From Takakia lepidozioides (lineage: Eukaryota; Plantae; Bryophyta): a stretch of 64,000 nt of DNA. The DNA is taken from positions 41,602,001 through 41,666,000 of the forward strand of contig CM060734.1 of NCBI GenBank assembly GCA_030704615.1. Reading direction: 5' to 3'. The position numbers and the translations under genes were made by a program. Below, one piece after another: positions 1-64,000 of this stretch. Under the pieces are notes generated by a model. The model was not told where the DNA came from and searched no databases. It saw nothing but the letters and a program-made list of their open reading frames with translations. Within the stretch, counting starts at the first letter, position 1; each line of letters starts with the position of its first letter.

Positions 1-1399
1 GCAGGCAGATGTGATCAACAGACCTGTCATCGTCCAATGCATTAGGTGCGTTGCCTGAAGGTTTTTCAAAACCCCAAACTCTAATCATTGTGGTTGCACA
101 TTCCCGGATGATAAATATGGAATTTCAGGATTATGACCTACACCTTTGCAGAGGAAAGTGTGATAATACCAGGCCTGTCAAGCTTTGCAATCGCCAGTCA
201 ACCATCCTTTGCTTCCACTATTTTGGACAGCGCTTCATCGCCTAGCTCCTTCCGGCCCTCGGATTTCACTGCTGCGCCAGAGCTGTCACAGCTGCCACCA
301 CAGAAAGATGCACAGCTCCCTCCTGCTCATTGACAAAAACTGCAATTCATGAACTTACACCCAAGCTTGAAATCTTAATCTTGTCTGGCAGGATGCGACA
401 ACATAACTTCGCCAAAAAGCTTGCTACACCGATAGAGGAAAGCACTGAACCTAAAGATCCACTGTGCACCTGACAAGCAAAGCCTCCTCGACTGAATATA
501 CGACAAATTCAGAAGTTCAAGAAGAAGACGTCGGCTTTTGCACACAATTGACAGGAAAAGAGTAATTTCAGCCGCTTTCACTCATTGACGGTTCATTCCT
601 TACTAAGAGATCATCTCGATTGGTGCGAATGCGAAATTTATGCACGTCTGCCAGTCAGATCAAAAAGCACATGCGCTTGCCGGAAGTGTACTCTTGAGCT
701 CCTCTAATGAATCATCATGTGTATAACGATGTGTACAAAGCAGAAGATGACTGAATTGTGTATGAAGAATGCCCCAGTGACGGGCAAGAAAGAGCCTGCA
801 AGGACCGACTCGGCCTACTGATGATTACAAAGGTGAAAACCAGAGAAGTTTGGCATGGCCAAAGGACATGCATCGCCAATGTTCATTTAGTGGGAATCCA
901 ACGTGACAGGCAAGCGATCTATCTCCGAGGGCCCACTCGTCCTACTGACAAAAAGGCCAATTTGGAAAGGACTACACTGAAGCTCGACACGTTCACCAGA
1001 GACATTCTTCCACAGACATCTGCTGTTTGGATATTATCTCCTCCGTACCTTGTCCTTCTCACTGCTGACCAAAGACTTGGGGTTTACGCACACGGTTCAC
1101 AAGGGACACTTGGATGTGGAAGTGCAGGATCCACAACTCAGTAACTACCTGTCGTAGTCTGCAGTTAAGTGCGATCTGTAGTTTGATTTCTGCTTCCATG
1201 AGGATCTAACATGCCCTCTTCAACTTTCTGACAGAGTTTCTTTTCCTCGGTCTCATCACTGATATGTAATCATCTTCTGGATTTAGGGTTAGGTGCAAGC
1301 TGGGCATGATCAATGGCATTAAGCGTCAAGATCATAAAGACGACAATTCTTAGGTCGAAGGCTGATCTGAATTTTCAACTCCTGTCTTGTAATACCCTA

Positions 1400-1885
1400 G
1401 GGGGATAGCCGGTTAGGCGCTTGCCTGCCTAATAATTATTTTTGGGGCAGTTAGGCACTTTTGGGGAAAAACAATTTAAATTAGGCATCTTGGATGTGTA
1501 ACTTTTTCAAATTAGGCAACTAAAAGTAATGATCACAAAATAAAAACACAAAAATATAAAATACAGCCACTGCCATGGATGAAAATTGAAAACTGAGTCC
1601 ATGGATGACGTTTTAAATGAAAACTCAGCCGCTGCCATGGATGCAAATTGACGTTTATGATGAATATCATTCTAAATGGATGTCATTTTTAGATTTTTTC
1701 TATTTTAGACTTTCTAATTTAAATTCAAGTTTGTGTACCATATGCACTTTTAGAGAAATTTTTGAAAATTAGGCACTCTTTGAAGATAATTTTTCTAAAT
1801 TAGGCACTCTTGCCAAAATATTAGTTTTTTTAATATTTTTGATTAGGCACTTTTTTTTTAATTAATTTCTGCCTAACACGCTACG
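1400..1885. mobile_element. AT-rich MITE-like element with dispersed (aa)ttaggcact motifs
   Basis: Imperfect terminal inverted repeat tagccggttaggc / gcctaacacgcta; many internal ttaggca copies; no ORF; TSD not resolved. Confidence 0.4.
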
Positions 1886-2590
1886 GTAGTTATCTATCTT
1901 GCCTGAAGGGCAACTTCTCCAGTACCCTCTTGAAGTTGGCATCTGATGTGCATGTCAGCCCTCACTTTTACTATATGTCATCTTGATCGCATGTCACTAT
2001 GAGTCTGCTCTTAGTGGTATGGGAACGAAGAAACCCTAAAGATAGTCCACAAAAATATATATATTAATATTACTATAATATGACCTTATATAAGCAAATG
2101 GCAGCCGAAGCTAGGGTAAATAAGAGCCTCTTCCCCATATGGGTACTGCTCCATTTTGCGGGGTGGGCTCTAGTCCACAAATGGTCTACAGGGATCCTTA
2201 TTGGAAAAAAAAAAAAATGCAATTTATACTTTGAACAAGACTTTTTGAAACTGCTCATCAAAACAGTTACTTGCCATGGCCACTTTGCCTTATCATTGTA
2301 ACAAAATCACTTGAGTAAAAAGGTCGGTTTTGTATAAAAGTGCCCTGATTTCTCTAAGGGTACCCTCAAAATATAACATGAGAGTAAGGTTATTTAACGG
2401 GGTACAGGTAAGTTGGTATACTTGCCAGATAATATAAGTTTAGGGAGGATAAGGATAGGGTTAATGGTAATATCCCTAGGGATTTCATATGAATTGGCAA
2501 CATAACCAATATAAACCAATCAGATTTACACATGTACCTATAATTTGTTCTTTAATTCATATTGAAACTTAATTTTCTTGTTCTGGTTAA

Positions 2591-3330
2591 ATGGACGGTA
2601 AGATGTATACTCTAAAGGCAGCCTCTGCCAAACGCGGTCAAAAATGGGTTGGATTCTTTGTCCGTGATTTCTTGCTTGACAATTGTGAAATTATCAACAA
2701 AGGTTTGAGGTATGAGCACAGTATCTGGCTGAAACTGAAACTGAAGGGCGGCGTGAGTACGAAGGACCTCTTTGTGGGTTGTGTTTACATGCCCACAGAG
2801 GGGACCCTTAGTGCTGACGCAGACAAAGCCTTCGAAGATGTAAAGCTGGATTGTGCTTCGTTCCTTGCCAAAAGTCAGGTGGTTTTATTGGGTGACTTCA
2901 ATGCCCGGGTGGGCAAAGGTCTCTATCAGGATGATATCATTGGGCCTTTTGGTGAGGATGAGCTGAATTCTAATGGCAGACAGTTAATTAACTAGCTGGA
3001 AGAGCTTCAGCTTTTAACCTTGAATAATAGGTCAAAAGGTGACCAAGTGCAGTGGACTCGTGAGAAAACCCAAACTGGGAACGTTCCATTGTGGATTATA
3101 TCATAATGGACAAAAATCTGTTTCCCCAGAGTGCCAATGTGTTGATTAATAGAACTGATATTGGTACCTCTGACCACTTCCTGGTTTGAACTGAGATCAA
3201 AAGGTGTTTTCCCAACACCAAGAGATCTATGAAACATTAGATTCGGAAGTGGCGCATAGAAAAATTCCATAATGAAGAGGTGAAGGCTGAGTATGTCCAG
3301 GCCTTGCAAGAGGCTCTCCCTCATTTTGTC
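2591..3330 (+). pseudogene. Non-LTR (LINE) retrotransposon APE-endonuclease relic
   Basis: ORF 2591-2995 has VGFFV, LFVGCVYMP, VVLLGDFNARVG and NSNGRQL. Sequence past the stop gives IVDYII and GTSDH motifs with frameshifts. Confidence 0.75.
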
Positions 3331-3894
3331 TACTTGCTCCTTTAGTCTCGCTCTGACAATGCAAGAAATGAAGTCGAAAGAACAGTGGATTCTTGGGAGA
3401 GTTTCGTCTCCTCTGGGGAATGCTAGTCCATGAGCCGCTCACGTGAGCAGAAATTTCCGTGAGCTGAATTCTGCTCATGATCCATGATGACGTCGACCGC
3501 ATGGGGCTATAACCGCTGAGAAGGCCTATTACCGCGGACTACTCGAGTTTGAAACCGTGCATACAGGGAGTTTTTTGGGCAATGTCACTATAGACAACTT
3601 TGCTTTTGTGTTGTGTACATCTCTAAACATTGTCACAACAAGTCCTAGGCAGCCTATACTCGGATGTACAAGGGCAACATTCATGCAAATTGCAACTATA
3701 GCATAGTTGTGCCGACTTGGCATAACAGGGCTTGAGTGTCGTGCCCTAAATTGGGTTGGGCTGATAAGTGGTGCGGTTGATCATGTGACTCGAATATGTG
3801 ATTGCCTTATTTTAACATAATACTTTGAGGATTTCTTTTGACTTTTAGGGTGGAGCCATTATGCGACCAGCCGTTCTTTCTTCATTGTTTGGGA

Positions 3895-4018
3895 TGGATG
3901 AAAAATAAATGATGACGCCTTCCTAGAAGAAGCATAAATTATGGTGTCTCTTCATCCCAAAAGACTCTTGTCTTCTGTTGGAAGGTGGATATAATTTGAA
4001 CCCTAAATTTCTTAGGTT
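3895..4018 (+). repeat. ~125-bp dispersed repeat, copy 1 (copy 2 at 7106-7230)
   Basis: atggatgaaaaataaatgatgacgc...ataatttgaacc(c/a)taaatttc is present at both loci with scattered substitutions. Confidence 0.85.
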
Positions 4019-4251
4019 ATGCATAGGCGCTCCCAACCATAGGGCTACCTACTCTAGTACGTGGGAGAGGCCGGAGCTGGCATAACTAAGAGCCACTTCG
4101 CCTTACGGCTACTGCCCCTTTTCAGGGGTGGGCCCTATTACTAATATTTGGGATAAATATCTTGTGGAAAGAAAAAAAAGTGTAGTATTGTGCTCGAGTC
4201 CTAAGCACAAAATTTGAAATAGTTTCGCAATCTTCTTGCATTAGCACATTT

Positions 4252-4590
4252 TCATTTGACGATGTCACCATGGACCTCTTTCCCCTTTTCCAGAGCTCCC
4301 CGGCTTGCACACGCATTGTAAACACAAACAAATGTGATGTGGTTGGGCTTCACCCTTTCGCGCAGCATTTGCTCATAGATCTCCAAAGCATTCCTACCAC
4401 ACCGGTGCTTGGTAAATCCTGCCAACATTATGTTCCACATGATCAAACATCGTTGAGGCATTCTGTTGAACACTTGGTGAGCATCCATGATGCTCCCACA
4501 CTTAATATACATGTTGACAAGGGAGTTGAGTAGAAAAAAAATTGTCGTGAATCCACTTTGGATAATGTGAGTGTGCACCTGCTTACCATT
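4252..4590 (-). pseudogene. PLS-class PPR gene fragment
   Basis: Translation NSLVNMYIKCGSIMDAHQVFNRM...VKPNHITFVCVYNACASRGALEKGKEVHGDIVK; closely similar to about 59950-60195. Confidence 0.85.
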
Positions 4591-5233
4591 GATCTATATT
4601 AAATTGAGCTGAAGATGGTATGCTGACATTTTGAACAGCTTGTTTCAAATGAATTAAATGAGATGCGCAATACTGAAACAGAATAATCGATTGTCCATAA
4701 TTTTAAAAACAAATGCTTACAATTTATATACCACAAGTGCATCTGGATGACAACAGTCTATTGCCCTCAATACATTGACATCGTTGGTGATGTTTTAGCT
4801 GAAGATCATTTAGAGCATTTCACAATTCAACTTTTGGATTGCCGAAAGCAATACGTCATTGCAAATAGGATTGCACAACAAATGTTTATGAATAATAATA
4901 TTATTTTATTTTAAACAAATATTTATAATCATTTAAGAAAAATGTCCCCCAATTGCACCCACCCCCAATCCAATGGAATATTTTTTTTACAACGTTACGA
5001 CTCGCAAGTAACTTTTCTGGGTGGACAATAATAAACTCCATCTTATCCACTTTTAAGAATTCCAATCAAGTATCTGGTCATGATGAGAAGGATAACAGTT
5101 CGAGCGGGGATGGGAATACGGACAGTGCCGAGGTTAACGATAATGAGGAAGGCGAGGAAGGCGAGACTTCCTCATGGGGGTCGGATGAACGCTTGCCTCC
5201 ACCTAAGAAGGTGGTGCTTGATGGGTGATTGCA

Positions 5234-5893
5234 GTCTACAGTGTCCATTTTTTGCTGTCACAACACTGTTTTTTTCAAATATAGAATAGTGGTAAATTAT
5301 CATACTCCTACATGACAATGCCATAAAAAAAAATAGACTCATATATAAAGGCTCATCTACATATACTTTCATACTTTTAAATCTCATTATCAAAAACCAA
5401 AATCTCTAAATGCTATAGACTTTTAAAAAGTCTATAATGAATTGTCACAGTCCATGAAAAAAGACGTTATGGATTTATTTAATACAGGAATTAGAACAAA
5501 GTCAATAAAAGAGACTCTCTCAACCTTGCTTTAGAGAATGAGAAATCTGGAATAAAAACTATCATTCGAAAATATGAAGTAAAAAATAATTATGTACTAT
5601 ATTGAACCTAAAAAATAGTTATTTTCATAAAGTCCTTTATGACTAAATTCTTTTGAAATAACAATTTTTTTTCATTAGATGTATTCATTCATCATAAATG
5701 CAGAGTTGATTATGATCAAATTTCAAAAAACATTTGTGAATTGATATTATCACAATTTGAAAATCTTGGTTTTAACAGTCAATAATAGATGGTCAAGATT
5801 GTCAATTGAAGCAAATCTGATGGTTGAGGATTAGCCACATCATCATTTATTCTTTATGTACTCATGATCTGCCGTTTTTGGTCCACTCTAGTT
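5234..5893. mobile_element. Non-autonomous TIR element (TGCA-target family), copy 1
   Basis: Flanked by TGCA at 5230-5233 and 5894-5897; degenerate TIRs; subterminal atctgccgtttttg shared with the copies at 13328 and 27859. Confidence 0.65.
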
Positions 5894-7105
5894 TGCAATC
5901 ACCCTGATCCCCGAAGTGGGAAGCGCAAGCTAACTGCAAAGGCGGAGGCCCACAAGCCACACCTTCTCAGCGATGGTGAGCCAGTGACCCTATCCCCAAC
6001 AAAGAAGGTGAAGGTGGCTGCTGATCACATAAAATCTCTATTATTTGTCAAGACACCCGAAGTTCTGAAATCCAGCAAGACTAAGAAATGTAAGCCTCAC
6101 CATGGGGAGGCTGAGGAGCAGAAGATTAGGGCCTCACATAAGAAAAATGGCATGAAGGAAAACGAAGAAGAGTAGCAAGGCTACCAAGCATGACAAAGGC
6201 AAGAAGAATTGAAACACTAGTAATTATTATTATACATGTGCAGACATGAAGTTTGTTGTTCTGATTATGTGTTCGTTATGGGCACGTGCATATGAATTGA
6301 CTTCCTTGTGTTGTATTGTCGGATACTATGGGTATTGTGGGTATTCATGCGACAGTATATGACAGCTGAAAAGCTGCAAGTTTTGGGCTGATGTAAGGAT
6401 GTTTTTGTGGCTGTACTCACAATGTGCAGCCACAAAATCCTTAAACGGCAACATTCAAGTTTCGTCAGCAAATGATAAGTATGACTGAAGTATATCATAT
6501 ATTTTGAATTTATGGACATGGAGATTTTCGTTGGTAGGAAAATTTATTAAAAGATTTTTTTATATATAAAAAATCATTTTTTTTATTTTGTATTTTTGAT
6601 GCCTCGCCACGCGTCAGGAAAGCATGCAGCTAGGGTTTGTATAAAGTGGCGACCTGACCTTGTGTAAGGCAGCTGATGTACTCTGGTGTATGTAGATGTG
6701 GAAAGCTGTCTGATTGACATGTGTATGATTTTCTGTCAGTTCGCTCGTTGAGATCCTCTTCTCGCGTGCATGCGCGCTCCTCTTGCTTTCCCCCTGTTGT
6801 TTTGAAGAGCACTTGAGAGGATAGGTAGATATTCCTCTTGCTTCTTTTATGGTGGAGACGCCGGATATTTTTCTTGATCATTTAAACGGCGTCAGATTAA
6901 GAGCTCCTCGATGTCTTATAAAGATGGCGGCAGCCCGCCACCCTGCAGTGTATTTGCTTAGTGTTGTGTTCTTTCCATGCTTGCTCGTTAATCTTGCTTA
7001 TGTTTCAGACTATGGCGTCTCATGTGTCGATTACTAGAAGTGTTGTTAATCGTGAAGGAGAGCGCTTGCATGTAGAGCTTGATCTGGTCATTTCACTTTC
7101 TGCTT

Positions 7106-7230
7106 CATGGATGAAAAATAAATGATGACGCATTCCTAGAATAAGCATAAATTATGGTGTCTCTTCGTCCCAAAAGACTATTGTCTGTTATTGGAAGGTG
7201 GACATAATTTGAACCATAAATTTCCTAGAT
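7106..7230 (+). repeat. ~125-bp dispersed repeat, copy 2
   Basis: Direct repeat of 3895-4018. Confidence 0.85.
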
Positions 7231-8194
7231 TCATCTATTTTCATATGTCTTATCACTAAAAAAATATGATGCATAGCTTTCTAGATCTGTGTGCTTATAA
7301 TGTATGGTTGAACAACGATGTATGTTGTGGCACGATGCTTAGGTGCACGACATCTATATTTTAATAATATTTATTTAGTGATGATAGTAAGTTTACGATC
7401 ATAAGTACTACTCATATTGATCATGTTAAATGATGTATTGTAATCGGTTGGCTTTCCACAAAGTTCACGCCCTTGCATCTACCGTAGATGCATTTTCTTC
7501 ATTCTCAATTGTACTAAGGTCCAAGTTAGGTCATATGTTCTCTCAAGCTTTTCAAAAGCCCAGTAACATAAACATTTTATACCATCAAGTCTGTGTGTTT
7601 CTTTGTTGCACTCTTATTGTGATAATGCAAAACCAACAACGGTCTCTTGTACATCGTCTACTTTACTTTAGAAAAATGTTAACACTACATTTGACTGTTC
7701 AATTTCTTCTGATTAGTTCAGTTTCATAATATCAGTGTTGTGTTTTGAAAGCCCTATATATTCCATGCACCACTTTGCTTGAATGCAACGATGCTCCGCT
7801 GTAAACCCAATTCGTGAGCCTATGAGCTTATGCTCACGCATTGATGACATGACGTTAGTCATGACTCATGTTTGGCATGTGACAAACTTCTATGCTCATA
7901 CCACATCATCAACGAGAAATATGACTTATATTTGTGGAACACCGCTCTACATCCCGTGAAAGAGTGTCCACACAAATTGTGAAAAATTCTAGTTTGCAAA
8001 CATAAATGATATCAAATTCAAGTTTTAATATATCATCAAATGGAAAATAAAAGCACATCAGCACGTCTAATTGAAAGATTTCCCCAATATGCGAGTTTAT
8101 TTATTATTTTTTTTTTTTCCCCGTATAGGAGCCATTCTGAGTTGCAGTTGACCGCATTTTTTTTAAGGTTGTAAAATCCCCCCGCCCCCCGGCG

Positions 8195-8234
<40 letters not shown>

Positions 8235-8659
8235 ACATTTTTTTTTACTTTCTTTTTTGTGGGTGGGAGCCGTCTAGAATTGCGGTCGATTATTATCGTT
8301 ATATATTGTCCAATTCGACTACTCCCGTTGCTGGCACACTATATATCTTTCGGCCTTTGATCCAGAAACCTCACTCAATATAGATTATCTTATTTGCAGC
8401 TCCACGATCAGGCAGGCTGTCCGTGGTTTCCCTTCATAAACGTGCCAACTTCGGCCAGACACACCGTTGGCAGCTTAAGTCAGCCTTATGATGGCAACAA
8501 CGATGACAAAGCTGATAGACAGTAGAAGGCTTCACCGCGCTTTCTAACCATCGCTCCAGTGACCAAACTTGACATCTTTTTAACTAAAGATTACCTGAAC
8601 ACAGATAATCACTTCTCTGTCTCCAACCAGCTTGTCACAAACATAATCTACAGACCATC

Positions 8660-9104
8660 ATAATTTTTTTCTCTCACTTTCAAAACAAAAACCACAAGTG
8701 CTAAAACTAAACTCACCTCTAGCACTCACAGATGCAAATTCATCTCTCTCGAGTGATATGAAAACTAAACTCACACTGTTGACACAAGAACATGAAATAC
8801 AACACCATCACTCGTTAAACTAAGAGTCGAGCCAGAGGCACCCCAAGCTATGGGGACTCCACCCCACAACATCTTATTCTCTTTTCATAAGCACACTCAG
8901 ATTCTAAGCAGTGAAGGAGCTCGGTCGTGCAGGCTCAACTCGAGAGAGATGAGCCGCACGACTGACACTCTCGTGAAGATAAGATGGTTCAGGTGTCAAG
9001 CTAAACTTGACACCTAACTTAACACTTGAACTAAATCCAAGTGTTAAATACAAATAACTAGCTTTATTTTAGTTAGTTTCACATTGTGTTTATTTAACTT
9101 GACA
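8660..9104 (-). mobile_element. Isolated 5' end (repeat A1 8754-9104 plus self-priming PBS 8740-8753) of a split-repeat Gypsy-like element, subfamily 2
   Basis: Minus strand starts TGTCAAGTTA like 15980 and ends CATATCA followed by CTCGAGAGAGATGA. Nearly identical to 49931-50208. Leader homology to about 16290-16360 (tagcacttgtggtttttg). Confidence 0.85.
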
Positions 9105-9829
9105 ACCATCACAACCATTCGTACTTACTATTGAAAGGAGTAGTGACGCCGCTTCTGCTCAACAGTTTATGTGGGTCCACACTCTGTCTGGACGAGAAGA
9201 AATGTACTGAAGACTTTTATTTGCAATGGCTCTACAAAAAGCACATACAATGTCTAGATAAGACACTTGTCACTTCAAATGGATCTTGGAAGGTAACTAA
9301 GAAATGAAATAACCCAGCAAAGGTGGCTCACAGCATCCTGGCCATCTAGTGTAGAATCGAAAAAGTTCTATAATAGGTGTCGTGTAAGCCCCAGGTGTGG
9401 GGAGGCCTGCTTTCGCCTCAATCCAATTTCCACGATATTCTTCAGCGTCTGGCTCAAACAACGATGCATGATCTCTCTCTGATCTTCGGGCTCTCAATCC
9501 CCTAACTGACACGAGAAGATGGTGCGGTAGTGTCATTGTACTCTTATCTCAAACGACAGAAAAAACCGATTGGTAGCTACCATCTTCCTTCTACAAATAA
9601 TTAAGAGATTTTGAGAATTATTTTATAGATTTCAAAATAATTAAAACAATAGCAGGATGTTCAGAAGACTGAAAACAGCTATTATAACTCCCGGCAAACG
9701 CACCAAAAATATGACAATCGCTATTGCACAACGCTAATGACTGTCTAAATGAGAACAAATTGAGCGGATTTTCGTCTGATAGATGTCCCTAGACATTTAT
9801 CGACGGTTTAAAGATAAATTTAAAACTTA

Positions 9830-10620
9830 TCAAAAGGTGTGTGGGGTCCCGTGGGCGACTTTACATGGCGGCAGAGACTGATGGGGACCAGTTGCTGGTT
9901 GTCCATGATATGCATAAGGGAACATAAAAATCCTTGGCGGTCGCACCAATTTTTATAAAGAGTTGTATCTATTATCAACTTAAAAATTGTTGCGACCATC
10001 AATGTTGGTAATCGCATATAAGTTTTAAGAAAAATACGTACAACAGTTAAGTTTAGCAGTCATCCAGTATTTATTTTATTTAAAAATATGTGCAACTGCC
10101 AAAATTCGGCAGTCGAAGGTATATTTTTTAAGAATAAATTTGACCGTTGAAATTGGCGAATGTAATTTGTTTTGAAAATTCGTCGATCACTTGTAATTTA
10201 GTTTCTCAAAAATTAGTGCGATCACCAATTCTGACGGTCGTACATATTTTAAAAAACAAAATCGGTAAATGATTGTGACCGCCAATTATGGCAGTCTCAC
10301 CATTGTAAAAAATAAAAATTGCATTTGGCCGCCAACCCTGGCGGTTGCAAATTGTTTTTAAATGATTTTTTTTTCGTTGAAAATGGGTACAACCGTTAAT
10401 TTTGATGCACATATAAAATATAAAATAAAAACAAAGTACATGGAACAGCTAGCATTGACGGTCGCACACACTTCTTGAAAATTAAAATTTATAAAAAAAT
10501 AAAATTGGGCGTCGCCAAGTTTGACGATCGCATCTATTAGAAAAATAAAAAATTGCATGTGACGGCCATAATTAGAGATCACACCTATTTTTAAAATGAA
10601 AAATTTACGTGTGACTACAC
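9830..10620. repeat. AT-rich element with dispersed (aaatt)ggcggtcgca motifs in both orientations; related tracts at 32330-32900 and 50770-51680
   Basis: Recurrent ggcggtcgca / tgcgaccgcc-like motifs spaced by A/T tracts; resembles subterminal arrays of a non-autonomous DNA transposon; ends not defined. Confidence 0.55.
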
Positions 10621-11389
10621 AAATTTTCCATCTCTTTCCTTCTTTTAGGATTTTCCAGCAATTTCGATTACTTCACCCATGTCACCTGCGAGTTTGATTC
10701 TCCTCATGTGATTTATGATTTCATTTAAATCTAATATGCTCAAAGAAGTTGTACGTGCCCCCAGCTCCTCATGTGCTTCCACATGCATAATATGTACAGA
10801 ATCATAACAACTTCTAAATCTCATTTTTATCTTATTTTGGCGTAACTCTACACTTTTGCCCTATCTCATGTGCCATCGTTCATAAGCTTAAGGTGACAGA
10901 TTCATCATCGCTAAATATCACGAGGGGAGGTTTTGACACGGGACAAAAGATGAGCCGAGTCTGCTTGCACAGCCATCATAGAGAGTATAACTTCTGTGTT
11001 TTTCAAGGACAAGGAAGTACTATGGAAATTTAGAACGACGGAATGTACGACAAAGTGTACGAAAAAACATGGAGGGATGCTAAGGACAATCATTTTGTGA
11101 TTAAGAAGATGAGGCGGAGCAATTTGTACCATTATAAACCCTGCCAAGCGGTAAGAAAACACCATGATATCTTGTTTCTACATATTTCATCACTTGGAGG
11201 CTACATTTCTAATTGACCGTCATTTTGTTTTAGCTTGCTCGCAGCATCTAAAGCTTTTATGGATGAAGAACCACAAATATCACAAAGGAAAAAAAATAAC
11301 TTTTGAAAGCCCAAGAAATGAGAAGTGAGAACTATTTTTTTCAAATTGAATAGTCTATGAGCCTGGACTCGCAGGGTCATATAAATGGA

Positions 11390-11864
11390 TGTGACGATTG
11401 TGCTAACAAAGGGATGTAAGCTCTGTAAAGTTTGCAAGCGAGAAAGAGAGGATCTTCTTCAGATGACGTGAAATCTCACACACTAACACTTAGTCCATCC
11501 AGACACACAGTATCCATCCACCACAAGCACTTCCGTACACATGAAATTAACACCAGAAACATACACTAGCCACCTAGGTTTGCAGCCGACGTCTCCTTAT
11601 AATCCATGATTTAAGATCACATCACCACATGATGACATGTCTTGATTGGCCCACTAGATTACAGCGAGATGTCCATCCAGATATGATGACACATAAATTA
11701 ACTTAGAGATATGGTAGTTGTTAATATAAGACAATCCTTAGTTTATACAGAGATCCGCCAACCTGTCTTCATCCCTAACTTTTCATAAAGGTCATTCATC
11801 TACGTTTATCATCTATGTTCATCAAGTATCAAATAATAAGGTAGGTGAAAATCTAGTCTTTACA
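11390..11864 (-). repeat. 3' LTR-like repeat of the host Gypsy
   Basis: TGTGACG...TTTACA; aligns over its length with 31305-31775 with many substitutions. Confidence 0.85.
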
Positions 11865-12449
11865 TATGTAAAACCTTATGGCAAACAGAGGAGCGAGCTC
11901 CAGCGACCTAATTAACAAAACACAATGCTCACAAGAGAGCAGTGGTACTCAAGATTAGATGAGATGCAAAAACCTCGACAAGGAAAACTTTGCTCTACAA
12001 TGTGCGCGAAGGACAAAACCTTGCCGGAGGAAAACCTTATCTCATGGTGTGTGCAATGTGAGATCTGAAAGAGCAATCAAAGTGACCCAAATATCAAAGT
12101 CTAAACCAAGCAAAACAAGTGTCACTAGAAAAGCTGAGTACTAGCTAGCTATGGTATCCGATTCAAGACGAGCACGCTTCTTTGGTGTGAAAACCACATA
12201 GCGATTTTCCACGTTGATGCAGGTTAGAAGGGACGAGTTGAGAAACGTGAACAGTCCCTGCAATCTCTTTTTCTTTTTCCCGGCTGGCTGCTCCTCCTCA
12301 TTCTCAGTCTAAGAGGATCCCGCCATGGACTTCTGTTTCCCTTTACCCTCATCTCAGTTTTAGTCAGGCATATATGACAGTACATCTTAGACTTCGTGAC
12401 CTGCTTGTTAGGTTGTAGACGAACACACACAGTTTGCCCTAGAGAAAAA

Positions 12450-15400
12450 ATTTCAGAATAAACAACATGCCTATTGTAGTTTCTAGTCTGAACAACCTGA
12501 GAGTCCTAAATGTTATGCTTAGCAGTTTCTAACAAATGCAAACGATGGGTAGTGAGTTGGGTGAGGAATTCTTCCCTTATGACTAGCTCCTCAACCTGAG
12601 TGTCTAGCACAGGAACATGAAGAGGTGTGCGGCCCTTACGACCGTACAACAATTCAAATGGTGCAAAACGAGTACTGGCATGTACAGAGGTCCTATAAGC
12701 AAAGATGAGAATGGATAGAGTAATATCTCACTCTTCAGTGAGTGCACCGTTCTTCTCCAATAATTGGCACATCGTCTTGTTGAACCTTTCAGTAAGCCCG
12801 TTGCATTGGGGTTATAGGGAACAGTCAAGCGATGTTTGACATCTAAATTTAAACACACAACCTCCATCAACTGGTTGCAAAACTCCGTACCCTAGTCAGT
12901 GAGAATTTACAGGGGACAACCATGGCGTAACAAGATTTCATCAAAAAAAAATTGAACCACCTCGTCGCTGTCCTTAGCAATCAATGGTCGAATCTCTACC
13001 CACTTAGACAGGTAGTCAGTAGCCACACATATGTAGCTATTGCCCTTTGTCGTAGTTTTGAGAGGACCGACAAGATCAAAACCAACCCTGGCAAACATCT
13101 TAGTCACAAGAATTGGTTGAAGTTTAAGAGGAGCCACGGTTCTAGGCAACAGGATTTTGGACTTACATGGAGCATACTTAGCAATGAAGTCCGTCACATC
13201 CTTGATTAACCCCTTCCAGTGGTATTTTGCCTAGAGTTTTTTGACAGTTTTGTCAGCACCCAAATGACCAGCATAAAGAGAGTTATGGTAAAGCTAGATA
13301 AGCAACTTACCTTCATGGGTAGATGCAGACTACACTGACTCAGTTTGGACTGCAATTTGCAATTTTCGACTGAACTGCTTGTCATATTATTCATCACCAT
13401 ATACACATAAGTATATATTCATAGCAAATGGACTTAGAATGGGTTAGCCACTTATCATATGTACATATGGGTACAATTATTTTGGAATTTGGATGAAATC
13501 TTATGAAGCTATGGACTTTCGCAGGGAATTCCAATGGACTGTTACAGTCCATTTACTGTCCCAAATGCCATCTGAAAAACCTATTTATGTAAACCAATTC
13601 ATTATATGGACTTTACAACTAGATACACAATGTTTGAATAGATACAAATATAAATTTGTGAACAATTCCATCCATCCATCAAGACACTATGGATTTTTTT
13701 GTACAAAAACAAAACCCCAAAATGACGATTTGTCCATGGCATTTTGAAAATTCATATTTCGGTGGAGATTTTTGCTAAGAATATATATATATATTGTTAT
13801 TGTCTCTAGGAGCTTATTGTTATATGGACAAATTTCATAAACTACAAGATAATAATAAATAGCTATTATTTCATAAAATTGTTTTTAAATATATATATAA
13901 TAAAAACTATCTTAAATATTTGGGATGAGATCATTTACTAAATATGATTAGTATACCATTACCTATGAAGATAAAAATATATTTGAACAAATATCTTTAA
14001 TTAAAATTTAATTATTTTTTTCTCATGGACTTTCAGTGAAGGGCACATCTGCCGCTTTTGAGCCAGTGTAGTCTGCACTTATCCTCATGCTCCCGATAAG
14101 AGGGGAGATGATAGTTTACTTGCCTGAGGGTACAGGAAGAGAGGCCCTGCAGATGAGTGTTGGTCTTACACTTCTACAGGAGGGCTTTGTGTAGTAGATC
14201 TTCCACGTCTGCAGCCGCCATAGCCAGCCCTTAGGTTAGTGTGAGCACATAGGGAGTGTCCGCCTCAGTGAACTTCATAGCAGGACTTAGCAAGAAGTTC
14301 GGGCAAATAGCAGAAAACAGCAGGGTACTAAAGAAAGAATGAGAAGTATCATACCTGGAAGATGACATCAGGAATATGACAGTACTCTATGAATTCTCTA
14401 TCCAGCAACAGTGGCAAACAAGGCTAGCAAATCTGGACCATCAAAACCAGAGGAAGGCATAGGTGAAATGCCAGAGGGAAAACACTTAGCAAGATCATCC
14501 AAAGAAGCATAAGGAGTAGGAGACTTAGGCTCGCTTCGTGTATGAGCATCAGCATTGTTGTTGGCATTGCCCTTCTTGTATTGAATATCATACTCGAACA
14601 TTTAAAGAGTTGAAAACCGGCAAGCCAGGCGACCCGAGAGCTCATCATGAGGGGTCTTGAGAGCTTTTAAAGGCAGATGATCAGTCTGAACAACAAAAGG
14701 ACATCCATGAAGGTATTGCCTGAAATATTTCACCCCAAAAATGCACCGGGTAGAATCACATGTCGCCCAGCGATTTAGGAAAAGTGAAAAAAAAAAAACA
14801 CTGATGAACATTGCATTAATAAACCAAAAATATTATTATTACAAAAAAGGTAAAACAAAGCATAATATGAAAAATCCCAAGAATAATATATGAAGTTAAT
14901 GCACGCATGCGATCTCTGACAAAATGGTAGGCTGATCTTCGACATATTGAATCTTCCCCGACCTCTCTTGAGAGTGACATGGAACTGAAAGGAGTATAAT
15001 TTCAGCCTAGCTAACAATGGATTACAAAGAGAGGGATTATAAACTCTGGTCGGGGTTTACACGGTGGGGGAGTGTAATTCCACTTGTGATTACATTGAGT
15101 TACACGACAAGAAGTGTAACTCACACTTGGTCTCGAAGTTTGATTAAGTCCAAATTTGACTAAGTTTAAAATGGAATAAGCGGAGTTACACAATAAAGTG
15201 GGGTGACACATTCAAAGGCATCGGTTTGTAAGATAAAGGGCTGGGAAAAGTTAGGAAAGACTAGAATGAGCGCATTTGTGAGAGCAATCTTAAGTTGTTC
15301 AAAGGCAGTGATTTATGAACGCCCCCAAAAAAATCGAAAATCTTTGCATAATAAGCGATTGAGTGCAGTAGCAATATGAGCAAAGTGCTTTATAAAACGA

Positions 15401-15979
15401 CGGTAATAGGAAGCTAACCCCAGAAAGGCTCGGATATAGTTCTTGTCACGAGGGGTGAGATACTCCCAAACCGCCTGGATTTTGGCAGGGTCAAGGCTGA
15501 TGCCTTTGGCACAGAGCAGGTATGTGGCAGGTATCCAAGAAAGTGAAGCTTCGTCATGCAAAGGTCATGCTTTTTGGCCTACACTTTTAAACCAGCTCCT
15601 CTAAGCTTGCAGATCACTCTTTTAAGATCCAACATGTGAGCATCAAAGCCAGCTGAATAAACGTTGATGTCATCAACGTATACCAATGCACATTCCCAAT
15701 GTAAGTTCCCAAGCACCACATCCATGAGACGTTGAAAAGTGGCAGTGGCATTACACAAGCCAAATGGCATGGTTTCAAACTGAAATAGACCCATCTTACA
15801 GGTGAAGGCAGTCTTTTCCTTGGCAGAATCTATAAGAGGAACCTGCCAAAATCGCGCAGCAAGAGAGGAGAGTAAAATAGCACCATTGAGTTGATCCAAG
15901 GTATCATTGATACGAGGTAAGGGATATATATCATTTTTGGTCAAAGCATCAAGATGTCTGGAGTCAACACAAAAACGGG
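12450..15979 (-). pseudogene. Host Gypsy pol relic (RT C-terminal part, RNase H, integrase)
   Basis: ORF fragments 15579-15944 (YPLPRI, MPFGL, YVDD), 15313-15561 (FLGLASYYRRFI), 12907-13197 and 12604-12870 (integrase core); many stops and frameshifts. Confidence 0.9.
13328..14073. mobile_element. Non-autonomous TIR element (TGCA-target family), copy 2
   Basis: TIR gactacactgactca / tgagccagtgtagtc (14 of 15 match); TGCA on both sides (13324-13327, 14074-14077); AT-rich interior; inserted just upstream of the host integrase zinc finger. Confidence 0.85.
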
Positions 15980-16275
15980 TGTCAAGTTATTTTACCACTA
16001 GTGTGAAACTAGCTAGGAAATAGCTAGCTTTTACATATTGACATTTGGGATTGGCCCAAGTGTCAATCCAGGGGTCAAGGCAGATTTAGGCCCTGGAGTG
16101 GTTATCTTCACGGCAAGCGCGGAAGGCTCATCTTTCTCGAGTTGAGCCTCACCGCGCCTAGCTATGGCGCCGTAGTGTGGATTCCCCATGGCGTGGGGTG
16201 CACTTGGCTTGACTTGTATTTGAGTGATGAGGTTATATATGCATGAGCTTGTGCTTGTATTCTTCTTCTTTATCA
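15980..16275 (+). repeat. Terminal repeat A1
   Basis: Matches 26776-27102 except one substitution and a 31-bp indel between gcatgag microrepeats. Confidence 0.95.
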
Positions 16276-16291
16276 CTCGAGAAAGATGAGC
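16276..16291 (+). promoter_or_regulatory. Putative self-priming primer-binding site
   Basis: ctcgagaaagatgagc directly after ...TATCA is the exact reverse complement of gctcatctttctcgag at 16126-16141; no TGG-type tRNA PBS. Confidence 0.75.
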
Positions 16292-17819
16292 TCGTATCTG
16301 TGAGTGCCAAATACGAGTTAGTTGTAGCACTTGTGGTTTTTGCTTGAGAATGAGAGAAACCATGTTGTTATGCAAGGAGCACCGTGGAGCTCTTGGTTGT
16401 TAGAAGCGGAGGCGATGTGGGTTACGAGGTGGTAAACCTTGGCATGCGATCTTCAGCTTCAGAGATGAAAGCACCATGCTGCAGGTAATTCCAGAGCACC
16501 TTGATGGTTTCAGATTGTGTACATGCATGAGCAAGCACGATTGGGAAGAGGACCAGTCAAGAGCAGGTTATAGTGACTTTGGTGGCAAAGCTGAGAACTG
16601 GACTTGGGAATGCGAGATTTCATTGTGTGAAGGATTGCAAGACCAAGCGAAAGGGCTGATTTGGCTTGGGGCAAATCAGTGCACTTTGTGGAGTATGGTG
16701 AGATTGGGTTTCAATCTCGAGCTTCAGCATTGAGAGGGCTTTTGGCATGGCAAGAGCAGGGCTGGAACAGGAGCTAAGAGGTGCGGCAAGGCCATGGAAT
16801 GTGCACCTAGGGTTTCAGAGCTTGGAAGAAGAGCTCTTGCACCACAAGAGAAGTGTCTTGTGGCTGGAAATGTAAGCCTTAGGGTTTTAGGAGCTTGGCA
16901 AAGGCTGTGGAGTGCTTAGTCTTGTCTTAGAGAGTATCAAGGAGCCAAGGAGCCAAGATAGGGGGCTGATATCTCTTGTGTGAAGAGGTTGCATGTGTGG
17001 AGCATGTATTCAACTCATTGAAGCTTCCATCTTCAAGCTTGGAGGGCAAGCAAGGAAGAGGGAAGGGCTGACTTCCCTTATATGAGGGCAATGCATGTGT
17101 GGAGCATGCTATCAGCCTGGTGAAGGCTTGCACTTTCAGGTGTGGGAGTGCAAGAAAGGAAGGAAGGGGCTGGTTTCCCTGTAGGGCATGTGGAGCATGC
17201 TTTCAGCCTGCTTTCAGCCTGCTGAAGCTTGTATTTTCAGGTTTGTGGGTGCAAGAAATGAAGCAAAGGAGCTGATTCTCTTATGGTGAGAGTGGGGCAT
17301 GTGTGGAGCATGCCTTCAGCCCATTGAGGCTCTTGTTTTCAAGCTTTAGAGAGCTAGAACGGAAGGTCTAGGGCTGGTTTCCACTTGGAGTGAAAGAAAA
17401 GCACTTGTAGGGCCTATGTGAGTTGGGGTTTCAACTTCAAGCTTGAAGGGAGCGCAACTCTTGAAGCAGCAGGTGTAGGGGGCTGGAATAGGCTCTAAGA
17501 CAGATGCTATGGCCAAGGAGAGTGCTTGAATGAGTGCTCACAAGGGCTGGGAACCAGCAGGGCTTGGTTGTTTGCCATTGAGTTTAGTGGCGTGTTTGGG
17601 GAGGCTAAGCGAGAAAGAAGGCTTGGTTTGTGGCAACCACCTCATGGCTTAGGGCTACTATGGTGGTGTGTGGGAGCCAAAAGAGCAAGAATACCTTGCT
17701 GATTTCCTCACAGCCGCCATAGCTCGGTGGAAAGAAGCCTAGAGTCCAAGAGACACAAACCCTAACTTGGCGTGGCTAAACCCCTTGGAGAAATGGCTAA
17801 ACTGCCAGAGCGGCCATGG

Positions 17820-18470
17820 ATGGGGCTGTGACGGGCTGTGCCTGAGGCTGTGAGGGGCTGTGACGGGCTGTGAGGGGTTGTGACAGGCTGTGCCCGTGGC
17901 CTTTGGGGCTATGAGGGGCTGTGACAGGCTGTGCCCAGTGGCCTGTGGGGCTGTGACGGGCTGTGACGGGCTGTGCGAGGCTGTGACAGGTTGTGCCCAG
18001 TGGCCTGTGGGGCTGTGAGGGGCTGTGAGGGGCTGTGACAGGCTGTGCCCATGGCCTTTGGGGCTGTGATGGGCTGTGAGGGGCTGTGACAGGCCGTGCC
18101 TGAGGCCTTTGGGGCTGTGACGGGCTGTGACGGGCTGTGACGGGCTGTGACGGGCTGTGCCCAGTGGCCTGTGGGGCTATGACGGGCTGTGCCCAGTGGC
18201 CTGTGGGGCTGTGATGGGCTGTGAGGGGCTGTGACAGGCTGTGCCCGTGGCCTTTGGGGCTGTGAGGGGCTGTGACAAGCCGTGCCTGAGGCCTTTGGGG
18301 CTGTGAGGGGCTGTGAGGGGCTGTGAGGGGCTGTGACAGGTTGTGCCCAGTGGCCTGTGGGAGTGTGATGGTTGTGACCAGTGAGCTGTGTGGGCCTGTG
18401 CTGGTCTGTGGTGGCCCGTGTTGACCTGTGGACGGCCTGTGCTGACTCGTGGAGGCACTGGTGGACTGCC
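17820..18470 (+). repeat. G-rich minisatellite (10-mer gggctgtga[c/g] with higher-order units) in the element leader
   Basis: Many (g/c)gggctgtga units interspersed with tgtgcccagtggcct[g/t]tgggg. Confidence 0.95.
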
Positions 18471-19115
18471 TAAGGACTGGCATGTGGTCTGGAAGGCCGA
18501 ATTTTGAAGCTCGTGGAGGGCGGTTTGAGGAGTATCTTCATGATATTCCCATGGTCATGCAAGTGAGGGAAGAGAGGAGAGGAAGAGTGTTGGGATGAGG
18601 GCATGCTGGGGTTAGGCATTGCTTTAGCTTCTCTTCCTCGTAGTTTCCACCCTCTCATTAGGCCAAGACCTTTCCGTAGGTGGAGGCAAGAGTCAGTCCG
18701 GGTTTGGGCTGGGGTGTCCTTGCAGGAGCAACACCGTGGAGTTGTTTTTGGTGTGGGGGAGTTGTCGTTCTGATTTCTTGTGTTTGGATCCCCTCCATAC
18801 CTGCATGCTTGACTGTGCGCCACGCTAGTTTTGTGTGGGCACTTGTTTTTATAGGTGATTGGTCCGGATTTGATCACCGGCCAGTCCTAGAGCATGCTGT
18901 CGATGGTGAGGCTGGGGTGATGACCAGCCAGACCATCATTGTTTCTCCTGTGGTGAGGTTGGAGGTGATGACCAGCCAACCATAGGAGTGCTTGCGGTGG
19001 ATGCAGGTACAGGTGTAGGCTATGTTAGGAACTTAGTATTCCAAACCATAAGCCGCAACAGGTTCTCTACCCGGTTACCTTGTGGAGAGGGGGTTAGGGA
19101 CATGTTCATGACCGG

Positions 19116-21806
19116 TTGAGTGTCAACACGGAGGTACCACTAGTTGCTGGGGACAGTGCCGGTTCGAGCACTAGCGATACTAGTGGGTACACGAGACGAG
19201 GTGTGCGGTTTAGGCCACCTTCACCTCCTGTGTCTTCCACGGAAGGTTCTGATTCGGATTGTGAATCAGGAGGACTCATACCGGCGGTGCAAGTTGTTTC
19301 TTTGCCATTGTTGTGGGACACAATGGAGGAGATGTATGGAGCTACCAAGGGGCCACGAAGGTACTCTGGGGCGGTGGGCACCATCGAGTTGGATGATTTT
19401 ATCCAAGAGTTTGATAGTTGGTGTGATTTGCAGCAAATGCGCAATCCACAACTATTTACGCCGTTCATGGCATGGAAAGGGCTGTTTCAGCATCTTGAGG
19501 GGCCGCCTATGGATGATTACCATGAGTTCAGGCGGGGGCATGAGGTTGAGATCGAGGAGTGGAGGATGTACTGGTCACCCGACTATGTCTCCATCACTAG
19601 GGGCACTAGAGCCACGAAGGCAGTGGCTACACCTGCCGCTGCACCGGCAGCTTCAGCAAGTAGCAGTGGAACTAGTGGGACTGGTGGTACAGTAGCTACG
19701 ACGTCCACCTAAGCCACTACCGCACCAGCACTAGCACCCGTGCCTGCCTTCAACCCTGTTGTGGAGTTCTTTGAAGAGTTGAGAGGGAACTACTAAGGGG
19801 TGAGGACAGAGAAGTTGCGGAGCTTGCAAGAGTTCCAACGGAAGCCGACCGAGAGCTTGAGGGAGGCTTTCACTCGCATGAGGCGCTTGATAAATGTTAC
19901 GGAAGCTCAGGCAGTCCAATTCTGGTATGGGATATTGGACAAGGAGCTGAGGAGAAGGGTGCGGGATGCAACTCTCCTACAAGCGGCCCAACCCACCTTA
20001 GCAGATGTGTTTTTGCTGGCAGAGCGGATAGAGCTCAACATGGTGGAGGAACGAGTGGTCATGGCGGGATTTGCTAAGGAGACACCACGGGGTAGTGGTG
20101 CTCCTAGCCAACCACTACCTCAACGTGCTCAAGGCAACAAGGGGGCTCAGGTGAAGCTCAAGGAAGGGCAGAGAGGAACTCAGATGCAGGGGTCTCTCCC
20201 TTCATTTGCTGGCCAACAACAGACGGATGTGGTGTGCTGGACATGTGGAGGACCCCATGTCAAAAAGGATTGCCCAGAGGGAGGCAAAGGGTCGGCACAT
20301 GCACAGCCTGCACAGTTGCAGTGTGGGCATTGTGGCAAGCACGGGCATGGAGAGGCCCAGTGTTATGGTTTGCATCCTGAGTTGCGCCCAGGCCAGTTCC
20401 AAGGGAACAATGGTGGCCGGGGGCGAGGTGGAGCAGCCCAGAGAGGACGAGGTGGCCAGCCACGAGGCCAAGGGCAAGCTCAATGTGGCCAAGGACGCGG
20501 AGGTCAGGGTGTTGACCAAGGCATGGCCAACCGGCTTCAGCAGCTAGAGCAGAGGCTCGCTGCCATGGCTACAACTCAGGTGGTACCGGCTCTAAGGCCG
20601 GATGGTCCACCTCCTGCTCCTGAGGGAGGAGATATGGGAGGCATGGGATTCATGTGTGGAGCAGCACTACCAGTAGTGCAGGTGGAGTCTGCTGCAGCCG
20701 TGACTCGAGGAGCAGCACGAGTTCCTGAGCCACGAGGTGCAGAGGTGGAGTTGGATCCACAGCGTGGGGAGGCAAGCCGTCAGGCTAGGCTTCCTCAGTC
20801 ATTCACATTGGCGGAGACAGTGTCGACGCCATCCATGGCACCTAGTTCTCGCCCGACGGTTACCGAGGCAGAGGTTACTATGCCATTAGGGAGAGCTACA
20901 CGGGTAGCACCACTACCTAGTGTTGCCAAGGCTGCGGCAGCTAGTGTACTGCTAGGAGCGGCCACATCTGTGTGCCAGGCTCCATTGTTCTCGGCTACCA
21001 TGATTGCGACGCCGGGGGTAAAACCAGCTGAGGTGTTCAGGCTGGCAGCTACACTATGTGAGAGTGGGGAGGTTACTTCATCTTCTGCGGAGATAGTGGG
21101 AGGTGTAGTGCCGGAGGGATCCTCGGATTTGAGGGTCAAGACTGCCACGGCGGCGCCATGGCAAGCTGCAGCTGCCAGGTTGATGGAGCTGCCAGCTAGG
21201 CCAGCCATTGAGCACGCCATGGTGACACCTGGAGTTGTCATGTTAGACAACCAGGATGGCATTTTCTGTTTGAGTGGACCGGCAGGCAAGAGGTACCGGC
21301 CACTGCGGGTCTTGTTGGACTCGGGAGCTCAGCCATTGATGCTGGGCAGAGCTGCTATTGCAGGCTTGGGCCTCACGGAGGCGGATATGGAGCCTTGTCC
21401 TTTCCAGATACAGACGTCTCTGGGAGGATCGGAGCAGGCTCGGGGCATGACACGGCGTGAGTTGGCTATCAGACTACGGCCGGATCACCCTACAGATGGC
21501 TCAGTGATGCGAGCCAAGGCCATTGTGACAGACGCAGTCTCATACGATGTCCTGGTTGGTGGGGCAGTGTTGTACCCCATGGGCTTCACCCTGGATTTTT
21601 GGGAGGAGTCAGCTTCCTATAGGCCTGCATGGCAATCAGGGGAGGGCCGACGTGTGCAGCTCCCTGTGACGTTCATAGGAGGAGTTGCGGTTGCCCAGCG
21701 AGGCAAGATGCCGACACTAGCAGCATTCACAGCGGCAATGAGTTGGCCTAGAGAGTTGCTTGAGGGCAATGCTCATTCAGAAGATATACCACCTCTGGGA
21801 GAGTAG
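19116..21806 (+). pseudogene. Gag (two zinc knuckles) plus aspartic protease of the DNMT retroelement
   Basis: CWTCGGPHVKKDC and CGHCGKHGHGEAQC knuckles, an RGG-rich tract and VLLDSGA protease motif; in-frame stops at 19710 and 19794. Confidence 0.9.
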
Positions 21807-22028
21807 GATGACATGTATGGTATGGCGGAGTTGCCTACCATGGTTGCTCAGACTCCATTGTGGGGCACGAGCAAGGATTTGCAGCGGGATGCTGATCGAC
21901 GGGTGCAACAAGCCTGGGTGGAGGCTTTTGTACCGTCAGGAGAGGAGGAGAGTGTGGGGATTGCACCAAGACCACCTCAATTGTCTCCATTGAACACCAC
22001 ACCTATTGTGTGGCAGTATCCGGACGAA

Positions 22029-22990
22029 GGCATTTGTCTTCTGGACTTGTTTGGCGGGATCAGCACCGGATTGGCTGTTGTGTTACAAGCAGGTGTACGA
22101 GTTTGGCGTTACCTGTATGTGGAGAGGGATGAGACTGCACGACGCGTTTCACTTCGCCATGTTGCTCAGTTGGTGCAGCGGTACCCTGAGTTGTTGTCGG
22201 TGTCTGCAATTCGTGGATATCAGCAGGCCTTGCCAGCAGACATTTCGTTGCTGGGGGCGCAGGATTTGGAGCGAGTTGGCTCCATTGATCTGGTAGTGGC
22301 AGGTTGGCCTTGCCAAGGGCATTCATCAGCCGGGCATGGCAATGGATTGCGAGACTCGAGGTCGGGTCTGTTTTGGGAGATGGTGCGGGTTTTGCGCCAC
22401 TTGCAGCTTCATCAAGCTGTATCTCCAGCATACATCTTGGAGAATGTGCCACTGATGGACGATTCTCGGGCCAGGGTGATGGCCAGTGTGCATCAAGTCC
22501 GGTCGTGGCTTGGGTCAACAGTGTTGCTAGATGCAGCTACAGTGGGGTCACGGGCTCATCGTCCACGGCTATGGTGGACTAACTTGATGCCACCCGCACT
22601 GCTCAAGCGTGCATTTGATGGGGTGCAGCGGCCAGCACATCTGACAGTGGATAACATTCTGGACACAGGGAGGCAGTCTCAGCGTGTGAGACACGATGAC
22701 CGTTCGCCTTTGGCAGTGGTCAACAAGGTGGGTCAACCACGAGCAGCATTACCTACACTGCTCAGCTTCCCAGGATCGCATGCTTTCCGGGATAGTGGAC
22801 GTGGCCTCTTGTAGGATGCTCAGTTGCAGCAGTTAGTGGAGCCTAATGCTGACGAGCGTGAGCGGGCAATGGGTTTTACCACTGGTACCACGGCGGTGTC
22901 GTCTCTTTCTGAGGCATTACGTCGTCAAGTGTTGGGGCAAGCAATGGATCTCAATTGCTTGACCTGGATTATCAGCTTGGCTCTGGCTGA
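22029..22990 (+). pseudogene. DNMT3-like C5-cytosine DNA methyltransferase domain within the polyprotein
   Basis: Motifs in linear order: I LLDLFGGISTG, II YVERD, III ADI, IV AGWPCQGHS (catalytic Cys codon 22311-22313), V DSRSGLF, VI ILENV, VIII HRPRLWWTN, IX ERERAMGF, X RRQVLGQAM. Same frame as gag-PR; one in-frame TAG at 22812. Confidence 0.93.
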
Positions 22991-23379
22991 GCAACGCAGA
23001 GTGCGGAGTACTTCCCTCAATGGTCTCTCTGCCTACTGAGACGGTACAGGCAGTGAGTGGGGGCGAGCATGTGAGGACCACGGGGTGCATGCATCCATGG
23101 CACACGTGGGAGGTGCTCGAGGTTCAGAGGGAGTTGGCAGCCAAGGCGGCTGTGATGGATGAGGTTGGGGATTCTTCTCGGGTTGAGGAGGTCCTCAAGG
23201 ATGAGATGATGGGGCAGGATGAGGCCTTGTCATTGACTGAGCAGGCAGGGAGTACTGCTCAAGAGGTTGCAACATAGCAACCACTGGACGCGTCCTCTAC
23301 CTCTAAGCCCACTGGACTTAAGGTTGCAGTTACGGAGGACAATTGGGAGCCTGACATTGGACCCATTGTCACCGGAGGA

Positions 23380-26160
23380 GAGAGACGACGTATACGGCGG
23401 TTCCTGAGGGCTTACAGGAATTGCTTTGCCTTCAGTTTGAAGGACTTGGGAGCACTGAAGGGTCAAGAGATCCGTATTGAGTTGGCCACTGACACGCCAA
23501 TCTTTCGGAGACCCTATAGATACAGTGACATGGAGAGGTCTTTGATTCAGATGAGGACTCAAGATCTCTGGGAGGCAGGTTTGGTGGAGCTCTCTGGTGG
23601 AGAGTATGCTTCAGCCACAGTGATGCCAGCCAAGAAGGATGTCTATGGCAATTGGACGGAGAGACGTATGTGCGGTGATTACCGGCCTGTAAATCGTCAG
23701 ACCAAGTCCGATAAGTATGCCATGCCAACACCAGAGGAGATCTTTGATGCCATCGGGCATGCTAAGGCCTTTAGCACTTTGGATTTACGATCCGGATATC
23801 ACCAGTTGCCAATCAAGGAGGCGGACAAGCAGAAGACGGCATTCTGGGGGATCAATGAGCACGGCAAGGATTGCCTATATCAGGGCGGTTCTTACCATTT
23901 GGGCTTAAGAATGCTCCTGCAGAGTTTCAGAGAGTCATGGATAGGATTCTAGCAGGGGTGGACTTTGCTCGGTGCTACATAGATGACATCATCATCTTTA
24001 GTGTTACGATGGAGGAGCATGAGAGACACCTTCAGGTGGTATTGGAGCGCTTGAGAGCGCACGGATTGAAGTTGCATCCGGGGAAGTGCAAGTTTTTCCA
24101 CAACCAGATTGAGTATCTGGGTCACATGATATATCCTGGAGGATTGGGGGTACAGCAGACTAAGGTAGAGGCCATTGCACAAATTCCACGCCCCACGGAT
24201 GTGAGCCGAGTTCGAGCTTTCATGGGGTTGGCAAACTATTATAGACGGTTTGTCAAGGGATTTAGTACCATTGCAAAGGCTCTAACCAAGCTGACCAAGG
24301 TGGACCAGGAGTGGCAGTGGGAAGATGAGCAGGAACGAGCTTTTCAAGAGCTCAAGGCGAGGTTGACCTCGGCGCCTATCTTGAGACGACCTATCAGGGG
24401 GCGTCCCTTTCAGCTGCATACGGATTGGAGCATGTTGGGGCTTGGAGCGGTGCTCACACAGGTGGATGATGAGGGAAGAGAGTTCGTAGTGGCTTACGCT
24501 AGCCGCTCGAACAACGCTGCAGAGGCTAAGTACAGCTCATATGAGGGAGAGTGCTTAGCTGCAGTGTGGGCCGTGGCACACTTCAGGTGCTATCTATACG
24601 GCAATCTTTTCACCCTTGTCACGGATCACCAGCCACTCAAGTGGTTGATGGTGTCAGACAAGCTTGCGGGGAAGCTTGCACGGTGGGCACTTATACTCCA
24701 GGAGTATGACTTTCAGGTTGTGCATCGACCGGGTTTGGTCAATCGGGATGCGGATGGATTGAGTCGCAATCCATGCATGAGCCAGCAGGATGACACTGGA
24801 GCTCGGTGGCATGGTGAGACGGACGAGGAGATGGTGCCGGGATGGCACGCATCTGCATTTTTGTGTATCTTGGCATCGGAAGGTCAGATTGGACCTACAA
24901 CAGGGATGACTGTAGACGGAGTGTCTGAGGACCCTGAGGCTAGTGATGAGCTAGGTGGTGCCAGAGATATACATGAGGATTTGGCTGTGTTGGACTACCT
25001 CCGCACGGGAGACACGACAGCCATTGTGACTGCTAGGGAGAGGGATCGGATCCTGCAACGAGCCAAGAGGTTCAAGTGGGAGGGGATACACCTACTTCGA
25101 GTGTGGGAGGATGGTCGGGTGAGGATTGTGCTTCACCCCACACAGCGTGCACGGTTAGTGCGGCATGCCCATGAGGAGTTGGGGCATTTTGGAGTGCGAC
25201 GCACTCACAGTTTACTGCAGGGGCAGTATTGGTGGCGTGGTATGCATACAGAGGTGCAACAGTTCGTGGGTAGGTGCATGTTGTGTGACAGGGTGCGTGC
25301 TTCATTCAATGCCCCTACACCACAGTTGCATCATTTACCAATCATGGGATTGGGCTACAGGTGGAGTCTTGACTTCGCAGGACCGTTGCCACTGACTATG
25401 CGCCACCACAGATATGTGTTGGTGATGGTGGAGCACTTCTCCAAGTGGATTGAGTTGGTTCCATTGCCTGACAAGGCTAGTGATGGGGCTGCGTATGCAT
25501 TCTTGGATCGTGTGCTTAGCCGATTTGGTGCTCCAGCTGAGGTACTCACGGACCAAGGGAGAGAGTTTTTGGGGGAGTTTTAGGCTTTGTGTGATAAAGC
25601 CTTGATAGACCACCGCACCACTTCTCGGGATCATCCTGAGGCCGATGGCTTAGTAGAGAGAGTTGTTCAGACGGTGAAGAGGGGTTTGCGCAAGTATGGC
25701 TTGCAGAAGAGACACCTAGGAGATTGGGATCTTCAGGTTCCTTGGTTAGCCATGGGCTACAGGTTCAGCAAACAAGCATCACTTGCCTCCTTCTCACCAT
25801 ATTTCCTTCTCTTTGGTCGAGAGCTGGATTTGCCTACAGCCATTCGTAGGGACACTGCTCAAGTCCTTAACCTTGACGATCCGGACGTGTGGGTACGTGC
25901 ATGTGATCAGCGTGCAGAGTTGTTCAAGAAAGTCATGCCCATGGCTTTTGAGAACCTTGTCATTGCACAACACCGTGATACGTTGAGGTATGCCACTATA
26001 CGTGGTGGAGGATATCGTCCTGGGGTTCGGAGGTTTAGCCCTGGTGACTATGTTTATTTGCAGCAGACTGCTCCTACGACTCTGGATGTTACTGCAGGGC
26101 GTGTTATTCTGATGGTTCGAGAGGTGTTGCCCTCAGGGGTCCTGATCTTGGAGGGAACTT
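23380..26160 (+). pseudogene. Reverse transcriptase - RNase H - DDE integrase
   Basis: RMCGDYRPVN, LDLRSGYHQ, LPFGLKNAP, YIDD; LHTDWS, EGECLA, TDHQPL; HEELGHFG..CMLC, SLDFAGP, LTDQG, GLVERVV. Frameshift near 23880 and stop at 25581. Confidence 0.95.
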
Positions 26161-26185
26161 GGCAGTGGTACCTGCAGGTTTGAGG

Positions 26186-26329
26186 TGCATGCTCTGTGGG
26201 TCTGCCAAAGGGGCAGCCACCATGCTGGTGTGTGATCGATGCTCAAGGGGTTGGCATATGGGATGCTTGACACCACCTCTTGAGAAGGTTCCTGACGGAG
26301 ATTGGTTGTGTCCACACTGCTTGGGATAG
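26186..26329 (+). pseudogene. C-terminal PHD finger (C4HC3) after the integrase; not in the ORF track
   Basis: Manual translation CMLCGSAKGAATMLVCDRCSRGWHMGCLTPPLEKVPDGDWLCPHCLG*; now out of frame with the integrase (shift near 26155). Confidence 0.92.
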
Positions 26330-26574
26330 TGGCAGTGGACATGACTGGAGGCAGCTAACAAGACATGGGAGGCCAAGCTCATAGGAGTCAATACATGAGA
26401 TCCCAAGCTCAAGTTCACAGGTTGCAAGACGGAGACTAACGATGGGGCAACTCTTGCACCCGGCCTCTTGATCTATCGAGTTTGAGTGTGGGATAGTGGT
26501 GGAGGACTTAGTGAGGCTATGGTCACTATCACATCTTGTGGCTACCTGGACTTAGAGGGACCTAAGCACTAGCT

Positions 26575-26585
26575 AGGGGGGCGAT
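26575..26585 (+). promoter_or_regulatory. Polypurine-tract-like sequence
   Basis: aggggggcgat immediately before the TG that begins B1. Confidence 0.65.
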
Positions 26586-26773
26586 TGTGTGGACTAGTGA
26601 TTGCCATAGTGGGCAGCATAGTGGCAGCCTAGTGACTGACTAGTTGTAGCCTAGTGGTTGGATTAGTGGCTGGACTAGTGGTGGACTAGTGGTATACTAG
26701 TGTGTGGTGTGCACATGTGTTGTGTGGTTTTGGACAGCGATGTAGTTGTGTAGCGATATGTATGCGCACGACA
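26586..26773 (+). repeat. Repeat B1
   Basis: TGTGTGGACTAG...GCACGACA; matches 27104-27279 except 2 substitutions and a 12-bp indel in a ctagtgg array. Confidence 0.95.
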
Positions 26774-26775
26774 GC

Positions 26776-27102
26776 TGTCAAGTTATTTTACCACTAGTGT
26801 GAAACTAGCTAGGAAATAGCTAGCTTTTACATATTGACATTTGGGATTGGCCCAAGTGTCAATCCAGGGGTCAAGGCAGATTTAGGCCCTGAAGTGGTTA
26901 TCTTCACGGCAAGCGCGGAAGGCTCATCTTTCTCGAGTTGAGCCTCACCGCGCCTAGCTATGGCGCCGTAGTGTGGATTCCCCATGGCGTGGGGTGCACT
27001 TGGCTTGACTTGTATTTGAGTGATGAGGTTATATATGCATGAGTTTATGTTTCAGCTTTGTGAGCTCGCATGAGCTTGTGCTTGTATTCTTCTTCTTTAT
27101 CA
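26776..27102 (+). repeat. Repeat A2
   Basis: Direct copy of A1; joined to B1 through the palindrome gacagctgtc (26770-26779). Confidence 0.95.
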
Positions 27103-27103
27103 T

Positions 27104-27279
27104 TGTGTGGACTAGTGACTGCCATAGTGGGCAGCATAGTGGCAGCCTAGTGACTGACTAGTTGTAGCCTAGTGGTTGGACTAGTGGTGGACTAGTGGTA
27201 TACTAGTGTGTGGTGTGCACATGTATTGTGTGGTTTTGGACAGCGATGTAGTTGTGTAGCGATATGTATGCGCACGACA
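27104..27279 (+). repeat. Terminal repeat B2
   Basis: Direct copy of B1; ends the element, followed by TSD CGGG. Confidence 0.95.
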
Positions 27280-27283
27280 CGGG

Positions 27284-30200
27284 TGTAACCAAAGACAATT
27301 GGGCTGGCCCAGGGTGAAATAGAGGGCTTAATGACCCCTGCATCAAGCATCTTGGTCAGTTCACTTTGCATGATCTCTCTCTCTTTAACGCTCTCCCGAT
27401 AAGCATATTGCTTAACAGGGTTACCCTCAGTCACAATATCATGCTTGAGAACATCTGCATGACCTAAGTCATGAGAACCAGCACTGAAAACATCAAGATT
27501 GTCACGAATAACCTGATAAAAACGAGTCAGTGAGACTGGATCTCATTTTGATGTAACAAAGACCTGATCAAGATGAGCAGATTGTGCAGGGGTGAAAGGA
27601 CCAACCTTTTGCGCAACCACAACTTGAGCCAAGAGAGCAAGTGATCTACGGGGTCATCAGACAAGCCAATGTCAGCAAAATTTAGTGCATGCTAGACTTC
27701 TCCTAATTCAGCCAAAGGGGTGGCGGTGAGCCGTGCTAAGACCTGACCTTTGCAAATGGTAATAGATATGCGCTCTGGATTAGCAATCAAGAGTCTGAGC
27801 TCCTTTTTAAAGCCCTTGTCTAAAACCCTAGATGCAATCAAGCAATGGGGTAAGTGTAGGCTAAGGTGGCTCAGTTTGGACGTCACACTGCAGTTTTTTC
27901 AACGAGTGCTCTTTATATTATTTGTAATATTGTGCAAATAAGTTTATCTTCATCCCAAATGAGATTGAATGTCGCTAGTCATACATGTTGGTATTATTAT
28001 TTTGCAAGTTAGATGATTTTTCATGGAGCTATGGACTTTTTAGGACTTGCATTCTGGGCTGTCACATTCCCAGTTTGTCCACAATTGGACTCTCAAACAC
28101 TAACTTGCACTTAGTCATTTTACATATGGACTCCGAATATAGATTACCGTTGAAGAATAAGAGATATGGATGAATTTGTAGACAATTTCATTCATTTGTT
28201 AATGTGTTATGGACTTTTATATACCTCCAAATATACCCGAAATCTCAAAAGTCCATGGTGTTAAAAAAAATTCATATTTGGGTAGAACTCTTCAATGACA
28301 ATATAAATATTGTCATTATCTGCAAGTTTTTATAATTAGATGGACAAATGTCATATAGAATTGAGGACCTACAAATTCGTTTTTTTTTTAAAATTATGGA
28401 ATAATATTTATAATAAAAAATATCTCAAATATTTAGGATTGAGCCATTTACTAAAAGTGTTAGGCATATTGTTATCTATCAAAGTAAAATATATTTGAAT
28501 AAAAAACATAAATTAACTTTTTGCCCATGGACTTTCATGGAGGTCACATCTGCCGTTTTTAAGCTACCTGATTCTGCACTCACCCAGTGCTTAGATAGCA
28601 TCAAATGCTTCCAGCCCTCTACTTCAAGAAAGCTGCCTTGTGGACAGAGAAAGGTAGGTCCAAGGGAAACAATCTTTTGAGAAGAAGTATGAATGACAAA
28701 GTCAACAGGGTTTCGTAGGAGAATAGTGTTACTTGGAATGGAAATGGGAGCTCCACTCTTCTTGCCAGGTAAAGGTGGATGCCACTCATACAAGGTGGAA
28801 GGAGCAGTTTTGGTGAAGTTGAAGTACCTGGTCCAATTATACTGCTCACCAACATGCCTTTTGGCTTCAACAGCAAGAGCACTCATGTGGGAGAGATGAG
28901 CAGTAGTACATCCCGCTGGTAGGGAGGCTGAGTTAAGCTGTATCTTGTGGGGCGGGGAAGTTCCACTGGCAAGCCACATGATGTTTTCGACCACATCAAA
29001 CTTGGCCCCTGCGGCACACATCCAATCCAAACCCAAAAGCAATTACTCCCCTATGGTAACAATGCAAGTCAATGTAACAGACTTGCAACTGCCCTTAATA
29101 TGAATGGTGACCAAGCCAAGTGGTTCATAACGCGTGCCATTTGCAATGGTCACCTGCAGACCCATGGCGGGAGTTAGTTTTAAACCAAATAATCTAACAA
29201 TTGATAAAGGCACAGCAGACATGGTGCAGCCCGTGTCTACAACACAGGGAAATGAAAGATGCCATATGTGACATTGTGCCATGAGAGGATGCACTATTTC
29301 CTTTCTAAGCTTCCGGTTGGCCTCACAGTGCATCAATTTAAACTCATTTGACAACATCACAGAGACAATCTAGCTACCTTGGTCAGGGTTTTTTTTTTTG
29401 TTCGTTTGGCCCCTTTACGAACGATCGCCCTCATTTAAAGGTTGCTTACCTTTTCTCTTTCTTGGTGCGCATGTATTCTTCTATCATGCCCGGAACCAGA
29501 TCCGCATAGTTACAAAACCTAGTCCAATCAAGAGATCCGCAAATGAAGCAGACAACTCTCTTACCCTTGACCTCATACCATTTTCCCGTATGAGTGTGAT
29601 CACGATGGGAATCAGGAGGTGGTGCCTTAGCAAGTGGTGAGCGCCATGACCCCTCAGTACGAATTGCCTGAAGCCGAGTGTGGAGCTCTTGCTGCAAGGT
29701 CTTGACCTCATCAAGTAGGGTTGGAAACAAGTTTGCAGAGCCTAAGCGTGCCATCCTCTCATCCATCATTTCAACCATGTGTCGCTTGTTACGATAGGGG
29801 TGTTTTTGTACGTATACCTGATCTGAAGCAGGCAAGCCAGTGATGAAATAAGTTTTGAGATTGGACGTGCGCTCGGAGAAGATCATTTGCTCGGTGGTAC
29901 GTGTAGCCCTCATGGCTAAAAATCGATCCGAGCTTTGGCATTTTCTAGGAGAAGTGGTGTACATGTTGCACAAGCAACGGTTTGTGGGATCTTACGATAT
30001 TACTGATTGGGAGAACGAGCTCCGACCAGTGCTGCGCCGAAGAGGAAGGTGACATCTTTCATTTTCTGATTCACTATATGCCTGTGACTACTCGTTCTGG
30101 TAAGGAGTCGTGGAATGTCTAGGATGATTTGGACGATGTAGATCTCACTGAGCATGTCAAAGTTGATGATGAGGAGTCCCCTGATCCCATGTCAGAGGGT

Positions 30201-31067
30201 ATTTGCAGGATTAGGTGTCTCAGTTTTTGCATAACATGGCAGTTTCTGCAGTGATTTCCCTCCATGATTTTACCCATATTTGTCCAACAACTCGATATTT
30301 CATCTAAATTTATGTGGTGTAGGGTTTCTAACTACAACAGGTATGTGTACCAATTGTTAGATTGCAAAAACAATCATATACCAGAGAGCCATGGAATTTT
30401 AAAGTTGATTACTGTGGAGTGCAGATGTTACACATAAAATCTTATGGACTGAAAGATTAAGAGGTAGTGTGCGAAAAACGTAAGACAGGCAACCCGGCTA
30501 CGTGATCCTCCCACGAGATGTCAATGTTATGTTCGGGCTTCCAAGTGGGTCGTAGATTGGCCAACCAGAGAGGTGCCTCCACGTACAAACTCCCACAAAC
30601 GCTCTGGGCTAGGCCGCTTGGGTGGCAAGAATTCAGTGGTGAGGTCTCCCGCCACAGTGAACTGGGGACCCAAGCTCGGCCCAACTGAGCTTGTCTCCAG
30701 TCAACAGACGAGTCTTAGCTGTAGCTAGGGGTAGCTTCAGCCCAATCTCTGCTGCATAGAGACGCTGCAAAATCTTAGCCGCTCGGGCCCCTGGAAACGC
30801 TTGGATGCACTTGCATCGTTGTTCCGCCTCTTCCTCAGGTGTGCTGGTGGGTTTGAGACCCTCGATCGCAGCAGTCAGCTCAAATTGCCAGACCCAGTGG
30901 TCAGAAGGCGTATCAAGGATGAGCTCAGGCTGCTCAAGAGGTTCACCAAGAGGAGGATACTGATCTACTTCCACCATCAGTTTGGGGTCCACTGTACCAT
31001 GAAGAACGCCTGCAAAGACAACTTTAAAATCGTCCGAAGGAGTTTCTTTGTATGCACTCCTCCTCAA
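27284..31067 (-). pseudogene. Host Gypsy gag, protease, dUTPase-like spacer and RT N-terminus (degenerate)
   Basis: ORF fragments 30633-31067, 29446-29973, 29043-29360 (CVVDTGCTMSAV), 28479-29042 (LLGLDW), 27692-27886 and 27192-27434 (MLDAGVIKPSISPWASPIV). Confidence 0.85.
27859..28574. mobile_element. Non-autonomous TIR element (TGCA-target family), copy 3
   Basis: Shares ctcagtttggac (left) and cacatctgccg (right) with 13328-14073; interior is alignable; flanks are TGTA and TGCA. Confidence 0.75.
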
Positions 31068-31304
31068 CTAGAGCTCGTGAAGATGATGTCATGGCTGCTG
31101 ATCAGACAAACACAAGAGACCACAACCACAACAATAAACAAGCAAAAACGCAAAGACAAACAAGAATTGAGAAGCGCCGTCATTGCAAAATCAACAGTGT
31201 ACTTCTACCTGGTGTACTCATAGTGAATGAACAAGTAATGATTAATGAGATCTTGCAACCCGCCTCCATCAAGATTCTGCACTCACGAGTTTATTCCCCT
31301 CATC

Positions 31305-31775
31305 TGTGGGATTGTGCTAACAGAGGGATGTAAGCTCGGTAAAGTTTGCAAGCGAGGAAGGGATGATCTTCTTCTGAGGACGTCAGATTTCACACGCTAA
31401 CACTTAGTTCATGCAGACACACAATATCTATCCGCCACAAGCACTTCCGTATACATGAGATTAACACTAGAAACGTACATCAACTGCCTAGGTTTGCAGC
31501 CGACCTCTCTTTTTAATCCATGGCTTAAGATCACATCACCACAGGATGACATGTCCTGATTGGCCCACTAGATTACAGCGAGATGCCCATCCAGATAGGA
31601 TGACACATAAGCTAACTTAGAGATAAGGTAGTTGTTAACATAAGACAATCCTTAGTTATAAAGAGATCCGCCAACCTGTCTTCATCCCTAGCTTTTCATA
31701 ATGGTTATTCATCTACGTTTAGCATTTATGTTCATCCAATGTCAAATAATAAGGTAGATGTGAATTTAGTCTTGC
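31305..31775 (-). repeat. 5' LTR-like repeat of the host Gypsy
   Basis: Direct repeat of 11390-11864; the outer end runs into a PPR fragment, so no TSD is visible. Confidence 0.85.
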
Positions 31776-31846
31776 CATGGATTCTGCAGGCTCTAAGCAA
31801 GGCCTTCCACACCACAACATCTGGATTGATTGGCATCTTATTAATC
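31772..31846 (-). pseudogene. Short PPR E-domain fragment
   Basis: Reverse complement closely matches about 62188-62263 (INKMPINPDVVVWK.LL.ACRIHG). Confidence 0.8.
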
Positions 31847-32329
31847 TATACCTTGAAGGTTTGTTGTGATATCGATTTGGACCTTGTCCTTGCCCCAGCG
31901 ACACCTGCCTTAAATCCCCTTCACCTGTGTAGAATCTGTCTTTGCATCAAAGTTACTGATGAATTCCTTCATCAGTTCCTTATGATGTATGGACCAATTA
32001 TTTTGAGAAAACATTGTAATTGTAACTCTTCCAGAACGTAGTTGCGTCAGATGAGAAGATAAATCAGGCTCTCAAGGATATAAAAATTTATCTTATAATG
32101 ACTCTAAAGGAGCTCAGTTATGAGCTAAGAGCTTACGTACATGATTATGATTATGAAGATCTTGTGTATGATCCTAGACAATATGTGTATCTTCGTTTTA
32201 TCTTCATAAGATCTGTTCTTGTATCCTCATAAGATTTGTATAGATAGATGTCATCATACTCTATTTAAAATGGTATGTTGCATTACAGACATATTAATAG
32301 TTCATAGAAGACATATCTTGAAGGATGTG

Positions 32330-32900
32330 CGTTTGCGGTCGCTTGTATTTTGGTTTTTTCCATCCCGGACAACTGTTTTTAAACTTAAATAATTATTAAC
32401 TAAGGTATTTTTTGTCTTTTTAAAAATTATAAGCGACTGCCAATATTAACGATCATTTTTATTAAAATAATATTAATTAAATAATTATTACTTCAAGCAC
32501 TTCCAATATTGGCGATCAAGTGTATTTTTACATTTCTTAAATTACAAGCAGCCGTCAAAACTGGTGGTCGTTTGTTTTCTAAATACATATTTATGAATCT
32601 AAATAAATATCAATTCAAAGCAACCACCAATATGGGTGGTCGTTATGTTTCTGAAATAAATACTTATTTATTTAGGTATTTATTTATTGAAAAACGACTG
32701 CCAATATTGACAGTTGTTTGTATTTTTGCATTTCTTAAATTACAAACATCCGCCAATATTCGGGATCAATTGTATTTCTTAACTTTTACAAATAAACCGT
32801 AAAAATTGAAAAAATCAGCAACCGTCTTTACTAGAAAATAATAATAAATATCTTATTTTTCTTGGGTGGAATAGCCGTATAAAAATACGGACGTTGACAA
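32330..32900. repeat. AT-rich motif-array element related to 9830-10620
   Basis: gcgactgccaatatt / ttggcgatc-type motif copies in an AT-rich background. Confidence 0.5.
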
Positions 32901-32919
32901 CTGCAATCTAGAACGGCTC

Positions 32920-33090
32920 GTATATATATGTCTTGAGAGGTTGTTCACTGGGTGCCAAGCCTAATGTTTGTCTGTACACTCCTTCGAAACCTCCTTCCGT
33001 CAGTAGTCTGGTTACGTAAGTAATCCTTTCCCAGGCAGAGTCTGTCATAGAGGGCCCAGCTCGTAAGTGGCCCAAACATCTTCCAGCCGT
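32920..33090 (-). pseudogene. GEM-like (GRAM-domain) gene fragment
   Basis: HLRAGPSMTDSAWERITYVTRLLTEGGFEGVYRQTLGLAPSEQPLKTY resembles the conserved HLKTGPS..DAA..RI...TK.L.EGG.E.IF.QTF segment of plant GEM-like proteins (recognised by eye). Confidence 0.7.
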
Positions 33091-33609
33091 ATGCATACAG
33101 TTGGTCAAGCTCTCAACTATGTGATCTTTGGGACGAGTCCTTTCCAACTGCGAGCTGCTATACGGACTACTTGGCTGTCCGCCCAAACAGGAGGGAGGGG
33201 CAACAAAGCCAGTCGGCTGTTCATCGTCATGTAAGATGCTCTCATACTCCGGAGCTCCATGAGCGGGCTAAGATGCGGCGTGCCAGTTAATATTGCAGGG
33301 AGGCGAATTGCGATTAGCAGGCTCTTCCGTAACTGGAGCTCTAAAACCCTGGTGCAAAGGGGTCGAACTCTGATGTTGATTGCTAATATTTGGGCTGGAT
33401 ATGGTATCGGCACCAATGGAGGACGAATAGCTAGCTCCATCAACGAACCGGCCTGCAATGGTGGAGCTGCGAACAGAATTAGCTTTGATAAGAATTGACG
33501 TTGATGGTCTGATGTACCTGGCCCACTCGCCATGGCTGGGATACTTAGTCATGGTCTTGTTCAAAATGGCTGAGGGAGAAAGACGATTGTGCGCTGAGGA
33601 CCGGCAATC

Positions 33610-33870
33610 CCTACACAACAACCCCGAAAATTAAGACCTCCAATCTCACGATGCTGCCATCCAAACAAGAAGCCGGACAAGTTGAGTGCAACGAAAGGCA
33701 CCAATAGAGCTTTCAACAGGTTGATATGCCAGTTTGTTTTGTCCAGGATCAGCAAATACACAACAACAATGGACGCAAACCTCTGGAGAGTCTCTCTCAA
33801 TTTGAAGGCAGCCCCAATATCGGCAGCGATATGCACGCCCAGGCTACGGAGAGCCTGACCCGCGACGTGC
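33610..33870 (-). pseudogene. COR413/WCOR413 cold-regulated membrane protein fragment
   Basis: FASIVVVYLLILDKTNWHINLLKALLVPFVALNL resembles the COR413 signature AAIYLLILDRTNWRTNMLTSLLVPYIF. Confidence 0.75.
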
Positions 33871-34171
33871 ATATCGAAAGCCATACTTTCTGCACCGACG
33901 CTCCGCATGAGGTCACATTCAGTGCGAATCCTTGTAGACCTGCCTGCATTGCTACACGATTCATGTGAAACTGAAGACCTCGGGTATCTGTTGCTACGTA
34001 CTCTCCAAATTAGAACAAGCAAGATGACCTTGCTTGCGGGAAGCAGCTAGCACGATCGTGGTCACATGTTCCAAAGATGACCAGTAGGGAACTCAGGGAA
34101 AGATCCACAATTCTGTTTCTAGAACCTGTTGTGGTCTACATGAGAGACAAATCTGGGGATGTCCCCCTTAT

Positions 34172-34900
34172 ATGGCTGGGGGAAATGAGGACGTAATTGA
34201 AGGGCGGGTCTCTTCTCTTAGCCTATGCACACAAGGGGACAAGATTTATGATTCTCAAGGAACTCAAACTGATTTGAGTGGAGAGCAGTTGGACGAGTTG
34301 ATTGCATACTGGGAGTCAGGCATTAGCAATAGACAACAAACTGCAGTAGTTGGCGTTGAGGGCCTCAATATTGCTTTGGACAGTCAGAACTCTGTTGGAG
34401 CAAGCAGTTCTGCAACTGTAGGTGAAATACCGAAGTGGGTGGAAGCTAGGCTTGGAACACAGCCAAAGACAGCCCCGGGGACCAAGGTGTTCAGCTACAA
34501 GGCCGTGGTGTATTGGAACAGAGGAGCAGGAGCTACACAAGTTTTTGCAATCAGACATGGTTGCAGCCGGACACGCTCTACACGAGGCAACCACGAGCGG
34601 GGGTTCATTAGCAATGAAAAGTTTGTTCTGCTTGAAGGAGATGCAATCATTCGCAATGAGGACACCCGCAACCGTCTCAAAGCTTTCGAGTTGAGAGACT
34701 GTCAGACCCTACCTTTATTTTCTTTAGTGTTCAGTGAGCGGGAGATAGGGGAGTATTGCTTTGTCTCTACCTGGCAGAGAGAGGAGGAGGGTTGGTTAGA
34801 ACGAGCTACTATAGCTTGGGATAAGGTTAGTAACAGGTTTCTGGACATAGATATACCTCCTACACCTTACCATCATGCAGAGCGAGACACTTTGAGATAA
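34172..34900 (+). CDS. Orphan 242-aa ORF of unknown function, directly upstream of the second retroelement leader
   Basis: ATG-initiated, uninterrupted, normal composition; no family recognised. Confidence 0.35.
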   Translation: MAGGNEDVIEGRVSSLSLCTQGDKIYDSQGTQTDLSGEQLDELIAYWESGISNRQQTAVVGVEGLNIALDSQNSVGASSSATVGEIPKWVEARLGTQPKTAPGTKVFSYKAVVYWNRGAGATQVFAIRHGCSRTRSTRGNHERGFISNEKFVLLEGDAIIRNEDTRNRLKAFELRDCQTLPLFSLVFSEREIGEYCFVSTWQREEEGWLERATIAWDKVSNRFLDIDIPPTPYHHAERDTLR

Positions 34901-36329
34901 GTCTGGCAGTTGATAGCATAGATCAGGATTAGATCTTGCTTGGTCGGGCCTCTATTCTTCCCCTCCATCTTTTTACTATTTTCATTACTTTGTACTTGTA
35001 GTTGCCAAAGCCTCTCTTGGTGGAGGCCAGTTAGTACAGGGTTTTGGGCTGGGATGTTTTGCAGGATCAGCACTGCAGATGGATTTTGGTGTGGGGGTGT
35101 TCATGTTTTGATTTCTTGTGTTTGGATCCTCCCCAACGCCTGCATGCTTGACTGTGCGCCATGTTGGTTTTGTGTGGGCGCTTGCTTTCATAGGGATTAG
35201 GCCGGATTTGATCACCGGTCAATCCTAGAGTATGTTGTCGGTGGTGAGGCTGGAGTGATGACCAGCAAGACCACCAATGTTTCTTCTATGGTGAGACTGG
35301 GTTGATGACCAGCCAACCATAGGAGTTCTTGTGGTGGATGCAGGTGCAGGTGCCCTGAGCCACTGGGATATGACCCTTAAATTGCAACAGGTGCCCACCC
35401 GTGTCACTATTAGAATTAGTACTAGAGCCTTATAGTGTCACGTAGGGGAGGTGCACGTTGTGAGTGTCATCACGGAGTTACCCAAGGGTTTTGAGGGGAG
35501 TACGACTATAGGCAGTAGCAGTGAGAGTGGGTTCACAAGACGAGGTATTCGGTTCAGACCACCTTCACCTCCACCCTCGACTACAGTAGAGTCCGACACA
35601 GATCCGGAGGCTTCATCAACGTGGGTGCAGTTTTCTTCGCCATTATTGTGGGACGACATGGAGGAGATGTATGGAGCTACCAAGGGGCATCGTAGGTACT
35701 CTGGAGCTGTGGGCATAATCGAGCTGGATGATTTTATCCAGGAGTTCGACAGCTGGTGTGATTTGCAGCAGATGCGCAATCCACAGCTGTTCACCCCATT
35801 CATGGCGTGGAAGGGATTGTTCCAGCATTTGAAAGGCCCGCCTATGGACGATTACCACGAGTTCAGGCGAGGACATGAAGCAGAGATTGAGGAGTGGAGG
35901 ATGTATTGGTCACCTGACTACGTCTCCATTACTCGAGGCACAACGCGACCAGTAGCGGCATCAGCACCAATATCTCCCACGGCCAGCACTAGTAGTGGAA
36001 CAAGTAGAGTCGGTACTTCTGCAGAAGGTGCTACTACTTCTCCTGCCACGACTACAACACATGTGCCTAGATTCAGCCCGGTGGTGGAGTTCTTCCAAGA
36101 GTTGCTGAGGAACTACGTTTTTATGACTTCACATATGACTATTTTTTCAGTCTTATATGCGTTCATGACTACATCACTCTGTAGTGAAAAAAACCCTGTC
36201 ATAGCGACTAGTCTTTAGGACTGCGTTTTGCAAGTCATATCCGTGACTGCTTACGTGGCACCTGGAGTCCTGCTGCAGAGAGGGTTGCAGTCACAACTAT
36301 ATGACTAATATATGACTACATTGTCTGTT

Positions 36330-36660
36330 GAGCGCTGCCTACATGGAGAGGCTTCAACGGGACACGTGCGCCACTGCGCAAGCGACACGTCATGCATTCG
36401 TCAGGGGATCATATGACTATATGTCTGCAAAGTGATGCCTACATGGAGAGGCGACGGATGGACACGTGCGCCACTGCGAATTTGACATGTCACGACTTCT
36501 TGCCATGATCGTATGACTACATGTCTGCACAGTGATGCCTACATGGAGAGGCGTTAGCGGGATACGTGTGCTATGGCAGATTTCACACGTGGTGACTACA
36601 TGACTCGCTCATATGACTACAAGGATGTCTACATGGAGAGTTGTTAGCGGGACACCTGTT
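36330..36660 (+). repeat. Four ~100-bp subterminal tandem units
   Basis: ctacatggagag...gacac(g/c)tg recurs near 36339, 36439, 36539 and 36629. Confidence 0.8.
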
Positions 36661-37278
36661 GCACTTGAGATGTGATATGTGGCACACAGACAAAATATAT
36701 GACTAGCATATATGACTACGGATCTTTACACGTGGTAAAAATATGGATAAAGAATGTCGTGTCATATACTGCCACGTGTTCTGGTTTGAGCAAGAGTGAT
36801 GTCACGTGTCATCAAGATTGTTTTCCGAAATAGTTTATATTTTTAATGTTTATATTTTAGTTTTTAGTTTTCATTTAATATTTAAAAGAACAGGGAGATT
36901 GCAGCCTTGGATTTTTTTTTTAAATGGTATTATTTTTAATATTATTATTTAAAATGAAAGTGAATTAAATGATTTAAAATCTTCATTACATGGTGAAATT
37001 CCAACATGAAAACAGAATGGATCCCTCCTGCATACTATCAACCACAAGGAGAATGAAAATAGTCAACTACAAGGAAATACAAGCCCTATAAATCACATTA
37101 CAAAAATCCAAATGAGACCAATGTCCCAATGGACACCTCAAAAGCCACAAGGTCAAAAAATCCATGCCTCAAAAGGCCCAGCAAAAAACAAGCAAGCCCA
37201 CACATGGGCTGAATTGTTGTAGCTAGTATGTTCTAGTGCTATTAGAATCAAGAACTCTGTTAAACAGTGCAATACTGA

Positions 37279-40200
37279 CTATCCCTTCTGCAGCTCCATA
37301 AGTTTCAGTAACTTTAGACTCCAAAGTGTTGTCTGGCCAACCACCTGCCCCAACTCGGTCTGTTTCCTAACACCATTCACATATGGTAGAGGGGTGTTAC
37401 TGACACATGTCTCTTTGATGTACACACAGGCATAATCAAGGGGCACAGCAGGGTACCCGTAACCCACCACAGCACCTTGAAGAGCAACAATCAGCCCTAC
37501 TCCACATTTCTTGCGTTTGGAGTTCACATCCAACAGCCGAACCTCGTCACCCACCCTGAACTGTGATCCCAACTCCACACAAAAAAAAACACGATGTGAA
37601 AACCCATGACATACACACGACTAGGACACTCAACATTTGCGAATTAAAGAGAGCCCCAAGGTTGGAAAAAATAAAACAAACAAGACAAGGGCCTGGACTT
37701 ACTCCATTTGCAGTCTCCAATGGTTGTGAGACCTCTTTTGGGGGGCTACTCGCCGGGTTGACATTCTTGCCCCTGGTCTGTACCGGCTTGTCGACAATAT
37801 CACCTTTGTTTGTCACAAGTTCATGTGTCACAAACCAGAGAACAACCAGGAAAGCATTGAGCAAACATGAATAGTGAATAGAAACAAAATCCAAGTATGA
37901 ATCAAACAAAAAAAACCAACATGAAAACTTGCAAAGAAAACCTAGCATTAATCAAGCAATCGAGGAGAAGCATCCAGGAAAGCAATGCAATGAATGAACC
38001 CACAAAATTGTAGCCTCTGGAGCATTGTCAGAATGTTTGTACCTTCACAGTAGCAGTGTTGTATGGTTGTTGTCCGAAAACAGGCTGAGACTCCAAAAAC
38101 TTGGGAATACTGGCAGCTTTCGATGCCTTCCACAAGAAAGGCCACAACACCTCTGTTAGATACTCATCAGTTGGTGAATCTGGTTGCACTTTCCATGGCT
38201 CTGGAAAAATCCCACTGAAGGGAGGATTGTTTGCCGCATTTCTTGGTGTGTCGTCAACAAGAACAGTGTCCTCATAAGTCCATTCTGGCCAGTCTGCCCA
38301 CACTCTAGACAAGTTCTTGAAATATAATGGCTTTGAATCAGACCCCTTACGGCATGGGAGGACTGGATCCTTGTCACAGTGAAGGGCATCCCACTGGAAA
38401 ACCAGCTTAGTGTGGGCTGCAAAAATATAATCCACCATTGGGAAGAAGTTGCGAGCTTGACAACAAGACCACACCGCCACCTCAAAGTGTTCAAAACACT
38501 TTTGCAAAAAGTCATAACAGTGTGGTCTCAAAACTACCATCTTCTTGCCACACATCTTCCCCACAAAACCTTTGGGAAGGGATGCAGGCCCATTAGCAGA
38601 ATGAAAAGATTCACATAACAGACCATTTAAGTCCAGAATTAGTAAATGCTTCCTCGTTGGTCCAGGAAGTAAACTGTCATTTGGCTTCAACATGTGAGCA
38701 GGAGAAATTAAAGCAACCTGCTTTTTGTTATGTCCCCGTCTGCATCTTCCTCCCCATTTAAACTCCCACATACCTGCATACCAGAATCCGGTGTGCCCGG
38801 CGGCTCTGTCATCATTGCCCCTTGGACTGCTACTGCCTTTGTACGTGGCAAGGGCTGAATTTCCACGTATACCTCACAGCTGGCCTTCCCTGTATCCTGC
38901 TGCTGCTCGGTCAAATTCAAAAGATCATCAGTGACAGGAAGACATAAGGGCTTAGAGTGAGGACCAGTTACCGTCTGAAATTGGGATTCCAAACATTTTG
39001 ATACTGTCACAGTAGACGCATCCATCGTAGATGTCACTGGTCCTGCGCCTGGTAGATTAATCCCCAATCTGGTCACAATGGCTTTCTGGTTCTCAATCAT
39101 ACTCTGCATCTGTAATTTTAATTCTGCCATGTCACGTCCTTGTGATTCCACCAGTTTGTCCAAGCCATCCATCCTGCCAACTACTGTAGAATATGCGAGA
39201 CTTCCCTCCTGCCAATCCATGAAAACTTGCCCCAGTATGAATCAAACAAAAAAAACCTAGCATGAACAACCATTGGAAAGAAAACCCAGGCCAAAAGCCT
39301 GGAAAAAAACCCTAGCAACCTATGATGCAGCAACCACTCTAGCAAACGTGGAAAACACACTTACCTGCCTGTCACTCCCAGCTGACAATCGTGACACTGA
39401 ACCCTCTTGAATTTCATATAATGTAGGAGGGCACCCTGATAGTGTTTCCTACAAATTAATCCATGCCACAAACAAACCCATGCCACAAGTCGTGCTTCCA
39501 CCATTGCCTTCCCACCACGGCCAGTCTTGGTAGGATTCTGAATTGCACCATTTGCCTTCTTCATGTTGCCCGACACTTTGTGGAACACCTCTGTCTGCCA
39601 GTAACTTACAAGCTTGTTCCATACCTCGTCAGATACAGTAATGGGTTTCCCCTTACCACCCAACCACGCAGTGTGTGCTTCATAACGCTGGCTCTTCATT
39701 ATTCTGCCAATTGTTTGTTTTAGGTGGAAGTCTTTTAACTTGTGTGGCGTATATGAAAATAGCTTAGCCAGGTGATCTCTGATTTCGTATGCAACTTCAT
39801 CAGGTTGGTTGTTGATGGCAAGGGAACAATCTAGCTTGCGATAAGCCTGTCCTTTAAGGGCAGCGTGCCATACATTCCGGGTCTGACCATACGGGGCTCC
39901 TATGGAGGAGCACCATATTGACCCTGACCATACTGAGTGCCAGACTATGGGTACTGAGGCATACCATAATAAGGTGGGGGTACTGGTGGCACAGAACCCA
40001 CAACGATGGGAGAGTTAGGGCCACCTCCTGCGTTCTTGTGGGCGCCATCTCCATTGCTAGCAGCAGGGATCGTGGATCCAGTGCGCTTGTGCTTGCCCTG
40101 AAAAGAAATTCCCCCAGTATAATGTGGGTGATTACACATACATATAGGCAGCAAGCAGCAAATCCTTGAATTCAATATAACAAACTGGAAGCACATATCA

Positions 40201-41468
40201 TTTGTAAAGACAAGATTACCCAAAACTCAGTATGATCTTGGGCAGTAAATCTCCCAAATTTGATTGGCCCCAATGATGTCCTCCCAGTACATTTTTGAAC
40301 CCTCTTAGGTATGGGGTGTTCCTGAAATCCATAGCAAGAATTCAAATGGACAAACCTGATGGGTCCATGAGAAGTATCCCTCCAAGTTTTACTGATATTC
40401 TGGGTGCATAAGTAACCCAAGTATCTCTATAAGTAGCCATTGTAGCTTAGTACCAGGACGTTGGTTTCATGGGGCAAAGAATTTGAACACACCTGAAGTC
40501 AACATTGGCCTGACATCATGCCTTTGGCACTTCAACTTGTCTAGTGGAAATCATTTGTGATTGTGCCTTGGCTGACCCCTGCATTGTCCAACTTCCATGT
40601 CTTGACAGACATACCCTATCTCTTCATGATCTTACCATACCCTATATCTTCATGATCTTACCATACCCTATCTCTTCGTGATTTTACCAAAAACATACAT
40701 AATTTGAATCATGGTCATTGTGAAGAACTATAACTCACAGATGGAGAAGGTGTTCGTAGTGTAGATGATGGGCGTTTTTGTCTGCGACATGAGCATGGGC
40801 ATGTTCTCCTCGGCTTGCCGTGGCATCCGCCGACGACGCACTCGCCTCGCACTGGCGTGGGAGGAGTGGATCGTCCTCATAGTCCTCAGAAGAGCCCTCA
40901 TGCAGAATCGTAGTCTTCATCGTCTTCAGTCTGGCACTTTGCCTTGCAGGACCTTGATCCCTAGCTTTTTCCTTCGGAGCGCGTGGCTTGCGAGGGCGAT
41001 TCGCTCCCGCAAGCCTGCACAAACACCTCCATGACCTCCCTCTCAAACAATCACAAACAAATGCAAGCATACATACCCTAATACTCTTAAGCCTACGCTG
41101 AACCACAGCCGCACCCTACCAGGACGTAATGGCTGCCCACGAATGACGGCGGACATCTCCCGCCTAATGACACACCCTCCTCAAACCTAATCGTCACTCA
41201 CTGCATGTTGTTTGCCTCTCTGTTTGTACAAGTCGCAGCTACTCGCCCCCATTTGTGCTATGAAGCTTATGATCGCTGTAGGAAGGTTAGAGGATAAGGC
41301 GAATCGCAAGTTTAGTGGGTGGGTATCCAAAGTCAGGAACTAAACTCACCCATCTATCGACTGCTTGAACGTTGCTTCCACCTCCTTTATGGCAGCAATC
41401 CGGCGCTCTCGGAACTTCTCGTACTCAGTGAGAGGGACTGTCACTTCGAAGACCTTCCGCTTCACCAT
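37279..41468 (-). pseudogene. Multi-exon CACTA ORF2/TnpA-like gene containing an FCP1/NIF phosphatase domain
   Basis: ATG at 41468 (MVKRKVFEVTVPLTEYEKFRERRI); Ptta/En/Spm-like WNKLVSYW...TGRGG (39361-39699); NIF domain (38060-38655); C-terminal Tnp1-like FRVGDEVRLL...YACVYI...PLPY...LGQVVGQTTLW. At least one frameshift; exon structure not fully resolved. Confidence 0.7.
38060..38655 (-). CDS. FCP1/SCP-like (NIF, HAD-fold) phosphatase domain
   Basis: KHLLILDLNGLL, LRPHCYDFLQKCFEHFEVAVWS, YFKNLSRVW, TVLVDDTP; uninterrupted within ORF 38028-38771. Confidence 0.85.
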
Positions 41469-41592
41469 GGACACTCAAAACGATACTTATAGTATACTAT
41501 AGATATAGAAATAGCACATTGGCAGCTGGTGCAAAACTAGAGACAATGCACTGTGCGTAGCATGCAAAGAGGGAAGGGGTGACGTTCAAAGC

Positions 41593-44500
41593 ATGTACAG
41601 TGCAGGTGGCGACCGGATGCGTAGGCGTAGAATAGATGACCGTCTATGGCGAATGGAAGAAGCTTATGCCACAAGGAATGGGCATACAAAAATGCTATGC
41701 AACTGCGATGAGTGTCATGGAGGAAAAGTACTGTTGTTGGAAACAGTGAGGAATCATTACATGATACACGGGAGGGATCCTCTTCTCCAACGCTGTTCTC
41801 TTCCGGTAAGATCGCCACTTTCCCTTCAGCACTTTAGTTTGAATTTTGAATGCAACGATCCTCTTCTCCACATGTCGACATTTCGTTGGGTGATTGTAGT
41901 CAAGAAGTCATAAGATACAGACGTGACTATGACTACGCCACTTCCGTTATCACTTTAATTAATGCACATGTCGTGTTTTCATTGGTCATGTGTAGTCATG
42001 TAGTCATATATGACTAAGTAAGTGACTGCAACTATGACTTCAATGGCTACAAATGTCGTGTTTTGATTGGGTGTATATTCATAAGATACATACGTAAATA
42101 TGACTGCATCACTGCAACGTCACCGTGCCTCCTATGTCATAATATGAACAAGTGTCACATCGTTGTTGGTCCACTCACAAGATGACTATTGGGATGCAGG
42201 GATGTGAATATTCAGATGATGAAGACGAAGGCCCTGCGGCATAGCGGGAGCCCAATGTCACAGAGAACGCGATGAGAGTGGTGGATTGGAGGTAGAAATG
42301 CAACGTGCATTGCAGGAAGCGTTTCTCTTTGCAGATGCAAACAGAGAGGACCCCATTCATGGTGGAACCGATCACCATTTGTCGATCATGACGATGATCT
42401 CGACGATTCCGGAGACAATGAATTTGATGAGAATGCTCACCTGCACGTTGATCCCGAGTATGATAAACTCTTCCGACAGTCGCAATGTCCACTTTTTGAA
42501 GGGTGCTCCATCAGCCGGCTGCAAGCAACTTTGACGTTACTGAACGCATGCACTACCCACAAGTGCACCAATGCATTTGTGGATGAGCTTCTGGGATTGT
42601 TGCGTAAGAGTTTTTTGCCTAAAGAGAATTCATTGCCGAAAACTCACTATGAAGCAAAAACCATGATTGCCAAGATGGGATTGCAGTACACCATGATTCA
42701 TGCCTGTGAGCGTGGTTGTGTACTCTTCCGTGGGGAGTATGAGAATGTAGACATTTGCCCAGTGTGCCGCAGTTCCCGTTACATTCCAGGTCGTGGAAGT
42801 TCGCCCAAGAAAGTATTGCGACACTTCCCTGTCATTCCAAGGTTGAAACGTATGTACCGATGTAAATCGATCGCTAACCTCATGACATGGCACGACAGAC
42901 ATAAGAGCCAGGATGGGTTGGTTCGACATCCAGCTGATAGCAAAGCATGGAGACACATTGACACCACATTTGAGGATTTTGCTGCAGAGCCACGATCTCT
43001 GCGATTTGGATTGGCCTTAGACGGTGTAAATCCCTACGGAGCTCAATCCACAAGTTGGAGCACATGGCCCGTTCTCTTGGTCAATTACAATCTGCCTCCG
43101 TGGTTAATGACCAAAAAGTTCTTTGTCATGTTAGCGCTACTGATTCCTGATAAGGAGTCTGTTACCTCGGACAACGTAGATGTTTACCTGATGCCCCTAG
43201 TGGAAGAGCTACTGGAACTATGGAGAGGGATTGCAGCTCATGATGTTTCCCCGTCCTCGTGGTCAAAGCGAATTCACACTGAGGGCAGTGTTGATGTGGT
43301 CAATCCATGACTACCCTGCATATGGCTTGCTCTCAGGTCAAGTGACGAAAGGTTATGCTAGTTGTCCAGCTTGTGGACCCGGGGTGACTTCACAGCAGTT
43401 ACACACATGTGGAAAAATTATTTTCCTAGGCCACCGAAGATTTTTGGCCCGCAATCATCCATATAGAAGGTCAAGAATGTTCAATGGTGCTACTGAGCAT
43501 GGAACTCCTCCAAAAACGCAGACTGGAACACAAATCAAGGAGCTTGCAACAGCTCGCACTGCATGGGTGGAAAACGGAGGGACGCCAGATAGCAGGACAG
43601 ACCCAGCAAAAACTCATGGAGTTAAGCAATTGTCAATTTTATATGTCTTACCTTATTGGGAGGTAATTCCTTCATGGCCTTTAAATTGGCTGTGTACATT
43701 TTTGCGTTTTCTGTTTAAATTGTGATGAGTAAATGCTCAATAGCTTATGTGTTCATTTTGTAGGGTCTCCTCATCCGCCACACGTTTGACGCAATGCATT
43801 GCGAGAAGAACTTGGCTGAAAATATTATTAAAACTATCTTTGGTGAGAAAGACACATTGAAAGTTCGTCGTGATTTGGAGGTACTTGGGATGCGCCCGGA
43901 ATTGTGGCTACAACGTGATCTTGACAGAGCAGATACGTTAATTATGCCTCCTGCCCCTTATGTCCTCACTGAGGTTGAGTTACAAGTCTTTTTGGAGATT
44001 GTGCAGAACTTGAAAGTGCCAACAGGCTACGCATCAGCTTTCAAAAAGCATGTGGTGAAGAAGAAGTTGTCTGGCATGAAATCACATGACTATCATGTGC
44101 TCATGCAGCAAATTATACCGCTTGCTATCCGTGGGCTCATGGCAAGTGGTCCTCGAAGGGCCATTTTGCGAGTATGTCGTGTATTTAAGAAGTTGTGTGC
44201 AAAAGTGGTGAATCCTGTAGAGTATGAGGAATTGAGAACTGAAGCAGTTCTCACTCTGTGTCTTATAGAGAAGGAGTTCCCACCATCATTTTTTGATGTG
44301 ATGACACATCTGGTTGTTCACATAGTGGATGAGTTGTACTTATGCGGGCCCGTAGCATCTCGTTGGATGTACCCCATGGAGCGGGCAATGAAAGATATGA
44401 AGGGCTACATAAGAAACATGGCAAGGCCTGAGGGGAGCATGGCAGAAGGATACCAATTTGAAGAAGCATTGGGTTTTTGCACAGAATATATGGCAGGATT

Positions 44501-45743
44501 TGATGGAAGTGTACGAAGGGTGTGGGATGCAGATGAGGCAGAATCTGTGGAACGTGAAGTTGTGGAAGGAATTTCTAAAGCCCGAAAATTGAGTGACCTG
44601 TGTGATATTGTACATGAGTACATCATTCAAAACCATCCTCGTCTGTCAGTCATGTTGGGGTAAGAAATATATTTCATTGACATTCAGATTTCCAAGTTTT
44701 AGTCATTTATCATTAGTTGGCATATGGCGTCTTTTCAAATCTCCCACGCCACCTCTGTCAATCTCCTAGCTGACCCTTGGATTGTGACAGGATATATGAA
44801 GCAGAGTCCACACGGATAGAAGCCAGACGACGCTTGTTTCGTGAGGAGCAAGGGCTGGAAGGCATGAGCAATCCCACGACAATTAAGTACCCTCCTGATT
44901 TGCATCCTTGTCCTCCATTTGCTGTTTGGCTCCCTCAAGGTGTACGGGATCATCTCTCAATTCAATCAGATGGGCTTGATCCTACAACACGTGAGGAATT
45001 ACTGGATCTTTCAAGGCCTCCATCATTTACTGCCCTGTCATTCAAGAGTATGACAGCGTATGGTAACCATTACAGGGTTACATCCCCGGCATGAACACAA
45101 CAAGTATGGTGTCTTTTGATTGTGGAGTCTCATCTGTTTTCCAGCACCAGCCCATTACCAACAATTCAGGCAATGACATGGAGGAACCTACAAGATATGT
45201 GGGTCTTATAAGGGAGATTTTGCAAATTGACTATGGCCAAACATAGCCTATAGTGTTTTTGTGTTCGTGGGTACGGGCGAGTCGCGTGGGTCGTCAACCT
45301 ATGTCAATGAAGCAGGATGATGCTGGCTTCACACTTGTCAATTTTAACCGTATGCTTCCACCTTCTGAGCAACCTTTTGTGTTTCCTGGCCAGGTTGATC
45401 AAGTGTTTTTTTCTGATTGTGTGAAGGAGCCGGGGTGGAAAGTCGTCCTGGAGAAGAGCCCCGAGCACGTAGAGTGGTCTGCGACATATCAATTGATAAT
45501 GATGATGTGGCGGAAGTGGAAGGATTGTTAGCCCCACAAAGACTAGAGGAGACTCTGGTTACTGATGGCCCAACATGCAGCCGAGCGGTACCGGTTACTC
45601 CAGAGCAGGTGGCCTCCTTGTACCTCCGAGCACCCCGTATACGTGGTGATGATGTTCAGCCAACCCTTGGACAAGATCAAGTCTGTGATGAAGACAGTGA
45701 TACATGTAGTGACCCAGACATAGATGAGGATGATGAAGATTAG
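41593..45743 (+). pseudogene. CACTA transposase (TnpD/Tnp2)
   Basis: N-terminal C-x-C-x2-C...H zinc motif exon (41593-41805); IHACERGC, HPADSKAW, LALDGVNPY, NYNLPPW, DYPAYG, HTFDAMHCEKN, MKSHDYH, FFDVMTHL, WMYPMER, EQPFVFP. Introns at 41806-42199 and 43663-43763; several stops and frameshifts. Confidence 0.93.
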
Positions 45744-47096
45744 ATATGCGCGATTTGTGCACTCCAGTTATAGACCATGCATGATAGTTTAAGGTGGTAA
45801 CACTCCCTTCGCATTCCCATTAAGATATCATGCTTGGACACTGGATTTTATGATCAATTATGGAGTGCTTTCCTTTCAGCACCCTTTATTCATTTGTTGT
45901 TGCAATTGGCTTTGGACCAACCCGTGCTGGTACCATTGCCATGGGTTCTGCCTGCAATGTTTTCTTGCCATGGATTCGGCACACGTCACGAAAGGCCATC
46001 CAGACCATCCTCTGGAAATGCTCCAATGTTTTTTCAAACATCTCCACATTGCAATGGATACAACACTGACATTAGATGAGTGAAAGTGAGACTAGACCTC
46101 CAGCCAGCCGGCTTTCCCACATCAAATTGAAGGGGATCTGTAGATTATAGATAACGGCTGTTGCCTTCTCAATGTCTTTTCCAATCACCTCTGCAATGAA
46201 CTGGGGTATAAGATCCTTCAAATCACAAGTTTGAGCATCACGCACAAGCCACTTACGGGGATAGAGTTTCCAATGCGAACCATTGGTCTTTTATTGATAG
46301 CATTGTTGTAAAATACATGGACCAACATGGTCAATTTCGGGAATGACATATAGTACGCTTTCATGTACTATGTAAGCATGCAACTATGTACCAGGGACGT
46401 GGCTTGTTCGCCACTTAACCTGTTTGCCCATTCAGCCATCTCCACATTGTCATGGATTTTGCATGCTGGATTGTGAGGCCATCCACACCGTCCTCTGGAA
46501 AATGCTATCATGGGGTTTCAGCTATGTCCACATTTCCCTGGATTATGCCTGCACGAAGCAAGGCCAACTGCATTCAGCACCCTCCACTTTATTATAGTAT
46601 TGCAGCAACATTCAAAGCACTTCAATTTGTATCCATCGAAAACATCTAGGCTGGAAAAAGACATTGTTGCAGCAGAACTTAGGAAAGTACTTCTCCCCTT
46701 CCACTACACACGTGAAATGAAAGAAGCCAACCAACAGCATACCAGCCAAGAAAATATGAAACCAGCCAAGAAAAGAGCCAATATATGCAGTGAAGGTCGA
46801 CACTAAATGAAACTTATCCAACACTTACATTAGAGGAGGGAAGCTAAGTCTTACCTCCATAAGCTTGCCCACATCAAATTTGGGAGCTTTCAGAATTTTT
46901 CCTTTCCGGTTGAATGAACTTGGTTACAAGATCCTTCAAATCACAAGTTTGAGCTACACACACAATGAACTTACAGGGATTGAGCTTCCAATGCGAACCA
47001 GAAGTCTTATATTGATAGCATTGTTGTAAAACACATGGACCAACAATGACAATCTCTGGAATGACATATAGTACAATAATGACATATAGTACAGCA

Positions 47097-47894
47097 TGCC
47101 GCTTCCAGTTGACCATCTACCCATGTAGGTTTCTTGTAACTATCCTTCCATAGGGAATCATAGGTAATGTGGAGCTTGAAATCCAGCCCTCTTGGATGAA
47201 TCTGGACCCACACTCTATCCCTGCTCCTTCAGCTATCCATGCCTCTGACAGCCTACAATTCTACCAGCAAACACCCCAACAATACTGGTGTGGAGTTCTT
47301 CCCCAAAACACCCCAACCCTACTTATCACAATCTGAAATGCATCTGCTTCTTCTCTGTAGTCCAACAGGCATTTGCCTTTTTGTCTCCATTGTCCCACCA
47401 TTGGGGTCGGAAAGTGTTCACCCCAAAGCTTCTCCTCACCTCTATTATATGTTTTTGGATACTTCCCTGCTGCCACACTAGCAATAACTTGCCAAAGTCA
47501 CTCCAAACCACCACAGATCTACCCAACGACCTAACTTACAGAATTCAATATGCATCTTGCGGCCGAGTCTGATGAGAGGGCAACACAGGCTGAAATAGGT
47601 TGAAGAAGAAGGTGCCCTACCACATTGTCCTGACCCATGGAGGATTTGACCGATGACCTCTTGTGTGTGCTGCTTGTGTCTGTAGTCAGGTAATGTCGGA
47701 TTGGTCTGTGAGATCGAACCACTACGGCGTAGCTGAGTAGATTGAAACACGCTTGCTAAGACTAAGCTGACTCTCCCAAGAACGGCGAGCTCGCTTCTCC
47801 TCGTCTCGTCTCCTCCTCCTATTCTCTTTCGTGCATCATTTGCTCAACGCCTCCATCCCACGCCCCTGCATATCCTGCTATCATCGCGTTCCAT
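47097..47894 (-). pseudogene. Captured host fragments inside the CACTA (PDF-motif exons with introns, plus a PPR P-motif piece)
   Basis: About 47330-47783 is the reverse complement of about 58396-58870; about 47097-47290 matches about 59480-59705; 47826-47894 translates to WNAMIAGYA..GRGMEAL. Confidence 0.85.
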
Positions 47895-50769
47895 CCCTCA
47901 GCTATGTGGTGTGGCGTAGGAGACAAAAAAACGCCAAGTCCCAGCCCTCCTTTCTGTTCACGATTACACTAATGGACAACCTTATTAACAATTTTTTAAC
48001 TTTTTTAAACCTAATGGGCAACCTTATTTGCATTATATGTGCCTTCAAAATGACACGTGTAGTGATGTAGTCGTATAAATAGAGCTCTGAAACCATCTTC
48101 AGTCATGGAGTCATAAGATTCCATGAAACGTCGTCCACGTGTAGTCAAACATATCACACTAGTCATATAAACCATCCCTGTCATCATGGTCAACAATGTT
48201 TGACCAATGCTCCCTAACTTTCCGGAGTCATGTAGTGATATCCACTACTACAAAGTCATAAAACTAAAACTGTAATGCATTTCAGCGCTCTGTAGTCATC
48301 TACCTAGTGCAGTTTTTATGACTCCGCCAAAGCCGTAGTCCTAAAAACGCTCATCTCTTGTAGTGTACCAAGGTGTACGGACAGAGAAGCTACGAAGTTT
48401 GCAAGACTTCCAGCGCAAATCCAGTGAGAGCTTGCGAGAGGCCTACACTCGTATGAGGCGCTTGATAAGTGTGACCCAGGGGGTTACTGAAGCTCAGGCA
48501 ATCTAGTTCCGGTATGGAATTTTGGACAAGGAGTTCAGGAGAAGGGTGCGGGATGCAACCCTGTTACAAGCAGCCCAACTCACATTAGCAGATGTGTTTA
48601 TGCTGGCTAAGCGGATTGAGTTCAACATGGTGGAGGAGCGAGTTGTTACCATTGGATTTGGCAAGGACATGTCTGCACGAGGCACAACTGCCAGCCAACA
48701 GGCACAACTGCCAGCCAACAGGCACAAGGGACTGCCCAACAGCGTGGTCAAGGGGGCAAGGTTTCCCAACCCAAATTCCATGGAGCTTACAAAGGACCTC
48801 AGGTGCAGAGGCCAGTAGCATCTTTTGCAACCCAATAGCAACCAGGGGTGATATGTTGGACATGTGGAGGACCTCATGTCAAGAAAGATTGCCCAGAGAG
48901 TGGCAAAAGGTCGGCACAAGCACAACTTGCACAGTTGCAGTGTGGGCATTGTGGCAAGTATGGCCATAGAGATGCCCAGTGTTATGACTTGCAACCTGAG
49001 TTGCGGCGAGGCCAGTTCAAGGGAACAATGGTGGCCGAGGGCAATGTGGAGCACCTCAGAGAGGACGAGGTGGTCAAGCACGAGGTGCAGAACGAGGGCA
49101 AGCACAGTATGGCCAAGGACGTGGAGGTTAGGGCGTTGACCAAGGTATGGCCAACCGGCTTCAGCAGCTAGAGCAAAGGCTTGCTGCCATGGCCACAGCT
49201 CAGGTGGTACCAGCTCCAAGACCTGAGGGTCCACCTCCTGTCCTCCTCAGCAGCGTCATCCTAACGGAGGAGACATGGGAGGCATGGGATTTATGTGTGG
49301 GGCAGCACTACCACTAGTGCAGGTGGAGTCTGTTGCAGCCGTCACTCGAGGAGCAGCACGAGTTTCTGAGCCACGAGGTGCAGAGGTGGAGTTGGATCCA
49401 CACCGTGGGGAGGCAAGCCGTCAGGCTAGGTTGCCTCAATCATTCATCTTGGCAGAGACAGTGTCGACGCCATCCATGGCACCTAGTTCTCGCCCAATGG
49501 ATACCGAGGCATATGTTATTGTGTCATTGGGAAGAGCTACACGTGCAGCACTGACACCTGCTGCCAAGGCTAGTGCAGCCAGTGTGTTGTTGGGGGCGGC
49601 CACCTCTGTGTGTCAGGCCCCACTGTTCTCGGCAAGCATGATTGCGACGCCGGGGGTAAGACCAGCTGCGGTGTTCAGACTAGCAGCAACACTCTGTGAG
49701 AGTGGGGAGATCACTTCATCTTCTGCGGAATTAGTGGAAGGTGTAGTGGCAGAGGGATCCTCGGATTTGAGGGTCAAAACTACCACGGCTGCGCCATGAC
49801 AAGGTGCAGCTGCCAGGTTGATGGAGCTGCAAGCTAGGCCAGCCTTTGAGCGCGCTATGGTGACACCTGGAGTTGTTTTGTTAGACAACCAGGATGACAT
49901 TTTCTCTTTGAGTGAACCGGCAGGCAAGAGGTTCAAGTGTTAAGTCAGGTGTCAAGTTTAGCTTGACACCTGAACCATCTTATCTTCACGAGAGCGTCAG
50001 TCGTGTGGCTTATCTCTCTCGAGTTGAGCCTGCACGACCGAGCTCCTTTACTGCTTAGAATCTGAGTGTGCTTATGAAGGGAGAATATGATGTTGTGGGG
50101 TGGAGTCCCCATAGCTTGGGGTGCCCCTGGCTCGATTCTTAGTTTAACGAGTGATGGTGTTGTATTTCATGTTCTTGTATCAACAATGTGAGTTTAGTTT
50201 TCATATCAATTGTGGCAGACTACTTTATTGTCCATATATGTGTGGTGTAGTTTGGAGAGCGATGTAGTTGTGTAGCAATACGTATGCGCACGACATGATT
50301 GTTAGGTTGTAGTACGACAGATTTTCTGTGTCCCCCTCTTCCTTATCCTCAACTAGATATACGACTGATACCACCTCTGAAATTCTATGGTTGTGGTAAG
50401 GGCACGACAATAGATCTTGTCTTCATGTTCATTTAGTTGCATTATCTTGATATCAGTCATTAGCGCATAGGCTTCGCCTCAGGGAATCATCGGTATTAAT
50501 CCGGGACTTAGATGCTCTTCCTGATTCTTCTGCTTCTAGTAGCTTTGCCCAACCTATAGGAAAAACCCACCCTCTAGTAATTATTCAAATTATGTATTTG
50601 AGTGGCTTGACGGACTCCCAGACATACTTGGACCAGTTGAAGATATAGATGACATAGAATAGATACATATACTAGGGTTTTTGATATTACAGTGTGTATG
50701 CTTCCGACCAATTGTACACAATTATTTGACCCACTCATTTGTTCAGCTAAAAAAAAAAAAACAGACTTA

Positions 50770-51680
50770 CACAGGTAAGCGTGAGTCGGCCGTCGCATTT
50801 ATTTTTCAAAACAAAAATAAAATATGACCTCTGAATTTGGGCAGTCGCACGTACTTTTTTCAAAACAAATTATATGTGATCGCCGAAATTGGGCGGTCGC
50901 ACGTACCTTTTTCGAAATAAATTATATGCGATCGTCGAATTGCATGTATTTTGTTTTAAGAAAAAAAAATCTTTGACCACCAAATTTTGGCGGTCACTAC
51001 ACATATTTTTAAATTTAACAAAAATCTTATGCAACATTTCGATTTTTTACGATCCCACGTTTAAGTTTGTATCATCTTCAGTCAAGTCCTAAAACACAAT
51101 AAAATTTGTAGTTAGACGATTACGTAGATTTGTGGAACGACGGAAGAAAAAAAAAAAAAACCACCACATGGCGACGGTTGGCAGTACCCCACCTTTGCCT
51201 GTCGGTCGTTCAATTGTGGGGTTTTTTGGTCGTCTGCCTATCAATCGACGGTCACCGGCGCCAGCGATTGTCCAAATGACGTTTAAATCCATAATTGTTT
51301 TTTTATAAAAATAAATTGAAAATCAAGCAACTGTCATACAGTCATCGTCGCCCAATAGTCTCCACGGCGTAAGAGAATTTTTCTTTTTGAAAAAATATTA
51401 TCCGCATAATCACAGTTGCCCGTCGTCCGACGGTTTTCCCGACATTGGCGATCGCCCAACTGTCGTTCGGTGGGCGCCTGCCCGTTTGTTCCTGTCGCCC
51501 CGCCGTTGCCCGATTGTTGCGCGGCGGTCCCTGTTGCTCTAATGATCTAAGATTTTATTATTATTTAAAAAGAAATCAAATGTGGAATACATGTAGGCTA
51601 TCCTAAAAAATGTAGTACCAAAATAAATAAATAAAAATTTATCAGAATTAAAATTGATTCCGTCATGACGGTCGCCATGT
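50770..51680. repeat. AT-rich motif-array element related to 9830-10620
   Basis: ttgggcggtcgcac / gacggtcgcc-type motif copies. Confidence 0.5.
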
Positions 51681-53529
51681 ATAGACGTAGTTTATCTCTT
51701 TCATAGTTGAATTGTGAGCTATATGGCTTGCAAAATATTCTTCAAGTGCTATTGTATTTGTGCTTTGTCAGCCTCCTACTTCATAAATAGAGTCAGACTT
51801 GATGATTTAGCATTACGTTGAGTAAAAAATATATATTGGATAAAATGGGCCCCAAAATTCATATATTTCAATTTGACTTGTTCCTTATCTCCCAATCCAA
51901 ATGGTGGTGCCACCCCGGGAAGTCACTCGGCATGAATTCCAAACCATGTGCGATAAAACATAGGGTCCAACAAACTTTTGAAAAATAAAAATTCTAAGAA
52001 GATTTAATTTTAACAAAATGTTTTGGTATTATGAAAATTATATTCATAGAAAATATACTGGTACTTCTTTGTCTTTGTGTTACATTTAAAAATATATATA
52101 TATATTAAAAATTAAAAAACAGTTGTTGAGCTAGGATTCCCTTCACCATTATGATTATTGTCACTTTAACTTATCATCCAGAAAAAAATTTGTATGTATT
52201 AGATAGAAATGATGACGACTCATTGAATGAGTTTGTTACATAACGACAGTAGGTAATATTCGATTGAATAAAGTTCATGTATTTTGTTATCATGTGCTGC
52301 TACAGTTTTTTTGTTCCCCTTCAAATTGAACTCTATATAATATTTTAAAATAAATTTTGGGTGCTGATAAAAGAATCTAGTATGTTTTATAATTCAAAAT
52401 AGGATGTCTACAAAAACCCGTATTACAAATTATGTAATGCAAAGGTAAAAAAAAAACCAAATAATACTCCCGAATTATACACCCTTTGTTCGCATAAAAT
52501 TTTACAAGGAGTGTCAATCTCTCCGGGGGTGCTACTAAAATACTAGGATTAAGGTGATGTTTCTTCCATATAGTTTGTAACATGTTCAATTTGGATATAA
52601 TGTGTTATGTGGTCCAGATGTCAGTTTTCGTGGCCCATAAAAAAGAGGCCCGGGCCTGATGTGCAATGGACAATTCAAGAGGTCTGAAAATTCCGAGACC
52701 TAAATGGCCTAAATTCCTACAGTCTAAATCTGAACCTCGAACCACCTTTTTATTTGTAACCAAGACTTTTCTAAGATTTACAAACATTCATCATTTAATC
52801 ATGTTGTTAACTACATCCCCTACCTTGAACTAAAATTTCATGACATTTGGTCATAAGAGTTGGAAACTCCTCACCAGCTGCATGAAAAGTTTTTGCAACT
52901 TTTATGGAGTAGGAAAATATTTCACCAGGTTTAAATGGCTAAGCCAATTGAGTGAAAATTCCATATGAACATGCTTCAGGATATTGGTCACCTTCCGCTG
53001 TATTTTGAGAGTTTTGGGACAAGATTTGGTTCTACCTCCTTTGTAGTGATCCGGCAGAGGGGGGTTCTACATATTGCAATTTTTTCTGTATTTTGCGGTT
53101 TTTTTGGTTTTTGGAAAAAACTTGGGTATGGGTTTTGGAAAAGTGAACGGTAGTGCCAATGCTATGAGTCAAGTTGGGAAGATCATCCTGAATTTCTGAT
53201 TGAGTTCATCATTGCAAACCCTCCGAGATGTGGGTTATAGTACCCATGAACAATTGGGGGGAGAGTTGAAAGTGCTAAAAATAGAGAGGGTGGGAACGAC
53301 CAATAGGGTGACATTGTAGGGTTACGATGACAGTCCTAGTTTTGTGATAGATTTTTGACAACTGTCCACGTTGCGACAATCATGTATGCTTCCAGAAAAT
53401 TCCACTGCCGTTTGAAGGTCTCTGCTTGCCGTTTGAAGCCCCTGTTGGAAGCCCGCAATAGAAGATGAGAGGTTCAGGATAGGCGTGAAAGCAGATGCTA
53501 GTAGGAAGACAAGGGATCGATTTAGAGTG

Positions 53530-54060
53530 GGTAAGAATTTCATTCAAGCTAGTGTTACTATTGGCGTGGGAGGAACAGATATCGATCGTACCTGTATGAC
53601 AAAAATAGGTGCCTTCCTGCGTCGATAATGTGAGTCCGATATTTTTTCTTTGGAAAGAGGTGGGAGTCTTCTACATTTGCATTTGCAAATGGTATGCAAG
53701 TTGATAAAAACTGAATTGGGGTGGGATGATCCAAAAATTGTTCTACCTGACAATTACGTCCATTGTAAACTCTTGAAACACACTGGCTTGCATACGTATA
53801 CTAGAATAGTTGGGTACTGCTTGAAAGATAAAGATGAACCCGACTTTGAGTTTGTTCATAGCAATGTTATGAGTGATGAGATGAACTAGGGCATGGAGGA
53901 ATATATCAAGTTTGGTGCTAGTGCTACCAAGAATCATGTGTTTTTGAGATATCAGAACCTTGTACATCGAGCACATATTATGTGGTGTAAATACAAGATG
54001 CGGAGTGTTCTATCTTCCACGCTGCCAAAAGTTCTGTTCGATATGATGAAATCTGGATTG
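53530..54060 (+). mobile_element. Replitron-like HUH endonuclease relic
   Basis: One frame reads ASVTIGVGGTDID...ERGGSLLHLHLQ (HUH)...GLHTYTRIVGYCLKD (YxxK)...KNHVFL; two in-frame stops. Confidence 0.75.
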
Positions 54061-54955
54061 GTTCCACCAATAGTTTCTTCTTCTAGCGCTTCGTCTGCTT
54101 GTGAGGTGCACAATGTTTCCTCTTCTTCTAAGCTACTGGAGAACGTCGCTAAGGTGGATTTGCTCGTCGGGTGCAATATATCCTTGTTCACGTTCCATTT
54201 CACGTATTTTAAATTCTGTACAAAGCTACTTGTACAAATTTGTATTTAATCTTTGTGAATACAGCATGCCACTTTCGCTTTTCTGGACCAATGGATGATT
54301 TTGTATTCCACTTCCTTCCAACATTCATTTTTGCACATCAAAAAGTTTTAAGAAAACAGCCATAATACAGTTCTGCATAGCCCCTCGTTTCTTAGGGTGT
54401 TCCCATGGGAAGCGGGGGTCACCCAACAGCCACCCCACGTGTGCCTAGGCGTTTCCCAAGTGCCAACAGCCACCTCCGCTGCCCAAGATTCGGGCAGCGG
54501 GCAAGGCGTATACGGTACACCACAAATCTGCCCGTAAATCACGATTTGGGCTATGTCCATCACCATAACTTTCTGCCAATTGCACCAATCAGCCTGGGGC
54601 AGGTGCCTTTGGAAAGCCCTTGTTTCGGGCTACAATTTATCTTTTGAAAAGTTTTGAATCGGATGTAGATCCAGAAATATATACATGTTTGAATAAGATC
54701 CCTAATTACTGTAAACTCCTCTTAGTCTATTTTATACTTAGTCAAATCTTCCCCACCCTCTATGGAGAGAGACAAGGAGCTAAATGGAGTGTAACTCCAT
54801 TCGGGGTTACACTCTGGGTGCATGGAAGGAGTCTAATCGACCCATTTCTGGTCGATTCAGCGCTCAGGGTTTAGGGTTAACTTGCTTTGAATTGCTTCAG
54901 TATCCAGATCTGATGTATACACATAAGTATTTACAGCATTCGTCCAGCCCGAGTA

Positions 54956-57329
54956 TCAGTACAAGTGATCTGGCAAGCGGGGTCTTGCAATCAGATGCAG
55001 TGGAACTGCCCGTGGTAGAGTGAGACCAAAAGACTCAGTCATGTCCAGATCTTTTGGACCTTGCTCGTTGGGAAGAGACCAGTCGAAGCTATGGAGGAGA
55101 GAAGCCAGTGCGTTGTGCACAAGGAGCAGGCCCAAGGAAATGCCAGGACACCCGCGCCTCCCAGATCCAAATGGCAAAAGTCGATAATCTCGGCCCCGAA
55201 CGTCAATGTCTGGAGCCTTCATGAATCTTTCTGGGTCAAATTCAAGGGGCCGACCCCATGCACTTGGGTGTCGCCCTATTGCCCATACGTTCACATAAAG
55301 GCGAGTGTTTGCGGGCACATCATAGCCTGCTACTTTGCAGGCCTCCATCGACTGGTGAGGTATCATTAAAGGTCCCGCTGGATGAAGGCGGAAAGTCTCT
55401 TTGATTATTGCTTGCAGGAACTTGAGATCATGAATATCTGATTCCTCCACTTGACGATCACGCCCAACTACTGCGTCTAGCTCGTCCTGCGCCTTTCTCA
55501 GGAGGTGGGGATGGCGTATCAACTCTGACATCGCCCACTCCATTGTGACAGTCGATGTATCAGTCCCTCCAGCATACATGTTCTGCAAATTTACCAGGTT
55601 GCATGATATCAAGTTGAATTTTGACGGCAGACCTGAACAAGTTACTAAAATTCTTTCTGATGTTTGAAGACAGATATTGTCAGAAATTGTTTGAACTCGT
55701 GAATCTTGTATACCGACAACTTTTCATTGCAGTGAACATGTATATGTCATTTAACTTGATCACTAGACCAACCGAAGTTACGAAAATGTCTGGAACGTCA
55801 GCTGGCAACAATGTTCATGCATGTGATTTCAGTATACACTCTGGCCATATGTCCTAACATTTGAAAGTGAGCCTCCAGATTTAGAGCACCGGTTGGAATT
55901 GGGTTCGATCTACATCCTACAACCACGTAAATCAAGTACGACAAACGGCCTGCAAGTGATGTTCAATTGACCACATCACATGTGCAAATCGAGATCAAAT
56001 TAGAACTTCCCGACCGGCCAAAATATTATTTCTAGGCTCTAGCGTGAGCTTTTTGAAGTGAAGTTCTCTTCGAGAGCCACCTTCAAGACCAGCTCCTTTT
56101 AGAGTTTCGCTAAGGTGGGAAACTGGAAAAGTCTGCACCAGAAAAAAGACATTGAACAAGTTCTCATCCCTCTAATCATAGTACTTAGGGGTTAAGATCC
56201 TACCACCACGGTGCTCTTGATTCCATCCACAGTGAGTTTGTCTAGTTGTTGTTGTTCGGACATCTCAGATAAAAGCAGGTCAACCATATCTTTTGAATCT
56301 TCACTTATAGGCCTTTGCAGGTGTTCAGCTATGATCTTGTCCAAGAACTTGTCCAGACGTTTCCTTAATGCTTTCATGCGGCGCTCATAGCCCTGCATAT
56401 CCATCCACTGCAGGCAAGGAATATAGTCTCCTACGTTGAATACCCCTTGTAAGATGAACAACTCCTCAATCAACTCCTTGAATTCAGTTGCCTCGGATTC
56501 CTCTTCTCCCGTGCATGTACTCGACATAGCACTGAAGCGTTTATTGAGGACCATACGCGTTACCACATTGGATGTAAACTGGTGCAGTTTCAGCTTGAAG
56601 TCGACAATCCTTTGTTGTTGTGAATCTTGTGAGATGGCTCGCAACATATACTGCAACTCTTGTTTTCTCATATACTGTGATGCGTCTAATCTCCTTGCAG
56701 TAAAGAGTTCGAGAGTGCAGATCCTTCGCAACTGCCGCCATACTGGGCCATATGGTGCAAACGCAATACCTGTCCAGGCCAAGAAACGTAATCTATCCGC
56801 TGTTAGCCTAATTGTGACAAGTTTATCATAAGGAAACACACCCTGAGGCGATCACGCAGCCTTGACTAAACACTCAAAAAGCAGCTTTCACGTAGTAGAG
56901 TACTTAATATATTCACATGAGAAAAGCCTCTAGTATTGCATACCACGGCGCGGATATATGCAAAGAGACGCGACCTTGGTAACCGTAGGAGAAGTATTTG
57001 GGATGAGCGCCCGTTGTAGATCGCGAGGAGAAGATGTGATCATACGTCTTGAGAAACTCGCGAGCCATGTCCGGACTTGTGACGACAATGCATGGGGTCG
57101 ATCCCAGCCGCAGTGAGTAGATGGGTCCATACTGTTCGGAGAGGCGAGCCATAGTCTGATGCGGAAGAGCTCCCAGGAGAGGGAGGTGGCCTACAATGGG
57201 CCACCCTGGTGGCCCTGGAGGCCGCTTCATGCCTCGGTTGCAGGCCTTAAGCAGATACAGAGGAACGATCAGTACTGCCAGAGCTGCCAACACATAATAA
57301 ATTAGCTGCAACAACCCAAGTTCCTCCAT
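54956..57329 (-). CDS. Cytochrome P450, CYP71 clan; 3 exons (57329-56975, 56769-56204, 55582-54956), 515 aa, apparently intact
   Basis: GT-AG introns join in frame (355+566+627=1548 nt). TM anchor, PPGPPGWPIVGHL, AGGTDTS, KETFR, FDPERF and PFGSGRRGCPG heme motif are all present. Confidence 0.93.
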
Positions 57330-58229
57330 GTTGATCACCTAGTGCAAAGACACATCAAATAATTATGCCGATCACTTTCATCTCCACCATCTAGGTGCTT
57401 CCCTTTGCCTATTTCCCAGATCAGGTAGAGCTCATCTGGAGCACCTACTGTGTCTAGCAACAACAGATCCCTGGGTGTGGTAGCGAACTATCTCTTTCCA
57501 AACAGTTTCTCTTTCTTTCTTCTCTGTCAATCTGCCTTTTCTATCAGCACCGATTTTGACTGCACCCATTTTTCTCGCTTTTGGCAAACGATTGCATCCT
57601 CATCCTTTATATCTCGATTCTCAGGTACCTCTAAGTTACTCCAAGTCCAAGCTTGAACGTCCTGTGTATAACGTGGCGTGCAGACCACAAGCAGCTGCGC
57701 CTGATAGGGATACAGATGCGAGGACGGGGGTCGGCCATTGACAGCTTCTCTCTCCCCCACCAATTATCTGCGGCCAAGTGTCATGCATAGCTGGAAAGCC
57801 CTTGGACTCTTCTGGCAAAGGAATCCCGGAGCAGTCCTCTTCATCTTTTTTGTTTGTTTTTTGTTTCCTGGGAAACACCAGCCCCAGCAACTGGGCCTTG
57901 GAGGGAAAATTTCATCTTCATCTTTTTTTTTTCTTTTTTTTTGGGGTTCATCTTTTCGATGCACAGAAAACTACAGTACAATCCTTCCACAAGCTTCCCC
58001 CCGCTGACAGGCGAATTCGCCACTTTGTGGGCTCATGTGCGCGGTCCTTGGGTTAGCATCTGTGTAAGTCCGGGCATGTTCGTTGTTCCTCATAGTGTAG
58101 AGCCCAATGGAGCCCAAAACAACTTGCATGAATGTTGTTCAAAAGCTCACTAGCACCCCTGAGTAAAGGACCTTGTCAAAATGTTGATGCTGTCGGATTT
58201 CGAGCACAAACCTCTACCTTGGAGCACGG

Positions 58230-59705
58230 AGCAGAGCTGGCATGAGTTTTCTAAAGATCCTTCAGAGGTGGTGGGACAACCGCAATCGCAAGGTGTGGCT
58301 TTTTCTTAATGTACGATGTGAAGAAGTTTGGCCATCCTGCAAATGTGGGCTCTTGGCTCCTGTTAGTACTGATTTGGTATTCTTCCTGATACAAGGTTCT
58401 TGGGAGAGTCAGCTTGGTCTTAGCAGGCCGTGTTTCAACTCTGCCTGCTCAACTGCACCGTGGTGGTTCTCACAGACCAATCCGACATTACCTGACTACA
58501 GACACGAGCAGCACACACAAGAGGTCCTTTTGGGTTGATGGTCGGTCCATGGGTCATGACACAAGGTCAAGGAAAATGTGGTGAGGGCACCTTCTTCTTC
58601 AACCTATTTCAGCCTGTTTTGCCCTCTCATCAGACTCGGCCCTGAGATGCATATTGAATTCTGTGAGTTAGCTCGTTGGGTGGATCTATGGTGGTTTGGA
58701 GTGACTTTGACAAGTTACTGCCGATGTGGCAGCAGGAAAGTATTCAAAAACAGATAAAGGAGGTGAGGAGAAGCTTTGGAATGAACACTTTTCCGACCCC
58801 AGTCAATGGTTGGACAATGGAGACAAAAAGGTGAATGTCTGTTGGACTACAGAGAGAAGCAGATGCAATTCAGAATTGGAACTACTGTAATAAGTAGGGT
58901 TGGGGTGTTTGCTGGAAGAACTTCACGCCACCAGTGTCAGCTGCTAGCAGCAAGGCTGAGGGTGTATTCATGATTTGTACACAGGTAGGGATAGCTGATA
59001 GCATGATTTGTACCAGGGATAGAGGTCCAAATTCATCCAAGAGGGCCGGATTTCAGACACAAGATTACTTCTGATTCCCTGTGGATCAATAGCTACAAGA
59101 AATCTGCGTGGGTAGATGGACTGGAAACAGCAGCGGCAGCAGCACAATTGATAGAACAAGACACTGCTAATGAAGGCACCTTCTTCAACACATTTCAGGC
59201 TGTTTTTCCCTGTTATGAGAGTTGTCCCTAAATTTTCATGTTGAATTCTGCAAGTTAGCTTGTTGGTGGATCTATGGTGGTTTTGGAGTGATTTTGACAT
59301 GTTACTGCCAATGTGGCAACAGGAAAAGTATTGAAAAACAGATAACAGAGACCAGGAGAAGCTCTGGAATGAATACATTTCCGACCCGAGTCAATGGTGG
59401 AACAATCGAGGCAAAAAGGTGAATGCCTGTTGGAAGCAGACGCAAGTCAGCATAGGAACTAGTGTGATAAGTAGGGTTGGGGTGTTTGCTGGAACAATTC
59501 TAGGCTGTCATTGTCAGCTGCTAGCAGCAAGGCAAAGATGTATGCATGATTTGTGCAGAGGCATGGATAGCTGAAGGAGCAGGGATAGAGTGTGGGTCCA
59601 GAGTCATCCAAGAGGGCCGGATTTCAAGCTCCAGATTACCTATGATTCCCTGTGGAAGGATAGCTACAAGAAACCTGCATGTGTAGATGGTCAACTAAAG
59701 GCAGC
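58230..59705 (+). pseudogene. Three intron-split OSB-type PDF ssDNA-binding motifs upstream of the PPR array
   Basis: Spliced by eye: WHEFSKDPSE/WWDNRNRK|TNPTLPDYRH..; KLWNEHFSDPSQWLDNGDKK|IHPRGPDFRHKITSDSLWIN..WV; KLWNEYISDPSQWWNNRGKK|SHPRGPDFKLQITYDSLWKD..V. Each has a GT donor right after the last Lys codon. Confidence 0.8.
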
Positions 59706-59799
59706 AGCTGCAGCGGCACAGTTGATAAAATCAGGCACCTCAACCATGACCACAGCTTCTGAAAGAGGATCAAGAGAGGGAGTCCACAATACCTCTTGT

Positions 59800-62700
59800 G
59801 GCACTTCTGGGCATGTGAAGATGCTTTGTGCGGCAGGCAGACTGACAGAAGCTCTACAGACTTTAACCAAAGAGGCATTTCAGCAGATTCAGATACGTAT
59901 ATCTGTTTCTTGCTTAAGTGCATCAAGATGACAGGTCTGGAAGCTGGAAAGCAGGTGCACACTCACAATGCTCACCAAGTGTTTAACAGAATGCTTCAAC
60001 GATCTTTGATCACGTGGAATATAATGTTGGCAGGATTACCAAGCGTGGGTGTGGTAGGAGTGCTTTGGAGACCTATGAGCAAATGCTGCGCGAAGGGGTG
60101 AAGCCCAACCACATCACATTTGTTTGTGTTTGCAATGCGTGTGCAAGCCTGGGAGCTCTGTAAAAGGGGAAAGAGGTCCATGGTGACATCGTCAAAGCTG
60201 GAATTGTACCAGATGTCATTCTGAACACTGCCCTGGTGGACATGTATGCCAAATGTGGGTGCATTGAGGATGCAAAGGGAGATTTCAACACTATGGCTGA
60301 ACGAGATGTGGTGTCGTGGAACGCGATGCTTGCAGGGTATGCACAGCAGGGACGTGGTATGGAGGCTTTGGAGACCTATTATCAAATGATGGGGGAAGGG
60401 GTGAAGCCCAACCACATCACGTTTGTGTGCATTTGCAATGCTTGTGCAAGCCTGGCAGCCCTGGAAAAGGGCAAAGAGGTGCATGGTGACATCATCAAAG
60501 CTTGAGTTGTACCAAATGTCATTCTGAACACTGCCCTGGCAGCTCTGGAAAAGGGCAAAGAGGTCCATGGCGACATTGTCAGAGCTGGAATTGTACCAAA
60601 TGTCATTCTGAACAATACCCTGGTGGACATGTATGCAAAATGTGGGTGCATCGAGGATGCAAAGGCAGTGTTAGACACTATGGCTGAACGAGATGTGGTG
60701 TCGTGGAGTGCGATGATTGCAGGGTATGCACAGCAAGGGCGTGGTATGGAGGCTTTGGAGACCTATGAGCAAATGATGGGGGAAGGGGTGAAGCCCGACC
60801 ACATCACGTTTGTTTGCATTTGCAATGCGTGTGCAAGCCTGGCAGCCCTGGAAAAGGGCAAAGAGGTCCATGGTGACATTGTCAAATCTGGAATTGTACC
60901 CGATGTCATTCTGAACACTGCCCTGGTGGACATGTATGCAAAATGTGGGTGCATCGAGGATGCAAAGGGAGTGTTCGATAGTATGGCTGCACGAGATGTG
61001 GTGTCGTGGAATGCGATGATTGCAGGATATGCACAGCAAGGGCGTGGGATGGAGGCTTTGGAGACCTATGAGCAAATGATGCGGGAAGGGGTGAAGCCCG
61101 ACCCCATCACGTTTGTGTCTGTTTGCAATGCGTGTGCAAGCCTGGCAGCCCTGGAAAAGGGCAAAGACGTCCATGTTGACATTGTCAGAGCTTGAATTGT
61201 ACCAAATATCATTCTGAACACTGCCCTGGTGGACATGTATGCAAAATGTGGGTGCATCGAGGATGCGAAGGGAGTGTTCGACAGTATGGCTGAACGAAAT
61301 GTGGTGTCGCGGAGCGTGATTATTGCAGGATATGCACAGGAAGGGCGCGGGATGGAGGCTTTGGAGACCTATGAGCAAATGATGCGGGAAGGGGTGAAGC
61401 CCAACCACATAACGTTTGTTTGCATTTGCAATGCGTGTGCAAGCCTGGCAGCCCTGGAAAAGGGCAAAGAGGTCCATGGTGACATCGTCAAACCTGGAGT
61501 TGTACCCGATGTCATTCTGAACACTGCCCTGGTGGACATGTGTGCCAAATGTTGGAGCATTGAGGATGCGAAGGGAGTGTTTGACAGTGTGGCTGAAGGA
61601 GATGTGGTGTCGTGGAGTGCGATGATTGCAGGATATGCACAGCAAGGGTCTGGGATGGAGGCTTTGGAGACCTATGAGCAAATGATGTGCGAAGGGGTGA
61701 AGCCCAATCACATAACGTTTGGTTTGCGTTTGCAATGCTTGTGCAAGCTTGGCAGCCCTGGAAAAGGGCAAAGAGGTCCATGGTGACATTGTCAAATCTG
61801 GAATTGTACCCGATGTCATTCTGAACACTGCCCTGGTGGACATGTATGCCAAATGTGGGAGCATCGAGGATGCGAAGGGAGTGTTCAACAATATGGCTGA
61901 ACGAAATGTGGCGTCATGGAACGCGATGCTCGCAGGATATGCCCAGCATGGTTGTCATAGGAAGGTCCTGCAACTATTTGAAGGAATGCAAAAGAGCGGC
62001 TTAAAGCCGGACAGTGTCACCTTTATATGTGTTCTCTCTGCATGCAGCCACGCTGGCCTACTGATTGAAGGAAGACGCTACTTTGATTCCCCGAGTCAAG
62101 ATCATGGTGTCACTCCAACAGTAAAGCACTTTGGCTGTATGGTGAACCTTCTTGGACGTGTGGGACAACTGGATGAGGCAGTGGATCTGATTAATAAGAT
62201 GCCAATCAATCCAGATGTTGTGGTGTGGAAGACCTTGCTTGGTGCCTGCAGAATCCATGGCAATGTGGAGATGGCTGAACGTGCGGCAACATCTATCCTC
62301 AAGTGGGATGAACAGGATGCTGCGACTTATGTGTTGCTATCAAACATGTATGCTGCAGCTGGCAGGTGGGATGATACTGCAAAGGTGAGAAGAATGATGA
62401 AGGTCAGAGGGGTTAAAAAGGAGCCAGGTCGCTGCTGCATTGAGGTTGGCAACAGGGTGCACACCTTCGTTGTAGATGACAAGTTGCATCCCATAATTAC
62501 AGAAATCCATGCTGAGCTGAGAAGATTGTCTAGGCAGATGAAGGAGGCAGGGTATGTGCCTGACACGCGCTTTGTGTTGCATGATGTGGGGGAGGAGGAA
62601 AAGGAATTTTCTCTTTGCCACCACAGTGAGAAGCTGGCCATTGGTTTTGGGCTGATCAGCACGACCCCTAGGACGCCTCTCCGTCTCATTAAGAATCTTC

Positions 62701-62830
62701 GATGTGTGGTGACTGCCACACCTCCACCAAATTCATCTCAAAGATTGTTGGCCGCGCCATTGTTGTACGGGACGCTAACCGCTTTCACCACTTTGAAGAT
62801 GGAATTTGTTCTTGTGGGGATTACTGGTGA
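59800..62830 (+). pseudogene. PLS-class PPR-E-DYW RNA editing factor pseudogene
   Basis: 303-bp P-L-S units; PG box (KKEPG), HSEKLA, CGDCH and terminal CSCGDYW*. Stops at 60161, 60503 and 61193; frameshifts near 61720 and 62704. Confidence 0.95.
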
Positions 62831-64000
62831 AAGGATGCTTTCTTGGAAACATGCGAGTTTCTTGCTTCATTCATTGATCTGTGTAGCTACTCAGATCATC
62901 CACCATTTCCTGAGTATTGACCATGATGTACTGTTGAGTGCACATCCACGGGAAATGATAGTGGGGTCTACCCGGAATAGGTGGGAAGTCAGCCCATAAT
63001 TGCACTTGCCTGAAGGGGTGATATTGGACTGACTTTGGTGACAGTGGATGGAAATCAGAGTGCTGTCCTAATTCTGGGTTTGGGTGGTGGAGCTTCCCCA
63101 AAGCTTGAAGATGGAAGTGAATACGAATTTTAATGAGCTTGATTAGAGTGGCAGCCCTGTGCACAAGTGTGACAGCATCTTACATTTGGACATGTTTGTA
63201 TGTTTCTCGTGGTGCCGCTTTGGATGGAGCCCTTGACTAACTTGCATGAATACTGTCAAAAGCTAGCCTTAACCCACCAAGATCCAATCCCATGGTGGCT
63301 GCTTGAAAGTATAGTGATTGTAAGGGTATTTGGGTGTTTTGTTATTGATTGACGCAGCTTGACTCCCTCACACTATAACAATGGTTTGTGCATGTTGGAG
63401 TTCAAGGTTGGGGGACACAGTCCACCCACTTCAGAACACAATTGCTACATTGGAGATCAGATTTGGGAGCATGTATGAAACAACTGTGCATAGTTTCATG
63501 CAACAATAAGCGATACTGCTAGTGTCCACTGAAGCAGGTCCCTATCGCTGGTGTGACTCCCAGTGTTCTCAGTGACTACTTGAGCTGCCAATCTCAAACA
63601 AGCCGAAAAACTCTCCTAAAATCCACCTCAAGAAAAGGGAGGTCTTTTTCTCTTGCTTCCAGTAACCGCCCAACATCCCAAAAACGAAGCTCTTGGTCGG
63701 TTATGTTGGCTCAATTAATATCAATAAAATTACACCAAACTAAGGAATATGTGGATAATGAGTATTCACTACAGTTTGAAGTCAATCCTTCATATTAAGC
63801 TCAAGCTTTAGACACATCAAGTCATTAAAGATATACGCACTACTCCTTTGGCTCTCATCAGAAGGATTTGTAGTGAGCCGTGGTGCGATGCTCAACTCAA
63901 CTGTTGCGCGAAGGGTTGGGATTCCCATTTCCTCGCATGCGAGTTTTGGGGTAAAGTAATCAGATAGGATTGTAGGGATAGAATTGCTCAAAAAAGTGGA

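What the first reader, a model, noticed from the sequence alone, without database searches (positions are those of the whole stretch)
15976..27283. DDE-integrase retroelement with split direct repeats A1-internal-B1-gc-A2-B2, as if integrated from a 2-LTR circle opened inside an LTR
Seen: the PPT precedes B1 and the PBS follows A1, so the functional LTR is B-gc-A (26586-27102, TG..CA). Yet the element begins at A and ends with an extra B. The B/A joint is the palindrome GACA-GC-TGTC, and the element ends are this site minus the central GC, with a 4-bp TSD (CGGG). The A2/B2 joint retains the PPT-side bases (tatca-t-tg here; tatca-at-tg at 50204-50212), as an unprocessed LTR-LTR junction would. 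Known: the A1..B1A2B2 layout typifies tyrosine-recombinase elements (PAT/Ngaro), which lack DDE integrase and normally lack TSDs; retroviral integrases join CA-3' ends with 2-nt 5' overhangs. Inference: the integrase makes a 2-nt staggered cut at the internal palindrome of a circular cDNA. I do not know this route for Gypsy elements. I saw no YR ORF.
Basis: partly seen in the sequence, partly recalled or inferred. Interest (0 to 1): 0.93.

Follow-up and report, generated by a model that had tools for sequence, protein, structure and literature searches.

The report
Gypsy retrotransposon cut inside its LTR
This plant jumping gene, like its relatives in green algae, begins and ends in the middle of its terminal repeat, which likely means that its integrase cuts a joined, circular DNA copy at a small internal palindrome instead of using the DNA ends as textbook LTR retrotransposons do.

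Summary
In detail: CGGG | A1 - internal - PPT - B1 - GC - A2 - T - B2 | CGGG. The element is an 11.3-kb Gypsy-type retrotransposon (gag, protease, C5 DNA methyltransferase, RT, RNase H, DDE integrase, PHD finger). No tyrosine recombinase was found, and this copy is defective.

The layout is not a one-off. Two more copies in the window have matching ends. Relatives in one integrase clade keep a CA-GC-TG joint a short way after the PPT while the repeats around it have diverged. Curated Chlamydomonas families have the same A..B-GC-A-B form, including the actively transposing Gypsy-7a. A Tf1-like self-priming pair and the PPT define the RT-made LTR as B-GC-A.

Most likely the two cDNA ends are joined, and integrase makes a 2-nt staggered cut at the internal palindrome. 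This step is inferred; no intermediate or cleavage was observed.

The layout is already noted, without a mechanism, for Klebsormidium KnitGypsy-Dnmt3 (2018). This scan has reported it twice on other genomes (e1-7364823, e1-9812644). Verdict: new variant of a known kind, testable in Chlamydomonas.

The parts
15976..15979 (+). left target-site duplication CGGG
   Evidence: element plus one CGGG is 11304 nt (a multiple of 3) inside the RT frame of a host Gypsy on the minus strand
15980..16275 (+). repeat A1; starts TGTC (left attachment end), ends TATCA; likely distal U3 plus R-U5
16126..16142 (+). predicted self-primer (likely RNA 5' end), perfect 17-nt complement of 16275-16291
   Evidence: 30 shuffles, max 10 nt; RNA fold z -5.6; compensatory change in the copy at 9104
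16275..16291 (+). self-priming type primer-binding site directly after A1
   Evidence: no tRNA gene in the window
16960..18400 (+). leader with about 102-nt repeats (16960-17380) and a 10-nt tandem array (17800-18400)
19098..21803 (+). gag-like region with zinc knuckles and aspartic protease (LLDSGA), interrupted by a stop or frameshift
   Evidence: protease weak here, E 0.03; E 8e-4 in L076
21807..23036 (+). C5 cytosine DNA methyltransferase domain (PCQ and ENV motifs present), interrupted by a stop
   Evidence: PF00145 E 2e-13
23278..24710 (+). reverse transcriptase and RNase H, frameshifted near 23860-23950
25128..26180 (+). DDE integrase (H2C2, D, D-35-E), stop at 25581-25583
26186..26320 (+). 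PHD finger after the integrase (frameshifted in this copy)
   Evidence: PF00628 E 9e-12
26575..26585 (+). polypurine tract and the AT that begins the plus strand
26586..26773 (+). repeat B1, ends GACA
26770..26779 (.). internal palindrome GACA-GC-TGTC, the inferred integrase cleavage site
   Evidence: the same core in L058, L076, L077, L078 and in Chlamydomonas families
26776..27102 (+). repeat A2
27098..27108 (+). A2/B2 joint TATCA-T-TG: the PBS-side end fused to the PPT-side end
   Evidence: TATCA-AT-TG in the copy at 50204; a CA-AT-TG joint also in contigs of run X1 (table 5c)
27104..27279 (+). repeat B2, ends GACA (right attachment end)
   Evidence: family contig depth falls from about 570,000 to about 1,000 across this end in X1
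27280..27283 (+). right target-site duplication CGGG
8668..9104 (-). 5' end of a second, diverged copy: unrelated flank, A, self-priming PBS
48366..50295 (+). 3' part of a third, internally deleted copy: gag-protease piece, partial A, AT, B, unrelated flank

Best explanation
This is a defective copy of a PHD-finger Gypsy lineage of green algae and plants whose inserted copies run A - internal - B-GC-A-B, and it likely integrates from a cDNA whose two ends have been joined, with the DDE integrase cutting the internal CA-GC-TG palindrome. Steps: (1) Inferred from the PPT and the self-priming pair: RNA starts inside A1, primes on itself, and ordinary reverse transcription gives a linear DNA with LTRs B-GC-A. 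(2) Shown as a sequence scar, process inferred: the PBS-side end is fused to the PPT-side end (A2/B2 joint), as in a 2-LTR circle. (3) Inferred: integrase cuts after CA on both strands of the palindrome in the upstream LTR, a 2-nt stagger, giving two CA-3' ends with 5' GC overhangs, the same geometry as processed retroviral ends. (4) Shown for this copy: the GC is missing at both ends and a 4-bp target duplication is left, as after DDE strand transfer.
For: Layout and TSD. Two more copies in the window have the same end types. DDE residues are invariant in 32 of 32 homologues. No YR in 74 window ORFs or 27 L076 ORFs, and no PF00589 among the domain lists of the 120 listed homologues. Of the relatives found by protein alone, both families whose contigs run far enough past pol (L076/L077, about 66-72% aa; L078, 41-49% aa) carry PPT - short B - ACAGCTGT, and L077 shows B1-GC-A2-B2-flank. 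L058 (30-36% aa; found through the motif, so not independent) shares 19 nt at the joint with no other nucleotide similarity. These loci fall in one integrase clade with a Klebsormidium DNMT-bearing protein; L075, outside the clade, lacks the site. In the Chlamydomonas library, read by eye, Gypsy-14a and Gypsy-18 are A..B-GC-A-B. In Gypsy-7a, B is only 8 nt, lies between the PPT and CA-GC-TG, and reappears at the element's right end, while neither RT-defined end has TG or CA. The paper notes that the left LTR lacks the last 8 bp and reports 86 new insertions of this family in one strain. Precedent for the chemistry: HIV-1 integrase cuts the palindromic 2-LTR junction after CA on both strands (PMC1905944, section 10).
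Against: No circle, RNA end or cleavage was observed. Only one TSD was seen, and its borders carry chance-level matches (one A on the left, TGT on the right). A fully symmetric 2-LTR circle holds two equal palindromes and should also give A-B-GC-A..B copies; none was seen among the few informative ends, so an asymmetry is needed that I cannot show. In this family the RT-defined LTR itself reads TG..CA (26586-27102), so canonical ends exist here, and I could not count genome-wide whether some copies use them. HIV's cleavable junction has four bases between CA and TG and is sequence-sensitive; a two-base spacer is untested. Clade support is moderate (SH-like 0.897). Gypsy-7a was compared by eye only and appears to have a tRNA-type PBS and its PHD before the integrase, so it may be a sister lineage.
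Confidence: 0.65

Rival explanations
1. Same cut site but no free covalent 2-LTR circle. RT jumps end-to-end from the finished right end onto the left end, copies B by strand displacement, and integrase cuts the upstream palindrome in this coupled, nicked intermediate.
For: It would explain why only the A..B-GC-A-B form was seen and why the A/B joints are mostly precise (third window copy, Gypsy-18, Gypsy-7a). B length looks constrained within a host: 51 nt in 8 Chlamydomonas instances counted by eye.
Against: Imprecise joints also occur: 1 nt lost in this copy, and an inverted internal piece between A2 and B2 in Gypsy-14a. These resemble sloppy end joining. End-to-end jumping by this RT is recalled from other RTs, not tested.
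Confidence: 0.2
2. PAT/Ngaro-like replication: the RNA spans A1 to B2, the internal B1-A2 joint templates circularisation, and the DDE integrase simply replaces the tyrosine recombinase at the B/A junction.
For: The repeat layout is the same as in split-direct-repeat elements (PMC5890265 passages).
Against: A PPT sits exactly before B1 and a conserved self-priming pair exactly after A1 (17, 15, 13, 15 and 12 nt in five sequences, against shuffle maxima of 10, 11, 10, 13 and 11). That places the RNA start inside A and fits canonical priming. The A2/B2 joint keeps the PPT-side bases. RT and RNase H are closest to Ty3 among solved structures.
Confidence: 0.08
3. Integration by a tyrosine recombinase supplied in trans by a DIRS/PAT-type element; the integrase is a passenger.
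For: The layout, and a slight resemblance of the target (A-CGGG-TGT) to the joint (A-GC-TGT).
Against: A 4-bp duplication with loss of the central GC from both ends is not a recombinase crossover product (my knowledge of YR chemistry). DDE and H2C2 residues are conserved across the lineage. No YR in the element or in L076.
Confidence: 0.04
4. An ordinary LTR element (LTR = A-B or B-A) altered once by deletion, tandem insertion, auto-integration or misassembly.
For: This copy is old enough to carry several stops and frameshifts and two indels in its repeats.
Against: The same ends occur in two other window copies, in L077, in several Chlamydomonas consensus families and in Klebsormidium. A contig of an independent read set crosses the B2/flank junction with 0 differences (X1 record 7).
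Confidence: 0.03

Closest known systems
KnitGypsy-Dnmt3 of Klebsormidium nitens (de Mendoza et al. 2018, PMC5890265; seen: passages, Discussion, supplement search; figures not held)
   Same: Gypsy domains with a C5 methyltransferase in pol; the legend of Fig. 4c says its repeats are arranged as in DIRS (A-coding-B-A-B). A K. nitens DNMT-bearing protein (P0048, 48% identity) lies in the same integrase clade.
   Different: The passages seen give no junction sequence, TSD, priming mode or integration mechanism ('circular' and 'target site' occur 0 times). That P0048 is KnitGypsy-Dnmt3 itself is assumed, not checked.
Chlamydomonas reinhardtii Gypsy-14a, -14b, -18, -21 and -7a/b _cRei (Craig et al., PMC9940879; seen: passages, four supplement searches, supplement parts 282, 293, 296, 297 of 400; file cut)
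   Same: PHD finger, PPT - short B - CA-GC-TG - A, extra B at the right end. Gypsy-14a integrase motifs match this lineage by eye. Gypsy-7a is active in laboratory strains.
   Different: B is 51 nt (8 nt in Gypsy-7a) against 188 nt here. They are filed as ordinary LTR/Gypsy, and the paper remarks only that the left LTR of Gypsy-7a lacks the final 8 bp. Gypsy-7a seems tRNA-primed.
PAT/Ngaro/VIPER/TATE/TOC split-direct-repeat elements (search listing; mechanism recalled)
   Same: A1..B1 A2 B2 layout; an internal B/A joint that is the integration site.
   Different: They use a tyrosine recombinase and (recalled) leave no TSD. This element has a DDE integrase, PPT, self-priming PBS and a 4-bp TSD.
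Retroviral 2-LTR circle cleavage by HIV-1 and foamy virus integrase (PMC1905944 abstract and section 10; PMC4372172 abstract and headings)
   Same: A DDE integrase cuts a palindrome after CA on both strands; circles can feed integration.
   Different: There the palindrome is the LTR-LTR junction itself and cutting restores the normal provirus, as a side route. Here the site lies inside the LTR, the LTR-LTR joint is kept in the product, and the route seems to be the normal one.
IS3/IS30-type copy-out-paste-in insertion sequences (recalled, no call)
   Same: A DDE enzyme acts on abutted ends separated by a few bases in a circular intermediate.
   Different: Bacterial DNA transposons; no reverse transcription, and the junction is made by the transposase.
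Tf1/sushi and Tcn1 self-priming Gypsy elements (PMC6317226 passages)
   Same: Primer site complementary to a stretch inside the LTR.
   Different: They are chromoviruses with ordinary LTRs. This element has a PHD finger, no chromodomain, and falls outside the one chromodomain-bearing sequence in my tree.

Membership tests
Ty3/Gypsy LTR retrotransposons | domain order gag-PR-RT-RH-IN | tested here: met
   DNMT inserted between PR and RT
Ty3/Gypsy LTR retrotransposons | RT/RH of Ty3 type | tested here: met
   best solved-structure hits of the L076 pol are Ty3 Gag-Pol 7q5b (E 7e-100) and 4ol8
Ty3/Gypsy LTR retrotransposons | DDE integrase with H2C2 and D,D(35)E | tested here: met
Ty3/Gypsy LTR retrotransposons | PBS after the 5' repeat, PPT before the 3' repeat, 4-6 bp TSD | tested here: met
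   one TSD only
Ty3/Gypsy LTR retrotransposons | two complete LTRs, as defined by PPT and PBS, at the element's ends | tested here: not met
   the ends lie inside the B-GC-A unit
KnitGypsy-Dnmt3-like (streptophyte Gypsy-DNMT3) | C5 DNMT inside Gypsy pol | tested here: met
   PF00145; PCQ and ENV motifs
KnitGypsy-Dnmt3-like (streptophyte Gypsy-DNMT3) | A-coding-B-A-B repeats | tested here: met
KnitGypsy-Dnmt3-like (streptophyte Gypsy-DNMT3) | common descent with the Klebsormidium element; DNMT of the Dnmt3 class | tested here: inconclusive
   same integrase clade as P0048 at SH-like 0.897; DNMT class not analysed; identity of P0048 with the named family assumed
DIRS order (PAT/Ngaro) | tyrosine recombinase | tested here: not met
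   0 of 74 window ORFs and 0 of 27 L076 ORFs
DIRS order (PAT/Ngaro) | no DDE integrase, no protease, no TSD (recalled) | tested here: not met
   integrase, protease motif and 4-bp TSD are present
DIRS order (PAT/Ngaro) | split direct repeats | tested here: met
Chromovirus (Tcn1, Chlamyvir) | chromodomain after the integrase | tested here: not met
   PHD finger instead
REXdb clades Phygy / Selgy | phylogenetic placement with REXdb references | not testable with these tools
   REXdb sequences not held; PMC6317226 passages mention no PHD and say elements were selected by LTR-FINDER with two LTRs and TSDs
Troyka | CG..CG termini, 3-bp TSD | tested here: not met
   PMC12440569 part 1 of 5; here TG..CA and 4 bp

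The most novel reading that the evidence does not exclude
A large, old Gypsy lineage spanning chlorophytes, charophytes and land plants has moved its integrase attachment sites from the cDNA ends to a palindrome inside the LTR, and integrates as a rule from an end-joined, circular cDNA by a restriction-like 2-nt staggered cut: an obligate circle-junction route for an LTR retrotransposon, half-way between retroviral integration and DIRS or IS3-type circle integration.
Probability: 0.6. Interest if true: 0.85.

Novelty: new variant of a known kind. Interest (0 to 1): 0.7.

Why it matters
Linear cDNA is the accepted precursor for LTR-element integration, and 2-LTR circles are treated as dead ends or a minor reserve (PMC4372172 abstract). 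A lineage that routinely joins its ends and cuts inside the LTR would be a natural system in which circles are the substrate. It would show how split-direct-repeat layouts can arise from an ordinary LTR element without a tyrosine recombinase. It is testable now, because Chlamydomonas Gypsy-7a has this layout and is transposing in laboratory strains. In practice, tools that require two terminal LTRs plus TSDs likely miss or mis-bound these elements, which appear to be very high-copy in this genome.

Tried and rejected
No whole genome is held, so no census of copy forms or TSD lengths was possible.

Metagenome scan for the 17-nt joint: 73 loci, 72 of them without nucleotide or protein similarity to the element (chance); only L058 was related. 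Viral-contig scans: 1 spurious locus (L074), 1 Gypsy outside the clade (L075), and 0 of 15 pattern hits related. L079 and L080 end 0.4-0.5 kb after the PHD, before any LTR, so they are uninformative; L081 was too short for the tree and lacks the site. The MAGs behind L076 and L078-L080 gave no further ends.

No matching second end or TSD was found for the other two window copies. Sequencing runs: no RNA holder listed. The contig lay showed PBS and B-variant loose ends but did not list flank junctions, so it cannot count end types. RNA ends and expression remain untested.

tRNA priming was rejected in favour of self-priming; the L078 pair (12 nt against a shuffle maximum of 11) is weak. Troyka was rejected.

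Literature: ten searches found no paper giving a mechanism for a Gypsy with this layout. The REM1 paper is not held. Repbase Reports and Craig's 2021 thesis could not be searched and may describe it. bioRxiv 2022.05.23.493040 (passages), PMC2836005, PMC2774666 and bioRxiv 2026.05.21.726589 added nothing on the layout.
Full report
1. Observation. The sequence reads CGGG (15976-15979), A1 (15980-16275), internal region, PPT (26575-26583), AT, B1 (26586-26773), GC, A2 (26776-27102), T, B2 (27104-27279), CGGG (27280-27283). A1/A2 differ by 1 substitution and a 31-nt indel, B1/B2 by 2 substitutions and a 12-nt indel. The B1/A2 joint is GACA-GC-TGTC, the only copy of this 10-mer in 64 kb (expected 0.05). 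The element begins with its right half and ends with its left half, without the GC. The insertion interrupts the RT of an unrelated minus-strand Gypsy. Element plus one CGGG is 11304 nt, a multiple of three, while the element alone is not; this fits a 4-bp duplication made on insertion but has a one-in-three chance value. A contig of run X1 crosses the B2/flank junction with no differences (record 7), so the end is not a misassembly.

2. Content. The internal region encodes gag with zinc knuckles, a protease, a C5 DNA methyltransferase (PF00145, E 2e-13), RT, RNase H, an H2C2-DDE integrase and a PHD finger. Several stops and frameshifts break this copy, one of them inside the integrase core. 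D, D and E are each invariant in 32 of 32 aligned homologues. No tyrosine recombinase family was matched by 74 ORFs of this element or 27 ORFs of the relative L076 at E up to 0.05. The nearest solved structures are Ty3 Gag-Pol and RT.

3. Where reverse transcription puts the ends. The 17 nt at 16275-16291 are the perfect complement of 16126-16142 inside A (30 shuffles: at most 10 nt; fold z -5.6). The second window copy keeps the pair through a change on both sides. L076, L058 and L078 have pairs of 13, 15 and 12 nt in the same relative position, against shuffle maxima of 10, 13 and 11; the last is weak. This is Tf1/Tcn1-type self-priming (PMC6317226 passages). With the PPT directly before B1, canonical reverse transcription would give LTRs of the form B-GC-A (inference). 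The A2/B2 joint is the PBS-side end fused to the PPT-side end: TATCA-AT-TG in the third copy, and the same with one base lost here.

4. The layout is a family and lineage trait. In the window, one copy starts at the A start after unrelated flank and one ends A-AT-B-flank. Summed contig depth over the family is about 10^6 in X1 and drops about 500-fold just past 27279 (not a copy number, but it indicates a very abundant family with this right end). A protein search listed 120 of 1621 hits, dominated by RT-RH-IN proteins with PHD, often with DNMT; named ones are from Marchantia, Klebsormidium, Closterium and chlorophytes. Seven loci were fetched by protein profile alone (L075-L081). L076/L077 (one family) and L078 carry PPT, a short B and ACAGCTGT, and L077 shows B1-GC-A2-B2-flank. 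L079 and L080 end too early; L075 and L081 lack the site. In an integrase tree of 127 rows (FastTree, rooted on the host element; L081 and integrase-less proteins dropped), the window element, L076-L080, L058 and the Klebsormidium DNMT protein P0048 share a long-branched clade (SH-like 0.897) and L075 lies outside. L058, 1 of 73 loci from the motif scan, shares 19 nt at the joint with only 30-36% protein identity and no other DNA similarity; being found by the motif, it is not an independent count.

5. Published sequences. In the Chlamydomonas repeat library (supplement of PMC9940879, read by eye; file cut), 9 of the 14 places shown for the motif ACAGCTGTC (16 in all) lie about 50 nt from a G-run PPT. 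Gypsy-18 and Gypsy-14a are complete A..B-GC-A-B consensus sequences; Gypsy-21 is the same form deposited in reverse. Gypsy-7a has an 8-nt B between the PPT and CA-GC-TG, and the same 8 nt at its right end. The paper's legend says the left LTR lacks the final 8 bp, and the text reports 86 new insertions in strain CC-4532. In these families and in L077 the PPT-side end does not begin with TG, so the conserved integrase signature is the internal joint, not the RT-made ends. Gypsy-7a was not placed in my tree and differs in primer type and PHD position.

6. Mechanism. Most likely (0.65), the cDNA ends are joined and integrase cuts after CA on both strands of the upstream LTR's palindrome. That gives CA-3' ends with 2-nt 5' overhangs, and integrase inserts them with a 4-bp stagger. 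The layout, the missing GC and the TSD are shown; joining and cutting are inferred. HIV-1 integrase can cut a palindromic LTR-LTR junction after CA on both strands (PMC1905944 section 10), and 2-LTR circles can feed integration (PMC4372172 abstract), but that site has four central bases and is the junction itself. The main weakness is that a symmetric circle has two equal sites and should also yield A-B-GC-A..B copies, which I did not see in a small sample. An RT end-to-end jump coupled to cleavage (0.2) would remove this problem and shares the same cut site. PAT-like replication (0.08), a recombinase in trans (0.04) and a one-off accident (0.03) fit poorly.

7. Novelty. The layout on a Gypsy element is in print: the Fig. 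4c legend of PMC5890265 says KnitGypsy-Dnmt3 has DIRS-like repeats with Gypsy domains; the words 'circular' and 'target site' do not occur in its main text. Ten literature searches found no account of the joint, the TSD or a mechanism. Repbase Reports, the REM1 paper and a thesis could not be seen, and unseen supplements may bear on this. This scan has recorded the same layout twice on other genomes (e1-7364823, e1-9812644). Those are unchecked notes that agree with my reading, formed before I saw them, and are not counted as support. The element works like a circle-junction integrator, is a Gypsy by protein content, fails the terminal-LTR criterion, and is not a DIRS-order element. Verdict: real, lineage-wide, a new variant of a known kind with an untested but testable mechanism; interest 0.7.

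Noticed in passing
window 21807-23036: C5 DNA methyltransferase inside pol of a land-plant Gypsy; a Marchantia protein (P0028, 67% identity) has the same RT-RH plus DNMT combination.
   Followed up: partly
PMC9940879 supplement parts 282, 293, 296, 299, 300, 383, 385: The PPT-to-cut-site distance (B) is 51 nt in 8 instances counted by eye despite diverged sequence; it is 8 nt in Gypsy-7a, about 107 in L077, about 170 in L058 and 188 here.
   Followed up: no
L058 (minus strand) 6708-4435: In this distant relative the DNMT lies directly before the integrase with no RT-RNase H between them; an open stretch continues after the PHD.
   Followed up: no
L076-L081: Eukaryotic retrotransposon contigs sit inside genomes filed as cyanobacterial, Mollicutes, Halanaerobiaceae and Dysgonomonas MAGs; likely binning contamination.
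   Followed up: no
window 12512-15979 and 27284-27542, minus strand: The element is inserted in the RT of an unrelated, decayed Gypsy element (30-40% aa identity).
   Followed up: partly
window 17800-18400 and 16960-17380: 10-nt tandem array and about 102-nt repeats in the element's 5' leader.
   Followed up: no
window 35004-35941 and 48366-49932: Further gag and protease pieces of the family, separated by about 12 kb that includes a CACTA-type transposon (Transposase_21, DUF4218, Transposase_24 and a NIF phosphatase-like ORF, 38028-44660).
   Followed up: no
window 60036-62999 and 4254-4590: PLS-DYW type PPR gene with six near-identical 303-nt units (76-100%), and an inverted similar fragment near 4.3 kb.
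   Followed up: no
window 54956-56851, minus strand: Cytochrome P450 coding pieces.
   Followed up: no
window 36322-36682: Four diverged 100-nt tandem units.
   Followed up: no
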